Part shown: positions 1-64,000 of the stretch, piece by piece
Layout of the letters: each line of letters starts with the position of its first letter
How positions within the stretch are numbered: the first letter of the stretch is position 1
DNA from: a virus
Lineage: Duplodnaviria > Caudoviricetes
Length of the DNA stretch: 64,000 bases
IMG/VR virus record: IMGVR_UViG_3300033513_000001
Coordinates: 25,431 to 89,430 of that record
Strand: one strand, 5' to 3'
Translations under genes and position numbers: made by a program
The notes under the pieces: generated by a model
Database searches by the model: none
Told to the model about the DNA's origin: nothing
The model's input: only the letters and a program-made list of their open reading frames with translations

Positions 1-55
1 TATCAAATCATGGTCGCAGCCGAAGCACAAACTTCTGCTGGTTGGGGAGGATGAT

Positions 56-3000
56 ATGACCAATGTTGTTGTGAACATCCCTATCTCGGCTTTGAAAGGG
101 GGTGATCCAATCTCAATCTCTGCCCAACAAGCAGACTTGGCGAAGGCGATGCCGCAAGGCCCAAGCATCACGAACGTTCTGATTGCCGCCGACAAGGAAA
201 ACCCGCCAGAGCCGATTGCACAGAAGCCTGACTTCTCGGTGAATGTGGTGGACGACCAGAAGAAAGTCCTGCCTATCAGTCCAGACTTGGCGAATGTCGA
301 GAGCGGGGCGCAAGCGGCGGAAAGACACCCGCCTGTGGTGAACATTACGCCCGAAGTGGAGAAGGTCATTGCTCAGTCCGAGTCACAATTGCCAGCGACC
401 TACACGCCGCCCATCGGGGTGCGCGACATCGCAATGCGTGGGCTGGAAGGCGTCAAGGACAACGACGTCGCCAAGCTGATTTCAAGCGGCGCACCCTTGA
501 CGTTGGGCTTTGTTCATTCAATGGTAAGTTACTTTGCAACCCACGAAAGCACCGACCCCAACTGGCAGGTGTGGGGCGGGACTGAGGGGCGCAAGTGGGC
601 TGAGAAGATTGAGCGCAAGGTGGGCAGTGACACCGTTATCAAGGCGGTGCAGGACATCCCTGGGTTGAAACACATTGCGGAAGGCGATTTGCAAAAGTGC
701 GAGAACTGCCAGCACTTCCGCGATATGGCCTGCGGCTATTGCCAGAAGTATGACAGCAAGATTCAGCCCGATTGGGTATGCCAATCGTGGGACAAGTCAA
801 GCGGTCATCCTGACGCCGCTCCGATTGCGGAACAGGGCGGTATGCTGATGGACGCACAGAAAGCCGTTTCAACACCAACCGAAACTACCAGCACATCCGA
901 AACCGAAGCGGTGAAAGCCGAGCCTGTAACCGAGTCCACCACAACGGAGGATTCTAAGGCTTGCAAGGCCGATGATGTTGACAAGGCAATTACCGAAGCC
1001 GAAAAACTAGGCAAAGCCGTCGGCATTGAGAACAAGAACTTTGACAAGTCCCTGCCCTATGACGATGAGTTTGAGAAGCGCATCCCGAAGAAGGAAGGCG
1101 AGCCGAAAAGCCCGCCGAAGGGCTACCCGAAGGACGCCAAACTCTACGGCGACCCGGCCAACTTCTCTTGGCCCTGCGACAATCCGGGCCGATGCGCTTC
1201 CGCGATGGCCTACTACAACGCAGGCAAGGGCAAGGGCAAGTACGACGAGCGCGAGTGGCGCATCTTGGGACGCCGCATTGCGCGACTGGTCAATCAACAC
1301 GGTGCTAAAGACGGCACTGTGAAATTCAATCCCCGCACAGGGAAGCTGGAGCGGGAAGCGGAGGGTAAGAAAATGGCGAAGGATTTGAAGACGGCCCGCA
1401 CCCTCGTTGGCGAAGTGCGGGGCAAATTGGACAGTGCGCCAGAAGGCATGACGCCCGAACTCATCGCGCAAGCGGCGAGTGCATTGGACGTTGTGATGAA
1501 CGAGCTATCCGAAGCGACGAACGAACAGGGCGCGGTGATTGGGGCAGAGCCTCCGGCGGTGAAGGCTGCGAAACCCGAAACCAAGCCATCGCCTGAAACG
1601 ACTTCTTCACCGTCTAGCGAGACGACCGAATCGCCTAAGACGGTCAAGAAGGAGGACAAACCTATGAGCGACACGACGACATCCCCGACCACCAGTGTCC
1701 CGTCGCAAGCCGACGTGAAGAAAGTTGAGCCGATGCCGACTCAGCCCCCGGTGGCCTATCAGACGTTCAACATCAACACGGGCAACGTTCACCTGCCGGA
1801 GTTCATCTCCGCGCTTGCGGACGAAGGCAATATGTTCAAGGCTCAGAAGATTGCGGGTCAGGGTTCCAGCTTTGACGAGATGTTTGCCAAAGCGCAGATT
1901 GACTTGCTCAATCAGGGCGGCTGGACGAGCGCCAACGCCCGGCGCGGCATAGGCGGCCTGCCTGCCGCTGGACAGGACTTGTGCTTCAATGCTGACTGGG
2001 GCGGCAAGGACGAGCAACTGAAGAAAGCTATCACGCTTTCCAGCATCCCCGGCATCTACCTGATTCGCCTAGCCAAGCTGATGCTCCCCGTCTATGCGGG
2101 CCTCCGCAATCGCCTGCCGACTCAAACGGCGGCGACGGGCAGCAATCAGGCGATTTGGCGCGTGAAGTCGGGCTTCGGCACGTTCTCGTTCGTGGACGCC
2201 CTGATGAGCGCGGAAAACACCACGGGCGCATCCGTGACCGATACGTTCCTGTCCTTCACTGCGCCCTACCAGCGCGTGACGGTCAACGACAACGTGACGC
2301 TGGAAGCCGTCTACACCACGCGCCAGTACGATGACCCGCTACAAGTGGCAATCATCGGCTCGTTGTCTACCCTGCTTCAATCCGAAGAGATGAAGATTAT
2401 GGGCGACAACTACACTGACCTCGGTGCGCCTTCTGGCACGCCCGTTGCGGCGGCAGTGGCGGGCGCTGGCTTCTCAGCTGGCACGGCGGACACGTTCAAG
2501 GTCTCGGCTCTGTCCTACATCGGCACTCTCGTTCCTGCGAAGGGACAGGTGGGCGCTGTGGACGCTGTTGGCGAGAGCACTCCATCGAGTGTGTCCAGCC
2601 CGACGGTCAATGGCACGACCTCAACTTCTGTAACCCTGACGTGGAACGCCGTCAAGGGCGCTGCGTCCTACAACATCTACTGGGGCTTGAACGGCGCGAA
2701 CTGGTACTGGGTCAAGACCAGCACGGCGACCTCGTGCAGCATCTCGGCGGCTGAGGTTGCGGCGGCTCTGGCGACGAACACGCCCAACACTGGCGATGAG
2801 AGCGGCAACGCTTACGGTTACGAGGGCTTGATTGCTTGGGCCGAGAAATCTACCATCTACTCTCAAGTAACGACCCTCCGCAAGTTCACCGACCAAGCGG
2901 GCGCGGCCCTGACCACGACTTCCAGCGGCATCAGTGAGATTGACTCGGTGCTGTCCTACCTGTGGACGAACTGGAAGACCGCGCCTTCTCTGATGGTGTC

Positions 3001-3412
3001 CAGTCCGGCGAGTCACCAGCACTTTAGCGAGAAAATCATGGCGGCGAACAACCCGGCCATGTACCGCGTCGAGACTAACACCAACTTGGCGGGCGCAATC
3101 GTCGGCGGCGTGTTCGTGACGGGCTACCACAACAAGTTTGCCAACTACGCTTCGGGCCTGCCGAGGGTGATGGACACGATGGCTCACCCGAATATGCCTG
3201 ACGGCACGTTCCTGTTCTTGAGCGAGAACGTCCCGTACCCGATGGCGAGAGAGGCACGCGGACTCGCACTCGACACTCTGATTCCGTACACCTACTTCCC
3301 GTTGGCAGCAGCGACGACCATCAACTACCCATTCGCTATGCTTTGTTCAGAAACGCCCATCTGCTTCCATCCGGCTGGTCAGGCAGCCATTGTAGGTGTG
3401 TCTATCGTGTAG
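56..3412 (+). CDS. Prohead/scaffold region fused in one ORF to major capsid protein (capsid part probably from internal ATG 1664); contains FN3-like insertion
   Basis: GGAGG before ATG 56; N-half has phage head-associated motifs (WGGTEGRKWA; YGDPANFSWP) and low-complexity T/S/E/P scaffold-like linkers; C-half reads like a capsid protein; followed by neck and tail genes; in-frame AAGGAGG-N8-ATG at 1649-1666. Confidence 0.75.
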   Translation: MTNVVVNIPISALKGGDPISISAQQADLAKAMPQGPSITNVLIAADKENPPEPIAQKPDFSVNVVDDQKKVLPISPDLANVESGAQAAERHPPVVNITPEVEKVIAQSESQLPATYTPPIGVRDIAMRGLEGVKDNDVAKLISSGAPLTLGFVHSMVSYFATHESTDPNWQVWGGTEGRKWAEKIERKVGSDTVIKAVQDIPGLKHIAEGDLQKCENCQHFRDMACGYCQKYDSKIQPDWVCQSWDKSSGHPDAAPIAEQGGMLMDAQKAVSTPTETTSTSETEAVKAEPVTESTTTEDSKACKADDVDKAITEAEKLGKAVGIENKNFDKSLPYDDEFEKRIPKKEGEPKSPPKGYPKDAKLYGDPANFSWPCDNPGRCASAMAYYNAGKGKGKYDEREWRILGRRIARLVNQHGAKDGTVKFNPRTGKLEREAEGKKMAKDLKTARTLVGEVRGKLDSAPEGMTPELIAQAASALDVVMNELSEATNEQGAVIGAEPPAVKAAKPETKPSPETTSSPSSETTESPKTVKKEDKPMSDTTTSPTTSVPSQADVKKVEPMPTQPPVAYQTFNINTGNVHLPEFISALADEGNMFKAQKIAGQGSSFDEMFAKAQIDLLNQGGWTSANARRGIGGLPAAGQDLCFNADWGGKDEQLKKAITLSSIPGIYLIRLAKLMLPVYAGLRNRLPTQTAATGSNQAIWRVKSGFGTFSFVDALMSAENTTGASVTDTFLSFTAPYQRVTVNDNVTLEAVYTTRQYDDPLQVAIIGSLSTLLQSEEMKIMGDNYTDLGAPSGTPVAAAVAGAGFSAGTADTFKVSALSYIGTLVPAKGQVGAVDAVGESTPSSVSSPTVNGTTSTSVTLTWNAVKGAASYNIYWGLNGANWYWVKTSTATSCSISAAEVAAALATNTPNTGDESGNAYGYEGLIAWAEKSTIYSQVTTLRKFTDQAGAALTTTSSGISEIDSVLSYLWTNWKTAPSLMVSSPASHQHFSEKIMAANNPAMYRVETNTNLAGAIVGGVFVTGYHNKFANYASGLPRVMDTMAHPNMPDGTFLFLSENVPYPMAREARGLALDTLIPYTYFPLAAATTINYPFAMLCSETPICFHPAGQAAIVGVSIV

Positions 3413-3426
3413 TATCTTGTCGCAGA

Positions 3427-3451
3427 GGGGGCAGGAACGATTCTTGCCCCC
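3427..3451 (+). terminator. GC-rich hairpin after capsid gene (possibly bidirectional terminator)
   Basis: GGGGGCAGGAA-cga-TTCTTGCCCCC between convergent capsid and HNH genes; no clear U-tract. Confidence 0.5.
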
Positions 3452-3458
3452 AAAGCGA

Positions 3459-4208
3459 TTAGGAAAGGTGCTTCCAAGACTTTCGGTTGACTATGTTCAT
3501 GACTGTCATGCGACTCAGACCATACTGTTCAGCAACGTCTTTCTGCATCTTTCCAGAATAAACTAGGCGACGGATTTCCAGAACATCTAGGTCAGTCAAT
3601 TTAGCATTCCAATTCCGTTCGCCGCGAGGCGGGTTGTTCCTGCCCTTTAACATCATGTCTTGGTTGTTGTCAGCGTCAGTACCGACAAACAAGTGGCTTG
3701 GGTTCGTACAGGAAGGTCGGTCGCAGGTATGGCATACCAACTTTCCTTCGGGAATCTCGCCATGTGCAAGAATCCAAGCAACTCGGTGAGCGTGAACCGT
3801 CTTGCCTCTGAATCTAAAGTTGCCGTAGCCAAGTGAATCTTTAGAGCCAGTCCAGTTCCAACACTCTTGGTCTGAGCGTTTGTCAACTTTGGCCCAGAAT
3901 AGGCCCACTGTGTCAACATGGGAATAACGGTTCGAGTTGGCGCAGTGAATGGAACAAAACTTGACGTGCGGGTGTCCCTTGTGGTCAAACTCTTTGCCGC
4001 ACCACTCGCAGGTCTTGGTATGGTCGGTGCAGCGCTGAGTCAGGTTGCACCTGTGGCAATACTTGGCGGTGTTGAGAATGGGCTTACCGCAGAGCGGACA
4101 GGTCTTTCCTTTCTCGTATCTGTACCGAGCATCCCAACACTTGCGACACAGGCCATGAGTACCTGGCGCAGCCGAGACGGTCTTACAATCGTGACATAGT
4201 TTTTTCAT
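3459..4208 (-). CDS. HNH homing endonuclease with N-terminal Zn-ribbon repeats
   Basis: HRVAW...VCHTCDRPSCTNPSHLFVGTDADNNQDM HNH motif; several CxxC pairs; C-terminal HTH-like tail; AGGAGG SD. Confidence 0.9.
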   Translation of the reverse strand: MKKLCHDCKTVSAAPGTHGLCRKCWDARYRYEKGKTCPLCGKPILNTAKYCHRCNLTQRCTDHTKTCEWCGKEFDHKGHPHVKFCSIHCANSNRYSHVDTVGLFWAKVDKRSDQECWNWTGSKDSLGYGNFRFRGKTVHAHRVAWILAHGEIPEGKLVCHTCDRPSCTNPSHLFVGTDADNNQDMMLKGRNNPPRGERNWNAKLTDLDVLEIRRLVYSGKMQKDVAEQYGLSRMTVMNIVNRKSWKHLS

Positions 4209-4240
4209 CGTAGCCTCCTAACAATAGTTTGTGCGATTGA

Positions 4241-4269
4241 ATGATAGCACATATCAGTCAATAGCGCAA
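4241..4269 (-). promoter_or_regulatory. Sigma70-type promoter for the HNH gene
   Basis: Minus strand TTGCGC-N17-TATCAT with extended TG. Confidence 0.5.
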
Positions 4270-4288
4270 GTGGTAGAGTTGATACTTT

Positions 4289-4753
4289 ATGCCAGATGCT
4301 TTCGGTAACACCCTTTTGCCTCTCTTGTCGGAGGTCGCAGAGGATTACGGGTCTGCACTTTACGAAGTCATGCAGCCCTACCCGCCTCCGACGATAGCCA
4401 ACTCGCCCGACAACCCAAAGGGGCGCTGGTACGAGCGCGGCTACGGCGAGAGATGGCGAAGGCGAAACGGAAGCATCGGCGGTCGCCCGACATCGGGGCA
4501 ATTGGGCGACAGGTGGACAAGGACAACCGAGACTCTGGGCGAGGACGAAGTAGACGCAACGGTGGAGAACATCGCTCAGAACGCAATCAGCGGCGCTTAC
4601 TACCCGACCTACGTTCAGGGCGAGGTAGAAGACCAGAGCCGAGTTCACCAGAGCATCGGCTGGAAGTCGGTGGACACAGGACTCAGCGAGACTGAGCCAA
4701 CCCTGGACAGGCTGCTTGATGAAGCGTTGGACAAGTTCTTGGAGGCTCTTTAG
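4289..4753 (+). CDS. Putative neck/tail-completion protein (HK97 gp10-like position)
   Basis: Size and position between capsid and head-tail connector. Confidence 0.55.
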   Translation: MPDAFGNTLLPLLSEVAEDYGSALYEVMQPYPPPTIANSPDNPKGRWYERGYGERWRRRNGSIGGRPTSGQLGDRWTRTTETLGEDEVDATVENIAQNAISGAYYPTYVQGEVEDQSRVHQSIGWKSVDTGLSETEPTLDRLLDEALDKFLEAL

Positions 4754-5359
4754 GTGGATTACACAAGTTTTGAGCAAGTCAAGCTGGAAATCGGCGCTCA
4801 CGAAAACGTGGACGACTCAAAACTTGCCACCTACGTCACGGCGGCCAGCCGAAGCGTTGACCGCTATTGCACGGGCGCACAGGACAGCGCGGGCGATAAC
4901 TATTTCGCTATCAGCACCTTGACCGACGAGGTCTTGACGGGGTGGGCCGACAGCGACAGTTACGTGTCCACCTACCTGCACAAGCCGACAATCAGCGGCG
5001 TCACGGCCCTGTCATGGCGGGTGACGCCGAGAGATTCTTGGACAGCCGTTGCGTCCACTGACATTGTGACGGACGGCTCGCCGCTGGTCAGGGGCTACGC
5101 GCCGGGCTACGTCATCGGAAGAGTGTTTCTCAAAGTGACTTACTCTGGTGGGCTGGCGGCGACTGTGGCGGCGTTGCCGAGCGACTTTGTGGAGAACGTT
5201 GCTGTCATTGCGGCCCGTTTCTACCGCGAGGGCGAGGCGGGTGTCTCGGACGTTATCGGCGTGGGTGACTTGGGGCAATTGATGTATCGCAAGGCTCTGC
5301 CCAACCGCGTCTATCTGTTCTTGGCGGCCTATGTTCGGCGCATCCCGTGGAGGCTCTAG
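4754..5359 (+). CDS. Head-tail connector/adaptor protein
   Basis: YTSFEQVKLEIG...DDSKLATYVTAASRSVDRYC...LPSDF...AARFYR pattern of gp6/gp15-like adaptors. Confidence 0.75.
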   Translation: MDYTSFEQVKLEIGAHENVDDSKLATYVTAASRSVDRYCTGAQDSAGDNYFAISTLTDEVLTGWADSDSYVSTYLHKPTISGVTALSWRVTPRDSWTAVASTDIVTDGSPLVRGYAPGYVIGRVFLKVTYSGGLAATVAALPSDFVENVAVIAARFYREGEAGVSDVIGVGDLGQLMYRKALPNRVYLFLAAYVRRIPWRL

Positions 5360-5830
5360 GTGAGCGTCACCGATGTAATGGCTGGCCTCGCCATAGTGGA
5401 AACGAGGCTCAAGACAGCGGGGACAATCAACCACGTCTTTGACGTTGCGCCGAACAGCATCAATCCTGCTGACCTGCCATGCTTTGTCAATATGCCGGGG
5501 CAGGAGCGGGTCAAGTGGGAAGGCGGGAGCGACGAGTCGGAAACGGCGGGGCTGGCGACAAGGGTCTACCACTGTTTGCTCTACGTCGTGCCGAGGGGCG
5601 TGGGCGTAAGCGGCGAGATTGTCAGGGTGACACTGCCTGTTCTGGACTTGGCGAGAGTCGAGTTTCAAGGCAGCCAGTCTCTCGGCGGCAAGAAAGGAAT
5701 CGTCCGGGTGAATTACTTGGGCGACAGCGGAGTGCGCGAGTTGACCTACGTGGGCATGGGCTACATCGGGGTTGACATCCAAGTGGAAGTGACGGAGAGG
5801 ATTGTGGCTTACTATGCTGACAGTGAGTAA
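5360..5830 (+). CDS. Putative tail terminator/completion protein
   Basis: Size and position directly before major tail gene; abutting genes. Confidence 0.6.
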   Translation: MSVTDVMAGLAIVETRLKTAGTINHVFDVAPNSINPADLPCFVNMPGQERVKWEGGSDESETAGLATRVYHCLLYVVPRGVGVSGEIVRVTLPVLDLARVEFQGSQSLGGKKGIVRVNYLGDSGVRELTYVGMGYIGVDIQVEVTERIVAYYADSE

Positions 5831-5889
5831 GCATACCCAAGCCGGTTGAGGAAGGAACTCCGGCGCAGGACTTTTAGGAGGAATAGAAA

Positions 5890-6723
5890 ATGGCAGTTCC
5901 AAGTTCACTTTTCGCAACCGTTGGGTTTAGGAACTTGCGAGTGTTCGCACTGGACAGCAACGGTTACATGGCGGCGACGACCTCGACGACGGCCTACGAG
6001 GGCATTCGCGTCACCAAGAGCAAGGTCTTGACCCTCACGCACCCAGAGGCGCGGCTCATCATCCATCACGGCGATGACCGAATCTTCTCTCTGGACACCT
6101 TGCCGCCCACCGAGCCGCTGACGGGCGAGATTACGCTTGCCAACTTCAATCTTGAGTTTGACGCGCTGGTGGGCAATGTCCTAGTCGTCACGCAGAACGA
6201 AATCAAGATGATTTTGGTGGCGAGCGACCAGCAGGGCAACGAGCCGCTGGTGGGCCTGTTCGCCTATCAACAGGGCTTGGACGCGGACGACACTTCGGCT
6301 GAGTTCAATGAGCGCCGCTGGCACTTTGCAATGATGCCGAAGGCATGGTGCATCAAGCGTATGCCGCCCGCGAATGCGGACGCGGCCAACCCGCTGTACA
6401 CCGTGCGCCCGAACTTTGTCACCAAGTACCTGACAGGCAATGCGTTCGCCTCTACGACTGAGGGGGCGACCCAAGCCCAACTTGTTCATGGTGTGGCGAA
6501 CTACAAGCCCAAGCTGGTAGCGTGGAAGTCCACCACGTCGGGCGAGACGTTCTACCCGTTCCCGACTGCCACTCCTGCCGTCTCTGGCGACACGATGGGC
6601 ATCCCGATTGTGTGCGATGCGGCGGCTCTCAAGGCCGCCAATGTGACCTACAGCACCACAGGCATCACGCTTTCCAGCACAACGGTTGGCAACATCATCT
6701 CGTGTATGTACGAGACGAGTTAG
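5890..6723 (+). CDS. Major tail (tube) protein
   Basis: AGGAGG SD; 277 aa; position before chaperone and tape measure. Confidence 0.7.
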   Translation: MAVPSSLFATVGFRNLRVFALDSNGYMAATTSTTAYEGIRVTKSKVLTLTHPEARLIIHHGDDRIFSLDTLPPTEPLTGEITLANFNLEFDALVGNVLVVTQNEIKMILVASDQQGNEPLVGLFAYQQGLDADDTSAEFNERRWHFAMMPKAWCIKRMPPANADAANPLYTVRPNFVTKYLTGNAFASTTEGATQAQLVHGVANYKPKLVAWKSTTSGETFYPFPTATPAVSGDTMGIPIVCDAAALKAANVTYSTTGITLSSTTVGNIISCMYETS

Positions 6724-6742
6724 TATGTACGAGACGAGCTAG
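6704..6742 (+). repeat. 19-nt tandem duplication of the tail gene 3' end
   Basis: TATGTACGAGACGAGTTAG followed by TATGTACGAGACGAGCTAG. Confidence 0.85.
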
Positions 6743-6814
6743 CGGGTCTAGCGCAGACGGTTCTCCTAACTCTCTACGCGGTTTGTGCGGAATCGGCTCT
6801 GCGCCGAAACCGGA

Positions 6815-6846
6815 CGGGCAGAGGACACGCCCCCGTTCTCTGCCCG
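6815..6846 (+). terminator. Hairpin between major tail and chaperone genes
   Basis: CGGGCAGAGGAC ... GTTCTCTGCCCG. Confidence 0.45.
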
Positions 6847-6878
6847 CCTTCGTACAAGCGGGGGCAAAAGGGGGCACG

Positions 6879-7364
6879 ATGCAAACTAAGACCATCACGT
6901 ATCAAGACGCAGAAGTCTCGGCGGAGTTGACCATCGGGCGGGCCAACTATCGCATGGGGCTTGTCCATTCCTCTTTGATTGACTCCGCACGCGAACGCCT
7001 GTTCCCAAAAAAGAAAACCGAGCAGGACAAGGAAAAAAAGCCTGAACCTCCTCGTTACGATGAGGATTATTGGATTGGCTTGTTCTCTTATCCTGCCCTG
7101 TGTGCGGGGACGGTCAAAGGTGTGATTGCGCTGACCCCAAAGGCTTACACAACCGTTGTGGACGGTCAGAGCATGGAGGTAAGCGGGTGTTCCCAATACA
7201 ATCTTGACCTTCACAATCACATCACTTGGGAGCAATATGAAGACCTGCCCGAAGAACTGGTGACGCAGTGGGAGAACGCCGTCTTTGAACTTAATCCCCA
7301 CTGGCTACCCGCGAAGCCGAAGGACGAGCAAAAAAAAGCAGTTGGCGAGTCTACCGAAAGTTAG
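6879..7364 (+). CDS. Tail assembly chaperone (gpG-like)
   Basis: ATG 6879 after purine-rich SD; precedes tape measure; A8 slippery run at 7330-7337. Confidence 0.75.
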   Translation: MQTKTITYQDAEVSAELTIGRANYRMGLVHSSLIDSARERLFPKKKTEQDKEKKPEPPRYDEDYWIGLFSYPALCAGTVKGVIALTPKAYTTVVDGQSMEVSGCSQYNLDLHNHITWEQYEDLPEELVTQWENAVFELNPHWLPAKPKDEQKKAVGESTES

Positions 7365-7651
7365 CCAAGCGGGGAAAGGGCAAAGACCCCAGAGGCGATT
7401 CGGAAGAAAGCCTTGTACCCGTTGAACTGCACGACCCGGAGTTTGCATTTTACGTCTATGACTTGATGGAAGCGTTCGACTGGCGCTTCCTTCCATCGCA
7501 ACTGTTGGCAGAGGATGAAGCCCTAATGGATGACCTGTTCACCATCAGCCAGATGTCAAGTTGGGTGAAGGAAGCGGGCGAGATTGAGCAGATGTCAAGT
7601 TGGTCTGACAAGGTAGTGCAATGGCGGGAAAAGCAACTGAAAGAATCCTGA
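7330..7651 (+). CDS. -1 frameshift extension of tail chaperone (gpT-like)
   Basis: -1 frame is open from the A8 run to stop 7651 and includes track ORF 7463..7651 (DWRFLPSQLLAEDE). Confidence 0.7.
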
Positions 7652-10551
7652 CCGTCAGGATACAACTCTTGCTGGAAGACAAGCAGGGGGCGCAAGCCGC
7701 GTTAGCCAAGATTCGGTCCGACGTTGACGCGGTGGGCGCTACGTCGGTCAAGTCTGGACAGGTCGCGGCGCAGGGGCTTGGACAAGTCGGGAATGCGGCG
7801 GCCCAAGCCAAGCCGCAGGTGGACGCGCTCAACGAGTCGCTGGAAAAGGCGGTTCAGTCTGCGAAGGTTGCCCCAACCGTTCCAGCACAAGCCGCTGCGG
7901 GTCAACAGCCTACCAACGCCATACAGCGCATGGAGGCTCTGAAAATTGAGGCCCGCGCCGCTCTGGAAGCCGCAACCGCACACAAGCAAGTCGCCGTCGC
8001 AACGGTTCAGGACGCACAAGCCACCAACCAAGACACGCAAGCCACGCAGACATCGGTCAGGGTAGAGGAAGAACTAAACGCTACTCTGGCCCAAAGAATC
8101 AACCTGTTCAACCAGATGCGCCAGCAAGGAGTCTCGCCTAAAGACGCCGCTGCGTTCTTGGGTGTTCCCGCTGAAACCCTCCAGCGGGCCGTTCCATCAG
8201 CGCAACCCGTAGAGTCAGCGGTTCAAAGATTGGCGCGGCAGAAGCAAGAGGCGATTGAGGGCTTGCGAGCGGCAGGAGTCGGAGCGGGCAGAACGACTGG
8301 GGCTGGTTTCGTTCCCCCAGTTGGCGATGTTCTACGTGCAGGCGAGGGGATGTCGGTAAAGGAAGCCGAGAAGTTCAACCAGTTGGTTGCTCAAGGCGTC
8401 CCTGGGATTGAGGCCGCCCAACAAGCCATGTCGGGATTGGGACAGCAGACCAAAGGCGTCACCGGTGGTCTGCGCGGTATGCACGGCGCTTACATCGCTA
8501 TCTTCTCCATCATGCGCCTCGGCATGGAACTGCAAACGGCGGGCGCTGCGCTCCAAACCGACATCAACACCAAGCAAGCCACGTACCTCAAAGCCGCTGG
8601 ACAGTTCAGCCCACTGGCGAGGGCATGGAACGAGCAACTGGCGAACGTGGAACGCGCCAACGCCAGAATCGGGGAAATCATCACTGAGCAACAGTTGCCT
8701 GCCATGAAGGAACAGGCAGCCCAAGCGCAACTTCTCTCAGACATCTATGCGCGTCATCCCGCGCTGTCTAGGGCGCAAGTCGGGGCGGGGCAAGTCTTGA
8801 CTGGCGCAGGCGGGATACTGCAATACGGCTCGCAGATGGCTATGCTGGCGCTGAGTTTGCAGCAACTCAGCCACAGCGGGATGCTTGGCGCGGGCGGCAT
8901 ATTCGGAGCAGGCGGGCTAAGAGGACTAGCTGGAACAACTGGTCTTGCGACTGCGGGAGCAGGCGCGGGAGTCATGGGAACTGGCGCACTCGGACTTTTG
9001 ACAAATCCTGTGACGGCTGGCATTGCTACTGGCGCTATTGCTAATCAGTTTATGCCAACTATTAGAACAGGAGCACGTGGCGTAGATATTGGAATGGGTG
9101 CGACCATCGGGGCAGAACTGGGCAAGTTTGACTTTGACAAGGCCGCTGCGCTTGTACAACGATGGGCACTTGCACATTTGGCGGGCCAGAACGCTGCCGA
9201 TAAATACTTTACTGCCATATCCGAGGGCAAAGGCTGGATTGACGCAGCAACCGCCGCTGAGATGAGACTTGCTATGGCGCGCAAGGAAGGTGTTACAGAG
9301 ATTGACACCTTGAAAATGAAGGCTACTTGGTCGCAGGGTGTCACGGCCTACGTGGATTACCAGAAGCAATTGACCGACCTAGACCAGCAGACTTCTGACC
9401 AGCGCACCAAAATCAACAAGGACTACTCCGACAAGGAAAGTGAAATCCGCTCAAAGTATGGTCAGGACTGGCTTGCCATAACGTCGGACTCCATCAAACA
9501 GCAGAAGCGAGAGGATTCTGACCTCGCCTTCAACCGCGCCAAGCAAGCAAGGGACTTTGAAAAGAGCGAAACTGAAACCACTCAAGACTACTATGCCGAC
9601 AGGCTCAAGGCCGCGCAGGACTTTGGCGAGGAAGAAGTCAACAACGAGCGCAAGCACCAGCGCGAGATGGCGAACATGGAGCAAGACCACCAGTTGCGAA
9701 TGGAGGAGTTTGTCGCAACGGGTGATGCGCTAGGCGCGTTCAGGGAGATGCGGAACTATGAGGTCAAGCGCCAGCAGGCGGAAGCGACCTACGCCGATGA
9801 AACCGAGACGCGCAGCAAAGACCTCGGCAAGCGTCTGGCCGAGATGGACGCCGACTTTGCCAAAGAGCGGGAGAGGCGCAAGGAACACTTTGACCAGCAA
9901 ATCAAAGACCAAGATGAGGTTCTGGCTAGGCAGAGAGCGCAAGACGCACAGGATTTGAAAGACCGCTTGAAGGCGCTTGACGATGAGCGCACAGCATCGT
10001 TGACAAAACTGGAAGAGAACAAGAACGCCGCACTTGGCGAGCTTGACGACACCGCCACGAAGGAGAGGGAGAAAATCACAGGGACTTTCAACGACCTGAT
10101 GAACGACCTCGGCATACAGACCGATGCGGCCAAGAAAAAGTACCAAGCCTACTTTGACATGATGGGCCTACAATTCGAGAACTACATCGGCAGGGTCGGG
10201 GCGGCTATATCTGGCCTGCCTGGGTTTGAGCAAATGGCGGGCCTAGCGCCAGCGCAGAGGTTGGCGGACATCTCCAAGAAAAAAGAACAGGACATGACCA
10301 CGCCAGAAGGGTTGCCCATTCAACAAAAAACGTCGCCGAGAGGGTATCCGGGTGTGGGCGTGGGCAGACAGCCAGTGCAGCCTCAAGCCGTTGGCGGGAC
10401 ACAGCCACAAAGCGTCAGGACAGAAACAAATTTCAATGTGAACATCACAGTGGACGGGAGCTTGTCTGACTCTGAGATGGCAACCATCCAATCCCAGACG
10501 CGACAGACGATTGACGATGTGATTCGGACACACAGGACAGGGCCGTACTGA
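7621..10551 (+). CDS. Tape measure protein
   Basis: 976 aa Ala/Gln/Gly-rich helical protein with hydrophobic middle and coiled-coil C-half, directly after chaperone. Confidence 0.85.
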   Translation: MAGKATERILTVRIQLLLEDKQGAQAALAKIRSDVDAVGATSVKSGQVAAQGLGQVGNAAAQAKPQVDALNESLEKAVQSAKVAPTVPAQAAAGQQPTNAIQRMEALKIEARAALEAATAHKQVAVATVQDAQATNQDTQATQTSVRVEEELNATLAQRINLFNQMRQQGVSPKDAAAFLGVPAETLQRAVPSAQPVESAVQRLARQKQEAIEGLRAAGVGAGRTTGAGFVPPVGDVLRAGEGMSVKEAEKFNQLVAQGVPGIEAAQQAMSGLGQQTKGVTGGLRGMHGAYIAIFSIMRLGMELQTAGAALQTDINTKQATYLKAAGQFSPLARAWNEQLANVERANARIGEIITEQQLPAMKEQAAQAQLLSDIYARHPALSRAQVGAGQVLTGAGGILQYGSQMAMLALSLQQLSHSGMLGAGGIFGAGGLRGLAGTTGLATAGAGAGVMGTGALGLLTNPVTAGIATGAIANQFMPTIRTGARGVDIGMGATIGAELGKFDFDKAAALVQRWALAHLAGQNAADKYFTAISEGKGWIDAATAAEMRLAMARKEGVTEIDTLKMKATWSQGVTAYVDYQKQLTDLDQQTSDQRTKINKDYSDKESEIRSKYGQDWLAITSDSIKQQKREDSDLAFNRAKQARDFEKSETETTQDYYADRLKAAQDFGEEEVNNERKHQREMANMEQDHQLRMEEFVATGDALGAFREMRNYEVKRQQAEATYADETETRSKDLGKRLAEMDADFAKERERRKEHFDQQIKDQDEVLARQRAQDAQDLKDRLKALDDERTASLTKLEENKNAALGELDDTATKEREKITGTFNDLMNDLGIQTDAAKKKYQAYFDMMGLQFENYIGRVGAAISGLPGFEQMAGLAPAQRLADISKKKEQDMTTPEGLPIQQKTSPRGYPGVGVGRQPVQPQAVGGTQPQSVRTETNFNVNITVDGSLSDSEMATIQSQTRQTIDDVIRTHRTGPY

Positions 10552-11162
10552 TGACTACTCTTTACCAACTTGGGCCGACCAATTCACTGCTTTACAGCAC
10601 CGACACGCTGTTTGGTGTTGAGAGCCTAGCCAGCACGCCGTCACCCGGAAGCGAGTTCGTGGAGAACATGGCGGGTGGCATTACGGTTGAGGGCTACCGC
10701 CGAACGGTGTGGAAGTTCGGCTTCATGGCCGTGACAATCTATCATCGCCTACTGGCAACTGTCCTGTCCAGCGCGGGTACAGGGACGGTGGACATCACAA
10801 CCACCACGGCGCTTGAGGGAGGCGGGACAGCGTTCACTACGCAACTCGTCGTTGACGCCGATATATGGGTTGCGCCCACAGGCGGGTTTGACAACATCGG
10901 CATTATCTATTCCATCACCGACGCGGATAGTGCTGTCATGGCGGCGGCTTGGGCAAACACCCTGAACACGCAGGCTTTCCGCTATCGCCTACCGACAACC
11001 TATTCCAGCACTTGCGTTGTCGTCACCCGCAGCGATGTTGACAACTTCCGTAAGTGGAATGCCGTCATCAGGATGCCGAACCCGAAGGACTTGAAGCGGT
11101 GGGGCGGTGACTATGAGGACGTGGTTCTGGATTTCGTGTTGACGAGTCTGAACGTGTCATAG
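10551..11162 (+). CDS. Putative distal tail protein
   Basis: Translationally coupled to tape measure; ~200 aa. Confidence 0.55.
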   Translation: MTTLYQLGPTNSLLYSTDTLFGVESLASTPSPGSEFVENMAGGITVEGYRRTVWKFGFMAVTIYHRLLATVLSSAGTGTVDITTTTALEGGGTAFTTQLVVDADIWVAPTGGFDNIGIIYSITDADSAVMAAAWANTLNTQAFRYRLPTTYSSTCVVVTRSDVDNFRKWNAVIRMPNPKDLKRWGGDYEDVVLDFVLTSLNVS

Positions 11163-11177
11163 CGGGATGGAGAAAAG

Positions 11178-14100
11178 ATGAACCTTGCCCCTTCCCGCGT
11201 CGGTGTCCTTTTCTCACCCAGCACACCTATCTGGACAGGGACAATCTCTGCCTACGTTGGAGCGGATACCTTTCGCCTGACCGTCGCCACGGTGACGGGC
11301 AGTTTGGCCGACCTGTCGGCGGGCCTCGCCGTTTACACCAGCGACGGCAGGCTGGTTAGAATCAAGTCCGTCAACGCGGGTAGCAACTATATCTATGTCG
11401 CGGAGAACAGCCTGTCCACTGTGGCGGGCGGTGGGTTCGTGCTTGGCACAACCCTCTCGGTCTACAACTTGCGCCTCCCCTTCCCCAAATACCAGCGCGT
11501 GATGACCAATGTGGCGACTGTCACAGGCGATGCCTATTCCCTGATTACCGACCTCAAGTTGTTTTCCGAGACGACACTTGACTCTACCTACTGGTGGGAT
11601 GTCTATGCCAATTCGGGCAACTGGCATCTCCAAATCTACAATGACAGCACCCGCGACCCGGAAACTCTCGTTGCGCGCTCAACTGTCATCCCTTCTACCG
11701 GGTCAGGCTGGCGGTACAGCATAAAAGAGAAGAACGACAGCGGTTTGTCAGGCGGGGTGACGCTGACATTTTCAGGTGCATCGCCCACAGCCGATGATGG
11801 CACTATCACCGTTGCCGCTTACCAAGTAAGAAAAGACTATGACATCACTTGGGCTAGTCTTGGCGCGAACGACGCGGCACGCAACAATGCCGAGCAAGGG
11901 CCGATAGCCATTGTCTACCCAGAGACGGCCAAGCTGGACTTGAATGAGGTCGCCACATTCGATGCAAGCGGCTCGTTCGCCACTTACTACGGCGCAGACC
12001 ACCGAGCGCCCAACCCCGATGACCCCGCCACGATTCCAGCGGGGGGCTATGAGTGGGTCTTGGGAACAGGCGGCGTGTTCGACAGCGGTGAGGATACCTC
12101 TGTCATCACTTGCCATTTCACCACAGCGGGTTTCCGCTACATCTCCCTGACCGTCACCGACGACAACTCCGTCTCTCAAGTTCGTTACATCCCCGTCTGG
12201 GTTGGCATGACGCCAGAGACGAACTTCCTGAGCGGCAGTATGTCGTTTGAGATTGGAACGAGTTACCGCGCTCGACTGACCATGTATATGCCTACCGAGC
12301 CGTTCCGCTACGCGCTGGTGTTGTTAGTAGACTTGGATAATGACGCACCTCTGTTTCTCGGTTGGATTTGGCCGCATGAGGCGGAGTACGACTTTGAGAA
12401 GCGCATCGCCTCATTTGAGGTTTGGCCGACTCTGGCGTTTCTGCAGAACGTGTCCGCACGCCCATTTGAGTTGTATGGGCAGAAAGGCGATGCTCAAAGT
12501 TGGGACTATTTTGATATGCTGTCCGTCCCGCGCATCGCCTATTTCCTCTTGCGCTGGCACTCGACGGCGCTGGAACTGTGCAACTTCAAATTCAACGTGG
12601 TCACGGCCTCAGTCCCGACAGCGGCAGCGGCAGACACGCCTTTGCAGTACATCCGAGACGTGACGGCGGGCAGCATTGGTGAGCAACTGAGCGTTATGGC
12701 CGCTTCTCCCTTTCTGGCGCTGTACGGCCATGCGCTTGGCGACATCGAGGCTGTGCTTGACCCGATTTACGCCGCCGACATCACCACGCCCTACGACACG
12801 CAGACGCTTGACCTGACCTTGCCCAACGTAGCCGTGAAGGTCAGGCATACTCTGACCACGCCGACGGTCAACGAGGCGAGGTTGGGCGGGTGGTACTACG
12901 ATGGCTCAAACTACTATCCCATCGTCGTGCAATCGCCCACGCGCCCCGGCAATTGGGGCAAGCCGAAGGATGACCAGAACTTTGTCGTGTCCACAGTCTC
13001 GGAACTGGTGACGCGGGCAGGGCGCTACATCGGAGCGGAGAACTACGGCGACATCTACGGCTTCCGTTGCCTGAGCCACATTGACCTCAAGACCTACAAG
13101 TTGGTGGACTATCCTGCTGACCTGTTCACTTCTGCAACTCGCATGATTATCAGGAAGCTGGACTTGACCTTTGATGTGTCCAAGTCGCTGTGGGTTGAGA
13201 CGCTGGAAGCCAAGACGTTTGGGCTGACAGAACTGGCGGGACAGGAACAGGAAACAGGAATGGATCCAAGCCCACCGCCAGAATCGCCGTCAACGCCCGT
13301 CACTCCAACAAATCTAATCGCAACAGCAATCTCCAACACCCAGATTGAACTGGATTGGAGCGCATCGGGCGATTCCCACACCTTCATTCAGATTTGGCGT
13401 AGCCCGGATGGGACAACTTACGCCAACATTGCTACTGTGCCTGTCACAGAAACGACCTATTACGATTCGGGCCTGAGTCCAGCCACGCCGTATTGGTACA
13501 AGGTGATTGCGTTCAACAACATAACCTTTTTGTTTTCCAGTTTTTCCAATGTGGCGACAGCCACGACGACCAACTTCACAGACCCAACCAACCTGTTTGC
13601 GATTGCCATTGATGCAACGCACGTCACAATTGACTGGTCATCCACCAGCACGGGTGTCACGGCGTTCTGCGTCGAGCGCGGTACAGATGGGGTGGGTTTC
13701 GCGCAGATAGCCACAACAGATGATTTGGTGATGACTTACGCCGATTCGGGCCTGACAACGGACGTGGCTTATTACTACCGCGTCCGCGCAACAAACGGCG
13801 TAGGTGCATTCTCTGGCTACTCCAACGTCTCAAGCGCCACTCCATCAGGCTTCCTTGCGCCCATCTTGAGTACGAACAACTCAACCACGACAACCGTTGA
13901 CTTGATTTGGGATGACCGCACCTCGGACGAAGAACACTTTGAGATTCAGCGCAAGCAGACGGGTTCGTGGGCGACGGTTCAGACGACGCTGGCTGATGTA
14001 GTGACTTGGCAGGACACGCTACTGACGCCAACGAACCTGTATTACTACCGTGCAAGGGCAACCAAGACAGGCGTCAATTCGGCGTGGTCAAACACTGTTG

Positions 14101-15278
14101 CGGTTGTGACGATGAACTCGCCTACGGTGTTGACGGCGACGGCGATTTCCACAACGGCGATTGACTTAGGATGGACGGATAATAGCGCAAATGAGACAGG
14201 CTTCCAGATTGAGCGCGGACTTAGCGAGTGGGGCTACTTTACCATCATTGATACGGTTGGGGTTGGCGTAGTGGTGTACCATGACACGGGGCTAACACCT
14301 GATACAACCTACTACTATCGCGTTTGCGCCACTCACGCGCTTGGAAATTCGGGTTATTCCAATGTAGCCCACGCAATCACAACATTGCTACTTGCCCCCT
14401 CTGGCCTAACGGCGTCAGCAGTATCCAACATTGAGATTGACTTGTCGTGGACGAACAACGAGGGAACTGCTACGCTCAATCTGATTGAGCGCAGTCCAGA
14501 TGGCATCACATTTGCCCAGATAGACAGTGTGGACGGAGGCGATGCTACCTATAATGACACCACCTGTATTGCTAACACACAATACTGGTATCAAGTGCGC
14601 TGTACAGACGGGGTTACGCACTCTGATTACTCAAACGTCGCAGACGCAACGACGGAACCAACCTTCCCAGTAACGGGGATTCTGGACACATTCTCTGGCG
14701 GAGATCAGGGCCCGCCTCCCGACGCGGATTGGGTGACTCCGGCTGCGCGTGATGGGTGCGTTACCAAAGATGGTCAAATGCAGCCTGACCCCGCCGGAGG
14801 TCTGGACGGCGGCGCGGTATGGAATCACGGCATCGGAGCATACTCCGAAGTCTATGCAACGACTGCTCACGTTCAGGATATGACTGGCGTAGTTGGCACG
14901 GTAGACGTGCTCCTCCTTGCCTGCAATTTGGCAAACCACGATCCGCTGGCCGACAACGGTTACTACCTACGAGTGTATTACACAGCTGGCTCAGGATTCT
15001 CTGTACAACTCTGCGATGACGTGAGTTCATGCGGGGTTGAAAGTTCCTACTTTACACTTGGCGAAGGCGATGAGATTGGATTCTCATACAGAGACGATGG
15101 GTACTTGCGGGCCTATCGCCGTCCTTCTGGTGGGTCTTGGGTAATGATTCTCAAGCAAGCGACATTCGATGTGCATGGTGCTGGTGATTTGGGCGTGTGG
15201 ATATACCGAGTGCAAATCGGTGCGCCATTTTTCTCCTGTGTTTATCTAGACAACTTTGGTGGAGGCACAATCCCGTGA
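11178..15278 (+). CDS. Tail tip/baseplate protein with PKD-like domain and five FN3 repeats
   Basis: FDASGS...YEW...G...ISLTVTD PKD-like motif; five PTNL-x-A...L-x-W...Y-Y-x-V-x-A...SN FN3 repeats. Confidence 0.8.
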   Translation: MNLAPSRVGVLFSPSTPIWTGTISAYVGADTFRLTVATVTGSLADLSAGLAVYTSDGRLVRIKSVNAGSNYIYVAENSLSTVAGGGFVLGTTLSVYNLRLPFPKYQRVMTNVATVTGDAYSLITDLKLFSETTLDSTYWWDVYANSGNWHLQIYNDSTRDPETLVARSTVIPSTGSGWRYSIKEKNDSGLSGGVTLTFSGASPTADDGTITVAAYQVRKDYDITWASLGANDAARNNAEQGPIAIVYPETAKLDLNEVATFDASGSFATYYGADHRAPNPDDPATIPAGGYEWVLGTGGVFDSGEDTSVITCHFTTAGFRYISLTVTDDNSVSQVRYIPVWVGMTPETNFLSGSMSFEIGTSYRARLTMYMPTEPFRYALVLLVDLDNDAPLFLGWIWPHEAEYDFEKRIASFEVWPTLAFLQNVSARPFELYGQKGDAQSWDYFDMLSVPRIAYFLLRWHSTALELCNFKFNVVTASVPTAAAADTPLQYIRDVTAGSIGEQLSVMAASPFLALYGHALGDIEAVLDPIYAADITTPYDTQTLDLTLPNVAVKVRHTLTTPTVNEARLGGWYYDGSNYYPIVVQSPTRPGNWGKPKDDQNFVVSTVSELVTRAGRYIGAENYGDIYGFRCLSHIDLKTYKLVDYPADLFTSATRMIIRKLDLTFDVSKSLWVETLEAKTFGLTELAGQEQETGMDPSPPPESPSTPVTPTNLIATAISNTQIELDWSASGDSHTFIQIWRSPDGTTYANIATVPVTETTYYDSGLSPATPYWYKVIAFNNITFLFSSFSNVATATTTNFTDPTNLFAIAIDATHVTIDWSSTSTGVTAFCVERGTDGVGFAQIATTDDLVMTYADSGLTTDVAYYYRVRATNGVGAFSGYSNVSSATPSGFLAPILSTNNSTTTTVDLIWDDRTSDEEHFEIQRKQTGSWATVQTTLADVVTWQDTLLTPTNLYYYRARATKTGVNSAWSNTVAVVTMNSPTVLTATAISTTAIDLGWTDNSANETGFQIERGLSEWGYFTIIDTVGVGVVVYHDTGLTPDTTYYYRVCATHALGNSGYSNVAHAITTLLLAPSGLTASAVSNIEIDLSWTNNEGTATLNLIERSPDGITFAQIDSVDGGDATYNDTTCIANTQYWYQVRCTDGVTHSDYSNVADATTEPTFPVTGILDTFSGGDQGPPPDADWVTPAARDGCVTKDGQMQPDPAGGLDGGAVWNHGIGAYSEVYATTAHVQDMTGVVGTVDVLLLACNLANHDPLADNGYYLRVYYTAGSGFSVQLCDDVSSCGVESSYFTLGEGDEIGFSYRDDGYLRAYRRPSGGSWVMILKQATFDVHGAGDLGVWIYRVQIGAPFFSCVYLDNFGGGTIP

Positions 15279-16471
15279 GCCTCTCCTCCGTTCTCGACCA
15301 ATACCAGCAACTCGGCTACCGCGAGTTTGGGACGCTTGGGCATCCCAACGGGAGCCTCGCCGTCTCTGGGCGGCCTGGCTGGTACTACGTCACCTTCCCG
15401 AAGGGCGCAACGGGCGATGTGGACGTGGGCCAGTTCCCCGGCGGCATCGGCCTAGAGCGCGGCATGACTGTTGCCATCGTGCGTGACCCGTACACAGGCC
15501 AGCGCGTCATCAGTTCGTCTACAGCGGGGGGCGCTACACCCATTGGCGGCACAGCGGGCGGGGGCGGCATGACGCTTGCCGCACACGCCGCGACACACGG
15601 CAAGGACGGAAGCGACCCTGTTGCAACCTATCTCAGCCAAACGCTCGACTTCCGCGCCGTGCCGCAGACCGCCTTGACCGTCTACGTCTACGGCGGCGTG
15701 ATACTGTTGGCGGGTGTTTTGACTCTAGTCGCCGCGCAGACGATTGACCTGACCGCCTACAAGCCGCCTTCTGGCTCTGGCGCTTGCTACGTCCTTGTCT
15801 ACTTCAACACAGCGGGCACGATTCAGGCGACGGCGGGTACTACGGTGTCGAGTCGCGGCCTGTTGACAATGGCCGATGTTCCCGCGATTCCTTCCGGCTG
15901 CCTCGCAAGCGCAGCGGTCATCTTGGTGGCGAGCAACACCACAGTCATGGACACGCCCGCCCGACGCGACATTGTGGACTTGCGCTTTGCTGGCTCGGCT
16001 TCGCACAATCTTCTGAGCGGAACGCACGGTGACACGCTGACGGCGAGCGTTGTGGACGGCGACATTATCATCGGCAACGTCACGCCGAAGTGGTCAAGGC
16101 TGGCTATTTCAATTCCAGCAGCGGGAACGCTCAACTATCTCGGCATCAACAACGGCGAGTTGAGGCCAAGTTGGAAATCGGCCAGCGCAGCGCCAGGTGT
16201 GGCGGCCTCTGTCCTGCAAAGTGACACAGCGGGAAGCCTGACTCTTGGCGGCATCGTCTACTCCAAGCAAGCGGCGGCGGCAGGAATCTCGCTTGACCAC
16301 AACAGCGCAACGGGCAATTTCACGCTGTCGCTCAGTCCGTCAAACCTGACAGCGAACCGTCGGGCAACGTTCCCAAACTACACAGGCGGGGTTGAACTTG
16401 TCCCGATTGAGTCCGCAACCGAACCTGCCGCCCCGCTGTTCGCGGGGATGCTGTGGCTGGATACGTCTTGA
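15275..16471 (+). CDS. Minor tail protein
   Basis: GTG 15275 overlaps upstream TGA, GGAGG at 15261; beta-rich G/A/T composition; ends LWLDTS like fibre anchor motifs. Confidence 0.6.
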   Translation: MSLSSVLDQYQQLGYREFGTLGHPNGSLAVSGRPGWYYVTFPKGATGDVDVGQFPGGIGLERGMTVAIVRDPYTGQRVISSSTAGGATPIGGTAGGGGMTLAAHAATHGKDGSDPVATYLSQTLDFRAVPQTALTVYVYGGVILLAGVLTLVAAQTIDLTAYKPPSGSGACYVLVYFNTAGTIQATAGTTVSSRGLLTMADVPAIPSGCLASAAVILVASNTTVMDTPARRDIVDLRFAGSASHNLLSGTHGDTLTASVVDGDIIIGNVTPKWSRLAISIPAAGTLNYLGINNGELRPSWKSASAAPGVAASVLQSDTAGSLTLGGIVYSKQAAAAGISLDHNSATGNFTLSLSPSNLTANRRATFPNYTGGVELVPIESATEPAAPLFAGMLWLDTS

Positions 16472-16480
16472 GGGGGCGTA

Positions 16481-19400
16481 ATGGAGGATTTTTCTGTCTG
16501 CGTCATAGCGCGTAATGAGGAGCGCGGTCTGGGGCGCCTGCTAAAGTCTCTGGCGGGCGTCAAGGATATTGTCGTCTTGGACACAGGCTCCACTGACCGA
16601 ACGGTGGAAATCGCCAAGTCCTACGGTTGCAACATCGTCTCTGTGGGCGACCGCTTCCGCTACAAGGCAACCCAAGCGCAGGTAGACGAGTGGCAAGCCC
16701 GCTTTGGGTGGAAGCCTGCTTTTGACACGCAAGGCAGTTACTTCCACTTTGCTGATGCGCGTAACTATTGCGCCTCGTTCGCCAAGAACGATTGGGTGTT
16801 CTGTCCCGACGGTGACGAGGAGATGCGATGGGACTTGGCGAAAGTGCGCGAGGTCATCCAACACGAAGACCATCTTGTGTACAGATTCGCCTATGCCCAC
16901 AACCCGGATGGGACGCCCGCATTGGAGTTCACGCAATGCAAATTCTTCCGACGCAGCAAGTTTCACTGGACAAAATGGGTGCATGAAGTTGAAGGGCCAC
17001 TACCGGGGCAGAATCCAAAGCCCCCATTCTACTGCGACTTTATCTATCACCATCATTGGCAAAATCCGACAACGGCGCGGGCCAATTATTTGCCGGGCCT
17101 TGAGCTGTCCGTCTTGGGAAATTTTGACGATGACCGCAACGTGTTCTACTTGGGCCGCGAGTATATGTGGTTGGGCCGATGGGACGAAGCCATTTTCATG
17201 TTCAAGCACGCGCTTGAAATCCAAACTTGGCTGGCAGAGCGCGGAGAAGCGTGGCATTTCATCGGAAACTGCTATCGTACTCAAGGCAAGAACAGCGAGG
17301 CTATCGAGGCTTACCATCACTCAATGATGGAAGACGACTCGCGCCGAGAGGCATTTTTCGCCCTAGCCTCTCTCTACGATGACGCGCAACAACTTGAGCG
17401 GGCCATTGTCTATTATCAGGCAGCGATGGCGATTCCCTACAGTCCGCACGGCTATCTCAACGACATGAAGTTGTTTGGCGCGACCATCCCTGACCGACTG
17501 GCCTTTGCCCATCACCGCTTGGGCCACTATGAGGAGAGCAAGAAGTGGTGGCTGGAGGCGATGGCCCACAACCCCGATGAGCGCATTCTGAGCAACTTCC
17601 GATTCTATTATGGCTACAGCCCGCCGCTGGTTTCCATTGTCGTGCCGACAGTCCGACCCGATGGGTTCAGGCGTCTTGAGGAGTCTATCAAGAGGAACAC
17701 CCTCTACCCCAACTGGGAAATCGTCAAGGTGGATGGCGAGGGAACGGCCATTGAGAAATTCAACAAGGGTGTGGAACAGGCGAAGGGCGACTTTATCGTG
17801 TTTCTTGCCGACGACACTGAGGTTTGCTATGGCTGGCTCGTTCAGGCATACACCTGCTTCAAAGAGCACTTTGACAACAGGGGATTGGTTGTTCTGAACG
17901 AAGGCTATTGGCGCGGGGCTATGGCTAACCATTTCTTTTGCAGTAAGAATATCCGCGATGAGTTGGATGGAGAGATATGGCACGGCGGCTACCATCACGT
18001 TGGAGCCGACAATGAACTCAGTCAGCGCCTTAAGCAAAAGCGGCTCATTGCCTACGCCCCGAATGCCAAAATCATCCATCACCATCCCTGGACGCAAACT
18101 GATGGGACACCGCCTGCACCGAATGATGAATACTACGAGCGCATCTACAAGCATCTTGAGGCTGACCGCCAATTGCTGTGTGACCGACAAAGGGCGCTAA
18201 AGTTTGGCCCGAAAATCGCGGCCTTCTGCACGACCAACAACAACGCGGACATCATTGAGGAGTTCGTCAGAGAGAGTCTGAAGTACGTGGCGGAAGTCTA
18301 TATCTCCGACAACGGCTCAACGGATGGAACGGCTGAGATTGCCCGCGCCGATGGCGCTCGTGTCCGAGACTCCGGCCTCGTCCACAACGACGAGGACTAC
18401 AATGAGGGCGCAACCAAGCAAAAGGCGCTTGACTTTGCAATGGCGAGCGATTGCGACTGGTTCCTGTACTTGGACTCCGACGAGATACTTGAGGAACGAG
18501 CGGCAACGATATTGCCCCATCTCATCAACGACTTGCGCTATGACTCCTACGGCATGGCAGTTCCAACCTTCTGGCTGGACAGGGTTCACTACCGCGTGGA
18601 TGGGGACTTTGCCATGTACATCAACCATCCCTACCCGACCAAGCTGTTCAATCGGCAGTCGGGCATTCAGATGACCGACCCGCCAAAGGGACAACACTCA
18701 CGCCCACAGGTCAAGAACGCACTCAGGCACACCGACTGCGACTTGATGGTAAAGCATTACTCATTCCCAGACCGAGAAACAGCCCTGCGTAAGTACAACC
18801 GCTACCGCAAGGCTGACCCAGATAGCGTGATGTCCCGAAGCGTACCGCACTATGAGCACATCCACCCAGACTATTCGGGCGTGAAACTGGAATCTTGGGG
18901 GCAATTCTATCCCGCTTTGAATGAGATTGTCCGACAAGACGACCTTGTGTTTGACATCGGAGCCAACGCAGGCAACTGGACACGCATTTTCAAGAGTCTC
19001 GGCGCTAGAGTGGTATCCGTTGAGCCAAACCCCGAAGCGGCTGACAGCATCACGAATGACGTTGTAGTGCGTAAGGCGTGTACAGACCGGGCGAACGGTA
19101 CGCTGAGTTTATGCCTGCCTAACGACCACGACCTCAGCGTGTTGGCAACGATTCTGCCAGAGCGTGCCCATTGCAATTTCTACCACGCTGCCTTTGACCA
19201 GAACAAGACCATTCAAGTCCCAACGACCACGCTGGACGAATTGATTGAGCAATACGGAGTCCCGAAGCACATCAAGGTTGATGTCGAGGGAGCCGAAGTC
19301 CAAGTCCTGAAGGGGCTTTCCTGCCCTGTCCAGTGGCTATCCTTTGAGATTCTGGGAATGCAACCAGATTGGAACGAGCCTTTTGATTTGATTGAGAAAC

Positions 19401-19561
19401 TTGGCGAGTACCAGTTCAACATCACGTCCGGTCTTGACAGCGGCCCAGAGGATTGGAAGTTCCTTACCGAGTGGGGTAGCAAGGAATCCATTGAGAAATA
19501 CTTTCAGAGCATCGCCAAGCCGACAAGTTACTTCAATGTGTACTGTAGGAGAGCGACCTGA
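16481..19561 (+). CDS. Multidomain glycosyltransferase: GT2-TPR-GT2-GT2-FkbM-type methyltransferase
   Basis: [23 protein letters not shown]; TPR-like helices; VSIVVPT/FLADD; [17 protein letters not shown]; [24 protein letters not shown]. Confidence 0.9.
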
Positions 19562-22287
19562 TGGCAGTCTTGAAAATACGTGACGCCACAAACTCTAGTT
19601 GGATTGAAGTCAGCGGCGGCGCTACCGGATACACCGGGTACACTGGCTATACTGGTTACACAGGATATAGCGGTGCCGACTCGGCTGTCACAGGCTACAC
19701 AGGATATACTGGCTACACCGGCTACTCAGGAGCAGACTCCGCTGTAACGGGTTACACGGGCTATACAGGCTATACTGGCTACACGGGCGACTCAGGCGCG
19801 GCGACTGCAACGGGCGCAACGGGATACACTGGTTACACCGGCTACACCGGCTATACCGGCGCGGATTCTGCTGTAACGGGCTATACTGGCTACACCGGAT
19901 ACACGGGCTATACAGGTTACTCAGGAGCCGATTCTGCCGTCACCGGCTATACTGGCTACACGGGTTACACCGGGTACACTGGCGCTGATGGAGCCGCTAC
20001 CACTACCGGGGCAACGGGCTACACAGGTTACACCGGCTACACAGGTTACAGCGGTGCGGATTCCACTGTCACGGGTTACACAGGATACACTGGTTACACC
20101 GGCCCTGTTGGAGAGACGGGCTACACAGGTTATTCGGGTGCAGACTCAACCGTCACGGGCTACACGGGATATACCGGCTATACTGGCTATTCTGGCGCAG
20201 ACTCAGCCGTAACCGGGTACACAGGGTACACGGGGTACTCCGGGGCTGACTCAACTGTGACAGGATACACCGGATACACAGGAGCGGACTCAACAGTCAC
20301 AGGTTACACAGGATACACTGGTTACAGTGGAGCGGATAGCGCGGTCACAGGCTATACAGGCTACACAGGATACACCGGCCCAGATATCACCGGCCCAACG
20401 GGGTACACCGGCTACTCCGGCAAAGATTCTACCGTGACGGGCTACACAGGATATACTGGATATTCTGGGGCGGACTCGACGGTCACGGGGTACACTGGAT
20501 ACACCGGGTATACTGGATACAGCGGGGCAGACAGTTCTGTAACAGGCTACACGGGTTACACGGGTTATTCAGGCTATACGGGTTACACGGGTTACAGTGG
20601 TGCGGACTCTGCTGTTACTGGATACACAGGTTATACCGGCTATACAGGATACTCTGGGGCCGACTCCGCAGTTACAGGATACACTGGTTACACAGGTTAC
20701 AGCGGAGCCGACTCAACAGTAACGGGGCCAACTGGCTATACGGGATACAGCGGTGCGAACTCCACCGTTACTGGCTACACTGGTTACACTGGGTACACAG
20801 GCTACAGTGGGGCCGATTCCTCTGTGACTGGTTACACGGGCTATACGGGCTATTCGGGCGCAGATTCCTCCGTCACAGGATACACTGGCTACACTGGCCC
20901 AATCGGGGCGACGGGATACACGGGCTATTCTGGTGCAGACTCAACTGTGACAGGTTACACTGGCCCAGTAGGGCCAACAGGCTACACGGGATATTCCGGG
21001 GCCGATTCCTCTGTAACGGGGTATACGGGATACACGGGTTACTCTGGCGCGGATTCAACGGTGACGGGCTACACAGGATATTCAGGAGCAGACTCAACTG
21101 TTACTGGATACACGGGCTATACAGGCTATAGCGGAGCCGACAGCACCGTTACGGGGCCGACAGGTTATACGGGCTACACTGGTTACTCAGGAGCAAACAG
21201 CACCGTAACGGGTTACACGGGTTACACTGGATACTCAGGAGCAAATTCAACCGTCACGGGGTACACTGGCTACACTGGATACAGCGGGACTAACTCAACA
21301 GTAACAGGATACACTGGCTACACTGGATACACAGGCGACATTCAGGGCGCGGGCATCATCGGGCGAGTGGCACAATTCGTTACGAACACAAAGACGCTTG
21401 AAGCGGCCAACATCATCGGGCCAGCCGCGAACGTCCTGACATTGACCGCAACGGCAGCCAGCACGTTGGGACTGGCAATTTCAGCCGGAAAGGTATTGAC
21501 GCTCACGGCAACCGATACCAGCGGCATCACATTCACGGGCGCATCGGTTCTCACTGTGCCAGTGACAGGCACGGCAGCTTTGCTTGGAGTCGCCAATGCC
21601 TTCACGAACGACAACACGGTTGCAAGCGGGAAATTCTTCACCTGCCTGACCGATGGTGACACAGGCGGGTTGCGGGCTGGCTCAGGCTCAGACGTCCTGT
21701 TGTATCGCAATGCGGCAGACACATGGCGAACGCCAGACTCACTAATTGTAGATTCGGGGTTAGGTGTAGGCACAGTGGCCGCACCTACGACAAAGATTTT
21801 GACAGTGGGCGCAGGCGCATCTGGCGTGGATGCAGAGGTCATCAGGTTCAACAGAACCGATGATGCCAACCGATATAACTCTATCAAAAGTTTATCGGCC
21901 ACTGGCGGCAATGCTTCTATCTCATTCTATGTTCACGACGGAGTTGGGGCAGCGACTCAGAAGGATGTGCTGGTGCTATACGGGAGCGGAGTATCGGCGT
22001 TCGGCGGATTGGTGACGATTAACGGTGGTCTTAATGTCGGTGCGGCGACTGACCCAGGCGACAACAACCTATGGGTGGAGGGGACTGCTTTTGCTCAATA
22101 TTTAGTCGCAAACAATTCAAGCGCAATCGCTACCGCTACAGTGAACGGGGCAATAGCTATCGTGGACGGCATGACGGCTCCTGGGACATCGGCAGGTTGG
22201 GCGCTCATCTACGTGGATACTGCCGATGGCGACCTCAAGGTCAAATTTGGCGATGGGACGGTCAAAGTCTTGGCGGCAGACACGTGA
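19561..22287 (+). CDS. Tail fibre-like protein with long Gly-Tyr-Thr collagen-like repeat
   Basis: ~570 aa of GYT triplets interrupted by GADS(A/T/S)VT; beta-rich C-terminal domain; coupled to GT gene via TGATG. Confidence 0.8.
19618..21336 (+). repeat. Coding tandem repeat (GYT)n/GADSxVT
   Basis: Near-perfect at protein level, strongly codon-diversified at DNA level. Confidence 0.95.
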
Positions 22288-22294
22288 GGTAACT

Positions 22295-22564
22295 ATGTTT
22301 TCAGATTATGGCACAAAGTCATCCAGCGTTTTATCCGGTGCTCAAATCCTGACCAATGTCAGGTCGCTGTACAGGGAAGCCAATATACTAGCGGCGAAGT
22401 TGGCACTCTACCAGTCTGCAACTGACCCTGCGTTCAACGCCGCCGTCAACGCAACGTACACAGTCGCAGAGCGGGCAGAATTGGCAGCAATGCTGACTGA
22501 AGTCACCGCGCTGGTGACGGATTGGGAAACCAATCATCCACAAGCGATTGGCAACGCAAGTTGA
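22295..22564 (+). CDS. Hypothetical protein (possible fibre assembly/chaperone)
   Basis: GAGGT SD then ATG 22295; helical. Confidence 0.6.
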   Translation: MFSDYGTKSSSVLSGAQILTNVRSLYREANILAAKLALYQSATDPAFNAAVNATYTVAERAELAAMLTEVTALVTDWETNHPQAIGNAS

Positions 22565-22589
22565 CACACCGCCCAAACGGGCGTATACT
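22561..22589 (+). promoter_or_regulatory. Near-consensus sigma70 promoter
   Basis: TTGACA-N17-TATACT. Confidence 0.75.
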
Positions 22590-22608
22590 ACACTCATGGA
22601 GTAGAACA

Positions 22609-23043
22609 GTGAATTGGGAAACTCTTGTCCTCACGCTCATCACGTCTGCGCTATCCGCCACAATCATCTCTGTCGTCGGCAACGTCATCGTCGAGTCCAT
22701 GCGAAGGGGCAAGACGCAGGCCGAGGCGAACAACATCCGGGCCGAGACGGAGGAGAAACGGGCACGCGTAGCAAAGCAACAGATGGAAACCGACATCAGG
22801 TTGGGTGATGAACAGGATGAGAAGATTAGTCAACTCAGGGAAGAACTGGATAAGCAAGGCTGTCGCATTTCCCTGATGGACATCCACATCAACGATTTGG
22901 TAATGTTGGTGTCTCAATTGCTAGAGTGCATTCAGGCGGGCAAACCCGCAACGGGGATTGACTTCTCCATTCTCAACCGCGTTCGCTGGCAGCAACGGCT
23001 GGCGACGATGGAGAAGATGTCCGAAGAACAGGGGGTGAAATGA
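22609..23043 (+). CDS. Holin-like membrane protein (N-terminal TM + coiled coil)
   Basis: GGAG SD, GTG 22609; WETLVLTLITSALSATIISVVGNVIV TM segment; upstream of endolysin candidate. Confidence 0.55.
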   Translation: MNWETLVLTLITSALSATIISVVGNVIVESMRRGKTQAEANNIRAETEEKRARVAKQQMETDIRLGDEQDEKISQLREELDKQGCRISLMDIHINDLVMLVSQLLECIQAGKPATGIDFSILNRVRWQQRLATMEKMSEEQGVK

Positions 23044-23927
23044 AACGACTCGTTATTGCGATTGTCTTGGCGCTTGCGGCGTGTGTTGTCCCGCCGCCCG
23101 TTAGCCCACCTATCACACCAACTTTCGTCAGTGCGCTTCCGCGACCCGTCTGGACTTCCACCATCATCCCCAACGCGCTGGTGAACGGCGGCATGAATAC
23201 GCCCTACAGCAATCCTCAGTACATGACCATCAATCTACCGTGGGGCTGGTCGTTCGGCTGGCAACAAGACCCACCCTGCATCCCGAACTCGCCCGGTTGC
23301 CCGTGTCCGACGAACTGCATCCAGCCAAGCGGGTCGTGCAACCACGACTATGGTTGCTCATGGGCAATGCCAGAGGCTTCAAGGGTATTGGCGATTGAGT
23401 ACGAGGGGCTAAGGACACGCGAGGGGGACGCGAGCGCCAAAGTGTTTGTCATGGGTCGTCAGTTCATGGGATGGTACTACCAACGGGTCGAGGTCGGGCT
23501 AGGCAATCCCATCACCTTCACAACCTACCTGCAAGCGTGGATGTATTTCGACTATGCAAACACCAGTCACGGCCAACGGAGCGACAAACCAACCACCATG
23601 CACTTGCGAGTTGGAATTGACCCATTCGGCGGGAACGATGTCAACAGCGCCAGCATCGTGTGGAGTCCAGAGGGGGACGCGTTCAGGATTGACAAGAACA
23701 GCCCAAACATCTGGAAAAAGTTTTCGGTCACGACAAACTCAATGGGCAGATTTGTGACTGTGTTTGTCTATGCCAACCCAGACTGGTCAAAGCCTGCATT
23801 GGACTTTCCAGAATTGTACGACGGAAACTACGCCAGATCACAAGATTTGTATGTAGACGAGTCACGTCTTGAAGTCAATGTGATTCATCCTATCTACAGA
23901 CTGTACCTGCCGCTAGTCAGGAGATAA
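23040..23927 (+). CDS. Lipoprotein with Pro linker and CBM-like beta-sandwich
   Basis: MKRLVIAIVLALAAC lipobox; LRVGIDPFGG motif; ends RLYLPLVRR. Confidence 0.7.
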   Translation: MKRLVIAIVLALAACVVPPPVSPPITPTFVSALPRPVWTSTIIPNALVNGGMNTPYSNPQYMTINLPWGWSFGWQQDPPCIPNSPGCPCPTNCIQPSGSCNHDYGCSWAMPEASRVLAIEYEGLRTREGDASAKVFVMGRQFMGWYYQRVEVGLGNPITFTTYLQAWMYFDYANTSHGQRSDKPTTMHLRVGIDPFGGNDVNSASIVWSPEGDAFRIDKNSPNIWKKFSVTTNSMGRFVTVFVYANPDWSKPALDFPELYDGNYARSQDLYVDESRLEVNVIHPIYRLYLPLVRR

Positions 23928-23932
23928 CCGCA

Positions 23933-24211
23933 ATGTCTTGGCGCAACACTGTCCTAGAACTCTACGAGCCTGACGACGGCTGGCCCACCGAAGGCGAACC
24001 TGCCGACTGGATTGCAGAAGCCAAAGTCGGCTGGTGTCAAGGAACGGCAGAATGTCTCATCGTCTTGACGCCCACTTGGAGAATCGCGTGGTGGAAGGTC
24101 AAGTATTGGGTGGGCCTGATTGCCGAAACATTGTCCTATTACCTCTACTGGAAGTGGTGGATGGCGGGGCATGAGAAGGAGTTTGCGGAGTGGTATGGAC
24201 AGGCCGATTGA
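23933..24211 (+). CDS. Hypothetical protein
   Basis: AGGAG SD; Trp-rich ORF in operon. Confidence 0.5.
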   Translation: MSWRNTVLELYEPDDGWPTEGEPADWIAEAKVGWCQGTAECLIVLTPTWRIAWWKVKYWVGLIAETLSYYLYWKWWMAGHEKEFAEWYGQAD

Positions 24212-24374
24212 CCGAATAAGGCAATACCAATTCGTCAGTTGGTTTCCTGACTGGCGCGGGTTTTGGTTTCGCAGATTTGGTGAGAAGGACTCTGACCTTG
24301 CAATGTTTTTCAAATGGTTCTTGTCCATCGGCTTTTGGGAAATCCGCAAGTGGCAAGCAAAGAGGCCATACTGA
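24195..24374 (+). CDS. Small hypothetical protein
   Basis: GGAG SD; stop overlaps next start. Confidence 0.45.
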   Translation: MDRPIDRIRQYQFVSWFPDWRGFWFRRFGEKDSDLAMFFKWFLSIGFWEIRKWQAKRPY

Positions 24375-26680
24375 TGGGCAGAAACACGGGCGGCCTCCAC
24401 TGTCAAGACGGCAACACATCAAATCTTGGGAACTATCTCAGGGCTTGCCGAGATGCAGGCTATCCAGTTGGGCTAATCAAGGTTCTCTCTGACATCGGTT
24501 CGGCGGCACTCGCAAAAGAAATCAGCCCGAACACTTTTACCGTGTGGCGCAAGCCCGTTCACTGGTCGGGCAAGGACGACCAAGACAACCCGCCGCTTGA
24601 CCAAGACTTAACCCAAGCGCAAATTGAAGCGATTGCTGCCCGCTGGATGGGAATTTGTTACCAGACATGGCGTAGCCCAAAAGATTACTTGACCCCTGAC
24701 GGGCCGAAAGTCTACCAGTACATTGACGTTTTTGAAATAACCAACGAAGCCAACCCTGTCACCGAGCGCGACATCAAGAACTATGACGCCTTCTTTGTCG
24801 CCTGCATGAAGCACGCCGAAGCCCAACCGGAGAATTTCAAACTCGCCCTATGGTCATTCTCGGCAGGATGTCCAGAGCCAGAGGTCATCGAATGGATGCG
24901 CCCAAGCCTGACCTACGCCTATGAACACGGTCATGCTCTTGCCGTCCACGAAGGCGCAGTAGACGATGAGAAGCGACTGCTCATGGACAACTGGAATGGC
25001 GTACCAGAGCAGGGAACATCCTTGCGCTATCGGATGTTCTACAATCATCTCGGATTCTGCCCGAAGGTCGTCATCACCGAAACCTACCAGATAGATGGAT
25101 ACCAGCATCCCGACTGGAACGATTGGCAAGAATACCTGACCGAACTTGGAAAGGATAACTATGTGGTAGGCTGCGGCTGGTTTACCGAGGGAGATTACTC
25201 ATTCTCGCCGGGGCAATCTGTCAACATCAATAACGTTCTGTGGAACGAAGACACGGGGGGCTTTGCTACACCGTGCATAGCGTCGGCAAGAGCATCTGTC
25301 CCACCTGTTGCCAACGCGCTCGACTTGGGCATTCCGTTCCTGTCACAGAACAACCCAACCAGCGCCAACGAGTCGCCCAATGATTGCGGCGCGGCGTGCC
25401 TGGCGATGGACTTGAACGCGCTCAAAACCTACTGCACTGTCAATGAGGTCTGGGAAAGGTCTGGGGCTGGCATGGGCTACATGACGTTCGCCAACCTGCA
25501 AACGGCAGCCACTTCATACGGTGACACGCTGGAAGTGCGCTACAACCAGACGATTGAACTGTTGAGAGCGGCTCTGCGAAACGGCGAGTTGGTTATCTTG
25601 CTGGTCAACGCAACCTACCTATGGCAACCGGGCAAGGCGAATCCCTATCTGGGTGCACATTTCGTTGTGGCAAGCGGGATGCTGAACGACGGGACGATTG
25701 TCATTCACGACCCGAATAATCTGCCGTTCACGCCACAGGAGAACTTGGCCGAGGCGTGGGGCAACTGTCACCTGCAAGACAATCCCGACTACGCCATGCT
25801 GGTCTTGCACGAAGGGACAACGCCGCCCCCGCCTCCCGTGACGACACCCGCCCTGTCAGGCGTGGGGATGGGCAACGCCGCACCGCTGACACCGCCAGAG
25901 ATTGAGGCGCTGCGAATCAGCAAGATCGCTGCGTTCAAGGCTTTGACAATTCAAGACTCAGGCGAAGCGGCTCAACTTCTCAGTCAGGTTAGAAGTGTCA
26001 GGCCCGATATGTTCATCATGGCGCGGCTGATGTTTCCGCCCAACTCAGACACGCCGTTCACGCCGCAGATGTTTGTGGACTATGTGGGCAATCCTGCATT
26101 GGCTTACTACACGAGAGGCGTACAACACTTTGAAATTCATAACGAAGTGAACCTTACCAGTGAGGGGTGCTTCTGGAACTGGCTAGACGGTGCTGAGTTC
26201 TCGGAATGGTTTAGGCAAGTCTACATCCTTTTGCGGCGCATGATGCCAAACGCAAAGTTGGGATTCCCCGGACTTAGCCCACAGGTAGATGACATTGACG
26301 GTGTTTGCATTGCCAGTGACGAGTTTCTGCAACAAGCAAGAAACGCGGTAATTAGCGCAGACTTTCTGTGCCAGCACAGTTATTTCCAAGACAGAGGTAC
26401 AGGCCATTGGCAAATGTCTAGTGAGGATTTTGGTGGTCTTTACTGGAAACGAGCACAACGAGCATACCCAAACAAGAAACTATATCTCACTGAGTATAGT
26501 TGCAACAACCCCGCTGTAAGTGACAGAGACAAGGGCTTGATGTACCTAGACTATCTCAAAGAGTTGTCAGGCATTGAGGCGGCTTTCGCCTTCGCCCTGT
26601 CGTGGCCCGGAAGCGACGTGAACCATGAGGGCTTTGTGCGTGACGGCGTTGTGACTGACATCCCGCGAGCGATGGGATGA
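24374..26680 (+). CDS. Putative endolysin: GH-A-like hydrolase + C39-like cysteine peptidase + GH-A-like hydrolase
   Basis: EITNEAN...ITETY and EIHNEVN...LTEYS acid/base and nucleophile pairs; QNN...NDCGAACLAM...HFVV...IHDP C39 motif. Confidence 0.7.
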   Translation: MGRNTGGLHCQDGNTSNLGNYLRACRDAGYPVGLIKVLSDIGSAALAKEISPNTFTVWRKPVHWSGKDDQDNPPLDQDLTQAQIEAIAARWMGICYQTWRSPKDYLTPDGPKVYQYIDVFEITNEANPVTERDIKNYDAFFVACMKHAEAQPENFKLALWSFSAGCPEPEVIEWMRPSLTYAYEHGHALAVHEGAVDDEKRLLMDNWNGVPEQGTSLRYRMFYNHLGFCPKVVITETYQIDGYQHPDWNDWQEYLTELGKDNYVVGCGWFTEGDYSFSPGQSVNINNVLWNEDTGGFATPCIASARASVPPVANALDLGIPFLSQNNPTSANESPNDCGAACLAMDLNALKTYCTVNEVWERSGAGMGYMTFANLQTAATSYGDTLEVRYNQTIELLRAALRNGELVILLVNATYLWQPGKANPYLGAHFVVASGMLNDGTIVIHDPNNLPFTPQENLAEAWGNCHLQDNPDYAMLVLHEGTTPPPPPVTTPALSGVGMGNAAPLTPPEIEALRISKIAAFKALTIQDSGEAAQLLSQVRSVRPDMFIMARLMFPPNSDTPFTPQMFVDYVGNPALAYYTRGVQHFEIHNEVNLTSEGCFWNWLDGAEFSEWFRQVYILLRRMMPNAKLGFPGLSPQVDDIDGVCIASDEFLQQARNAVISADFLCQHSYFQDRGTGHWQMSSEDFGGLYWKRAQRAYPNKKLYLTEYSCNNPAVSDRDKGLMYLDYLKELSGIEAAFAFALSWPGSDVNHEGFVRDGVVTDIPRAMG

Positions 26681-26763
26681 GTTACCTACTCTGCGGCTCA
26701 TTCGCTGTAATTTGCGTCATCGCCGTCATAATAATTCGCCTCGTTCATCGCAGACCCCGTTAG
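26677..26763 (+). CDS. 28-aa single-pass membrane peptide
   Basis: ATGA overlap with endolysin stop; MSYLLCGSFAVICVIAVIIIRLVHRRPR. Confidence 0.4.
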   Translation: MSYLLCGSFAVICVIAVIIIRLVHRRPR

Positions 26764-26777
26764 ATTTCCCCATAGAC

Positions 26778-26820
26778 GTGACATTTGTCACTTGCCACAT
26801 AGTAGCAATTGTGTGATAAT
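26778..26820 (+). promoter_or_regulatory. Operator GTGACATTTGTCAC abutting promoter of the TIGR-like locus
   Basis: Perfect 14-bp palindrome then TTGCCA-N17-GATAAT (extended TG). Confidence 0.75.
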
Positions 26821-26824
26821 CACA

Positions 26825-26978
26825 GCATGAGTCACAGCCGGCGTGTAACCCATGTATGGCGTGCGAGCCAGAGGTGAAGTGTAACCCATACAATAAGTGC
26901 GAGCCATGCTAGACGTGTAACCCATACAAAGAGTGTGAGCCAAACTGTATGTGTAACCCAATGAACTCGTGCGTACAC
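26825..26978 (+). repeat. Dual-repeat array 1 (TIGR-like guide RNA array), 4 units of 36 nt
   Basis: Alternating GTGYGAGCCA / GTGTAACCCA with 8-nt variable spacers at an exact 18-nt period. Confidence 0.9.
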
Positions 26979-27000
26979 CAAACAGAGAAAGGAAAAATGA

Positions 27001-27897
27001 ATGCAACCTACAGGTTCAAGACTTATTCTTTACGGCGATAAAAACGCATCCTTCTCACTCTATGACATCGCAGACATCCACTTCGGCAACCGCGCCTGCG
27101 CCAAGCACGTCTTAGAGGCTGATGTCCAGAGGGTCAACAAAGACCCCTATGCCCTCTGGGTACTTGGCGGCGACTACGGCGAGTTCATTAGCTGGACTGA
27201 CCCACGCTTTGACCCTGAGTGTGTGGACTCAGAGATGACCGTCAATGACATGGCCGAACTCGCCGCGTATCTACTCAAGGGCGTATCGCAATTCCTCTCG
27301 CCCATTTCCTCAAAGTGCCTCGGCGCGTGCATCGGAAACCACGAACAGAAATATTTTACATCCAAGTCTCAGACCGACATTCACACCGCCATGTGCGAAC
27401 TGATAGACTGTCAGAATCTCAGGTATTCTGGCTGGTTCGACCTTTTCTTTCAGCACATGGACGGGATGACGGGTTGCCAACTCATCAAGAGGCCCAAGCC
27501 AGAGATGGTCAGGCTGGCAGGACAAACGCGGTTGCGCGTGTTTGTCCATCACGGATTCTCCGGCGCAATCACGGCGGGCGGAAAGATGAACGCCTTGAAG
27601 CGTGCGCTGGATATGGTAGACGCTGACTTGGTGATGTTGGGCCATATGCACGAACAAATTGCAAAGTCAAGTATCAGATTGGGAGTGGATGACCTATGCT
27701 CGACGGTGACACACAAAACCAGCCTCGGAATGGTGACAGGAACGTATCTGCGAACTTACGCAATGAACCAGTCGGGCTACGGGGAGATGCGGGGATACCC
27801 GCCGACCACACTGGGAGCAACGAGGGCAGTGTTCACTCCGGCGACGATGAGCCTGACGGTGGAAAACAGAGCCGACGGAGTGGGGACGCGGTTCTAG
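27001..27897 (+). CDS. Calcineurin-like metallophosphoesterase
   Basis: DIH...GGD...GNHE...HHG...GHMH motifs; AAAGGA SD. Confidence 0.9.
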   Translation: MQPTGSRLILYGDKNASFSLYDIADIHFGNRACAKHVLEADVQRVNKDPYALWVLGGDYGEFISWTDPRFDPECVDSEMTVNDMAELAAYLLKGVSQFLSPISSKCLGACIGNHEQKYFTSKSQTDIHTAMCELIDCQNLRYSGWFDLFFQHMDGMTGCQLIKRPKPEMVRLAGQTRLRVFVHHGFSGAITAGGKMNALKRALDMVDADLVMLGHMHEQIAKSSIRLGVDDLCSTVTHKTSLGMVTGTYLRTYAMNQSGYGEMRGYPPTTLGATRAVFTPATMSLTVENRADGVGTRF

Positions 27898-28009
27898 CCG
27901 AACTGGTTACAAAACTCAGGGGCGACAAGCCGACTACTCTAGTGGGGTTTCTTAGGGCAAGTCTGTCGGAAGCGCAGAGAAAAAGCGAGGAAAGGGCAAG
28001 GGAATTGAT

Positions 28010-28416
28010 TGAATAGCCAACAAGAGCGTGCAACCCAGAATAGACGTGCGAGCCATGTGTGCCGTGTAACCCAAGATGGTTGTGCGAGCCATATACCACG
28101 TGTAACCCATGACAAGCGTGTGAGCCATGACTGTCGTGTAACCCAGGTGCAGCGTGCGTAGCCAGACGCGCCGTGTAATCCAGTCGAGGCGTGCGAGCCA
28201 ACAAGTGTGTGTAACCCATTAGAGCCGTGTGAGCCATATATGTTGTGTAACCCAGACATAATGTGTGAGCCACGCGAATTGTGTAACCCAAATTCGACGT
28301 GCGAGCCATTACCTTTGTGTAGCCCAAAAGAGGCGTGCGAGCCATGCAGGTGGTGTAACCCACACAGCCAATGCGAGCCATAAACTCTATGTAACCCAGA
28401 TGCCAAGTGCGTAACA
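28010..28416 (+). repeat. Dual-repeat array 2 (TIGR-like), 11 units
   Basis: Same alternating repeats, distinct 8-nt spacers, one unit with a 1-nt insertion (GTGCGTAGCCA). Confidence 0.95.
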
Positions 28417-28443
28417 AGAAACTGAAATTGAAAGGAAAACAAG

Positions 28444-37061: not shown

Positions 37062-37283
37062 ATGAAGCAACTTACAATTGTCACGCCGCTTGGAACTTTC
37101 GAGGGAAAGCCGCAAAGCGACACAGACATTGATGTCACTATGGGACGACGAACGACCTTTGACACCTATCTAGCGCAAGTGGGTGGCTGCACCGTCATTC
37201 CAGTTGGGATAGCGAAAGACTCTATCTTTGTCGTCAAGGATGTTGGGGAAAGCAACCTCGTTTTCGTCAAGGACGCTGAATGA
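37062..37283 (+). CDS. Hypothetical protein
   Basis: AGGAGG SD. Confidence 0.6.
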   Translation: MKQLTIVTPLGTFEGKPQSDTDIDVTMGRRTTFDTYLAQVGGCTVIPVGIAKDSIFVVKDVGESNLVFVKDAE

Positions 37284-37523
37284 CCATCCTTGAAGATATG
37301 GCAGGGATGCAATGATTTGCGGTATGCACAAGAAGGGTATCTGGTGGTTTCGCATTCTCGGAGTAGGGCTATCGGGAAAGGACACTCGCCTGCACCCGCT
37401 TCTATTCTCGGAGCGAAACGGTTATCAAAAAGGGCTGCGCTTGGGAAACTGGATGTTCCATTTCCTACCATATATGAAAGAGGGCAAGTGACCATCCTTG
37501 ACAATGATGCAGGGAGAAAAGAA

Positions 37524-37685
37524 ATGACAAAGAAAAATCTAGTCTATCTGATAGTTGGGGCCGCAATGCAGGTAGCCGTAAGTTGCTCTTTGGAGTTAGT
37601 GGGCATTCATCCTGACCCATGCCAGCAAGTATTGGCGGCAATCATCCTTGTTTCTATAGCAGTCGCAGTGAGCCTCACAAAATGA
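37524..37685 (+). CDS. Small membrane protein
   Basis: Two hydrophobic stretches; GGGAG SD. Confidence 0.5.
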   Translation: MTKKNLVYLIVGAAMQVAVSCSLELVGIHPDPCQQVLAAIILVSIAVAVSLTK

Positions 37686-37930
37686 CAATCATAGACGACA
37701 TGGAAGCCTGCGCCGCTTCCCGCTCCGTTTGGCTTGTCGAAGAAGCCAACCGAGAGCCTGATGAGCAAGACCCAGTACAGAGAGCCTTCGGCGCGGGGTT
37801 CTTTGAGGGCAACGACTACGGTTTCAATCGGGCTGTGAAGATGGCACTGGTCAGGATTGACCCGAAAGAGGTCTGTGAGATTTTTGGACTCAAGCCGATT
37901 GAGGTTGTGAAGATGAAGGCGGGATTATGA
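37682..37930 (+). CDS. Hypothetical protein
   Basis: ATGA overlap coupling. Confidence 0.55.
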   Translation: MTIIDDMEACAASRSVWLVEEANREPDEQDPVQRAFGAGFFEGNDYGFNRAVKMALVRIDPKEVCEIFGLKPIEVVKMKAGL

Positions 37931-38139
37931 GTGAAGACCCTAGAATTGCAATCTACAACAACAAGTTTGGTGTGTCCCTCGCTTTGGCAGGCTACCTTGT
38001 CTCTGGCGAGGGACTGAGCGATGTTCTGAGAGCCATCGTCGTGTCCAAGATTGAGGTTGGGCCGATTCAGGAGAGGCTTGCCAAGTTGGGCGAGGCGCTG
38101 GCGACGATTGGGAAACCGATTGAGGTGAGCAATGAATGA
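37927..38139 (+). CDS. Hypothetical protein
   Basis: ATGA overlap coupling. Confidence 0.55.
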   Translation: MSEDPRIAIYNNKFGVSLALAGYLVSGEGLSDVLRAIVVSKIEVGPIQERLAKLGEALATIGKPIEVSNE

Positions 38140-38437
38140 CCTGCCTGGATACGATAAGGCAACTGAACTAGGATACACTCTACATCACTACAGCGGTGAC
38201 AGGAAGCAAGCAAGTTACCTCAAGGACGGAGTAACTCTGACTGTAAGAAGGACGCCTACAAGTGTGTATGGATACGATGAACTGAAAGCTGAATTGTGGG
38301 CAGTGCTTGGTCTTGTTGAACTTCGCGTTTCTGATTTCCAGTTCCCTCACCCGCGATTCGAGATGCTTGAGAAACAGATTAGAACTGTTCTGAACGTATG
38401 CAATGCTGAATCTGAGGCAGAGCGCAATGCCGCCTGA
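38132..38437 (+). CDS. Hypothetical protein
   Basis: GAGGTG SD; overlap. Confidence 0.55.
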   Translation: MNDLPGYDKATELGYTLHHYSGDRKQASYLKDGVTLTVRRTPTSVYGYDELKAELWAVLGLVELRVSDFQFPHPRFEMLEKQIRTVLNVCNAESEAERNAA

Positions 38438-38603
38438 GATTTGGGCCTACTGCCAATGCGTTGGGGAGCGCCACTCGGATTGGGCTGTCAAAGGCGCTCA
38501 GAACTTTGGCGGCGTTCTGATGACGGTGATTGAGTGCGAACGCTGTCACAAGTTGAAAAGAGTCAAGAAAGAGAATGGAGCGAAAAACGATGCAAGCAAG
38601 TAA
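38427..38603 (+). CDS. Small Cys-containing hypothetical protein
   Basis: YCQC...CERC; overlap coupling. Confidence 0.45.
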   Translation: MPPEIWAYCQCVGERHSDWAVKGAQNFGGVLMTVIECERCHKLKRVKKENGAKNDASK

Positions 38604-39339
38604 AGCCCAAACCATCATCGCCTATATCACGGCTGGACTCGTTGTGTTCCTGACGGCCTCAGCTTTCATCCTGAGCTACGAGAGCCTTAGACTCTTGGCG
38701 CAACAGAATGGGATTGAGGGATGGCTCTCGTTCTTGTGGCCTCTGACGTTGGACGCCGTGATGATCGCTGTCAGCATGAGCATCCTGTACCGTAGCCTGA
38801 CAGGTCAGGGCAGTTGGTATCAATGGTTCTTAGTTGGGTTCTTTACCGTAGCCAGTGTATCCTACAATGCCATTCATGCGCCTAGCACTTGGCTGGCAAG
38901 AAGCGTGTATGCTCTCCCGCCGTCTGTGGTGTTCATCGCGTTTGAGCTTTTGGCCTCACAAGTAAAGTTCTCGGTCAAGAGGCGCGGTACGATTGAGAGT
39001 CTTGGGGCAATCCAAGAGGCCAAGACTAGGGCGCAGGCCGAACTTGATGTACTGGAAAAGAAGGCCGACGAACTGGAAAGGCGCAATCAGGAACTTGAGT
39101 CTAAAGCGATTCTGCCAGAGCCGCCGTTGAAACTTGCCGAGCCAAGACCTGACAAGCAAGCAAAACAAGACATACTCTTGGCTACTCTAAAAGAGAATCC
39201 AGAAACCAGAGTCAAGGACTTGGCGGCGATTCTGGACGTTAGCCGACAGACCGTGTACAGTTACTTGGCAGACTTGGAAGCGGCGGGCAAGTTGCGAAGG
39301 AATGGGCATAACACAGTCGTTGAGAAGGAGAAAGCATGA
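38590..39339 (+). CDS. DUF2637-like membrane protein with coiled coil and C-terminal HTH
   Basis: AFILSYESL...LWPLTLDA TM bundle; VKDLAAILDVSRQTVYSYL HTH. Confidence 0.7.
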   Translation: MQASKAQTIIAYITAGLVVFLTASAFILSYESLRLLAQQNGIEGWLSFLWPLTLDAVMIAVSMSILYRSLTGQGSWYQWFLVGFFTVASVSYNAIHAPSTWLARSVYALPPSVVFIAFELLASQVKFSVKRRGTIESLGAIQEAKTRAQAELDVLEKKADELERRNQELESKAILPEPPLKLAEPRPDKQAKQDILLATLKENPETRVKDLAAILDVSRQTVYSYLADLEAAGKLRRNGHNTVVEKEKA

Positions 39340-39470
39340 AAACGCTCAAGATTGGCGGCATCACCATCACGGCAGAAAACATCAAGACTGGTAAAATCTA
39401 CAGGGGCGATGAGAATGTGGTCAATGGCAGAGTAATTCGCAAGAGGAAATCAAGGAAAAAGAAATCGTGA
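39336..39470 (+). CDS. Small basic hypothetical protein
   Basis: AAGGAG SD; overlaps both neighbours. Confidence 0.4.
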   Translation: MKTLKIGGITITAENIKTGKIYRGDENVVNGRVIRKRKSRKKKS

Positions 39471-39874
39471 GTGCGATTGCTCAAAAACTGTTCGCGTTCT
39501 TTATTAGTAGTAGCACAGCCGAAGGCGTTGTAGCACTTCGCAAACTGACTGAACTTGGCGTCTCTCTTGACGATGTGGCCGAGAGTATAGGCGCTGGCAA
39601 GTTTCGCACCAAGTACGGCAACATTGAATTTTCTCTAGCACAAGTAGAGCATGAACAACGGAGAGTTGGAGCAGAACAAGAATGGCAAAAGAGCCAGTGC
39701 CGCGCAGAGGAAGCAAGACTGGCCGAAGTAGAACGCCTCAAGCACGAGAGGCAGGAACAGTATCAGCGGGAGTACGCTGAATTTGAGGCGCGAACGAAGG
39801 CGTACAATCCACTAGCACGCGCTACCGTTGACTGGATTGAGGGCTTTTTCGTCGGATTGTGGGGGGAGCCGTGA
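39467..39874 (+). CDS. Hypothetical protein
   Basis: GTGA overlap; coiled coil. Confidence 0.55.
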   Translation: MSAIAQKLFAFFISSSTAEGVVALRKLTELGVSLDDVAESIGAGKFRTKYGNIEFSLAQVEHEQRRVGAEQEWQKSQCRAEEARLAEVERLKHERQEQYQREYAEFEARTKAYNPLARATVDWIEGFFVGLWGEP

Positions 39875-39888
39875 AGTGACACCCTCCC

Positions 39889-39932
39889 ATGACGTTTGTC
39901 ACTTGTCAGGCGGGGCGGAACGGTAGTAGAAT
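39889..39932 (+). promoter_or_regulatory. Operator ATGACGTTTGTCAC plus promoter
   Basis: Operator abuts TTGTCA-N18-TAGAAT. Confidence 0.65.
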
Positions 39933-39982
39933 GTAAGGGAAAGGAGAATCAAGGTGTATTATGACTAAGGGGGGGGCAAGGC

Positions 39983-40270
39983 ATGAAGAAGTTGAAAGTC
40001 GGTGACAAAGCACGCCTATCAAATGTTGACAAGAAACTTGAGGGTCATCCGTGCAAGGTTCTATCCGTGAACACGGGAATGGAAAGAAAGCACATCTATG
40101 CCGAGGTTTTCTTTCTTGAAAAAGGAAAGGCGAGTCAAGAAAGACGCCTCTTTGACCCCGAAAGCGTGGTGAAGGAAACGAACTCTGGCGTTCTGGCCCT
40201 GTGGAAAGAACTGGAAACCGCGCAGGAGAAACTCGCAAAGATTGAAAAGGTGTTTGACCATGAAACTTAG
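39983..40270 (+). CDS. Hypothetical protein
   Basis: G-rich SD; first ORF after promoter. Confidence 0.6.
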   Translation: MKKLKVGDKARLSNVDKKLEGHPCKVLSVNTGMERKHIYAEVFFLEKGKASQERRLFDPESVVKETNSGVLALWKELETAQEKLAKIEKVFDHET

Positions 40271-40427
40271 TGCAGTTTGTATAACTTCGGCATATATCTT
40301 TCTTCTCTCTGGAGTAGCTTTTAACATTCTTTACTCAATTGATGGCGGCGACCCGTCAACGTTCTATGCGGTGTGCGCCGTTGCGATGGCTGCCCTTGCT
40401 ATCTACCACAGAAAGACGAACGGATGA
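40260..40427 (+). CDS. Small membrane protein
   Basis: Two TM-like segments. Confidence 0.5.
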   Translation: MKLSAVCITSAYIFLLSGVAFNILYSIDGGDPSTFYAVCAVAMAALAIYHRKTNG

Positions 40428-40663
40428 TTGACCTATCTCGTTTTGAAGACCAAGTGTACCTGAAGGTCGGGGCAAGCGTTACCCTGTATGACCCTATCAA
40501 GTTTGGCAACAAGCAAGTTGCCGCAAAGGTCGTGTGGTATGAACCTGGCAACGAGTTTATGAAAGTCAGACTTGGAAATGGCGCGAAGTGCTACGTCAAT
40601 CTTGAGTATGTCATCTTGGAGCATCGGAAACTTCCAGACCTCATCTTGGAGCGGATTCTGTGA
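40424..40663 (+). CDS. Hypothetical protein
   Basis: ATGA overlap coupling. Confidence 0.55.
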   Translation: MIDLSRFEDQVYLKVGASVTLYDPIKFGNKQVAAKVVWYEPGNEFMKVRLGNGAKCYVNLEYVILEHRKLPDLILERIL

Positions 40664-43600
40664 TTGACCATTTTGACCTCGCCGCCTTCCAATCCGCCTT
40701 GCCCAAATCCGCCGAGTCCCTCGAACTGGTGGATGGCGAGTTTGCCTTCCGCGTTCCCGCTGGCGCAGCCTTCATTGAAGTGCGCTCAAGCATCGGAGCG
40801 AACGGAAAATCAGCCGACACGGGCGAGGATTCCATTCGCGCTTGGCTGGTCAACGCCGACGGCGACCCGTTGGGCGCGAAACTGTCCAAGTACATCACCA
40901 GAGTTTCGGGATGGCAAAACAGGCTCATGGACACGCTGGAAGAACTTTACTCCCGCGCCTTCCGAGCGGGACGCTGCGAGAGATGCGGTAGCCCGAAGTC
41001 AATCTTTGTGTCAAAGACCCACAAAAACCCGAATCGCCTGTTTGCCAAGTGTTACCCTTGCGATGACGGGTTTGTGTGGCTGGACAGCCAGCCGCTACCC
41101 ATGTTCTCTCTATACTCAGAAGCCAATAACAAAGCCGAAGCAAGCAAAAATGGAGAAGGGACTGAGGTTGAGTTGTTGGCTTCTGAGTCAGGGAGAGAGA
41201 AAGGAAAAAACGATGGCGACTTTGACGCCACCAGTGTATGCTTACCAGATCAAGAAGGGGCACAAGTATCACCTAGCAAGAGCGGGCCAAGAAGGAGAAG
41301 CCTCTTCGGGAATGGCAGTGTGCAACTTCATCATCTGGGAGGGGGCGCTGAGAGCAAAAGTGTCAGAGTTGAAACCAGAGGACATTTGCAAGAAATGTCT
41401 GGGAGCAATGAAAGCAACATAGGAGAGAAAAATGGCGACTTTGATACCGCCGACAGTGGCGTACAGAAACTTGATGGGCCTGGGCAAGCAGTGGCATCTC
41501 CTGAAACGTCCCGACGAGTTGCCGCTGACCCCATACCGAAGCGGGATGACAGTGTGCCTGCAAGTGATGTGGCCCGAAGCGCAGATGACAGCAGTGTCCC
41601 GCTTGGAGTCAAGCGAGGTCTGCCGGGCGTGTCTGGGGGCGCTGATGATAAGGTGAGTTACCTCAAATTTGGAAAGAGAGGCTATGCTAGTCTACCGAAA
41701 CAAGCAGACCGACAAGAAAGCGAAGTGGCACATTCTGGACACATCGCTACGGGGGGTTCGCCTGACGCTGTGCGGGAAGCCGCTTTACCCAACGGCAGAA
41801 ACGGCAGACTTGGAAACGGTGAAGGTGTGCCACTGGTGCAGGGTTTCAAGTTCGGGCAACGGGCGAACTTTGAAGTAATAGAAGAACCAGAAGACATCAC
41901 TGTTGTTGCCCAACCCGTCCAATTCACCGAGCGCAAGCCCAACGCTGAGCAGCAAGCCGTGATTGACCTGCCCGTGAACTGCGCGGCTAGGGTCTTGGCA
42001 GGGCCGGGCAGCGGTAAGACTTTCCTGATTGAGCATCGCATCAGGAAACTGATTGACTCTGGTGTCAATCCCGCCAAGATTCTCGTCGTAACCCTGACCA
42101 ACACGATGGCAACCGCAATGGGTCAGAGAATCGTCAAGCTCAATCCGAGCATGGAGGCCCGCGCCGACCACATTTGCACGATTCACGCGGCCTGCAATCG
42201 GATACTCAAAGAGGAAATTGGGCCGCGCCAAGTTGCAAAGTCTTGGCAGGTCAGGAAGTGTCTTGAACAACTGGCGAAGGAACTATGGTCCGAAGACCAG
42301 AGGCCGGGCTACGCCGAGATTGACGCTTGGATTCAACTGGCGAAGCGGAATGGGCTATCTAGCGGCGAGGACTTGGTGTTTTTCAATGAGAGACTAGGCA
42401 GTTTTCACGGCGACAGGCTACACCAAGCCAGAATCGGGCTTGACACATTCTTGCAAGCCCAGAGGATGACGACCTTTGCCGATATGCTTTTTGAGGTTGA
42501 CTTGCGGTTGGCGCATGACGCGGCTTTCAGGGCTAGGCAACAGTCTAAATTCTCTCACGTCATCATAGACGAAGGGCAAGATACGGGCGGCCAAGCCATG
42601 CGTATCCTGACGACCATCGCGCAACCAGAAAACAACCTGCTGATTGTGGCCGACACAGATCAAACCCTCTTTAGGTTCACAGGCGCTACACCAGAAACCA
42701 ATGTCTATGACGGGTTCACCGAGCGTTACCCCAACGGCGAAACCCGCAAACTCGTCACCAACTACCGAAGCACAGTTGAAGTGGTGGAGGCCCAGAAGCG
42801 CCTCATCGCCCACAACTATTCTGACAAGGGCGGCATTTACCACCAAAGCTACTTCAAGCAACTCTGTGCCAGAGTTGGCGCAGAACAGGGCAAGGCCATC
42901 TCGTTCACAATGTACGCAACCGCCGATGAGGAAGCCCGAAGCATCGTCAACCAGATTCTTGGCGACCGCGACAAGCCAGAGGATGTCTTTATCATCACCC
43001 GCACACGGGCGCAGGCGGCATGGTTTGAGGGGCCGCTGAGTCGGGCCAACATTCCCTACCTGAACCTGAACGGCGGTTCGTTCTGGTCACTGCGCCACGT
43101 CAGGAACATCGTCAACTACGTCAGGCTGGCGAGCCATTACGACTGTGATGAGGCGTTCAAGGATGTCTACAACATCGCCACAAACGACTTTCGTGTTCCG
43201 TGGGTAGACGAGCCTTACTGCAATCACCGCTACTTGGGCAACGCTTTTGTGGAAGCCTGCGGCGGGTCGTGGAAGGGCATCGGCAAGGCGATTTACCAGA
43301 GACGGTCTTGGGGCATTGGTGCAGAGGACTTGCAGAGTTTTATCTATGACATCCATCTCATTCTCATAGAGAATGGGCTAGTCGTGGCCCTGCAATACGT
43401 CATTGACAAGTGCTATCGCAAGTGGCTTATGCACGACGAGGGGCTGGTGGACGAGGACAACGCCGAGGGCGGAAAGTTCGAGGACTTGGGGACGCTCTTG
43501 GGCATTGCGGGTGAATACCAAGATCCTGACAAGTTCTTTGCCTTCGTGGACGGGATGCAGAAGGCAGACAAAGCCAAGAACGACAAGGACTGGTCGGGCA

Positions 43601-43920
43601 AACTCGTTATCTTTACAGCGCACAAGAGCAAGGGGCTGGAGCGCCCAACAGTCTACGCGCCGGGCTGGTGCGAGGGCAAGACCAAGACGGGTCAACCGTT
43701 CGGGCTTCTGCCGCACACCTTCAGCCTGACACAACCGCCTCAATTGGGCATCCTGCCGATGAATGGTCAGGGGCGCATTGAGGACGAGCTTGACATCGCC
43801 TTCGTGATGGTCAGTCGGGCGATGAGCAAGGTTGTTTTGAGCGGCTACCAAGTTGACAAGCGCGGCGCGATGGAGCCAAGCAGGTTTGTCAAATATATCA
43901 TGGAAAGGAACATACAATGA
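40660..43920 (+). CDS. UvrD/Rep-family SF1 helicase with N-terminal GRF-like Zn finger and long disordered linker
   Basis: NAEQQAV, AGPGSGKT, IIDEGQD, VADTDQ, NYRST, FTAHKSKGLE, VMVSRA; CERCG..S.T..NPNRLFAKC..C...FVWLD. Confidence 0.9.
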   Translation: MIDHFDLAAFQSALPKSAESLELVDGEFAFRVPAGAAFIEVRSSIGANGKSADTGEDSIRAWLVNADGDPLGAKLSKYITRVSGWQNRLMDTLEELYSRAFRAGRCERCGSPKSIFVSKTHKNPNRLFAKCYPCDDGFVWLDSQPLPMFSLYSEANNKAEASKNGEGTEVELLASESGREKGKNDGDFDATSVCLPDQEGAQVSPSKSGPRRRSLFGNGSVQLHHLGGGAESKSVRVETRGHLQEMSGSNESNIGEKNGDFDTADSGVQKLDGPGQAVASPETSRRVAADPIPKRDDSVPASDVARSADDSSVPLGVKRGLPGVSGGADDKVSYLKFGKRGYASLPKQADRQESEVAHSGHIATGGSPDAVREAALPNGRNGRLGNGEGVPLVQGFKFGQRANFEVIEEPEDITVVAQPVQFTERKPNAEQQAVIDLPVNCAARVLAGPGSGKTFLIEHRIRKLIDSGVNPAKILVVTLTNTMATAMGQRIVKLNPSMEARADHICTIHAACNRILKEEIGPRQVAKSWQVRKCLEQLAKELWSEDQRPGYAEIDAWIQLAKRNGLSSGEDLVFFNERLGSFHGDRLHQARIGLDTFLQAQRMTTFADMLFEVDLRLAHDAAFRARQQSKFSHVIIDEGQDTGGQAMRILTTIAQPENNLLIVADTDQTLFRFTGATPETNVYDGFTERYPNGETRKLVTNYRSTVEVVEAQKRLIAHNYSDKGGIYHQSYFKQLCARVGAEQGKAISFTMYATADEEARSIVNQILGDRDKPEDVFIITRTRAQAAWFEGPLSRANIPYLNLNGGSFWSLRHVRNIVNYVRLASHYDCDEAFKDVYNIATNDFRVPWVDEPYCNHRYLGNAFVEACGGSWKGIGKAIYQRRSWGIGAEDLQSFIYDIHLILIENGLVVALQYVIDKCYRKWLMHDEGLVDEDNAEGGKFEDLGTLLGIAGEYQDPDKFFAFVDGMQKADKAKNDKDWSGKLVIFTAHKSKGLERPTVYAPGWCEGKTKTGQPFGLLPHTFSLTQPPQLGILPMNGQGRIEDELDIAFVMVSRAMSKVVLSGYQVDKRGAMEPSRFVKYIMERNIQ
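41213..41422 (+). CDS. Nested mini-protein 1 (H/C/CxxC), alternative frame inside helicase ORF
   Basis: AAAGGA SD; MATLTPPVYAY...KYHL...VC...ICKKCLGAMK. Confidence 0.65.
   Translation: MATLTPPVYAYQIKKGHKYHLARAGQEGEASSGMAVCNFIIWEGALRAKVSELKPEDICKKCLGAMKAT
41432..41656 (+). CDS. Nested mini-protein 2, paralogue of mini-protein 1
   Basis: AGGAG SD; MATLIPPTVAY...QWHL...VC...VCRACLGALM. Confidence 0.7.
   Translation: MATLIPPTVAYRNLMGLGKQWHLLKRPDELPLTPYRSGMTVCLQVMWPEAQMTAVSRLESSEVCRACLGALMIR
41684..41878 (+). CDS. Nested mini-protein 3, paralogue
   Basis: GAGAGG SD; VYRN...KWHIL...LC...VCHWC. Confidence 0.6.
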   Translation: MLVYRNKQTDKKAKWHILDTSLRGVRLTLCGKPLYPTAETADLETVKVCHWCRVSSSGNGRTLK

Positions 43921-44576
43921 CCTTTTTTGAACATCTTGAGTCCAACGGTTTCTTCACGTCAACTTGGCTAGAACAGCGCGAGGATGGCGCGTGGGGCTTG
44001 TGGCCTGACTACGAGGGCAATCGCGGGTATCAAGACGAGGAGGAGAAATTTGTCCTGTGGCTTGGCGACGACAACAACTTGCGCGAAGTCGCCAAACTGT
44101 GCGCGCTGGTTGGGGTCACGAGGGCAAGCATCCAGTACAAGCATTTGGTGATTGAGCCAAATGACGGCGGACATACCAGCGTCCAGATTCGCTATGCCGA
44201 CAAGCCTGCCCAAGTTGAAAAAGAGGGTTTCAGGTTCTTGGGGCTGCGTTGCGGGACTGACTGCGGCAAGTATGCTGTCATCTGGTACATGGGCAGCCTC
44301 ATGGGAATGCTGGCAGCCAGTTACGGGAAGTTTGACGAGTGGCAGAAGGAGCACAAACGCAAACGATGTTCCCACTTCGCCGTTCCTGGCGATAATGACT
44401 ATGACTCAAAGCCAGAACACTACAGCCTTGACCCGTTTGAGTGGAAGTTTGAGGGCGCGACAGAGGATGAGGATGTGGTCACAATAGAATGTCATCACGA
44501 GTCTGCCAAAGAGAACAGCTACGTGTGTCCCGCCTGCGGTCAGTTGATTGGCGACCCACCTGTGCGGGACGAGTGA
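43917..44576 (+). CDS. Hypothetical protein
   Basis: ATGA overlap; C-terminal CPAC. Confidence 0.6.
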   Translation: MTFFEHLESNGFFTSTWLEQREDGAWGLWPDYEGNRGYQDEEEKFVLWLGDDNNLREVAKLCALVGVTRASIQYKHLVIEPNDGGHTSVQIRYADKPAQVEKEGFRFLGLRCGTDCGKYAVIWYMGSLMGMLAASYGKFDEWQKEHKRKRCSHFAVPGDNDYDSKPEHYSLDPFEWKFEGATEDEDVVTIECHHESAKENSYVCPACGQLIGDPPVRDE

Positions 44577-44626
44577 TGACTCACTTCCTAATCATCGTCC
44601 TTCTCTCTGGCTTCGCCTCCCCATAA
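44576..44626 (+). pseudogene. Truncated 5' remnant of the gene at 45580
   Basis: MTHFLIIVLLSGFASP* versus MSHFLIVVLLSGFASQ at 45580. Confidence 0.7.
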
Positions 44627-44636
44627 TGGTAACAAC

Positions 44637-45575
44637 GTGAAAGTGACTTTAGAGGAACTTAGACGGCGACAGTCATTGCCGCTTGATGAAAAGATTGGCA
44701 TGACCGAGCACGTCATTGAGGAGTGGTGGAAGCATTGGCGGGGTCAAGTCTACCTTTCTTTCAGCGGCGGTAAGGATTCTAGCGTTCTGGCGCATATTCT
44801 TGACAACTCTCTCATCGGGGGTGTCCCGAAGGTCTTTAGCGACACTGGATTGGAGTATCCAGAAGTCAAGGAGCACGTCAAGTCACTGACTAGTGTGGTT
44901 ATTATTCATCCCAAACTAACCTATCGCCAAGTCATTGACAAATATGGCTACGCCGTTGTGAGCAAATCCGTCTCAAGGTTCGTATGGGATGTTCGTAGAG
45001 CGTCGGACAAAAACAAGAATGTTGTCAACCTGAGACTGACAGGATACAATCGGAAGGGCGACTATATCCCAACCATGCGAATACCTAAGAAGTGGATGAA
45101 ACTCATTGATGCGCCATTCATGGTCAGTGACAGGTGTTGCCAGATTCTAAAGAAAAGCCCGATGATGACCTATCAGCGAGAGACAGGCAGATACCCTTAC
45201 ACGGGGATGATGGCTAGTGACTCTATGCTCAGGGAGCGGAGCTATTTGATGTACGGGTGCAGCCTATACGATGCAAAGAGTCCTGTGTGCAACCCGATGT
45301 CGTTCTGGACTGACCAAGATGTTCTAGAGTACATTGTCAGATTTGGGGTAAAAATTCCATCGGTCTATGGCGAGATTGTCAAAAATGGTAATGGGAGTTG
45401 GACAACAACAGGAGTCAAGAGAACAGGTTGTGTCTGGTGTCTGTTCGGTGTCCATCTTGAGAAGGGCAAGAACAGATTTCAGATGCTAAAGGAAACCCAC
45501 CCGACAATCTACAACTACTGCATCAACAAATTAGGGATTGGGGAGGTCTTGGACTTCATAGAGGTTGAATACTAG
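44637..45575 (+). CDS. PAPS reductase-family (PP-loop) protein
   Basis: YLSFSGGKDS, FSDTGLEYPE, DRCCQILKK, RTGCVWC. Confidence 0.85.
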   Translation: MKVTLEELRRRQSLPLDEKIGMTEHVIEEWWKHWRGQVYLSFSGGKDSSVLAHILDNSLIGGVPKVFSDTGLEYPEVKEHVKSLTSVVIIHPKLTYRQVIDKYGYAVVSKSVSRFVWDVRRASDKNKNVVNLRLTGYNRKGDYIPTMRIPKKWMKLIDAPFMVSDRCCQILKKSPMMTYQRETGRYPYTGMMASDSMLRERSYLMYGCSLYDAKSPVCNPMSFWTDQDVLEYIVRFGVKIPSVYGEIVKNGNGSWTTTGVKRTGCVWCLFGVHLEKGKNRFQMLKETHPTIYNYCINKLGIGEVLDFIEVEY

Positions 45576-45579
45576 AACG

Positions 45580-45954
45580 ATGTCACACTTTCTTATTGTC
45601 GTTCTCTTGTCAGGTTTCGCCTCCCAATACAGCCGCTCCACCTTTGAGCGCGTCATCGCCAACAGGCAGAAGTGGGGGCAACTCGTTGACGCGCCAAAGA
45701 CCGACGGCTACGTGGCGGTTGAGGATTGCCGAAGGGTAGGCGAGGTTCTCTACCTGCGACCTGTGGGCGGCGAGTGGGAGCGATTCTTGATTGCGGATTG
45801 CGCGGGAGGTGAGGCAACGAGACAGTGGATGAGGCGCAACAGAATCGTCGTCGAGGTTGATACCGAGACGGCGAAACGGTGGGGATTCCCAGAGATGAGG
45901 GGGATTCCTGTGGAAGCCGGAAAGAGGATAGTTGAAAAATGGAGGGCAGAATGA
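45580..45954 (+). CDS. Secreted protein, possible RlpA/double-psi-barrel-like
   Basis: Hydrophobic N-terminus; VAVEDC...IADC...EVD pattern. Confidence 0.5.
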   Translation: MSHFLIVVLLSGFASQYSRSTFERVIANRQKWGQLVDAPKTDGYVAVEDCRRVGEVLYLRPVGGEWERFLIADCAGGEATRQWMRRNRIVVEVDTETAKRWGFPEMRGIPVEAGKRIVEKWRAE

Positions 45955-46262
45955 CAGAGTTTGACCAGAACGGCTTTGGCATTGCGCGTGGCGATGCTGC
46001 GATAGGCGACTTTCACAAGGTTGCTGTGACCAACCCGATTGTTCATCGGCTTTACACCCTGTTTCGGCTCAGGGAGATGGACTACACCACTATGCTCATC
46101 AATTGCGTGGTGTACCTCGCCAAGCAGAATGAGGAACTGAGCAAGAGCCTTGCTGATGCGATTGCCAATAGGCCAACACCGACCATCATTGTAACTGACG
46201 AAGAACATTGCGTGACTCTCAAACAGAAGGTGGAACAATGGCAAAAAGACTTGTTCAATTGA
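45951..46262 (+). CDS. Hypothetical protein
   Basis: GGAGG SD. Confidence 0.55.
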   Translation: MTEFDQNGFGIARGDAAIGDFHKVAVTNPIVHRLYTLFRLREMDYTTMLINCVVYLAKQNEELSKSLADAIANRPTPTIIVTDEEHCVTLKQKVEQWQKDLFN

Positions 46263-46426
46263 CATCGGCCCAACTTGACCGACTGGCGCAACAGGCCAAC
46301 GAAAGGGCCAACGAGGAAGCTAGGCGCTCGATGAAGATGCTCAGTACGGTTCTGTGGCTGGTGCTTCTTGCCTGTTGCGGGGCAAGCGCGGCTGTGGCGG
46401 TGGTGGTGATGAGGGTGGTTCAATGA
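46238..46426 (+). CDS. Small membrane protein
   Basis: C-terminal TM. Confidence 0.5.
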   Translation: MAKRLVQLTSAQLDRLAQQANERANEEARRSMKMLSTVLWLVLLACCGASAAVAVVVMRVVQ

Positions 46427-46773
46427 AACTCATCATTGCGGGCGGACGCGACTACCAACTGACCCAAAGCGACTATGACGAACTGGATAAAATTCACGCC
46501 AAAGACCCTGTGACGGAAGTCGTCAGCGGCAGAGCGACAGGCGCAGACACCTGCGGCGAGTTGTGGGCAAAGTCTAGGAACATCCCCATTGTACCCTTCT
46601 CTGCCAATTGGGGTCGCTACGGCAAGGCGGCTGGCCCGATTCGGAATATGGAGATGGCGCAGTACGCCGATGCGGTTGCGCTGTTTCCGGGCGGCAAGGG
46701 AACACAGAGTATGTATGACGAGGCAGAGAAGGCGGGAATCGTCATCTATGATTTCAGGAATAGGGCAAAATGA
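46423..46773 (+). CDS. YspA/DUF2493 SLOG-family protein
   Basis: IIAGGRD, VVSGRATGAD, KAAGPIRN, FPGGKGT. Confidence 0.85.
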   Translation: MKLIIAGGRDYQLTQSDYDELDKIHAKDPVTEVVSGRATGADTCGELWAKSRNIPIVPFSANWGRYGKAAGPIRNMEMAQYADAVALFPGGKGTQSMYDEAEKAGIVIYDFRNRAK

Positions 46774-47123
46774 CATTTGATGAGTGGTACAAGGAAAACG
46801 AGCGCCGTTTCCACACAGGACAGATGAACGAGAAGGAGATCGCTTGCGCCGCGTGGTATGAGAGCACGGAAAAGGACAAAGACATTGCGGAGTTGCGCCA
46901 GCGAGTAGAATTGCTGAAACTTCTATGCGATGAATGGGAGCGCCGCGTTGGAATGGCTCAGTTTGATGACGCATCGTTCTATGAGCCACAGATAGAACAA
47001 TTACGCGAGTCACTGGACAGTCAAGCGAAAAGTTGGAGGCGATTGTGGGAACTTATGAAAAAGGAGTTCAATCAAGGAAAAGGAAACTCAAAGAAAGTTG
47101 ACAAGCGTCTGCGCGGGTGGTAG
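46770..47123 (+). CDS. Hypothetical coiled-coil protein
   Basis: ATGA overlap. Confidence 0.55.
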   Translation: MTFDEWYKENERRFHTGQMNEKEIACAAWYESTEKDKDIAELRQRVELLKLLCDEWERRVGMAQFDDASFYEPQIEQLRESLDSQAKSWRRLWELMKKEFNQGKGNSKKVDKRLRGW

Positions 47124-47126
47124 AAT
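47098..47126 (+). promoter_or_regulatory. Near-consensus sigma70 promoter
   Basis: TTGACA-N17-TAGAAT with extended TG. Confidence 0.8.
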
Positions 47127-47133
47127 GAGACAC

Positions 47134-47233
47134 GTCGAAGGTGCGTTTCGTTTGCCAGCAGACCGCCGCCACTCTGTAACGCTCGCACCTTCGACAAGTC
47201 GGGCAAACGACAGGATGGCGGCGGTTTGCTTTT
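47134..47233 (+). ncRNA. Candidate structured leader RNA with three crossing helices
   Basis: 47134-45/47184-95 (12 bp), 47148-56/47202-10 (9 bp), 47158-71/47216-29 (14 bp, one G-U). Confidence 0.6.
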
Positions 47234-47250
47234 CAAACAGGAGGTAAACT

Positions 47251-48207
47251 GTGCTACTATGCGACAAGATGATAATGGGATTGCAACAAAGGAACAGTTT
47301 AGAAAAATATGACAGGAGTCTGCTAGAGGAACTGAATAAGACAACCGTTATCCTGATTGACAACGTTGCAAGATACTACTATGAGGACTCAGACCAAGAA
47401 TACTGGGACTTGCAGAGAGACTTTCCTAATGTTGCTCCGCCTCTCAGAAGTTTCTTTATGGAGTTCAGTAGTCCCAAATTCGTGAGGCACGAGGGAATTA
47501 TAGACGCGGTAACTCGCCCGACCTATAGGACTGGGCTTCTTTTTTCCTATGATGAAACAAAGGATGTGAAAAACGAGTCAGTTGAAAAGTTTTCCAAACA
47601 AGTTGGAGCGAAATGGATAGCCACCATTGTGATTTTCTACGATTATGGAGGAAACATTAGTCGTGGCCCGATGTGCAGTCTTCTTATCAAGCCAGATGGT
47701 AGAATTGGGGAAATTCCGCCTAGTTTCGTGGTTGGCCTTTACAAGAATTATGTGGACAACATGAGGAAATGTGGGTTCAGCAATGACGAGGTAACTGACT
47801 CTGTGGCAATCACAATTGAGCCCGCTTTGCTGGCTATCAGCTTCATGCACTGCAAGAATGTAACAGTTAGGAAAGTGACAATACCCGCTGGCCTTATCAG
47901 GAAAGCAAGAAAAAAGCACCACCACGAACTGATACGCTACCACATCCTTGACATTGAGCCGATGAAAAAGGTCTTGCGCTCAGAAGGTAACTCAGAAAAG
48001 ACAGGACTCAAGCGCGCGCTACACATTTGTCGTGGTCACTTCAAGGACTACAACGATGGAAAGGGATTGTTCGGCAGGATTCACGGGCTATACTGGTGGG
48101 AGCAACATTTGAGAGGAAGCGTAGAGGAAGGAATCGTAAACAAAGACTACGAAGTACACTCAGTTGATGAGGAGGCGCAAAATGCCATACACAGTCAAGA
48201 CGCTTGA
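47251..48207 (+). CDS. Hypothetical phage protein
   Basis: AGGAGG SD; C-terminal HICRGHFKDY...WWEQHLRG...KDY. Confidence 0.7.
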   Translation: MLLCDKMIMGLQQRNSLEKYDRSLLEELNKTTVILIDNVARYYYEDSDQEYWDLQRDFPNVAPPLRSFFMEFSSPKFVRHEGIIDAVTRPTYRTGLLFSYDETKDVKNESVEKFSKQVGAKWIATIVIFYDYGGNISRGPMCSLLIKPDGRIGEIPPSFVVGLYKNYVDNMRKCGFSNDEVTDSVAITIEPALLAISFMHCKNVTVRKVTIPAGLIRKARKKHHHELIRYHILDIEPMKKVLRSEGNSEKTGLKRALHICRGHFKDYNDGKGLFGRIHGLYWWEQHLRGSVEEGIVNKDYEVHSVDEEAQNAIHSQDA

Positions 48208-49231
48208 TGAACTGATGAACGGCCCAATGGAGATAGATTGGGTTGTAGATGGTATCATGGCCCCCAGAACAAGCGGGATGATCGCGGGTGCGCCAGGAAT
48301 CGGCAAAACATGGTTCACGCTTGACTTTGGTCTATCCTCTGCTCTGCGCGAGACTGGTGTTGACAAGAAGTGGTTGGGATTCTTCAATGTCAAGCCTGGG
48401 CGCGTCTTGATTATTGACGAGGAAAGCGCAGACTTGCTTTTGCGTATTCGGATGTACGACTTGTGTCGCGCATTGGGAATCAACTGGAAGGGACTGCCCA
48501 TCTGGACGATGACAAGTCAGCACGTCAATCTGTCGCCGTCAAAACTTGTCAATGGCGAAGCGACAGAACCCAAGAAGATGAAAGACCTGTACAAAATCAT
48601 CGAACAGGTAAAACCCAATGTCATCATCTGGGATAGTTACGCGAGGATACATCGGTCAAATGAAAACAGCGCCGACGAGATGGCAGCGGTCTTGGAGCAG
48701 TTCAAGCGCATCTGTGACACTTTCGACGTTTGCAATGTCATCAATCACCATCTGACGAAAGCGCCCGGCTTCAAGCAGTCAAACATTCGTGGCTCTGGCG
48801 ACATTCCAGCTTTTCAAGATTGGGCGTTCACCATATCCGGCGGCGGCAAGGGAAAACTGCGTGTGGAACACGTCAAATCCAGATGGGGCAAGGTCATCCC
48901 AACATTTGCCGTTTCCATTGATGAAACTTACGGAATCAAACTCGTTCACGAATCTGCCAGCGAAGAATTGACAACCGATGAACTTGTGTTCAATCTGTGC
49001 AAGGACGGGAAAGAGCGCCAAGACCTGCTTGACGAGTGCGTGACTCGCGGCAGAAGTGAATCCACTGTTGACAGAGCCATTATTCGACTTATCAGGAGTG
49101 GCAGACTTGAGAAAAGCCGCGAGGGAAAGGTTGTCATGTACTACTCAATTGACGATTCCGTTGTTCCAATGCCATTCTACAATGAAAACCTAAAACTGGT
49201 CGTCGGGGTAGGATTAGTGCCAAAAGATTGA
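48182..49231 (+). CDS. AAA_25/RepA-like RecA-fold replicative helicase
   Basis: GGAGG SD; AGAPGIGKT, IIDEE, IIWDS, NHHLTK, RGSGD; possible C-terminal wHTH. Confidence 0.85.
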   Translation: MPYTVKTLDELMNGPMEIDWVVDGIMAPRTSGMIAGAPGIGKTWFTLDFGLSSALRETGVDKKWLGFFNVKPGRVLIIDEESADLLLRIRMYDLCRALGINWKGLPIWTMTSQHVNLSPSKLVNGEATEPKKMKDLYKIIEQVKPNVIIWDSYARIHRSNENSADEMAAVLEQFKRICDTFDVCNVINHHLTKAPGFKQSNIRGSGDIPAFQDWAFTISGGGKGKLRVEHVKSRWGKVIPTFAVSIDETYGIKLVHESASEELTTDELVFNLCKDGKERQDLLDECVTRGRSESTVDRAIIRLIRSGRLEKSREGKVVMYYSIDDSVVPMPFYNENLKLVVGVGLVPKD

Positions 49232-49575
49232 CGAAAATGGCAAAAATTGGGGGTTGCACTGTGCAGCCCCTTTTTGTTGCCAATTGGTCGTCAAAATCGC
49301 CATTTGACAATCTTCACCAAACGGCTTTTGACGACTATACATAACGCCAAAAATACCGCTCTTGACCGTCCGATAGTCGTCAAATCGCAAAAATGACAAT
49401 CTTCAAATGTTCGATTTGACGACGTATAGACGTTTATCAATTCGTCGTCAAAAGTCGTTTCCTTAAGTATCTTGTGATGAAGATTATCAGACTAGGGAGG
49501 GTGCAATGCACCCCTCCCCCATTTTGTCAAAACAGCAAAATGATAATCTTCACGTATGCCCTTTTGACGACTTTG
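49226..49575. repeat. Iteron-like non-coding region (candidate replication origin)
   Basis: TTTGACGAC x3, inverse GTCGTCAAA x3, TGAYAATCTTCA x3 plus one inverse; ~89-bp periodicity. Confidence 0.6.
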
Positions 49576-49591
49576 CATAATCCTTTCCCTC

Positions 49592-49621
49592 TTGACAGAT
49601 AATATAAAATCATGCTATAAT
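49592..49621 (+). promoter_or_regulatory. Sigma70 promoter
   Basis: TTGACA-N18-TATAAT with extended TG. Confidence 0.75.
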
Positions 49622-49653
49622 TCTAATCATCACCAATTACAAAATCATCACCA

Positions 49654-49878
49654 ATGACAAAACTAGGTCGCCCACCCTTAGACCCGAAACCAGAGCAAGC
49701 CAGAAAAACGGCTTTGCTCAGTTTGCCTATTGCGGTGTGGAACACCGTCAGGCTGATGGCAGATGAGAACGGATTATCGGTGAACAATATGGAGATTGTC
49801 TTGCTCCAAGAGGCGCTAGAGGCGAGGAAGAAAAAGAGACTTGAGGAAAGTAAAGTTGAGGTCTTGAGTGTTCAATAA
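49654..49878 (+). CDS. Ribbon-helix-helix-like DNA-binding protein
   Basis: GRPP...LLSLPIAVWNTVRLMADENGLSVN pattern. Confidence 0.55.
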   Translation: MTKLGRPPLDPKPEQARKTALLSLPIAVWNTVRLMADENGLSVNNMEIVLLQEALEARKKKRLEESKVEVLSVQ

Positions 49879-50965
49879 CAGGCAACCGCAGACTAATGGC
49901 AGCAGCGGCGCTTTCTCCGGCATGATGGAGCCAGGCGAGAGGGTAACAAAAGTAGTTACCCAAGAGAGCGAAAGCTCTCTTCTCGTCACTCAGGCCGACA
50001 TCTTGGCCCGTGCCTTGTGGCTGATGGAACTGCCCATTGCCCTGGTGGTCTTGGCCTCGCTTGTAGCTTTGCGCCAATACAGCCTCGTCGTCTACGGTGA
50101 ACTGGCGATTTTGTTTCTGGGAGCCTGCTGGATTCTGCGGAGAAGGAGTCAGGGAGATTGCGAGGTCGGTCTGCCGCTTCTGGTCACAGCGGCTCTGGCT
50201 CTCGCCTATTTCTACGGCTGGCCCTACTTGGTCGAGGCGATGGACTGGTACTGGCGGGGAGCCGTCATCGCGTCTCTGACAATTCTCTATTTGTCCATTC
50301 CAATCTTCGTCTCAAGGCTGGCCTTGTCCTACTCGGTGTCTAGGGAGCTTCTTGACGCCGAATCAAGCAGCATCGCCCGACGCGGGACGGCTTACATGAA
50401 ACCTATCTGGCCGTGGACGCCGCAGAGCGAGGTCGAGGCTTGCGACAATCCGCAACTGACCGACGTCGAGGACATCAGGGGGATTTTGACGGAACTGCTA
50501 CCGAGCCTTCAAAAGCCATCGCCCGTAATCCAGCACGACACTATCATTGTGCCGAGACTGAAGAACGGCAACTTGAGAAAGTCGCCGGAGCCAGGCACGG
50601 ACGAAAAGTGGTTACAGCAGCCCACTGAGACGATGCAGAGAATGAAGGACGAGTGCGGCACGGTTTCGCTCTACATCTGCAAGGCGGGGCGAAACACGGT
50701 CAAAGTCGCCCTGACGGATGCGAGGCGATGGATCAGGCAGGCAAGCGTCGGGAGCGCGACTTTTCGGCATTGGCGGGAGTTGGGCATCCCTGACGAGCAG
50801 CAAAAAGTCATCAGGCGGATTTGTGAATTGTTGGGAATCATCGAGGATTCTAAAGGGGAATCGCGGGAGACGGTCAAGTGGATTCTTGGGCCGAATGAGG
50901 CGCTGGCGGAGTTCGAGAGAGTGTTTAGCGCGGGGAATACAGAAAATGAGACGGAAGCCGCCTGA
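49868..50965 (+). CDS. Multi-pass membrane hypothetical protein
   Basis: Four TM-like segments then soluble domain. Confidence 0.65.
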   Translation: MFNNRQPQTNGSSGAFSGMMEPGERVTKVVTQESESSLLVTQADILARALWLMELPIALVVLASLVALRQYSLVVYGELAILFLGACWILRRRSQGDCEVGLPLLVTAALALAYFYGWPYLVEAMDWYWRGAVIASLTILYLSIPIFVSRLALSYSVSRELLDAESSSIARRGTAYMKPIWPWTPQSEVEACDNPQLTDVEDIRGILTELLPSLQKPSPVIQHDTIIVPRLKNGNLRKSPEPGTDEKWLQQPTETMQRMKDECGTVSLYICKAGRNTVKVALTDARRWIRQASVGSATFRHWRELGIPDEQQKVIRRICELLGIIEDSKGESRETVKWILGPNEALAEFERVFSAGNTENETEAA

Positions 50966-50983
50966 CGAGAGGCAGCTTTTGAT

Positions 50984-51205
50984 CTAGCCGCCAAAGACAA
51001 GTTTCGCACCAGCCTCATGGCGCTCGTCGCACGTATCCTTCGCCTGACAATCAGTGCAAAGCCCTTTCCTGACACACATCACGGGAAGTGCCTCAAGAAC
51101 GGCTTGGATTCCATATTCGTTGACGATTGACAACATGGCGAGATTCTTCTCAAGAGACATATTTGTCAACTTAGGAAAGTGCGAATGAAGTTCCTCTAAT
51201 GTCAT
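50984..51205 (-). CDS. Hypothetical protein
   Basis: AAGGAG SD. Confidence 0.5.
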   Translation of the reverse strand: MTLEELHSHFPKLTNMSLEKNLAMLSIVNEYGIQAVLEALPVMCVRKGLCTDCQAKDTCDERHEAGAKLVFGG

Positions 51206-51247
51206 TTTCTCTCCTTTTCGCGCTATCACGGAGCGCACCCGCCATAA

Positions 51248-51484
51248 TTATGAAAGTGGCTCAAACTCCTCGCCAAGCCGCTTGCAGACAAACTCCGCAA
51301 CAGTGTTGACCCAGAACTTCCTCATCGGTGTTGGCGGATTTTGGAAAATTGACATGATTCCCGCCTTCCAGTGCGGTACGATGACCTTGTTGTACTGGTC
51401 AAGCCCGTACTTGGCGATGAAGACTTTGCGCGCCATTATTCGTTCTGAGCGCGTGACGTTGAAAACTGCGAAATATGCGTTCAT
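51248..51484 (-). CDS. Hypothetical protein
   Basis: AAGGA SD. Confidence 0.55.
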   Translation of the reverse strand: MNAYFAVFNVTRSERIMARKVFIAKYGLDQYNKVIVPHWKAGIMSIFQNPPTPMRKFWVNTVAEFVCKRLGEEFEPLS

Positions 51485-51606
51485 GGATTTTTCCTTTCAT
51501 TTGACGTAACTCTGTCTGTCTGTCCCCCCACCCGCGTTTTCGACCCATCCTGACGAGCCAAAAGTGGGGTAGGGGGCTTTTTTATTGCGTTGGTGACGGA
51601 AATAAA

Positions 51607-52074
51607 TCACGCATTGTACTTACCCAGAGCAAAGCGCAATCTGCTGATTGGCTCTAGGGATACTCTGGCAAACATGGACGAGTACATCCCCTCGTACAGA
51701 CGAGGATAGCCAACAACCATGTGGCTACTCCCGCCATCAGAACTGCTAGAGTAATCAAAGAAGTAAATGTGACTTGTATCAGCCGCAGGTGGCATAGTTG
51801 TACCCATATAGACCACTTGACGCTTGGAAACGTCAAAGTTCTCCTCTTTGCACCAAACCTCTACAGAATGGTATGGGAAAAACTTGTGAAGCAAACCAAT
51901 TGTCTCTGTGGTCTTGAGGCCATCGTCAGGCATCGGGACATCTTTGGGCCATGACCTCTTGTAGCCGAGCAACAGCCTTATGGTTGAGACTGCTGTCATA
52001 ACACAGCCATTTTCCCTTACTATCAGTTCCACTTTGCCCCCATCTCGGAATACCTGCGGATACACACAAGTCAT
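51607..52074 (-). CDS. Hypothetical protein
   Basis: ORF track; leftward cluster. Confidence 0.5.
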   Translation of the reverse strand: MTCVYPQVFRDGGKVELIVRENGCVMTAVSTIRLLLGYKRSWPKDVPMPDDGLKTTETIGLLHKFFPYHSVEVWCKEENFDVSKRQVVYMGTTMPPAADTSHIYFFDYSSSSDGGSSHMVVGYPRLYEGMYSSMFARVSLEPISRLRFALGKYNA

Positions 52075-52098
52075 CCGTTTTTGCTACTCCCATCGTTT

Positions 52099-52248
52099 TT
52101 ATTGCCTATTGCGCCTTCGGCTGGCCTTTGCGGTCTTGCGTTTCTTGAAGTAGCGGCAGTAGCCGCAAAACGCGCATTTCATGCCATAGGGTTGCCAGAC
52201 CAGAGCCTCGCCGCAACTCTTGCATCGCTCAGTTTTTGTCTTGGTCAT
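52099..52248 (-). CDS. Small basic Zn-ribbon peptide
   Basis: MTKTKTERCKSC...CAFCGYC...KKRK; read by eye, below track cutoff. Confidence 0.45.
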   Translation of the reverse strand: MTKTKTERCKSCGEALVWQPYGMKCAFCGYCRYFKKRKTAKASRRRNRQ

Positions 52249-52400
52249 CGGTTCCTCTTTCGGCTGGCGTATTCGGTCTTGCGCCTCGCCTTACGCGCAA
52301 TCTTCCAGTTTCTCGGCTTGCGCCTTGCCCGATTGTGCTTGGATGCGCCAATCGGAGTGTCTTTGCCGAATTGCGCCACGAGCCGTTGTAACCAGTTCAT
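52245..52400 (-). CDS. Small highly basic peptide
   Basis: MNWLQRLVAQFGK...RRKPRNWKIARKARRK; ATGA overlap. Confidence 0.45.
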   Translation of the reverse strand: MNWLQRLVAQFGKDTPIGASKHNRARRKPRNWKIARKARRKTEYASRKRNR

Positions 52401-52412
52401 TTTTCAGCCTTT

Positions 52413-52628
52413 CTAACCCAACCAAAAGTAGTCGGGCTGTACCATTTGTGACGGCAAGACTTTGACATCTCCCGCTCTCAAGTCTTGCCCATTGAGTGCG
52501 GAAGGATGGACAAAGCACACCTCGGCGGCCCGTCCGAACTTGGCGGCGTACACTTCGGCGGCATGGGCGACTTTGGCGGCTAGGGAGCGGTCAGAGTCGT
52601 CAAGCCAGAGCCAATGAGGATGGGTCAT
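52413..52628 (-). CDS. Hypothetical protein
   Basis: ATGA overlap. Confidence 0.55.
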   Translation of the reverse strand: MTHPHWLWLDDSDRSLAAKVAHAAEVYAAKFGRAAEVCFVHPSALNGQDLRAGDVKVLPSQMVQPDYFWLG

Positions 52629-52987
52629 CGTGCTTCCCACAGTCTCTCTTGCGCGTCACGCATTGCTCGCCAACTGTCGCCATTTTGATTGTCCGTCATA
52701 GTCCAGACGAAGTGCAAAGGTTGACCATAGCCATTCTTGGTTTCGGCATGGACTGAGCGCAAGTCGGGGTCAATCTCCCAATGCTCCGCGCCCGTCATCA
52801 CGCCGTAGGTATCACACAACGCGACAACACACGAGCCGTCTTGGTGCTGCACATAGTACGCCTTCTCAAACTTCTGGTTGGTGCGAACTCGTACACCGAT
52901 TGGGTCAATTGAAACTGACACCAATTCTTTATCGGTCAAGAGGCCAGTCAACTCTTTGACCCACGCTTCGGCTTGGTTCTTGTTCAT
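52625..52987 (-). CDS. Hypothetical protein
   Basis: AAGGA SD region. Confidence 0.55.
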   Translation of the reverse strand: MNKNQAEAWVKELTGLLTDKELVSVSIDPIGVRVRTNQKFEKAYYVQHQDGSCVVALCDTYGVMTGAEHWEIDPDLRSVHAETKNGYGQPLHFVWTMTDNQNGDSWRAMRDAQERLWEAR

Positions 52988-53000
52988 CTCTCTTGTCCTT

Positions 53001-53228
53001 TCACACCCCATTGTAGGTCTGAACGGCTACGTCAAGGTACTCGCCAGTGTACCGCCGCTCGCCGTGACCCTCAACCGCAAAGCGGGACTCAATATGGGTG
53101 CTGTTGGTGATGCGAGACTCAACAAACAGGTCTTTGTGTTCACCCGCCCCATGAGACGACGCGATGGTCAATGCCCTGAACCACTCGCCAACTCTGGCGA
53201 CTTCTTCAACCGTTATCGTGTGTTTCAT
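53001..53228 (-). CDS. Hypothetical protein
   Basis: AAGGA SD; tight packing. Confidence 0.55.
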   Translation of the reverse strand: MKHTITVEEVARVGEWFRALTIASSHGAGEHKDLFVESRITNSTHIESRFAVEGHGERRYTGEYLDVAVQTYNGV

Positions 53229-53231
53229 TTT

Positions 53232-53561
53232 TTATCCTTCCTTCGCCAGTTCCGCCTGAATCTCTTTTACGAGTGCAATGTACTCATCATAGTTCATGAG
53301 CGCACTCATTGCCGTAAGCACGCTCATGGTTGGCAGAGCACGGCGCAACAGTTCACGCAGTCGGGCGCAAATCGCCTGAATCTCTTGGGACTTCCGATAT
53401 TGGAAGTTGCCCTCTTCGCGCAGTCGGGCAGCTTCGGCCTCACGGCTCTCATTCTGTTTGATGACTCCCTGCCACAATTCGTCAAAATCGCCCGTGCGGT
53501 ACGCCTCCCGCACCTGCTTTAGACTCACGCCACACAACAGAGCAATTTGTTTCTGTTCCAT
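53232..53561 (-). CDS. Hypothetical protein, N-terminal HTH-like
   Basis: QKQIALLCGVSLKQVRE. Confidence 0.55.
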   Translation of the reverse strand: MEQKQIALLCGVSLKQVREAYRTGDFDELWQGVIKQNESREAEAARLREEGNFQYRKSQEIQAICARLRELLRRALPTMSVLTAMSALMNYDEYIALVKEIQAELAKEG

Positions 53562-53564
53562 TCT

Positions 53565-53762
53565 TTATGCCCCTTTCTCGATTTTCGTTTCCCTTGCTGC
53601 CCTGACGATCTGGGCGGCCCATTTCTTCATCGTCTTTGACCCTGGCGACTTGGCGTAACTCTCCCTGACCTCGGCCAGCACCGCCAAGAGACGCGCCAAG
53701 TAGTCGGCTCGAACAGGGTCAACTTGGCGCAGAGCCTCAAGGGATTGGGTGATGTCGGTCAT
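53565..53762 (-). CDS. Hypothetical protein
   Basis: AAGGAG SD. Confidence 0.55.
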   Translation of the reverse strand: MTDITQSLEALRQVDPVRADYLARLLAVLAEVRESYAKSPGSKTMKKWAAQIVRAARETKIEKGA

Positions 53763-53944
53763 TCAGTCTCCTTCACAGAATCTCGCCTTTCCCGCATTTT
53801 CTCCAGCGAAAGGTCACGGATAAACTTGTGAACAGCCATCTCGCACTCATGGCATAGCCACACGCCCTCACTACCAAAGACGTAAAGGGAAAAGTGATTG
53901 CACTGTTTAGGCCCGTGGCAGATTGAGCAAGGCGCAAGTTTCAT
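53759..53944 (-). CDS. Small Zn-finger hypothetical protein
   Basis: CSIC...CHEC. Confidence 0.5.
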   Translation of the reverse strand: MKLAPCSICHGPKQCNHFSLYVFGSEGVWLCHECEMAVHKFIRDLSLEKMRERRDSVKETE

Positions 53945-53951
53945 GGTTCAC

Positions 53952-54233
53952 CTAAAGAATCTCGCCCTTGCCGCGATTGGCAAAGGCGGATTCAACCCAG
54001 TCCTTCGCGGCCACAAGGTGAATGCTAGAATACTTGCCTGCATCTGGGTTAGCAAGTCTCAAGTCTGGAAAATGCTCCTGCCCAAGTTGGCGCACTGCCT
54101 TGATGCGCTCAATAACAGATTCGGAGTAATTGCAAGTTTGCAACACCAACCGAGCCAGCGCCCGACGTTTCTCAATCGGGTCGTTGGCAGTCTTGGTGAT
54201 TGTCACGGTGTAGCCCAAGATGTTGTATTTCAT
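53952..54233 (-). CDS. Hypothetical protein
   Basis: GGGAG SD. Confidence 0.55.
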   Translation of the reverse strand: MKYNILGYTVTITKTANDPIEKRRALARLVLQTCNYSESVIERIKAVRQLGQEHFPDLRLANPDAGKYSSIHLVAAKDWVESAFANRGKGEIL

Positions 54234-54246
54234 TTGGTTTACTCCC

Positions 54247-54459
54247 TTACGCCAGGTTGTGCCTTTCATTGACAACGGCCTGCAAAGCCTTGACCACAGC
54301 CACGACTTCTGGCGCATCACGCAAGTTAGCGTAGACTTCGGCCATCTCGCACCAGCAACCGCACTTGTCGGGCAAGTCCCAATAGCCGAGATGAAATACG
54401 CCGCCCTCGTTCGGGTTGGTCACGGCATAGACTTTGTACGCCTTGATTTTGTCGCTCAT
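54247..54459 (-). CDS. Hypothetical protein
   Basis: GAGAGG SD. Confidence 0.5.
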   Translation of the reverse strand: MSDKIKAYKVYAVTNPNEGGVFHLGYWDLPDKCGCWCEMAEVYANLRDAPEVVAVVKALQAVVNERHNLA

Positions 54460-54603
54460 TGTTTGCCTCTCTTGGCCGGTTTTGCGGGTCGGCCTGCCCG
54501 ACTTTGTGATTTGAGATTCGCCCCAGCGTTTGCGGGTAAGTCCTGCATCTAGTATATCACATTTGCGCGGTGCAAATGTGAACTGCTGGCACATTGGCCC
54601 GTC

Positions 54604-54792
54604 TCACTTTTCCGTGACAAAGTAAACACGTTTGCGCGGGATTCTTTTTACAAGGCGCATGGCTGGCTTTTCCTGCCATATCTCCCACGCCTTGTTTGTC
54701 GCGCAAAAGAATTGATCTGGTGCAAGCTCGATGACTTGTGTCATGGTGTACAGCCTGATAACGTCGCGCATTTCCTTTCTTGTCGTGTTCAT
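54604..54792 (-). CDS. Hypothetical protein
   Basis: AAGGA SD. Confidence 0.5.
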   Translation of the reverse strand: MNTTRKEMRDVIRLYTMTQVIELAPDQFFCATNKAWEIWQEKPAMRLVKRIPRKRVYFVTEK

Positions 54793-54811
54793 TTCGTTTT
54801 TCCTTTCACTT

Positions 54812-55213
54812 CTAGTCTGTCCACTCATCATGGATCCAGTTTGTGTTGGCGGCTTCTTCCAGTGTGGCAAGTCGCGCCTTGACATCCCGCAAGTCGAACG
54901 AGTGGTAACGCGCCCAACCAGCGGCTTTGTCCTGCGCTTGCTTGTCGTCCTCGGCGTGAAAGGTGAACTCGTAAAAGAAATGAGCGCCATCGCCAATCAG
55001 GTCATGTGTCATCGTGTAGACCTGTTCCGTGATGACGCGAATGTAAAACGGATGCGTAGCCGTCACGTCGCACTTGATACCAGCGGCGATCAACTGAGTT
55101 TTCTTGGCGTATGCTTGCGCCCGATTAGCGTAAGTGACCGCGCTCGGTTTGCCGTGATAGAGTTTCGCCAGAACGGTGATGCCATTGTTGAGTTTGACTG
55201 TCAAAAGTTCCAT
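54812..55213 (-). CDS. Hypothetical protein
   Basis: G-rich SD; tight packing. Confidence 0.6.
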   Translation of the reverse strand: MELLTVKLNNGITVLAKLYHGKPSAVTYANRAQAYAKKTQLIAAGIKCDVTATHPFYIRVITEQVYTMTHDLIGDGAHFFYEFTFHAEDDKQAQDKAAGWARYHSFDLRDVKARLATLEEAANTNWIHDEWTD

Positions 55214-55216
55214 CGC

Positions 55217-55399
55217 TTACCCCTTTTTCGAGTTGAGATGATCTGCCGTCTTGGTGGCGGCCGACTTGCGCTTGAACACCAGATAATCTTTGCCGTCCTT
55301 GACAATGTTTCCAGATTCATCAATGACCGCAAAGCCGCTCAAAAGCATACCGAGATTGCCGTCTCGATGTAACTTGTGGACTTTGGAAACCGTGTACAT
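55217..55399 (-). CDS. Hypothetical protein
   Basis: Tight packing. Confidence 0.55.
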   Translation of the reverse strand: MYTVSKVHKLHRDGNLGMLLSGFAVIDESGNIVKDGKDYLVFKRKSAATKTADHLNSKKG

Positions 55400-55400
55400 T

Positions 55401-55904
55401 CTACTTCGCCTCGTTTAGCCGCTTGTACAACTTGACGCGGCGCATCTTGCCATTACCGTCGGTTCTGTAGCCCATCAGGTTCCCGTCAGGTTGCCAGTCT
55501 TGCATAGTGGCAATGCCGGTTTCGCGGTAATGAACCAGGCAAGCCATGTCGCCATCATGCAGGCGCTTGAGTTCTGCATAGCGGGTTTCGCAATACTGCC
55601 TGGCGCGGCGCTCGGAATGGCACTCAGACACGCCGCATTCATAAGCGTCCACCCAGGGATTAGCCGCGTCAAAGATGCGGTAGTTCGCCATCCAGGTTGA
55701 GCCGACCGGCACAACTTCCGTGATTTCAAGCTGGACATCGGCTGGTTGCGCCATAGCCGCAAAGTTCTTGGCCCAAGCCACAGTTTCCGGGCCGTACCAG
55801 TCCGGGCCATCACTCTTGCCCGTCCAGTGGCCGACCTGATCCCAGTTCAGAATGTCAACAATCCAATTGCAGCATAACTTAGGTGTTTCGTTCGCGTCAA
55901 ACAT
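55401..55904 (-). CDS. Hypothetical protein
   Basis: AAAGGA SD. Confidence 0.6.
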   Translation of the reverse strand: MFDANETPKLCCNWIVDILNWDQVGHWTGKSDGPDWYGPETVAWAKNFAAMAQPADVQLEITEVVPVGSTWMANYRIFDAANPWVDAYECGVSECHSERRARQYCETRYAELKRLHDGDMACLVHYRETGIATMQDWQPDGNLMGYRTDGNGKMRRVKLYKRLNEAK

Positions 55905-55952
55905 TTTCGTTTTTCCTTTCATGCTTGCCGCCCCTGCAATGGGGCGTATGCG

Positions 55953-56165
55953 CTATGCTTTGACGGGCGACTCGCTAACCTCGTCCTGGTCTGCTAGGGT
56001 AGTTTGCCCATCGTCAAAGCGTACAACGTAGTCGTCGGGCAGCTTGACCGGAATGCCTAGCCGCTTCCCGCTTAGTGCATGGGTGATTACGCGGTTAGTT
56101 CTGACTTTGACAATCTGCACTCGCTCACCATTGCGAAAAGTAACAAAGTCGCCTGCATTGAACAT
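55953..56165 (-). CDS. Hypothetical protein (SH3-like beta pattern)
   Basis: FNAGDFVTF...VQIVKV...YVVRFDDG. Confidence 0.55.
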   Translation of the reverse strand: MFNAGDFVTFRNGERVQIVKVRTNRVITHALSGKRLGIPVKLPDDYVVRFDDGQTTLADQDEVSESPVKA

Positions 56166-56167
56166 GG

Positions 56168-56368
56168 TTACACCCCCTTGACTGATACCTTGACTGTTAC
56201 AGGCAGGTCAACAGGCGGCACATCCTTACGGCGCTTCTTGAGTGGTGCGCCATCTACGATGACCGCGCCGCAATCACAACAGCCGACGTACAACAGCGGC
56301 GATTCATCCAAGTCTGGCACGACCAACGCAAAATGCCTTGACGGCGGGTGTGTGCAAGTATTGTTCAT
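56168..56368 (-). CDS. Small Cys-containing hypothetical protein
   Basis: CTH...CCDCG. Confidence 0.45.
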   Translation of the reverse strand: MNNTCTHPPSRHFALVVPDLDESPLLYVGCCDCGAVIVDGAPLKKRRKDVPPVDLPVTVKVSVKGV

Positions 56369-56369
56369 T

Positions 56370-56549
56370 TTACCTTGCCTTTCCGTTGCGCGGGCAATCC
56401 TTGATTTGAGGCATTGCCTGATAGTCGAATAGGAGCACATGACCGTCTGTGCTCCACAATTCAAGATACTGCCCGTCTTGCGAGTGTTGCGTCCACTCGC
56501 AGTGGCACAGGTCTTTATGGCAAACTGGGCAAGCCATTGTCACACTCAT
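56370..56549 (-). CDS. Small Cys-containing hypothetical protein
   Basis: GGAGG SD; CPVC...CHC. Confidence 0.45.
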   Translation of the reverse strand: MSVTMACPVCHKDLCHCEWTQHSQDGQYLELWSTDGHVLLFDYQAMPQIKDCPRNGKAR

Positions 56550-56618
56550 ACTACCTCCCATTGCCATCCTCAGTTACCGCCACTCTGCGGTAAGACTGCC
56601 CTAGAGGGCAGTTTCGGC

Positions 56619-56837
56619 CTAAGTGATGTCGTCTAATTCACATTCTTTTATGTACCGCGATGACGCCATTCTTGGAATGTGAATGTGATCCACTCCCGTT
56701 GCGACTATGCTTTCCACAATAGGGCGCAAGTCATCGCGGTACATTTGCCAACAGGTCATGGCTTGAGGATAACTGCATCCACGCTTCACGTCATGGTCAA
56801 TGACCATTCTAACAGCGCTGGTGATAAGCCCAGCCAC
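56619..56837 (-). CDS. Hypothetical protein (start uncertain)
   Basis: ORF track; leftward cluster. Confidence 0.35.
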   Translation of the reverse strand: MAGLITSAVRMVIDHDVKRGCSYPQAMTCWQMYRDDLRPIVESIVATGVDHIHIPRMASSRYIKECELDDIT

Positions 56838-56982
56838 TTTACGCGCTTCATACCTTTCGCGCTTTTCTTGTCAAGTCATTCTCTTAGGCATTGTCTGTGT
56901 CCTCTCGTTATCGTCATCCCCTCGCCCGCGCCGTTACCTGATTGGCCTTGAACTAGCACGCGGGCAGAGAGGAGTGAAACGA

Positions 56983-57180
56983 TTATGCCACTTCCGATAG
57001 TTTTGACCGCGCAATTCTGATAAGGCGCTCCGCGCCACTTTCAGAACCGCAAAGCGCAATGAGTCGGTCATACATTGCCCGTGACTGTTCCACACTACAT
57101 GGTAACGAGACGTAAAGCATAGCCAGAATAGACGGGCTTTCCGTTTTCTCGATTGTAACCACGATTCGAGTGCTTTTCAT
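56983..57180 (-). CDS. Hypothetical protein
   Basis: AAAGGA SD region. Confidence 0.45.
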   Translation of the reverse strand: MKSTRIVVTIEKTESPSILAMLYVSLPCSVEQSRAMYDRLIALCGSESGAERLIRIARSKLSEVA

Positions 57181-57292
57181 TGTCTGTGTCCTTTCCTAGA
57201 ACAAAGTCACCAGCCCCGCATACCACGCCGAGCCAATGACGACGATTGAAATAAACAGGATTGAAAAGAATAACTCCTTCACGTTGCCCCCT

Positions 57293-57550
57293 CTACTTTC
57301 CCGCCATAGCCGAGCCAGCTTTTTGAAGCGTCGAACCGTCTACACTCTTGACGGCCTTCTCATTCGCTTTGTCAACAGCCGAATCATAGGCATTCTGCGC
57401 CTTGCCTACCAATTCAATTTTTTGACCAAGCTCCACACTTGCATTGTTCCCGTCTTTGACAGAATCACTGCAAGCCAATTGCGCCACGGCCATCATTCCA
57501 AGCGCAAACAAAACCGCCAGTTTCGCTTTGCCACTCAGTTTGTTTGACAT
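57293..57550 (-). CDS. Small lipoprotein
   Basis: MSNKLSGKAKLAVLFALGMMAVAQLAC lipobox. Confidence 0.6.
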   Translation of the reverse strand: MSNKLSGKAKLAVLFALGMMAVAQLACSDSVKDGNNASVELGQKIELVGKAQNAYDSAVDKANEKAVKSVDGSTLQKAGSAMAGK

Positions 57551-58107
57551 TTGATTTTGTCCTTTTGATTTGGGTTTGTGCTATCCTTGCCACTCTCAAT
57601 TCCCTTAGTCGCCCTAGCCTAAGTTATCCGGCCTTCTTTGACCGCTGTCGTTTACGCCAGGTCGGGCATTCAAGAATTGAGAGCGCCAAGCGTAGCACAA
57701 AACCAGTTTATGCTACAATTTCAGTCATCAATCTTTGGTGTTATCTGCCTTATCATCCTATATTCTAGGGGAAGTGGCACAAACTCCGATTGATTCCTGA
57801 AAGCGTAGCACAAACCACGCTTACCAGCCTGTGTCACCATCATTGCCCAGTCTGACTTTGCACTTTCAATCGTCTAACCATATAGGTGTAGGCTCTTTAC
57901 TTGCCTCTATCAGTCTGTCTTACTCTAGCTGGTTGGGCATTACCTTTGTCCGTTTCGCCTTCCTGACAATCTCAGGCAGTGTTGCTGCGACTCGTATTTT
58001 ACCTGATGCCCATTTTCTGTCTGTTATTTGGTGCTTCAACAAAGTCGCTGACTTTGGAGTTGCACCGGGCTTTGGTCTGTTCGGTTTTGCCCTAACCGCT
58101 TGGAACT

Positions 58108-58210
58108 GTAAATATCATAGCAGAAAACCACACCTATGTCACTAACCGAATGTCACCCGTTTACAGTGACAAATGTCATATTTGACGTTTGTCACCTAAT
58201 CGCGTATAAT
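58108..58210. promoter_or_regulatory. Divergent promoter region with clustered GTGAC/GTCAC operators
   Basis: Rightward TTGACG-N17-TATAAT (58182-58210); leftward GTGACA-N17-TATGAT; operators at 58166-79, 58182-95 and a degenerate copy at 58143-56. Confidence 0.7.
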
Positions 58211-58241
58211 AACTACACTAAACCACAAGGAGAACAGTATA

Positions 58242-58805
58242 ATGCCACACACTCATAAGTATGACTATTCAAAGGTTGACCAAATGCTATTAGGCGGCAT
58301 GAGTAACTCAGAGATAATAAAGGCTACTGGTGTTGGCCGTCAAGCCGTATATAGTAGAAGGATAAAGAACAAGATCAGCCCCACTACGCAATGGAAACGC
58401 TTCGAGCATCTATTAGGAACAATGACAGATACAGAACTGGCTACTATCATAGGTAAAAACAAAAACACGATAACTGCTAAAAGAATGAGAGATGGTATAC
58501 CTCCATTCGCTAGCAGCAGAGAGGCCAAACTACAATCTCAATTTGTGAAAACCTTGCACAATGTAAGAGAACAAGTATACACTCCTGTTGGTTATGCAGA
58601 TGTCGTAGATGATGACACAATCTATGAACTGAAGTTCTCGCTAAATATCAGTTCTCTGCATACCGCAATTGGTCAATTATTCTGCTACTCCCGTTTCATA
58701 CCAAATAGGAAACTGTGCATAGTAACAACAAAGATATTTGACCAGAGATATACTGAGGTATGCAAACCACTCGGAATATCAATACTCATTGTATCTGCGA
58801 GCTAG
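58242..58805 (+). CDS. Protein with two HTH-like repeats and PD-(D/E)xK-like C-terminal domain
   Basis: AAGGAG SD; SNSEIIKATGVGRQAV and TDTELATIIGKNKNTI; YADVV..DDTIYELK...AIGQL..Y; AT-richer than neighbours. Confidence 0.6.
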   Translation: MPHTHKYDYSKVDQMLLGGMSNSEIIKATGVGRQAVYSRRIKNKISPTTQWKRFEHLLGTMTDTELATIIGKNKNTITAKRMRDGIPPFASSREAKLQSQFVKTLHNVREQVYTPVGYADVVDDDTIYELKFSLNISSLHTAIGQLFCYSRFIPNRKLCIVTTKIFDQRYTEVCKPLGISILIVSAS

Positions 58806-59127
58806 AACAGCGGCCCTAAGCACAAAAATCACTAAGTTCCTAACTGGTTTATATGCCAACAAGCGTAGTTCGGCGCGATGGTCGAGTACAGCGGATCGGA
58901 CTACTAGGCAAGTGGCAGAGTGATAATCGTCACGTGTTATGTGTCACGTGGTAGGAATTGAGGCAATTTGACTAGAAGGACGCTTCTAGTCATACGTTAT
59001 GCAATGGGGGGGCATAGATGTATACATAGTACATCGGCCACCCGTGTTATATCTTGTCTGTATTCTACCTCAATTTCCTTGAGATTCCTCGATGTCACAT
59101 TACATTGTCACATCTTCTCTGGGCCTA

Positions 59128-59156
59128 TTGACTTTGCACCGATTCCGATGTATCAT
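59128..59156 (+). promoter_or_regulatory. Promoter of tyrosine recombinase
   Basis: TTGACT-N17-TATCAT with extended TG. Confidence 0.65.
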
Positions 59157-59198
59157 CATTGCAGAACGAAACACTTTTCTAGCCCGACAGGAGGCGCG

Positions 59199-60152
59199 AT
59201 GGCAGACCTAATGATAATTGAGCCAACAGAACTTGAGTCCAGCGTAGTGGTAGAGTACCTGACCAGCATCTCGGACGGAAGCAGGCCGACGATGAAGGGA
59301 GCATTGATTGAAACGGTGTCTATCCTGACAGGTGTAGAGCCTGAAAGGGTGAACATCTACGAGTTCAACTGGTCGAATGTCAAGGCGGTACACGTTGCGC
59401 TGGTCAAGGAGAAGATGTGGAAGAACGGGAACGCGGCGGGAACGGTCAACAAGAAATTGGCGGCGATTCGCGGGGTCATGGGGATGCTGTTTGAGCGCGG
59501 GGCGGTGAAGGCAGAGGACTACTTGCGGATTACGCGGGTCAAGAACATCAAGGGAAGCGCCTTGCCGGCGGGCCGAAGGCTTGGAGTGGATGAAATCAAG
59601 GCTCTGGTTGGAGCGTGCGAGGCCGACAAGACTGTGTTTGGGGTGCGGGACGCGGCTATCATCGCGGTGTTGCGGAAAACGGGCCTGAGGCGGGAAGAAG
59701 TAGCGAGTTTGGACTTGTCAAGTTGCGTGTCAGGCTACTTGCGATTCGTGGGCAAGGGCAACAAGGAAAGGGAAGTACCGTTGTCTGGGCAAGCGAGAGA
59801 AGCCATTGAGAACTGGCTCAAGGTGCGCGGGAGCGGGGTGGGTGCATTGTTCTGCGGCGTGAACGGGTACGGCGAGGTCAAGACAGAAAAGCACCTGGCG
59901 CTGCGCTCCATCAACGTCATCTTGGCGAAGCGGGCAGCAGAAGCGGGAATCAAGGATTTTACCCCGCATGATTTTCGTCGTACTTTCGCCACAGACTTGC
60001 TGGACAGCGGGACAGACATAGGAATTGTCAAGGGTCTGATGGGTCATTCCGATGTGCAGACCACGCTGAGGTATGACCATCGAGACGATAAGGGAAAGCG
60101 AGAGGCGGTTGAGTTTCTGGACAAACTGGATGGAGGCAATCATGGACATTGA
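59199..60152 (+). CDS. Tyrosine recombinase/integrase (XerC/D-like)
   Basis: AGGAGG SD; RD...TGLRREE, GKGNKER, HDFRR, LMGHSD, TTLRY catalytic residues. Confidence 0.95.
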
Positions 60153-60477
60153 GTTCACGGAGTCGGTTGGCAAGGTGCTGGAATCCTATCACACTGAACT
60201 TACCATCACAAGGCTTGCTACAGATGCAATCAACGGATACGGAAGAAAAGTGATGTGGCAGGTTGGCATTCGCGTCTTGGATAGCGAGTGCAAGTTGTGT
60301 GGAGCGAGGGCGTTGTTGACTTCAGCGGTTGACCAATGTATGCCGCCCAGAGGTCACAATCACAAGTGGGTAGACGGGTTTCTGGAATCGGTGTGTGGGT
60401 ACGGAGAGACTTTGGACTTGGCTATGGAGTCAGCAGAACGGGACGCGAAGAAGTTTCTGGCTAAGATAAGAAACTGA
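60142..60477 (+). CDS. Hypothetical protein
   Basis: GGAGG SD. Confidence 0.55.
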
Positions 60478-60536
60478 CAAAAAACTAGCCCCCTACCCTA
60501 TCGTCTACTTCGCCTGTGGCGCGAAGTGGGGCATAG

Positions 60537-61244
60537 TCACTTCCTCTCCTCCACAATCGCCGCCCACGCGAAGAAGTCCAGCGGGCCAACCGGCTCATCC
60601 TCGCCCCGCAAGTGACCCACGACAACAGAGCGGTCAACCCAACCCTGAAAGCCAGCGGCTTTGGCGAGTTTGAAGAAGCGCGTGTCCTCTCCGCCAGAGC
60701 TATCCTTGTTCCACAGAAACCAGGGCGGGTGAATTGCCTTGATGACCGTGCGGTGAATGAGGCAGCAGGACAGGCTGGTAAAGACCACTGACCTGAGTGC
60801 ATCGCTTGGGCAAGGCTCCAAGACAACGGGCAAAGTCGCCATCGCGTCCATGTGGTCTTGAAGCCACTTCATCGTTTCCTCGCCCTCGATGGTGGCGAGG
60901 TCTTTTGTCCTGTCTGTCCACCTGCCGTAGACGAAGGGCAGGCAAGGGACGTGTCGGTTGAACGCCAGGGCTGAGATGAGGGGCTTGTCGTGGCTCAGGA
61001 GTCTGACGAGGGTCTTGGGCGCAAACACGGTGTCGTCATGGATAGACAGAAGCCACTCATAGCCAGAGTCAAGGAAGGTCTGGGCAGCGTAGTTCCAGGT
61101 GTCCTCTGGATTGGCGGGTGGGGTAGGGAGAAGGGCGTAGCCGTCGTTGTTGGGGGTTTCCAAGCCAACGAGGGACTTTACGATAGACCACCCGCGAGGC
61201 GGGCCACTGGTGGGAATCCAGAGAAGAACGGTCTTGCGAGTCAC
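60537..61244 (-). CDS. GT-A fold (GT2-like) glycosyltransferase
   Basis: WLLSIHDD, LLSHDKPLIS, CCLIHR, GEDTRF, VVVGHL. Confidence 0.75.
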   Translation of the reverse strand: MTRKTVLLWIPTSGPPRGWSIVKSLVGLETPNNDGYALLPTPPANPEDTWNYAAQTFLDSGYEWLLSIHDDTVFAPKTLVRLLSHDKPLISALAFNRHVPCLPFVYGRWTDRTKDLATIEGEETMKWLQDHMDAMATLPVVLEPCPSDALRSVVFTSLSCCLIHRTVIKAIHPPWFLWNKDSSGGEDTRFFKLAKAAGFQGWVDRSVVVGHLRGEDEPVGPLDFFAWAAIVEERK

Positions 61245-62845
61245 GGTGTTGCCTCAACTATTCTATTGGCAATCCACTCGACGACCGGAACCGCAACGGC
61301 GTTTCCCAATTGCCTGTAGCGTACACTGTCAGACTGTCCAGCAGTCCAGTCATCCTCAAAACCCTGCAAGCGTTCGCATTCGGTTGGCGTAAGTCGGCGG
61401 ACACCGACAAGTGGAACTTGGTTGCCGCCCGTTCCCATACGTTGTTGCAAGGTAGGAGCAACGTTACCATTCTCTCTAACGGCTTCGTCTGCGCGAGACA
61501 TCTCCCATGCAATCGCCGTCAAGTCCGTGCCGCCAACCGTCAATGCGGTATCCGCCTCATTGACGTACATTCCGCCATTCGGTCTGTCTTTGCGCTTGTG
61601 GTCGCCGCCGTCGTTCTGCTGAATGGTGTAGGCGATATAGTTCTGCTGGTGCATTCCTGACTCAGATGCAATTGAGCCAGCCACATCGCCCAAGTCACGC
61701 ACTTCATCGCGTTCGTTCTGTGCAAACACAAGAAAATCAAGGTCTGATGTGTTCTTGTTTAGAGTCGGGCTAGATGTCACGCCGCCCTTTGCACGCAATG
61801 GCGGAACAACTACCGCACTGATATGCGGATTGCCCGCTCTCAAGTCTGTCACTAATCCGTTAGCCGTCTTCGGAACTGCATCCCTGCTTACCACAATATG
61901 CCTCGCCTGAGCATCGTTGTCATCTGGCCCACCCGTGTAGCCGTTGAAGGCGTTGGCGACAAATTTCTCCGTCTCTGCGACAACAAGGCTTGATTCCAAG
62001 TCGCCGTTTCCGTTCCACTTTGTTCCCATTGCCGCAAATAGCGGACGTGTAATTTCTGGAACGCTGACAAGTCCTGTTTCCGCGTCTATTCTTGTTCCGG
62101 TATTTGGGCCACGCCCTCTAAGGCTTGCCGCAACATCGGTGGCAAGTCGCGCCCCCGTTTTGCGGCTCGGCGGAGAATCCCCCGACATGCCTTCGGACTC
62201 AAATAATACTTTCGCGGCGCGTCCGCTTCCAAGACTTCCGACAATGAACACACGGCGGCGTCTTTGGGCCAATCCGAAATACTGAGCGTCCAATATCCGC
62301 CAAGCGATGCCATACCCGCACTCCGCCAACCCGTGAAGGATGATGGCAAAGTCGCGTCCTCGATGAGACGTAAGCAGTTTTCTTGCGGCATGGCAGATAG
62401 CGCATGGCTGATGGATTTTGCGCTTACGTCTGAGATATGTGTGGATTCTAAGTAATCTTCGCATGGCTGCACAAGCGGGACATCCACAACTGGATAGTAA
62501 ACCGGGGACGTTTTCAATGATAACCCATCGCGGCTTAACATCTGCAATAATGCGATGGAACTCAAACCACAATCCGCTCCGCTCTCCAGCCAATCCCTTG
62601 CGACGTCCGGCCACCGATAAGTCCTGACACGGGAATCCGCCGCAAATAAGGTCAACTGTTCCTCGCTCATGCGTTTTCGCTCCCACGTCTTTCACATCGC
62701 CATAGATTTGCACATCTGGAAAGCGGCGATGCAGGACATCCTGACAATGCTTGTCAATCTCAACCATCCCAACGCAGGTCATTCCCGCTTGACGGAAAGC
62801 GATGTCAAACCCGCCGATGCCAGAGAAAAGGGACAGGTAATTCAC
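61241..62845 (-). CDS. C5-cytosine DNA methyltransferase (alpha subunit)
   Basis: GTG 62845; LFSGIGG, GGFPCQD, IIENVPG, QRRRRVFIVG, RRLTPTECERLQGF, QLGNAV. Confidence 0.95.
   Translation of the reverse strand: MNYLSLFSGIGGFDIAFRQAGMTCVGMVEIDKHCQDVLHRRFPDVQIYGDVKDVGAKTHERGTVDLICGGFPCQDLSVAGRRKGLAGERSGLWFEFHRIIADVKPRWVIIENVPGLLSSCGCPACAAMRRLLRIHTYLRRKRKIHQPCAICHAARKLLTSHRGRDFAIILHGLAECGYGIAWRILDAQYFGLAQRRRRVFIVGSLGSGRAAKVLFESEGMSGDSPPSRKTGARLATDVAASLRGRGPNTGTRIDAETGLVSVPEITRPLFAAMGTKWNGNGDLESSLVVAETEKFVANAFNGYTGGPDDNDAQARHIVVSRDAVPKTANGLVTDLRAGNPHISAVVVPPLRAKGGVTSSPTLNKNTSDLDFLVFAQNERDEVRDLGDVAGSIASESGMHQQNYIAYTIQQNDGGDHKRKDRPNGGMYVNEADTALTVGGTDLTAIAWEMSRADEAVRENGNVAPTLQQRMGTGGNQVPLVGVRRLTPTECERLQGFEDDWTAGQSDSVRYRQLGNAVAVPVVEWIANRIVEATP
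62086..62670 (-). CDS. Nested alternative-frame MTase beta-like polypeptide
   Basis: GAGG SD; SLSEVLE...KYYLSPKACRGILRRA.KRG..LP motif, fully inside MTase gene. Confidence 0.75.
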   Translation of the reverse strand: MSEEQLTLFAADSRVRTYRWPDVARDWLESGADCGLSSIALLQMLSRDGLSLKTSPVYYPVVDVPLVQPCEDYLESTHISDVSAKSISHALSAMPQENCLRLIEDATLPSSFTGWRSAGMASLGGYWTLSISDWPKDAAVCSLSEVLEADAPRKYYLSPKACRGILRRAAKRGRDLPPMLRQALEGVAQIPEQE

Positions 62846-63366
62846 TCTGCCCCTCTGTTGATAGAGTCCATCGCCCTGTACCCATTCGGGTAACGCTTCT
62901 GCAACTTGGCGACGTTGTGTTCCATCACGTCGCCAAGATTCAGGCCAAAGAGAGTGCAGAGTGACGACACGTACCACATCAGGTCGCCCAACTCGTCCTT
63001 CAACCTCTCCTTGTCTACTTCCCCAGTGACACAGTATTTGATGACGAGTTCGGCAATCTCTCCCGCTTCCCCGACGAGGCCCGACAAGGCCCACAGGGGC
63101 ATGACACGGCTTTGCGGGATGCAAACAACATCCCAGTCATCGCGCCACTTCTCGTTCTCTGCATCTTGCGACATCTTGATAATTCTGCCGTAGTTCACTC
63201 CATGTTGATGAAAAATTCCTTTTTTCAAATATTCCGTAATGGCGGCGTACTTGCTGGCAACTTTGATGGAACTGACCACGCGGCACAGGTCGTCGTTGGG
63301 AATCTCCCTATCGGGTTGGAGAATCAAAGTTCGGTCACTGGCGGATTGGTAGTCGGAGGCGTTCAT
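62842..63366 (-). CDS. MazG-like nucleotide pyrophosphohydrolase
   Basis: GLVGEAGEIAE...KDELGDLMWY...NVAKLQKRYP. Confidence 0.9.
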   Translation of the reverse strand: MNASDYQSASDRTLILQPDREIPNDDLCRVVSSIKVASKYAAITEYLKKGIFHQHGVNYGRIIKMSQDAENEKWRDDWDVVCIPQSRVMPLWALSGLVGEAGEIAELVIKYCVTGEVDKERLKDELGDLMWYVSSLCTLFGLNLGDVMEHNVAKLQKRYPNGYRAMDSINRGAE

Positions 63367-63575
63367 TGTTCTAATCCCTCTACTTGCATTGCGCCTCTTT
63401 CCATATTCAGAGGTGCGGGTTCTATAAATGTCTCTCCGTCCCCAAACTCTGAAAACGGCTTGATATGACTTACATGATTTCCTTTTGATGCGTCAGATGG
63501 TTTCCTTCGAGAGACGTCATAGAAATCAGAACCGAGCGCCCTGCATATAGGATGTAGGGCAGTAATGCTAGTCAT
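63363..63575 (-). CDS. Hypothetical protein
   Basis: ATGA overlap with MazG. Confidence 0.4.
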   Translation of the reverse strand: MTSITALHPICRALGSDFYDVSRRKPSDASKGNHVSHIKPFSEFGDGETFIEPAPLNMERGAMQVEGLEQ

Positions 63576-63707
63576 TGACAGCAGAACTTGTTTGTCGTGC
63601 GGAGTCCCAGGAATGTCAATTTGAGACTTGATGCTCCCGTACTTTGTAATATTCCAATGCCGTGAAGTTTGGATTTGACGCCTTTGCTTTCAAGAAACTC
63701 TTTGTAC

Positions 63708-63998
63708 TCAGTCAATTCTATCTCCTTTCAACCTCATTATCTCCGCTCTCGTACACTCTGGGCAGATGCACTCCGCACCACAGACTTCTTCAACAATGCC
63801 ATCGCTGAGAAGTCTGTCCCAAAATTCTTTTGACTTTTCTACCCAACCAAGCGCACATTGTAGCATCTCTCCTTTGGCGAACGAGTAAGTATTTCCCTCG
63901 TTCAAGGTAACGCTGTACCCCTCTTTTCTCTGAGCGAACCACAGAGCATTGCTCCGATAAAGGCGGTAGATGGCAAGGTCTATCGCGGCTTGGGTCAA
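63708..63998 (-). CDS. Hypothetical protein (may start outside window)
   Basis: ORF track; C-terminal CxxxCxCxxC. Confidence 0.5.
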   Translation of the reverse strand: MTQAAIDLAIYRLYRSNALWFAQRKEGYSVTLNEGNTYSFAKGEMLQCALGWVEKSKEFWDRLLSDGIVEEVCGAECICPECTRAEIMRLKGDRID

Positions 63999-64000
63999 CT

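Follow-up and report, generated by a model that had tools for sequence, protein, structure and literature searches.

Small zinc-protein genes nested in the linker of a phage UvrD-like helicase gene: a probable case of dual coding in which the enclosing frame reads through older guests

The helicase locus

The window, a 64,000-nt stretch of one strand from a metagenomic tailed phage (Caudoviricetes; IMG/VR record IMGVR_UViG_3300033513_000001), contains a 1086-codon helicase gene that begins with a GTG overlapping the upstream stop codon as GTGA and ends with a stop overlapping the ATG of the next gene (ATGA at 43917). The features of this gene are collected in Table 1, together with nested small genes at three related loci.

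Table 1. Features of the helicase gene in the window and nested family members at related loci (positions in the lower three rows are those of the respective locus)
Feature	Position (nt)	Strand, frame	Description
Host ORF, 1086 aa	40660..43920	+	N-domain, GRF-like Zn ribbon, long linker and UvrD/PcrA SF1 core
Conserved N-terminal module, aa 1-150	40660..41109	+	alpha/beta domain (RSS..GEDSIR..TRVxGW) and CxxC...CxxC GRF-like ribbon
GRF-like ribbon, aa 105-141	40972-41082	+	
Interdomain linker, aa 151-427 (~275 aa)	41110..41940	+	rich in G/S/A/D/R/P; 12% hydrophobic residues
Mini-gene m1, 69 aa	41213..41422	+, +1 frame	MATLTPP..YHL..VC..CKKCLGAM; full family member
Mini-gene m2, 74 aa	41432..41656	+, +1 frame	full family member
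Mini-gene m3, 64 aa from ATG 41684 or 69 aa from TTG 41669	..41878	+, +1 frame	diverged copy
In-frame GTG codons 41827 and 41836	41827..41838	+	AAGGTG 8 nt upstream of GTG 41836
UvrD/PcrA core	41941..43899	+	Q motif NAEQQ, Walker A GPGSGKT, motif II DEGQD
Nested member, L012	5524..5739	+1 frame of helicase linker	resampling P 0.07; permutation P 0.16
Nested member, L058	3392..3787	+1 frame of helicase linker	resampling P 3e-4; permutation P 0.19
Nested member, L033	128..490	+1 frame of helicase linker	resampling P 0.0115; permutation P 0.09

The N-terminal module is modeled confidently by AF2 (pLDDT 90); searches with the N-domain model by Foldseek (E>0.2) and VIA (Z<=6.3) identified no clear structural counterpart. 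The ribbon matches Pfam family PF23549 weakly (17.2 bits, E 0.0044, where the gathering cut-off is 27), and two relatives, P0002 and P0013, carry precomputed PF23549 or PF06839 matches at the position aligned to it. The core belongs to the UvrD/PcrA group of SF1 helicases, with N- and C-terminal UvrD domains (from aa 428: PF00580, E 7e-41; PF13361, E 2e-18), a Q motif, a Walker A motif and a DExQ-type motif II; GPGSGKT and DEGQD are invariant in the helicase alignment (A2). Against PHROGs the core matches PHROG 1967 (E 9e-67). Among GenBank phages there was no DNA match, and protein matches were limited to the helicase core.

The sequence-only reading that drew attention to this locus described a helicase frame that stays open for about 220 codons between a GRF-like zinc finger and the UvrD core. 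This description holds, with 222 codons of the longer linker overlapped by small ORFs. The distance from the ribbon-end equivalent to the Q motif is ~855 nt, compared with -5 to 235 nt in fused relatives that have no alternate-frame ORF in the linker. No ATG lies just before the Q motif, again as first described; the sole in-frame ATG in the linker, at 41395, is 182 codons away. Either of the two GTG codons near the end of the linker might act as an internal start that gives a helicase-only isoform, judging from the letters of the DNA.

Three small genes within the linker

Three consecutive ORFs in the +1 frame, here called m1 to m3, had been reported to share a Y...(W/Y)H(L/I)...C...CxxC pattern, and alignment of the three translations finds Y, H, C and CxxC invariant. 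As also reported, two of them begin identically: m1 and m2 share the N-terminal start ATGGCGACTTTGA (phmmer E 1e-10 among window ORFs). A search for [WYF]H[LIV]...C...CxxC in six-frame ORFs of the 89-kb genome revealed no additional paralogue.

Each ORF was said to have its own Shine-Dalgarno (SD) sequence. This is so for m1 (AAGGA at 41201-41205, 7 nt spacing) and m2 (AGGAG at 41421-41425, 6 nt spacing), but the ribosome-binding site of m3 is weak, because its GAGG lies only 2 nt before the ATG. The m2 SD overlaps the TAG stop of m1, a layout typical of translational coupling. Although m3 retains the H, C and CxxC ligands, it lacks both the N-terminal MATLxPP (MAxLxxP) motif and the C-terminal CLGA motif, and this together with the weak ribosome-binding site suggests that m3 may be decaying. 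The proposal that the family was tandemly amplified fits m1 and m2, which are sisters in the mini-protein tree, but less so m3, which is more distant (FastTree, indicative only).

A family of free-standing small genes

The mini-proteins are members of a family that exists well outside this helicase. A HMMER profile of m1-m3 identified 46 proteins at E<1e-3 among 1.84e9 (best E 2e-12), some 40 of which are free-standing, 64-103 aa in length and aligned end to end. In the reverse direction, a model built from free-standing members only recovered m1 (7e-25), m2 (2e-18) and m3 (1.5e-5), the last matching only from profile position ~9. Family hallmarks are a length of ~65-80 aa, an MAxLxxP N-terminus and a CLG(A/P) tail, all of which are found in m1 and m2. 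The H, C, CxxC and G residues are invariant in the family alignment (A3), and H, C and CxxC are presumed to be zinc ligands. Free-standing members sit in arrays of small phage genes.

The family is previously unannotated. Neither Pfam nor PHROGs searches with the minis, nor Pfam searches with 32 members of the family alignment, returned anything meaningful. A feature search of the Atlas with a mini yielded only clusters labeled hypothetical protein, mostly viral. Neighbors in the Atlas gave leads to the zinc-finger families zf-HC3 (PF16827), DUF3039 (PF11238) and zf_Tbcl (PF13451), with a score of 0.83 or a TM of 0.5-0.6 only, and these were rejected when 0 of the 32 alignment members matched any of them at E<=1. 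The AF2 model of the mini is confident (pLDDT 88, pTM 0.73), and none of its structural matches was convincing, whether from Foldseek against the PDB (best E 1.8), from VIA-align (best Z 2.7, to N-Ada and SH3-like barrels) or from BFVD (best E 0.03, the targets being unnamed proteins of haloviruses and actinophages). A word-index search with the three minis returned no matches, not even to themselves. In a catalogue of 5.8 billion proteins, 0 of 6 nested copies are present, since gene callers retain just the long ORF. With low confidence, the minis can be viewed as small early or accessory zinc proteins. Their recurrent pairing with the helicase hints that they might act with or on the enzyme, or might merely exploit its expression, and this too is held with low confidence.

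Nested, fused and split relatives

Relatives of the helicase show that its ancestral form was fused, with the N-domain, the zinc ribbon, a short disordered linker and the UvrD core in one protein. The N-domain and helicase share a single ORF in all 12 database relatives and in most of the loci collected (numbered with an L). The question of whether homologues have the zinc finger fused through a short linker, posed by the sequence-only reading, is thus answered in the affirmative. Covalent fusion is not strictly required in the family, because split forms exist: in L009/L036 three small genes separate the gene for the N-domain from that for the helicase, and the gene is also split in L028. Helicase-only genes of 666-681 aa are found in L008 and L010. 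Inteins and other insertions are common among the helicase relatives (P0002, P0009, P0013 and L011, plus an interruption in L012 that has no match in Rfam).

Three further loci carry a family member nested in the +1 frame of the helicase linker (Table 1). Each of these copies has an SD 6-9 nt upstream, and in each the helicase frame has no stop. The equivalent frame contains 2-4 stops in four free-standing genes (one that precedes the helicase in L012, and those in L001, L002 and L003). Interruption of the linker frame by stops would speak against dual coding; among relatives it is confined to the two split forms, where inserts unrelated to the mini family occupy the same linker with 8 stops (L009) and 5 stops (L028). 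A scan of IMG/VR with a single protein gave no match. Scanning genome contigs gave four MAG contigs in all; no mini was present in them, and no cultured host was recovered.

Selection in the two frames

Conservation between copies favors the mini frame. BLOSUM scores for m1 against m2 reach z 25.9 when the mini frame is translated, compared with 2.0 for the helicase frame; for m2 against m3 the values are 6.6 and 0.6. The nested copies of L058 and L033, whose helicase cores are 52% identical, score z 14.8 in the mini frame and 6.6 in the helicase frame.

The helicase frame bears its own marks. Across the minis it has 0 stops where ~8 are expected, and synonymous resampling gives a probability of 1.5e-4 for the absence of stops in all three, a value subject to ascertainment bias because the window was picked for its open frame; this bias does not extend to the relatives, which were found later. 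A conservative permutation of the minis' own codons, which keeps each codon set although it is already T-poor, gives P 0.015 for the window. T-ending codons are absent from the 45 stop-prone junctions (8.9 expected) and are also scarce elsewhere (17 against 27.3), and the helicase frame across the minis is T-depleted at the first codon position. The peptide read in this frame has a hydrophobic fraction of 0.111 compared with 0.171 +/- 0.020 expected (P 0.002). The T depletion at sites with no risk of a stop and the hydrophilic bias indicate selection on a translated helicase frame. With a codon model, the two frames score about equally only in 41110-41860. In DNA runs, only contigs from the source sample cover the segment; the sole other run has a 433-nt contig, 91% identical, that reaches 40720-41152 only.

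Dual coding and competing explanations

The segment is probably a genuine case of dual coding, in which pre-existing small genes are nested inside a tolerant linker of a phage replication helicase, as far as can be judged from comparing sequences. The locus has the makings of an overlapping gene pair, with two long same-strand ORFs in different frames and signs of selection in both. Several lines of evidence lead to this reading: the minis belong to a family of free-standing genes; it is the mini frame in which the copies resemble one another; stops are missing from the helicase frame both here and in three other lineages, unlike in the split relatives; and homologous helicases have the N-domain and ribbon fused through a short linker. 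The original suggestion of true dual coding with preservation of the helicase frame is supported by these results, while its proposal that the minis are anti-defence or regulator candidates is speculative.

One other account grants that the minis are real and supposes that the working helicase starts at GTG 41827 or 41836, so that read-through from 40660 is incidental and not under selection, and the N-domain works in trans or merely fronts a protein with a junk tail. Split forms are viable in L009/L036 and L028, helicase-only genes exist in L008 and L010, and the AAGGTG ahead of GTG 41836 could serve initiation. We consider this unlikely, since an unselected frame should have acquired about as many stops as the L009 insert, and there are none in the window, L012, L058 or L033; the shortage of T where no stop could form and the hydrophilic character of the helicase-frame peptide also count against it. 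The converse idea, that the minis are untranslated relics of captured genes that now only encode a linker, draws on the degenerate look of m3. It is quite improbable given that m1, m2 and the copies in L012, L058 and L033 have all retained their ATG start and stop codons, an SD 6-9 nt upstream and the four putative zinc ligands, that the mini frame is the better conserved one between paralogues and between L058 and L033, and that a +1 frame free of constraint would gain stops at about 0.039 per codon.

Two further accounts do away with independent initiation or with the overlap itself. If translation underwent a programmed +1/-2 frameshift, or transcription slipped, close to the A-run ahead of m1, a mini could be joined to the N-domain and ribbon. 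The DNA offers both a heptamer at 41205-41211, phased A AAA AAC with respect to the helicase frame and immediately before the m1 ATG, and a +1 frame that is open from 40664 to 41419. This heptamer, however, favors shifting by -1, into the third frame rather than that of the minis; m2, m3 and the L058 mini are each directly preceded by a stop in their own frame; and every copy begins at the conserved N-terminal Met of the family with its own SD. Recoding is therefore given very little weight. Least credible, to the point of being nearly dismissed, is excision of the 666-nt segment as an intron or intein-like element with no overlap expressed. The abundance of inteins and insertions among helicase relatives lends it some plausibility, but a search of 40000-44500 against Rfam gave nothing at E<=1, the helicase protein itself lacks intein and Hint domains by Pfam, in contrast to P0002, P0009 and P0013, and a segment that is removed could dispense with a helicase frame that is open and hydrophilic.

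Proposed mechanism and history

Under the dual-coding reading, a single mRNA would carry both reading frames. Ribosomes starting at GTG 40660 would read all 1086 codons, with 222 linker residues arising as a -1-frame reading of the guests, and this stretch would need only to remain open and soluble. Other ribosomes would initiate internally at the SD and ATG of m1, then at m2 through termination-reinitiation and perhaps at m3, to yield folded zinc-binding mini-proteins; the overlap between the m1 stop and the SD of m2 is the reason to propose a hand-over from m1 to m2.

Because homologues of the embedded genes stand free elsewhere, the mini frame is taken as the older one, and the helicase frame would thus have been overprinted within the overlap. 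Insertion may first have split the helicase, as seen today in L009 and L028, with re-fusion following as stops in the helicase frame were purged by changes synonymous in the minis. This process can be called reverse overprinting, since the host ORF would overprint an older guest gene. A broader proposal is tentative, and we would sooner doubt than assert it: that the linker is a recurrent nesting site for this one mini-gene family, where the gene was split and re-fused at least two or three times independently (in the window, in L012 and in L058/L033), and that this happened because the minis are partners or regulators of the helicase, whose mRNA would set their dosage through internal starts.

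Significance

The arrangement is a new variant among overlapping genes, one where the host ORF reads through pre-existing guest genes. The polarity is reversed with respect to the usual account of a new ORF arising in an old gene, as the enclosing ORF would have adapted to read through older embedded genes. It provides a concrete case of a disordered linker absorbing whole genes while the host protein stays unbroken, and living intermediates (split, singly nested and triply nested) can be found among relatives. The locus also exposes a blind spot in annotation, and small phage protein families may be systematically under-counted. That so rare a family (46 matches in 1.84 billion proteins) sits inside at least four helicase genes from a single clade offers a lead to the function of both the zinc mini-proteins and the N-terminal module of the helicase.

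Comparison with known systems

The helicase core is homologous to the UvrD/PcrA SF1 helicases of large phages (PHROG 1967, including Bacillus SPO1-like phages), with the same PF00580 and PF13361 domains. Helicases of the PHROG 1967 type align only from aa ~422; the N-domain and ribbon module and the nested minis are confined to the metagenomic clade described here.

In T-even phages, genes are split by inserted homing-endonuclease genes. The locus resembles these, and L009/L036, in that small genes landed at a permissive site in a conserved replication gene. In those cases the result is two ORFs, whereas here the host ORF is continuous and reads the guests in another frame.

Phages offer classic examples of genes embedded out of frame in others, including Rz1 inside Rz in lambda, and B inside A and E inside D in phiX174. 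Both genes of each pair are expressed from one transcript, and the embedded genes are regarded as de novo births inside an older host gene. The minis are similar in being complete small genes, each with its own start, in the +1 frame of a larger phage gene. They differ in that the embedded genes appear to be older and the host reading lineage-specific and overprinted, and also in the presence of three tandem copies and the recurrence of nesting in several lineages.

The phiX174 A/B overlap is discussed in PMC8227390, as is the hepadnavirus polymerase, whose spacer overlaps the preS/S envelope gene. In the portion of that article citing Rancurel et al., disorder in one frame is said to relax the constraint of overlap. 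The hepadnavirus case is like the present one in that a flexible spacer between domains of a replication enzyme co-encodes another protein in a second frame. Hepadnaviruses are animal viruses with a compact genome and an overlap whose genealogy is debated, whereas the helicase gene resides in an 89-kb phage under no comparable size pressure, and its guests come from a family that also exists outside any overlap.

Mini-genes in the linker of a fused helicase

The UvrD/PcrA SF1 core of the helicase spans residues 428–1080, and a GRF-like Zn ribbon is weakly assigned to residues 105–141, both by Pfam and PHROGs. Characterised phage helicases align to the protein only from residue ~422, and its helicase region shares 41–46% identity with twelve database relatives. 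The sequence-only reading looked to homologous helicases for a Zn finger fused through a short linker, and this is the architecture found: all twelve relatives join the same N-terminal domain (N-domain) to the helicase as one protein, most include the ribbon, and their linkers are short, low in complexity and not conserved. The gene is ancestrally fused, with N-domain and helicase in a single protein. The fold of the N-terminal module is predicted confidently (pLDDT 90), and a structure search with the model returned no clear structural relative.

Among 24 loci with both modules, the ribbon and the Q motif are separated by −5 to 235 nt in those fused forms whose linker has no alternate-frame ORF, and by ~855 nt in the window. 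The surplus coincides with the mini-ORFs m1–m3, located in the +1 frame relative to the helicase (the mini frame). They had been described as three back-to-back ORFs, each with its own SD; the arrangement holds, except that the ribosome-binding site of m3 is weak. The helicase and mini-ORFs are found within the replication module of a phage genome of 89,430 bp, a single contig from a wetland metagenome that includes the window. The gene 3' of the helicase has a single, weak Pfam match (TFIIB-type, E 0.029).

Coordinates of the helicase, the mini-ORFs, neighboring genes and related loci
Locus	Feature	Position	Details
Window	Helicase ORF	40660..43920	1086 aa
Window	m1	41213..41422	+1 frame of helicase linker
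Window	m2	41432..41656	+1 frame of helicase linker
Window	m3	41669/41684..41878	+1 frame of helicase linker
Window	RNase_T-like exonuclease	35039..35656	Replication module
Window	AAA_24 ATPase	35995..37053	Replication module
Window	Gene 3' of helicase	43917..44576	219 aa; ATGA start overlap with helicase stop; C-terminal CxxC zinc-ribbon-like motif
Window	PAPS-reductase-like gene	44637..45575	Replication module
Window	AAA_25 ATPase	48164..49231	Replication module
L012	Nested mini	5524..5739	71 aa; SD AGGAG, 9 nt before ATG; stop-free resampling P 0.07
L058	Nested mini	3392..3787	131 aa (family domain and C-terminal extension); GGAG, 6 nt before ATG; resampling P 3e-4
L033	Nested mini	128..490	120 aa; GGAGG, 6 nt before ATG; resampling P 0.0115
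L009	N-domain and ribbon gene	4992..5477	
L009	Three small unrelated genes	5456..5680, 5685..5912, 5920..6183	Last with CxxC...HCPC motif
L009	Helicase gene	6081..8210	
L028	N-domain and ribbon gene	2989..3477	
L028	Spacer		255 nt, AT-rich, GC 0.32; 5 in-frame stops
L028	Helicase	from ATG 3733	712 aa

A family of small proteins

In a HMMER search of 1.84 billion representative proteins, a profile of m1–m3 gave 46 matches at E<1e-3 (best E 2e-12), of which ~40 are 64–103 aa long and align from first to last residue. The alignment yields the consensus MAxLIxPxxAYR..GKWHL..(T/S)VC..DICxKCLGAM, with invariant His, Cys, CxxC and Gly. An HMM built from free-standing members only matches m1 (7e-25), m2 (2e-18) and m3 (1.5e-5) and nothing else in the genome. 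The mini-ORFs appear to be real genes and are members of a real family. On phage-like contigs, the free-standing members occur among strings of small genes that have no annotation. In an AF2 model (pLDDT 88, pTM 0.73), the mini-protein forms a small, beta-rich domain with a helix at its C-terminus, and the family has no counterpart in Pfam, PHROG or PDB. One 164-aa member (P0131; L024 692..1186) is a tandem fusion of two family domains, so tandem duplication recurs in the family outside the helicase context.

Selection on the two frames

Likeness among the tandem units belongs to the mini frame: m1 and m2 are similar at z 25.9 in that frame versus 2.0 in the helicase frame, and m2 and m3 at z 6.6 versus 0.6. 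The helicase frame across the minis is nevertheless not free-running. Resampling the minis' synonymous codons under genome codon usage predicts ~8 helicase-frame stops where none is observed (P 1.5e-4); a conservative permutation retaining the minis' own codon set gives P 0.015. T-ending codons are absent from all 45 junctions at which they would give a stop (8.9 expected), and T is scarce at harmless sites too (17 versus 27.3 expected). Of the resampled versions of the helicase-frame peptide over the minis, 99.8% are more hydrophobic than the actual one. In a codon-usage model, the helicase frame leads by 20–45 log units elsewhere in the gene, and the two frames score about equally in 41110–41860.

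The +1 frame is also open over the whole N-domain (40664..41212; 183 codons before m1, ~3 further stops expected). This may be chance, since open runs of 200+ codons exist elsewhere in the genome; no family homology was found 5' of the m1 ATG. A 433-nt contig from another sample in the study that yielded the window (run X2) is 91% identical to the N-domain region (40720..41152); 22 of its 31 substitutions are at third codon positions of the helicase. There is therefore a diverged strain, whose linker, if recovered, could yield polymorphism data for each frame.

Nested and split relatives

Helicase-alignment scans of IMG/VR and JGI metagenomes gave 90 loci. In three (L012, L058 and L033), the family HMM has a match in the helicase linker, in the +1 frame every time. 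The helicase frame is stop-free over each nested copy, and third-position T falls to 7–17% versus ~25% locally; the corresponding frame of four free-standing genes (L001, L002, L003 and a paralogue directly upstream of the L012 helicase) has 2–4 stops. L058 and L033, whose helicase cores are 52% identical, have their nested gene in common, and it is best conserved in the mini frame (z 14.8 versus 6.6 in the helicase frame). In these two loci the mini occupies the place of the relatives' Zn ribbon; the minis of L012 and of the window follow the ribbon.

Two split forms of the helicase are natural negative controls. One (L009, identical to L036; IMGVR_UViG_3300014613_000020, 4992..8210) has 8 stops in 277 codons of the old helicase frame across its inserted genes; the other is L028 (2989..5871).

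This clade of helicases is an insertion hotspot for selfish elements. In relatives P0002, P0009 and P0013 the P-loop and motif II carry inteins that include LAGLIDADG or other homing domains, L011 has an HNH-like ORF (5371..5943), and L040 a 1462-nt insert 5' of the helicase core. The L012 helicase (6500..7000) breaks off past motif II (DEGQDT..MRIL), where ~430 nt with a 117-aa ORF (6614..6967) intervene, and resumes at 6998; an Rfam intron search of the interruption and a Pfam search of the ORF gave no match. In the fused relative L041 (3207..3575), the Zn ribbon is absent from the helicase frame, and a +2-frame ORF of 122 aa at its place has a CxxC...CxxC ribbon at its end (Pfam Zn_ribbon matches are weak, E 0.0014). 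This could be a further nested gene or a ribbon shifted by compensating frameshifts.

History of the overlap

Under the Keese-Gibbs criterion, the older frame is the more widely distributed one (PMC8227390), which makes the mini frame ancestral in the overlap. The helicase reading is then the newer one, lineage-specific and disordered, fitting the view in the same review that disorder relaxes overlap constraints. In a FastTree phylogeny of the helicase C-terminal half, the window, L012 and L058 belong to separate subclades, three in all, and each of them has sisters that lack a mini. In a weak mini tree, the nested copies are not monophyletic; m1/m2 and L058/L033 are sister pairs, and the L012 nested copy lies near its upstream copy. 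Together with the position of the minis relative to the ribbon, these placements can be read either as two or more captures or as an old nesting that was later lost in places. A possible route, suggested by the split relatives, would lead from insertion to a split gene and then to re-fusion through stop purging.

Expression and alternative explanations

The sequence features in the following scheme are observed; we infer its translation, stoichiometry and function. A single transcript would cover helicase and minis. Starting at GTG 40660, which overlaps the upstream gene as GTGA and may be translationally coupled to it, ribosomes would make the full-length helicase, which would include a long inert tether. 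The first mini-protein would come from internal initiation at the m1 SD-ATG; ribosomes would then move on to m2, where the SD overlaps the stop of m1, and possibly as far as m3.

An internally started helicase, from GTG 41836 with AAGGTG upstream, may coexist with this scheme, but would leave the purged stops unexplained. Were the minis untranslated relics, there would be no explanation for their conservation in the mini frame or for the intact state of their starts, SD sites and Zn ligands. Frameshift fusion of the N-domain to the minis could draw on the heptamer A AAA AAC, a canonical −1 slippery site in the helicase frame directly before the m1 ATG (41205..41211). It is disfavoured, as a −1 shift there enters the third frame rather than the mini frame, and m2, m3 and the L058 copy each have a stop directly before them; the heptamer is probably just the A-rich spacer of the m1 ribosome-binding site. 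An intron or intein in the linker segment is not supported by the Rfam and Pfam searches.

Dual coding of the linker, as first proposed, is supported by mini-frame conservation, purged helicase-frame stops and replication across lineages. Within one clade, members of this rare family are nested in four or more helicase genes, which favours some link to the helicase; it could be functional, or the minis might just take advantage of helicase expression. The feature is real and is read as guest genes nested in a host linker, with the host frame overprinted on them, a variant of the overlapping-gene arrangement.

What the first reader, a model, noticed from the sequence alone, without database searches (positions are those of the whole stretch)
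47098..47253. Promoter-proximal RNA with three mutually crossing helices (A-B-C-A'-B'-C')
Seen: right after TTGACA-N17-TAGAAT, three segments (12, 9 and 14 nt) are followed by their reverse complements in the same order, not nested; then TTTTC, an AGGAGG SD and a 318-aa gene. Three long exact complements within 100 nt are unlikely to be accidental, and the topology is not a terminator or simple hairpin. Inference: a novel multi-pseudoknot leader, switch or ribozyme, a self-dimerising RNA, or an antitoxin-like sRNA for the downstream gene.
Basis: partly seen in the sequence, partly recalled or inferred. Interest (0 to 1): 0.7.

Follow-up and report, generated by a model that had tools for sequence, protein, structure and literature searches.

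The report
Phage leader RNA clamping its terminator
Just after a strong promoter, this phage makes a roughly 100-base leader RNA whose first bases pair with the loop of a stop-signal hairpin placed before the gene. Four other phage leaders show the same interlocked layout with unrelated sequences, so it is probably a real, uncatalogued RNA control element whose exact action is untested.

Summary
After TTGACA-17-TAGAAT, three segments (A 12 nt, B 9 nt, C 10 nt exact; 15 nt with one G.U) are followed by their complements in the same order, then UUUU, AGGAGG and a 318-aa gene.

It is not chance. I found the same layout, with no sequence similarity, in four other uncultured phage or metagenome contigs that carry the same gene family:
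- a near-consensus promoter;
- arm A starting 5-7 nt after the -10 box, at the likely transcript start;
- partner A' lying in the 31-41-nt loop of a hairpin C:C' just before the ribosome site; four of five are followed by a U run.

The full A-B-C-A'-B'-C' order recurs in two of these four. No Rfam 15 family matches.

Best reading: a cis-acting leader in which a 5'-terminal helix, which forms first, interlocks with a terminator-like hairpin without sharing bases. This would set read-through and/or ribosome access for the early operon. The direction and the trigger are not known.

The ribozyme, antitoxin and dimer ideas have no support. The claim that the element has nothing to do with a terminator is wrong.

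Follow-up agents of this scan described the same "terminator-clamping leader" design in other phages. I found no paper describing it. The downstream protein's only structural match is AcrVA2, and that match is weak.

The parts
47098..47126 (+). Sigma-70-type promoter: TTGACA, 17 nt, TAGAAT, with TG at 47118-47119. It lies inside the 3' end of the upstream 117-aa ORF, whose stop codon is 47121-47123.
   Evidence: 11 of 12 matches, TG present. The phage record has nine sites at 11/12 or better, so it does use such promoters.
47134..47145 (+). Arm A. It starts 7-8 nt after the -10 box, so it is the inferred 5' end of the transcript.
   Evidence: 12 bp exact with 47184-47195. The position at the inferred start recurs in four other leaders.
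47148..47156 (+). Arm B. It can also pair through 47150-47156 with GGUAAAC at 47243-47249, next to the ribosome site.
   Evidence: 9 bp exact with 47202-47210. The alternative pairing appears in the minimum-energy fold. Shuffle test 23 of 20000.
47157..47177 (+). Arm C, the 5' strand of the terminator-like hairpin. The G+C-rich exact core is 47162-47171.
   Evidence: 21 nt with two G.U and one A.C. The 15-bp part alone is worth -27.4 kcal/mol.
47184..47195 (+). Arm A'. It lies inside the 32-nt loop of the C:C' hairpin.
47202..47210 (+). Arm B'. It lies at the 3' end of the same loop and abuts C'.
47210..47234 (+). Arm C' (47210-47230) followed by UUUUC. Its 3' half (47222-47233) can pair instead with the SD and start codon at 47240-47251.
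47239..47253 (+). Ribosome site: AGGAGG 47239-47244, a 6-nt spacer, and GTG start at 47251.
47251..48207 (+). 318-aa gene of a large uncharacterised phage family. Its only structural match is AcrVA2, and that match is weak.
   Evidence: 1032 homologues, best 47% identity; no Pfam family; phrog_20769, unknown function; model pLDDT 79.5; 7ci1 Z 6.0 with 177 residues aligned; next match Z 2.7.

Best explanation
The stretch encodes a cis-acting 5' leader RNA of an early phage operon (the 318-aa AcrVA2-like gene, then an AAA_25 helicase-like gene). It is built as a 'clamped terminator'.

Layout:
- Transcription starts at or next to arm A.
- About 50 nt later A' is made, and the 12-bp A:A' helix forms first.
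- A' and B' lie in the large loop of a G+C-rich hairpin C:C'. This hairpin is followed by a U run and stands just before the ribosome site.
- B:B' adds a second tie between the 5' region and that loop.

Because the clamp (A:A', B:B') and the hairpin (C:C') share no bases but cross each other, the hairpin cannot simply displace the clamp. Either a strained pseudoknot forms, or one structure excludes the other for steric and topological reasons.

I infer that this interplay sets how many polymerases read past the U run, and/or whether the ribosome site is free. My preferred direction is: clamp formed means hairpin incomplete, so read-through and translation; clamp absent means full hairpin, so a stop and/or a masked ribosome site.

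Shown: the sequence features, their recurrence, the order of folding in energy models, and the near-equal energies of the two nested states.

Inferred: that the RNA is made from this promoter, that C:C' terminates, the direction of the effect, and the signal, if there is one.
For: 1. Recurrence without sequence similarity. Five independent leaders share the layout: the window, L107/L108, L119/L120, L177 and L002/L118.
   - Each has a promoter with an exact TTGACA and 10-11 of 12 matches.
   - A exact-WC core of 10-14 bp starts 5-7 nt after the -10 box.
   - A' lies in the 31-41-nt loop of a hairpin whose longest exact run is 10-14 bp (17-21 nt at 83-95% when extended), just upstream of the start codon.
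   - A U run follows that hairpin in four of the five.
    Pairwise blastn between the leaders finds only 7-9-nt words.

2. Statistics. A long-range arm of 12 nt or more starting 3-10 nt after a given position occurs at a rate of 0.00059 at random positions of the same DNA. That predicts 0.07 cases among the 112 promoter-like sites at 10/12 or better. Three independent cases were seen besides the window's own, plus one of 10 bp.

3. The full A-B-C-A'-B'-C' order recurs in L107 and L119. B helices of 9 bp (one G.U) and 8 bp were matched by 40 of 20000 and 34 of 20000 shuffles; the window's B by 23 of 20000.

4. RNA on the + strand. All four isolated non-Watson-Crick positions inside otherwise perfect helices are G.U on the + strand; overall there are 7 G.U against 3 A.C.

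5. Folding.
   - In all five leaders A:A' is fully present in the minimum-energy fold of the RNA made up to just before C'. Once C' (in L107, plus the next 8 nt) is present, the nested optimum flips to C:C' in four of five (for the window).
   - The best A-containing and best C-containing nested folds differ by 4.1, 0.9, 5.1, 3.4 and 0.5 kcal/mol.

6. Links to translation.
   - In L119 the SD GGAGG lies inside C', and the start codon follows the U run directly.
   - In L107 A' is exactly complementary over 12 nt to the ribosome site as well as over 14 nt to A.
   - In the window, B or the 3' half of C' can mask the ribosome site.

7. Context. Four of the five leaders head or lie within the operon that carries the 318-aa family gene; L177's leader directly follows that gene.

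8. Precedent. Structure next to an intrinsic terminator can suppress termination without sharing bases with it ('tug-of-war', bioRxiv 10.64898/2026.06.17.733018).
Against: - There are no expression data.
- No leader with alignable sequence exists, so there is no base-by-base covariation. The support is at the level of whole helices, and the layout was defined after I had seen the first case.
- C:C' is an atypical terminator. Its loop is 32 nt, only four U follow it, and its base pairs next to the U run are A/U- and G.U-rich. The consensus terminator scan did not call it.
- L002/L118 has no clear U run. In L177, B is nested with A rather than crossing it.
- Most relatives of the gene (about 190 loci) have no such leader.
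- The A arms are perfect Watson-Crick in all five leaders (61 bp, no G.U). That is unusual for an intramolecular RNA helix and would also fit recognition in trans or a DNA-level constraint.
- The links to the ribosome site differ from leader to leader.
Confidence: 0.6

Rival explanations
1. The product is the short terminated RNA itself, about 100 nt from A to the U run, and it acts in trans. Its exposed A'B' loop or its free 5' arm would pair with nascent leaders of the same or a superinfecting phage and shift them towards termination or translational block. This would be RNA-based immunity or a timing device, like P4 CI RNA or P1/P7 c4 RNA, with phage-specific arm sequences.
For: - Complementary blocks lie in the same order, which is the signature of several separate contacts rather than one hairpin.
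- The arms differ completely between phages while complementarity is kept.
- The A arms are perfect Watson-Crick.
- In L107 a third copy of A sits on the ribosome site and is complementary to A'.
- The promoter is strong and has no visible operator.
- From my own knowledge: in P4, and in P1/P7 (Citron and Schuster 1990, listed), the regulatory RNA lies in the leader of the operon it controls and pairs with repeated short blocks.
Against: - Pairing in cis is favoured, because both partners sit within 100 nt of each other.
- No further convincing target sites exist elsewhere in the 89-kb record.
- Rfam's C4 family and all other families gave no match.
- There is no evidence that a short RNA accumulates.
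Confidence: 0.15
2. All three helices form together as a compact, interlocked fold (an ABCABC pseudoknot: three helices joined by a junction at each end). Its job would be structural: a nuclease-resistant 5' cap-like domain that stabilises the mRNA, or a platform or decoy for a protein (RNA polymerase as with HK022 put RNA, RNase III, or a host sensor).
For: - B:B' is never competitive in nested folds (-36.6 against -55.9 kcal/mol in the window). Yet it recurs in three leaders, so it makes sense only together with A or C.
- The helix cores are about one turn each (12, 9 and 10 bp).
- The linkers (2, 0-5 and 6-12 nt at one end; 6 and 0-5 nt at the other) would allow a side-by-side bundle. This is my own geometric reasoning.
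- Having the 5' end of the transcript paired is a known way of stabilising bacterial mRNA (established knowledge).
Against: - Crossing helices longer than about one turn need an end to be threaded through a loop, which a nascent RNA held by polymerase cannot do. This is my own inference.
- L177 and L118 lack a crossing B.
- No sequence motif is shared between the leaders, as a protein site would require.
- No three-dimensional or pseudoknot-aware computation was possible here.
Confidence: 0.12
3. The repeats act in the DNA, as split binding sites for phage proteins at the start of the replication module or as part of an origin.
For: - The element lies before replication-type genes (AAA_25).
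- Arm A covers the inferred transcript start, where operators often sit.
- The A arms are perfect in both strands.
Against: - Each arm sequence occurs only once plus its complement, with 50-54 bp between the copies and three unrelated sequences. This is unlike iterons or operators. The phage's real iteron array, at 49280-49580, looks quite different.
- Isolated mismatches are G.T on the + strand only.
- The last helix is followed by a U run and stands just before a ribosome site in four of five leaders.
Confidence: 0.05
4. It is a self-cleaving ribozyme, or a small-molecule riboswitch.
For: The crossing helices start at the first transcribed base, which is superficially like HDV-type ribozymes. 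The two alternative folds are nearly equal in energy.
Against: - No Rfam match even at E up to 10.
- No conserved unpaired nucleotides are shared by the five leaders that could form an active site or ligand pocket.
- The helices are far longer than in known ribozyme or aptamer cores.
Confidence: 0.03

Closest known systems
Classical terminator/antiterminator attenuators and riboswitch expression platforms (trp leader, T-box, pbuE, ZTP)
   Same: A promoter-proximal leader that ends in a hairpin plus U run before the first gene. An earlier-made structure competes with that hairpin. The two states are close in energy.
   Different: In those systems the antiterminator shares bases with the terminator and is displaced strand by strand. 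Here A:A' and B:B' share no base with C:C', and they cross it. No ligand pocket, tRNA site or convincing leader peptide was found.
'Tug-of-war' antitermination (Bushhouse, Fu and Lucks, bioRxiv 10.64898/2026.06.17.733018)
   Same: Structure that does not overlap the terminator suppresses intrinsic termination through steric competition. In the window, B abuts C and B' abuts C' with 0-5 nt between them.
   Different: In tug-of-war the structure lies wholly upstream of the terminator. Here one strand of the clamp lies inside the terminator loop, so the relation is pseudoknotted. No ligand is involved, and the effect is untested here.
P4 CI RNA and P1/P7 c4 antisense RNA immunity systems (own knowledge; Citron and Schuster 1990 as listed in PMC8198154)
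   Same: Short complementary blocks in the same order lie within the leader of an early phage operon behind an active promoter. The pairing sequences are phage-specific. One target overlaps a ribosome site (as in L107).
   Different: Those RNAs are cut out of the transcript and act in trans. Here each block occurs once plus its complement, within 100 nt. There was no Rfam C4 match and no evidence for processing.
Lambda pR'-tR' (6S RNA) with Q, and HK022 put RNA (own knowledge)
   Same: A strong phage promoter is followed within about 100-200 nt by a terminator that must be passed to express the genes behind it. In HK022 a promoter-proximal folded RNA acts in cis on the polymerase.
   Different: No Q-like gene or binding site was identified. 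put is two plain stem-loops, not a 5'-end-to-loop clamp.
pyrG attenuation in Bacillus subtilis (own knowledge)
   Same: The extreme 5' end of the transcript pairs with the terminator region and decides termination.
   Different: In pyrG, extra G residues added at the 5' end pair with the terminator's own 5' strand. Here a templated 12-nt arm pairs with the loop.
'Terminator-clamping leader' design noted by earlier follow-up agents of this scan in other phages (e1-3267464, e1-5094544, e1-3426226, e1-3426228)
   Same: A promoter, a terminator-like hairpin whose loop pairs with the start of the same RNA, unrelated sequences in related phages, and no Rfam match.
   Different: These are AI notes on other DNA, and I did not check their loci. 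The present case adds a third crossing helix (B:B') and a link to operons that carry an AcrVA2-like gene.

Membership tests
Any Rfam 15 family | A covariance-model match at or near the family's gathering score | tested here: not met
   Region 46800-47500 searched at E up to 10: the best score was 22 bits against a cut-off of 70, for unrelated eukaryotic snoRNA and miRNA models. Whole window at gathering score: 0 matches. The four sister leaders: only a tRNA elsewhere in L119.
Intrinsic (Rho-independent) terminator | A G+C-rich stem directly followed by a U run | tested here: inconclusive
   A 10-bp G+C-rich core lies in a 15-21-bp stem, followed by UUUUC. Four of five leaders have a U run. Only four U follow in the window, and the pairs next to them are weak.
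Intrinsic (Rho-independent) terminator | A short loop (3-8 nt) that allows fast hairpin closure | tested here: not met
   The loop is 32 nt in the window and 31-41 nt in the others. The consensus scan does not call it.
Intrinsic (Rho-independent) terminator | Transcripts end at the U run | not testable with these tools
Classical terminator/antiterminator attenuator | The antiterminator shares nucleotides with the terminator stem | tested here: not met
   A and A' (47134-47145, 47184-47195) do not overlap C or C' at all; B and B' (47148-47156, 47202-47210) touch the extended C' only at base 47210.
Classical terminator/antiterminator attenuator | Two alternative folds of similar stability, with the earlier-made one forming first | tested here: met
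   Energy gaps of 0.5-5.1 kcal/mol in all five leaders. A:A' is present in the nascent-RNA optimum before C' exists.
Terminator-clamping phage leader (provisional class of this scan) | The start of the transcript pairs with the loop of a terminator-like hairpin placed just before the gene | tested here: met
   A starts 7-8 nt after the -10 box, and A' lies in the C:C' loop.
Terminator-clamping phage leader (provisional class of this scan) | The same layout recurs in other phages with unrelated sequences, more often than chance | tested here: met
   Four further independent leaders. The null rate is 0.00059 for arms of 12 nt or more. No sequence similarity between them.
P1/P7 c4-type or P4 CI-type antisense immunity RNA | Membership of the known RNA family by sequence and structure | tested here: not met
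   No Rfam match of any kind.
P1/P7 c4-type or P4 CI-type antisense immunity RNA | A processed short RNA that acts in trans on repeated target blocks, one of them at a ribosome site | not testable with these tools
   Only hints exist. L107 has a third copy of A on its ribosome site. The window's record holds no further convincing targets.
True ABCABC (three mutually crossing helices) pseudoknot | All three helices are present at the same time | not testable with these tools
   ViennaRNA cannot score pseudoknots. The indirect argument is that B:B' recurs although it is never competitive in nested folds.
AcrVA2/FinQ protein family (for the downstream 318-aa gene) | Similarity of fold to AcrVA2 (PDB 7ci1) | tested here: inconclusive
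   Foldseek E 7.8e-3, TM 0.29. VIA-align Z 6.0, rmsd 5.3, 177 residues aligned; next hit Z 2.7. The Z score is below the level that the tool's own notes call safe.
AcrVA2/FinQ protein family (for the downstream 318-aa gene) | Sequence-level match, and the conserved C-terminal His/Arg/His residues (H286, R288, H291 of AcrVA2) | tested here: inconclusive
   No PDB sequence hit with the profile or with the C-terminal part. No Pfam or NCBIfam family. The family does have an invariant HICRGHFK motif near the C-terminus, but its spacing differs, and I could not align it to AcrVA2.

The most novel reading that the evidence does not exclude
Phages use a class of leader RNAs in which a 5'-terminal helix and an intrinsic terminator are interlocked with no shared nucleotides. 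In the fullest form this is an ABCABC arrangement of three helices, each about one turn or longer. Termination and ribosome access would then be decided by whether the clamp is closed, that is by RNA topology rather than by strand displacement. The closure could be set in trans by copies of the same leader, which would give sequence-specific, RNA-only immunity or timing for anti-defence and replication genes.
Probability: 0.3. Interest if true: 0.85.

Novelty: new variant of a known kind. Interest (0 to 1): 0.62.

Why it matters
If the clamp really controls the terminator, it would be a natural example of transcription control by two RNA structures that exclude or strain each other without sharing bases. 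That principle has so far been reported only in a 2026 preprint on 'tug-of-war' riboswitches.

It would also show how uncultured temperate phages gate an early operon that holds an AcrVA2-like (possibly anti-defence) gene and replication genes.

The arms can take any sequence as long as they stay complementary. The design would therefore be easy to re-engineer as a programmable genetic part.

It is also easy to overlook. It escapes sequence searches, terminator scanners and nested-fold programs alike.

Tried and rejected
- Sequence relatives of the leader:
  - blastn of the 3-kb region and of two sister leaders against GenBank phages found nothing.
  - blastn-short against 80 viral loci gave only chance words.
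  - A pattern scan of IMG/VR for the A arms gave 24 hits, all unrelated chance palindromes. A scan for the C arms gave none.
- The nearest protein relative (47% identity, L082) has coding sequence upstream, not a leader. The only member of the protein's 90% cluster is the same phage assembled twice.
- Upstream regions of about 190 homologous loci (viral, metagenome and genome collections): most are internal to operons and have no leader. The G+C-rich ones give only chance or iteron-type crossing repeats.
- L130 (- strand) has a 10-bp arm after a weak promoter-like site. It is antisense to the gene and A+T-rich, so I judged it chance.
- Trans targets: near-matches of A (1 mismatch, 3 sites) and of C lie inside coding sequence and look like chance.
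- Leader peptide: a 31-codon frame (UUG 47152 to UAA 47245-47247) crosses the leader, and L107 has a similar frame. The start signals are poor and not shared, so I kept this only as a note.
- Ribosome occlusion of A by the upstream ORF: the stop codon is 11-12 nt before A in the window and in L177, but 31-34 nt before it in L107 and L119. This is not general.
- The other strong promoters of this phage are followed by plain hairpins and terminators, not by clamps.
- Literature: full-text searches found no paper that describes a 5'-end-to-terminator-loop clamp. The P4 immunity papers are not in the library.
Full report
**What is there.** The window is the last 64 kb of an 89,430-bp IMG/VR virus record. 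The phage is temperate: it has an integrase at 58968-60152 and an excisionase-like gene at 38575-39339. At 47098-47126 lies TTGACA, 17 nt, TAGAAT, with a TG two bases before the -10 box. The record has nine sites that match the sigma-70 consensus at 11/12 or better, including a perfect one at 49592, so the phage clearly uses such promoters.

Seven to eight bases after the -10 box the three arms begin:
- A: 47134-47145.
- B: 47148-47156.
- C: 47157-47177, with an exact core at 47162-47171.

Their complements follow in the same order:
- A': 47184-47195.
- B': 47202-47210.
- C': 47210-47230.

After these come UUUUC, AGGAGG at 47239-47244 and GTG at 47251. The 14-nt C arm holds one G.T, so C is 10 bp exact, 15 bp with one G.U, or 21 nt at 86%.

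**Not chance, and not a repeat family.** Markov simulations of the window give 0.2 triple-crossing sets per 64 kb even at the loose threshold of 8-nt arms. My estimate for arms of 12, 9 and 10 nt is about 3e-6 per window. The arms occur nowhere else in the window. The other cluster of crossing repeats, at 49287-49662, is an array of two short motifs repeated in both orientations next to the perfect promoter. That is an operator or iteron region, which is a different thing.

**No known RNA family.** A permissive Rfam search of the region found only noise. The whole window has no hit at gathering score.

**The gene behind it.** The 318-aa product has no Pfam or NCBIfam family. It falls in a PHROG of unknown function. 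It has more than 1000 homologues in metagenomes, the best at 47% identity.

An AlphaFold model built on 26 sequences (pLDDT 79.5) has a single structural match, the anti-CRISPR AcrVA2:
- Foldseek: E 7.8e-3.
- VIA-align: Z 6.0 over 177 residues, with the next match at Z 2.7.

AcrVA2 homologues are reported to be widespread on mobile elements. They depend on conserved C-terminal His/Arg/His residues (bioRxiv 10.1101/2022.11.29.518452). The present family has an invariant HICRGHFK motif near its C-terminus. I treat 'AcrVA2-like' as a lead only, because sequence searches do not connect the two. The next gene is an AAA_25 helicase-like protein.

**The key result: the layout recurs.** The leader has no sequence relative anywhere I could search. 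The closest protein relative has coding sequence in its place. However, a scan of all fetched loci for crossing repeats and for promoters turned up four more leaders of the same build, each with unrelated sequence.

| Leader | Promoter | A:A' | B:B' | C:C' | After C' |
|---|---|---|---|---|---|
| L107/L108 | TTGACA-16-TATACT | 547-560 : 652-665, 14 bp | 580-588 : 667-675, 9 bp with one G.U | 619-639 : 676-696, core CCCCCGGCGAA | UUUUUGC |
| L119/L120 | TTGACA-16-TAAACT | 2794-2805 : 2889-2900, 12 bp | 2828-2835 : 2900-2907, 8 bp | 2856-2873 : 2909-2926, 11-bp core that contains the SD GGAGG | UUUUCU, then the ATG of the family gene |
| L177 | TTGACA-17-TATATT | 10 bp (with B) | 8 bp, nested with A to form one 5' hairpin | 1049-1065 : 1097-1113, 17 bp with one G.U | UAUUUUC |
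| L002/L118 | TTGACA-17-TAAAAT | 13 bp | none found | 19 bp with one G.U | no clear U run |

In L107, A' is also exactly complementary over 12 nt to the ribosome site.

In every case:
- A starts 5-7 nt after the -10 box.
- A' lies in the 31-41-nt loop of C:C'.
- C:C' is the last structure before the start codon.

The proteins of the five loci are 34-47% identical to each other, and the contigs range from 38 to 59% G+C. These are therefore separate lineages. Four of the leaders head or lie within the operon that holds the family gene, and the fifth directly follows that gene.

**How unlikely is that?**
- At random positions of the same 1.1 Mb of DNA, a long-range exact arm of 12 nt or more starting 3-10 nt downstream occurs at a rate of 0.00059. 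For arms of 10 nt or more the rate is 0.0025.
- Among 112 distinct promoter-like sites at 10/12 or better, this predicts 0.07 and 0.28 cases.
- Leaving out the window's own case, I observed three independent arms of 12-14 bp and one of 10 bp.
- The middle helix B was tested by shuffling the region between A and C. Shuffles reached the observed run in 23 of 20000 (window), 40 of 20000 (L107) and 34 of 20000 (L119) trials.

So the full A-B-C-A'-B'-C' order is itself recurrent, in three of the five leaders.

**RNA or DNA, and which strand?** All four isolated non-Watson-Crick positions inside otherwise perfect helices are G.U on the + strand, which would be A.C on the other strand. Overall there are 7 G.U against 3 A.C. 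Add the start of A at the inferred transcript start, and the U run and ribosome site after C'. Together these point to an RNA made from the + strand, not a DNA site.

**How it may work.**
- Nested folding gives two competing states. In one, A:A' closes a 5'-terminal hairpin. In the other, C:C' forms a long terminator-like hairpin.
- Their energies differ by only 4.1, 0.9, 5.1, 3.4 and 0.5 kcal/mol in the five leaders.
- In all five, A:A' is fully present in the optimum of the RNA made up to just before C'. Once C' (in L107, plus the next 8 nt) is made, the nested optimum flips to C:C' in four of five.
- The two helices share no base, so there is no strand-displacement path from one to the other. 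C' must either pair with C inside the loop closed by A:A', giving a pseudoknot, or wait for a 10-14-bp perfect helix to melt.
- A crossing helix longer than about one turn needs an end threaded through a loop, and the polymerase holds the 3' end. From this I infer that a closed clamp keeps the base of C:C', next to the U run, from forming in time, and so favours read-through.
- L119 and L107 fit this direction. In L119 the SD lies inside C', so the gene can be translated only when C:C' is open. In L107 the open clamp frees A' to mask the ribosome site.
- The opposite direction cannot be excluded. A:A' and B:B' bring the 3' end of C next to the 5' end of C', like a three-way junction, and this could speed up hairpin nucleation.
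- A recent preprint shows that structure next to a terminator can suppress termination without overlapping it ('tug-of-war'). That is a precedent for the principle, not a test of this case.
- B:B' is never competitive in nested folds, so its recurrence argues that at least two crossing helices coexist.

**Rivals.** The short terminated RNA could act in trans. The same-order complementary blocks, the phage-specific arms, the perfect A arms and the extra copy of A on the L107 ribosome site recall the P4 CI and P1/P7 c4 immunity RNAs (own knowledge; the reference is listed). Against this, I found no further targets in the record and no family match. A purely structural role (5'-end protection, or a protein platform) and a DNA-level role are less likely, for the reasons given in the rival entries. 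A ribozyme or a riboswitch has no support.

**Relation to earlier notes of this scan.** Follow-up agents described the same design in other phages: a leader whose start pairs with the loop of its terminator, unrelated sequences in relatives, and no Rfam match (e1-3267464, e1-5094544, e1-3426226, e1-3426228). I reached my reading before seeing these notes, and I did not check their loci. They agree with my reading but are not independent proof. My full-text searches found no paper that describes such a clamp.

**Verdict.**
The rest of that reading is not supported.
- Function and direction remain inferred, because no expression data or alignable relatives could be obtained.

Noticed in passing
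window 49280-49662: A 640-bp gap after the helicase-like gene holds many copies of GTCGTCAAAA and TGACAATCTTCA in both orientations. Next to them are a perfect consensus promoter (TTGACA, 18 nt, TATAAT) at 49592-49621, two 18-nt direct repeats at 49625-49660, and a 74-aa gene at 49654-49878. It looks like an operator or iteron (immunity or origin) region.
   Followed up: partly
window 29565-29666 (- strand); also the part of the record before the window (window coordinates -24585 and -4885 on the - strand, -3980 on the + strand): Near-consensus promoters are followed after 65-90 nt by strong terminators. Three of these units share a small 5' hairpin and the terminator tail GGTTGTTTTTGTGTC. They could be small RNA genes or promoter-proximal terminators, which would hint that this phage relies on antitermination.
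   Followed up: partly
window 47251-48207: The only structural match of the 318-aa protein is the anti-CRISPR AcrVA2 (7ci1; Z 6.0, next match 2.7). The family has an invariant C-terminal HICRGHFK motif and more than 1000 metagenomic homologues across many phyla (Actinomycetota, Chloroflexota, Acidobacteriota, Elusimicrobiota, Saccharibacteria).
   Followed up: partly
window 56636-56744: A second pair of crossing exact inverted repeats: 10 bp (56636-56645 with 56675-56684) and 15 bp (56650-56664 with 56730-56744). There is no obvious promoter, and they may lie inside a small ORF on the - strand.
   Followed up: no
window 47152-47247; L107 588-722: An open frame of 31 codons (UUG start, preceded by GAAGGUG inside arm A) runs through the whole leader and stops at UAA just after the SD of the 318-aa gene, overlapping it by one base. 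L107 has a 44-codon frame that ends on its ribosome site. A leader peptide is not excluded, but the start signals are weak.
   Followed up: partly
L119 1160-2217: In this sister contig a tRNA gene (2144-2217, - strand) and a tyrosine integrase (1160-2089, - strand) lie about 0.6 kb upstream of the clamped leader. The leader and the family gene therefore sit near one end of an integrated element.
   Followed up: no
L002 252-437 / L118 1231-1416: The first ORF after this leader reads like the C-terminal end of a tyrosine recombinase (...IQELLGH..LETTMIYVHL). It may be a gene fragment.
   Followed up: no
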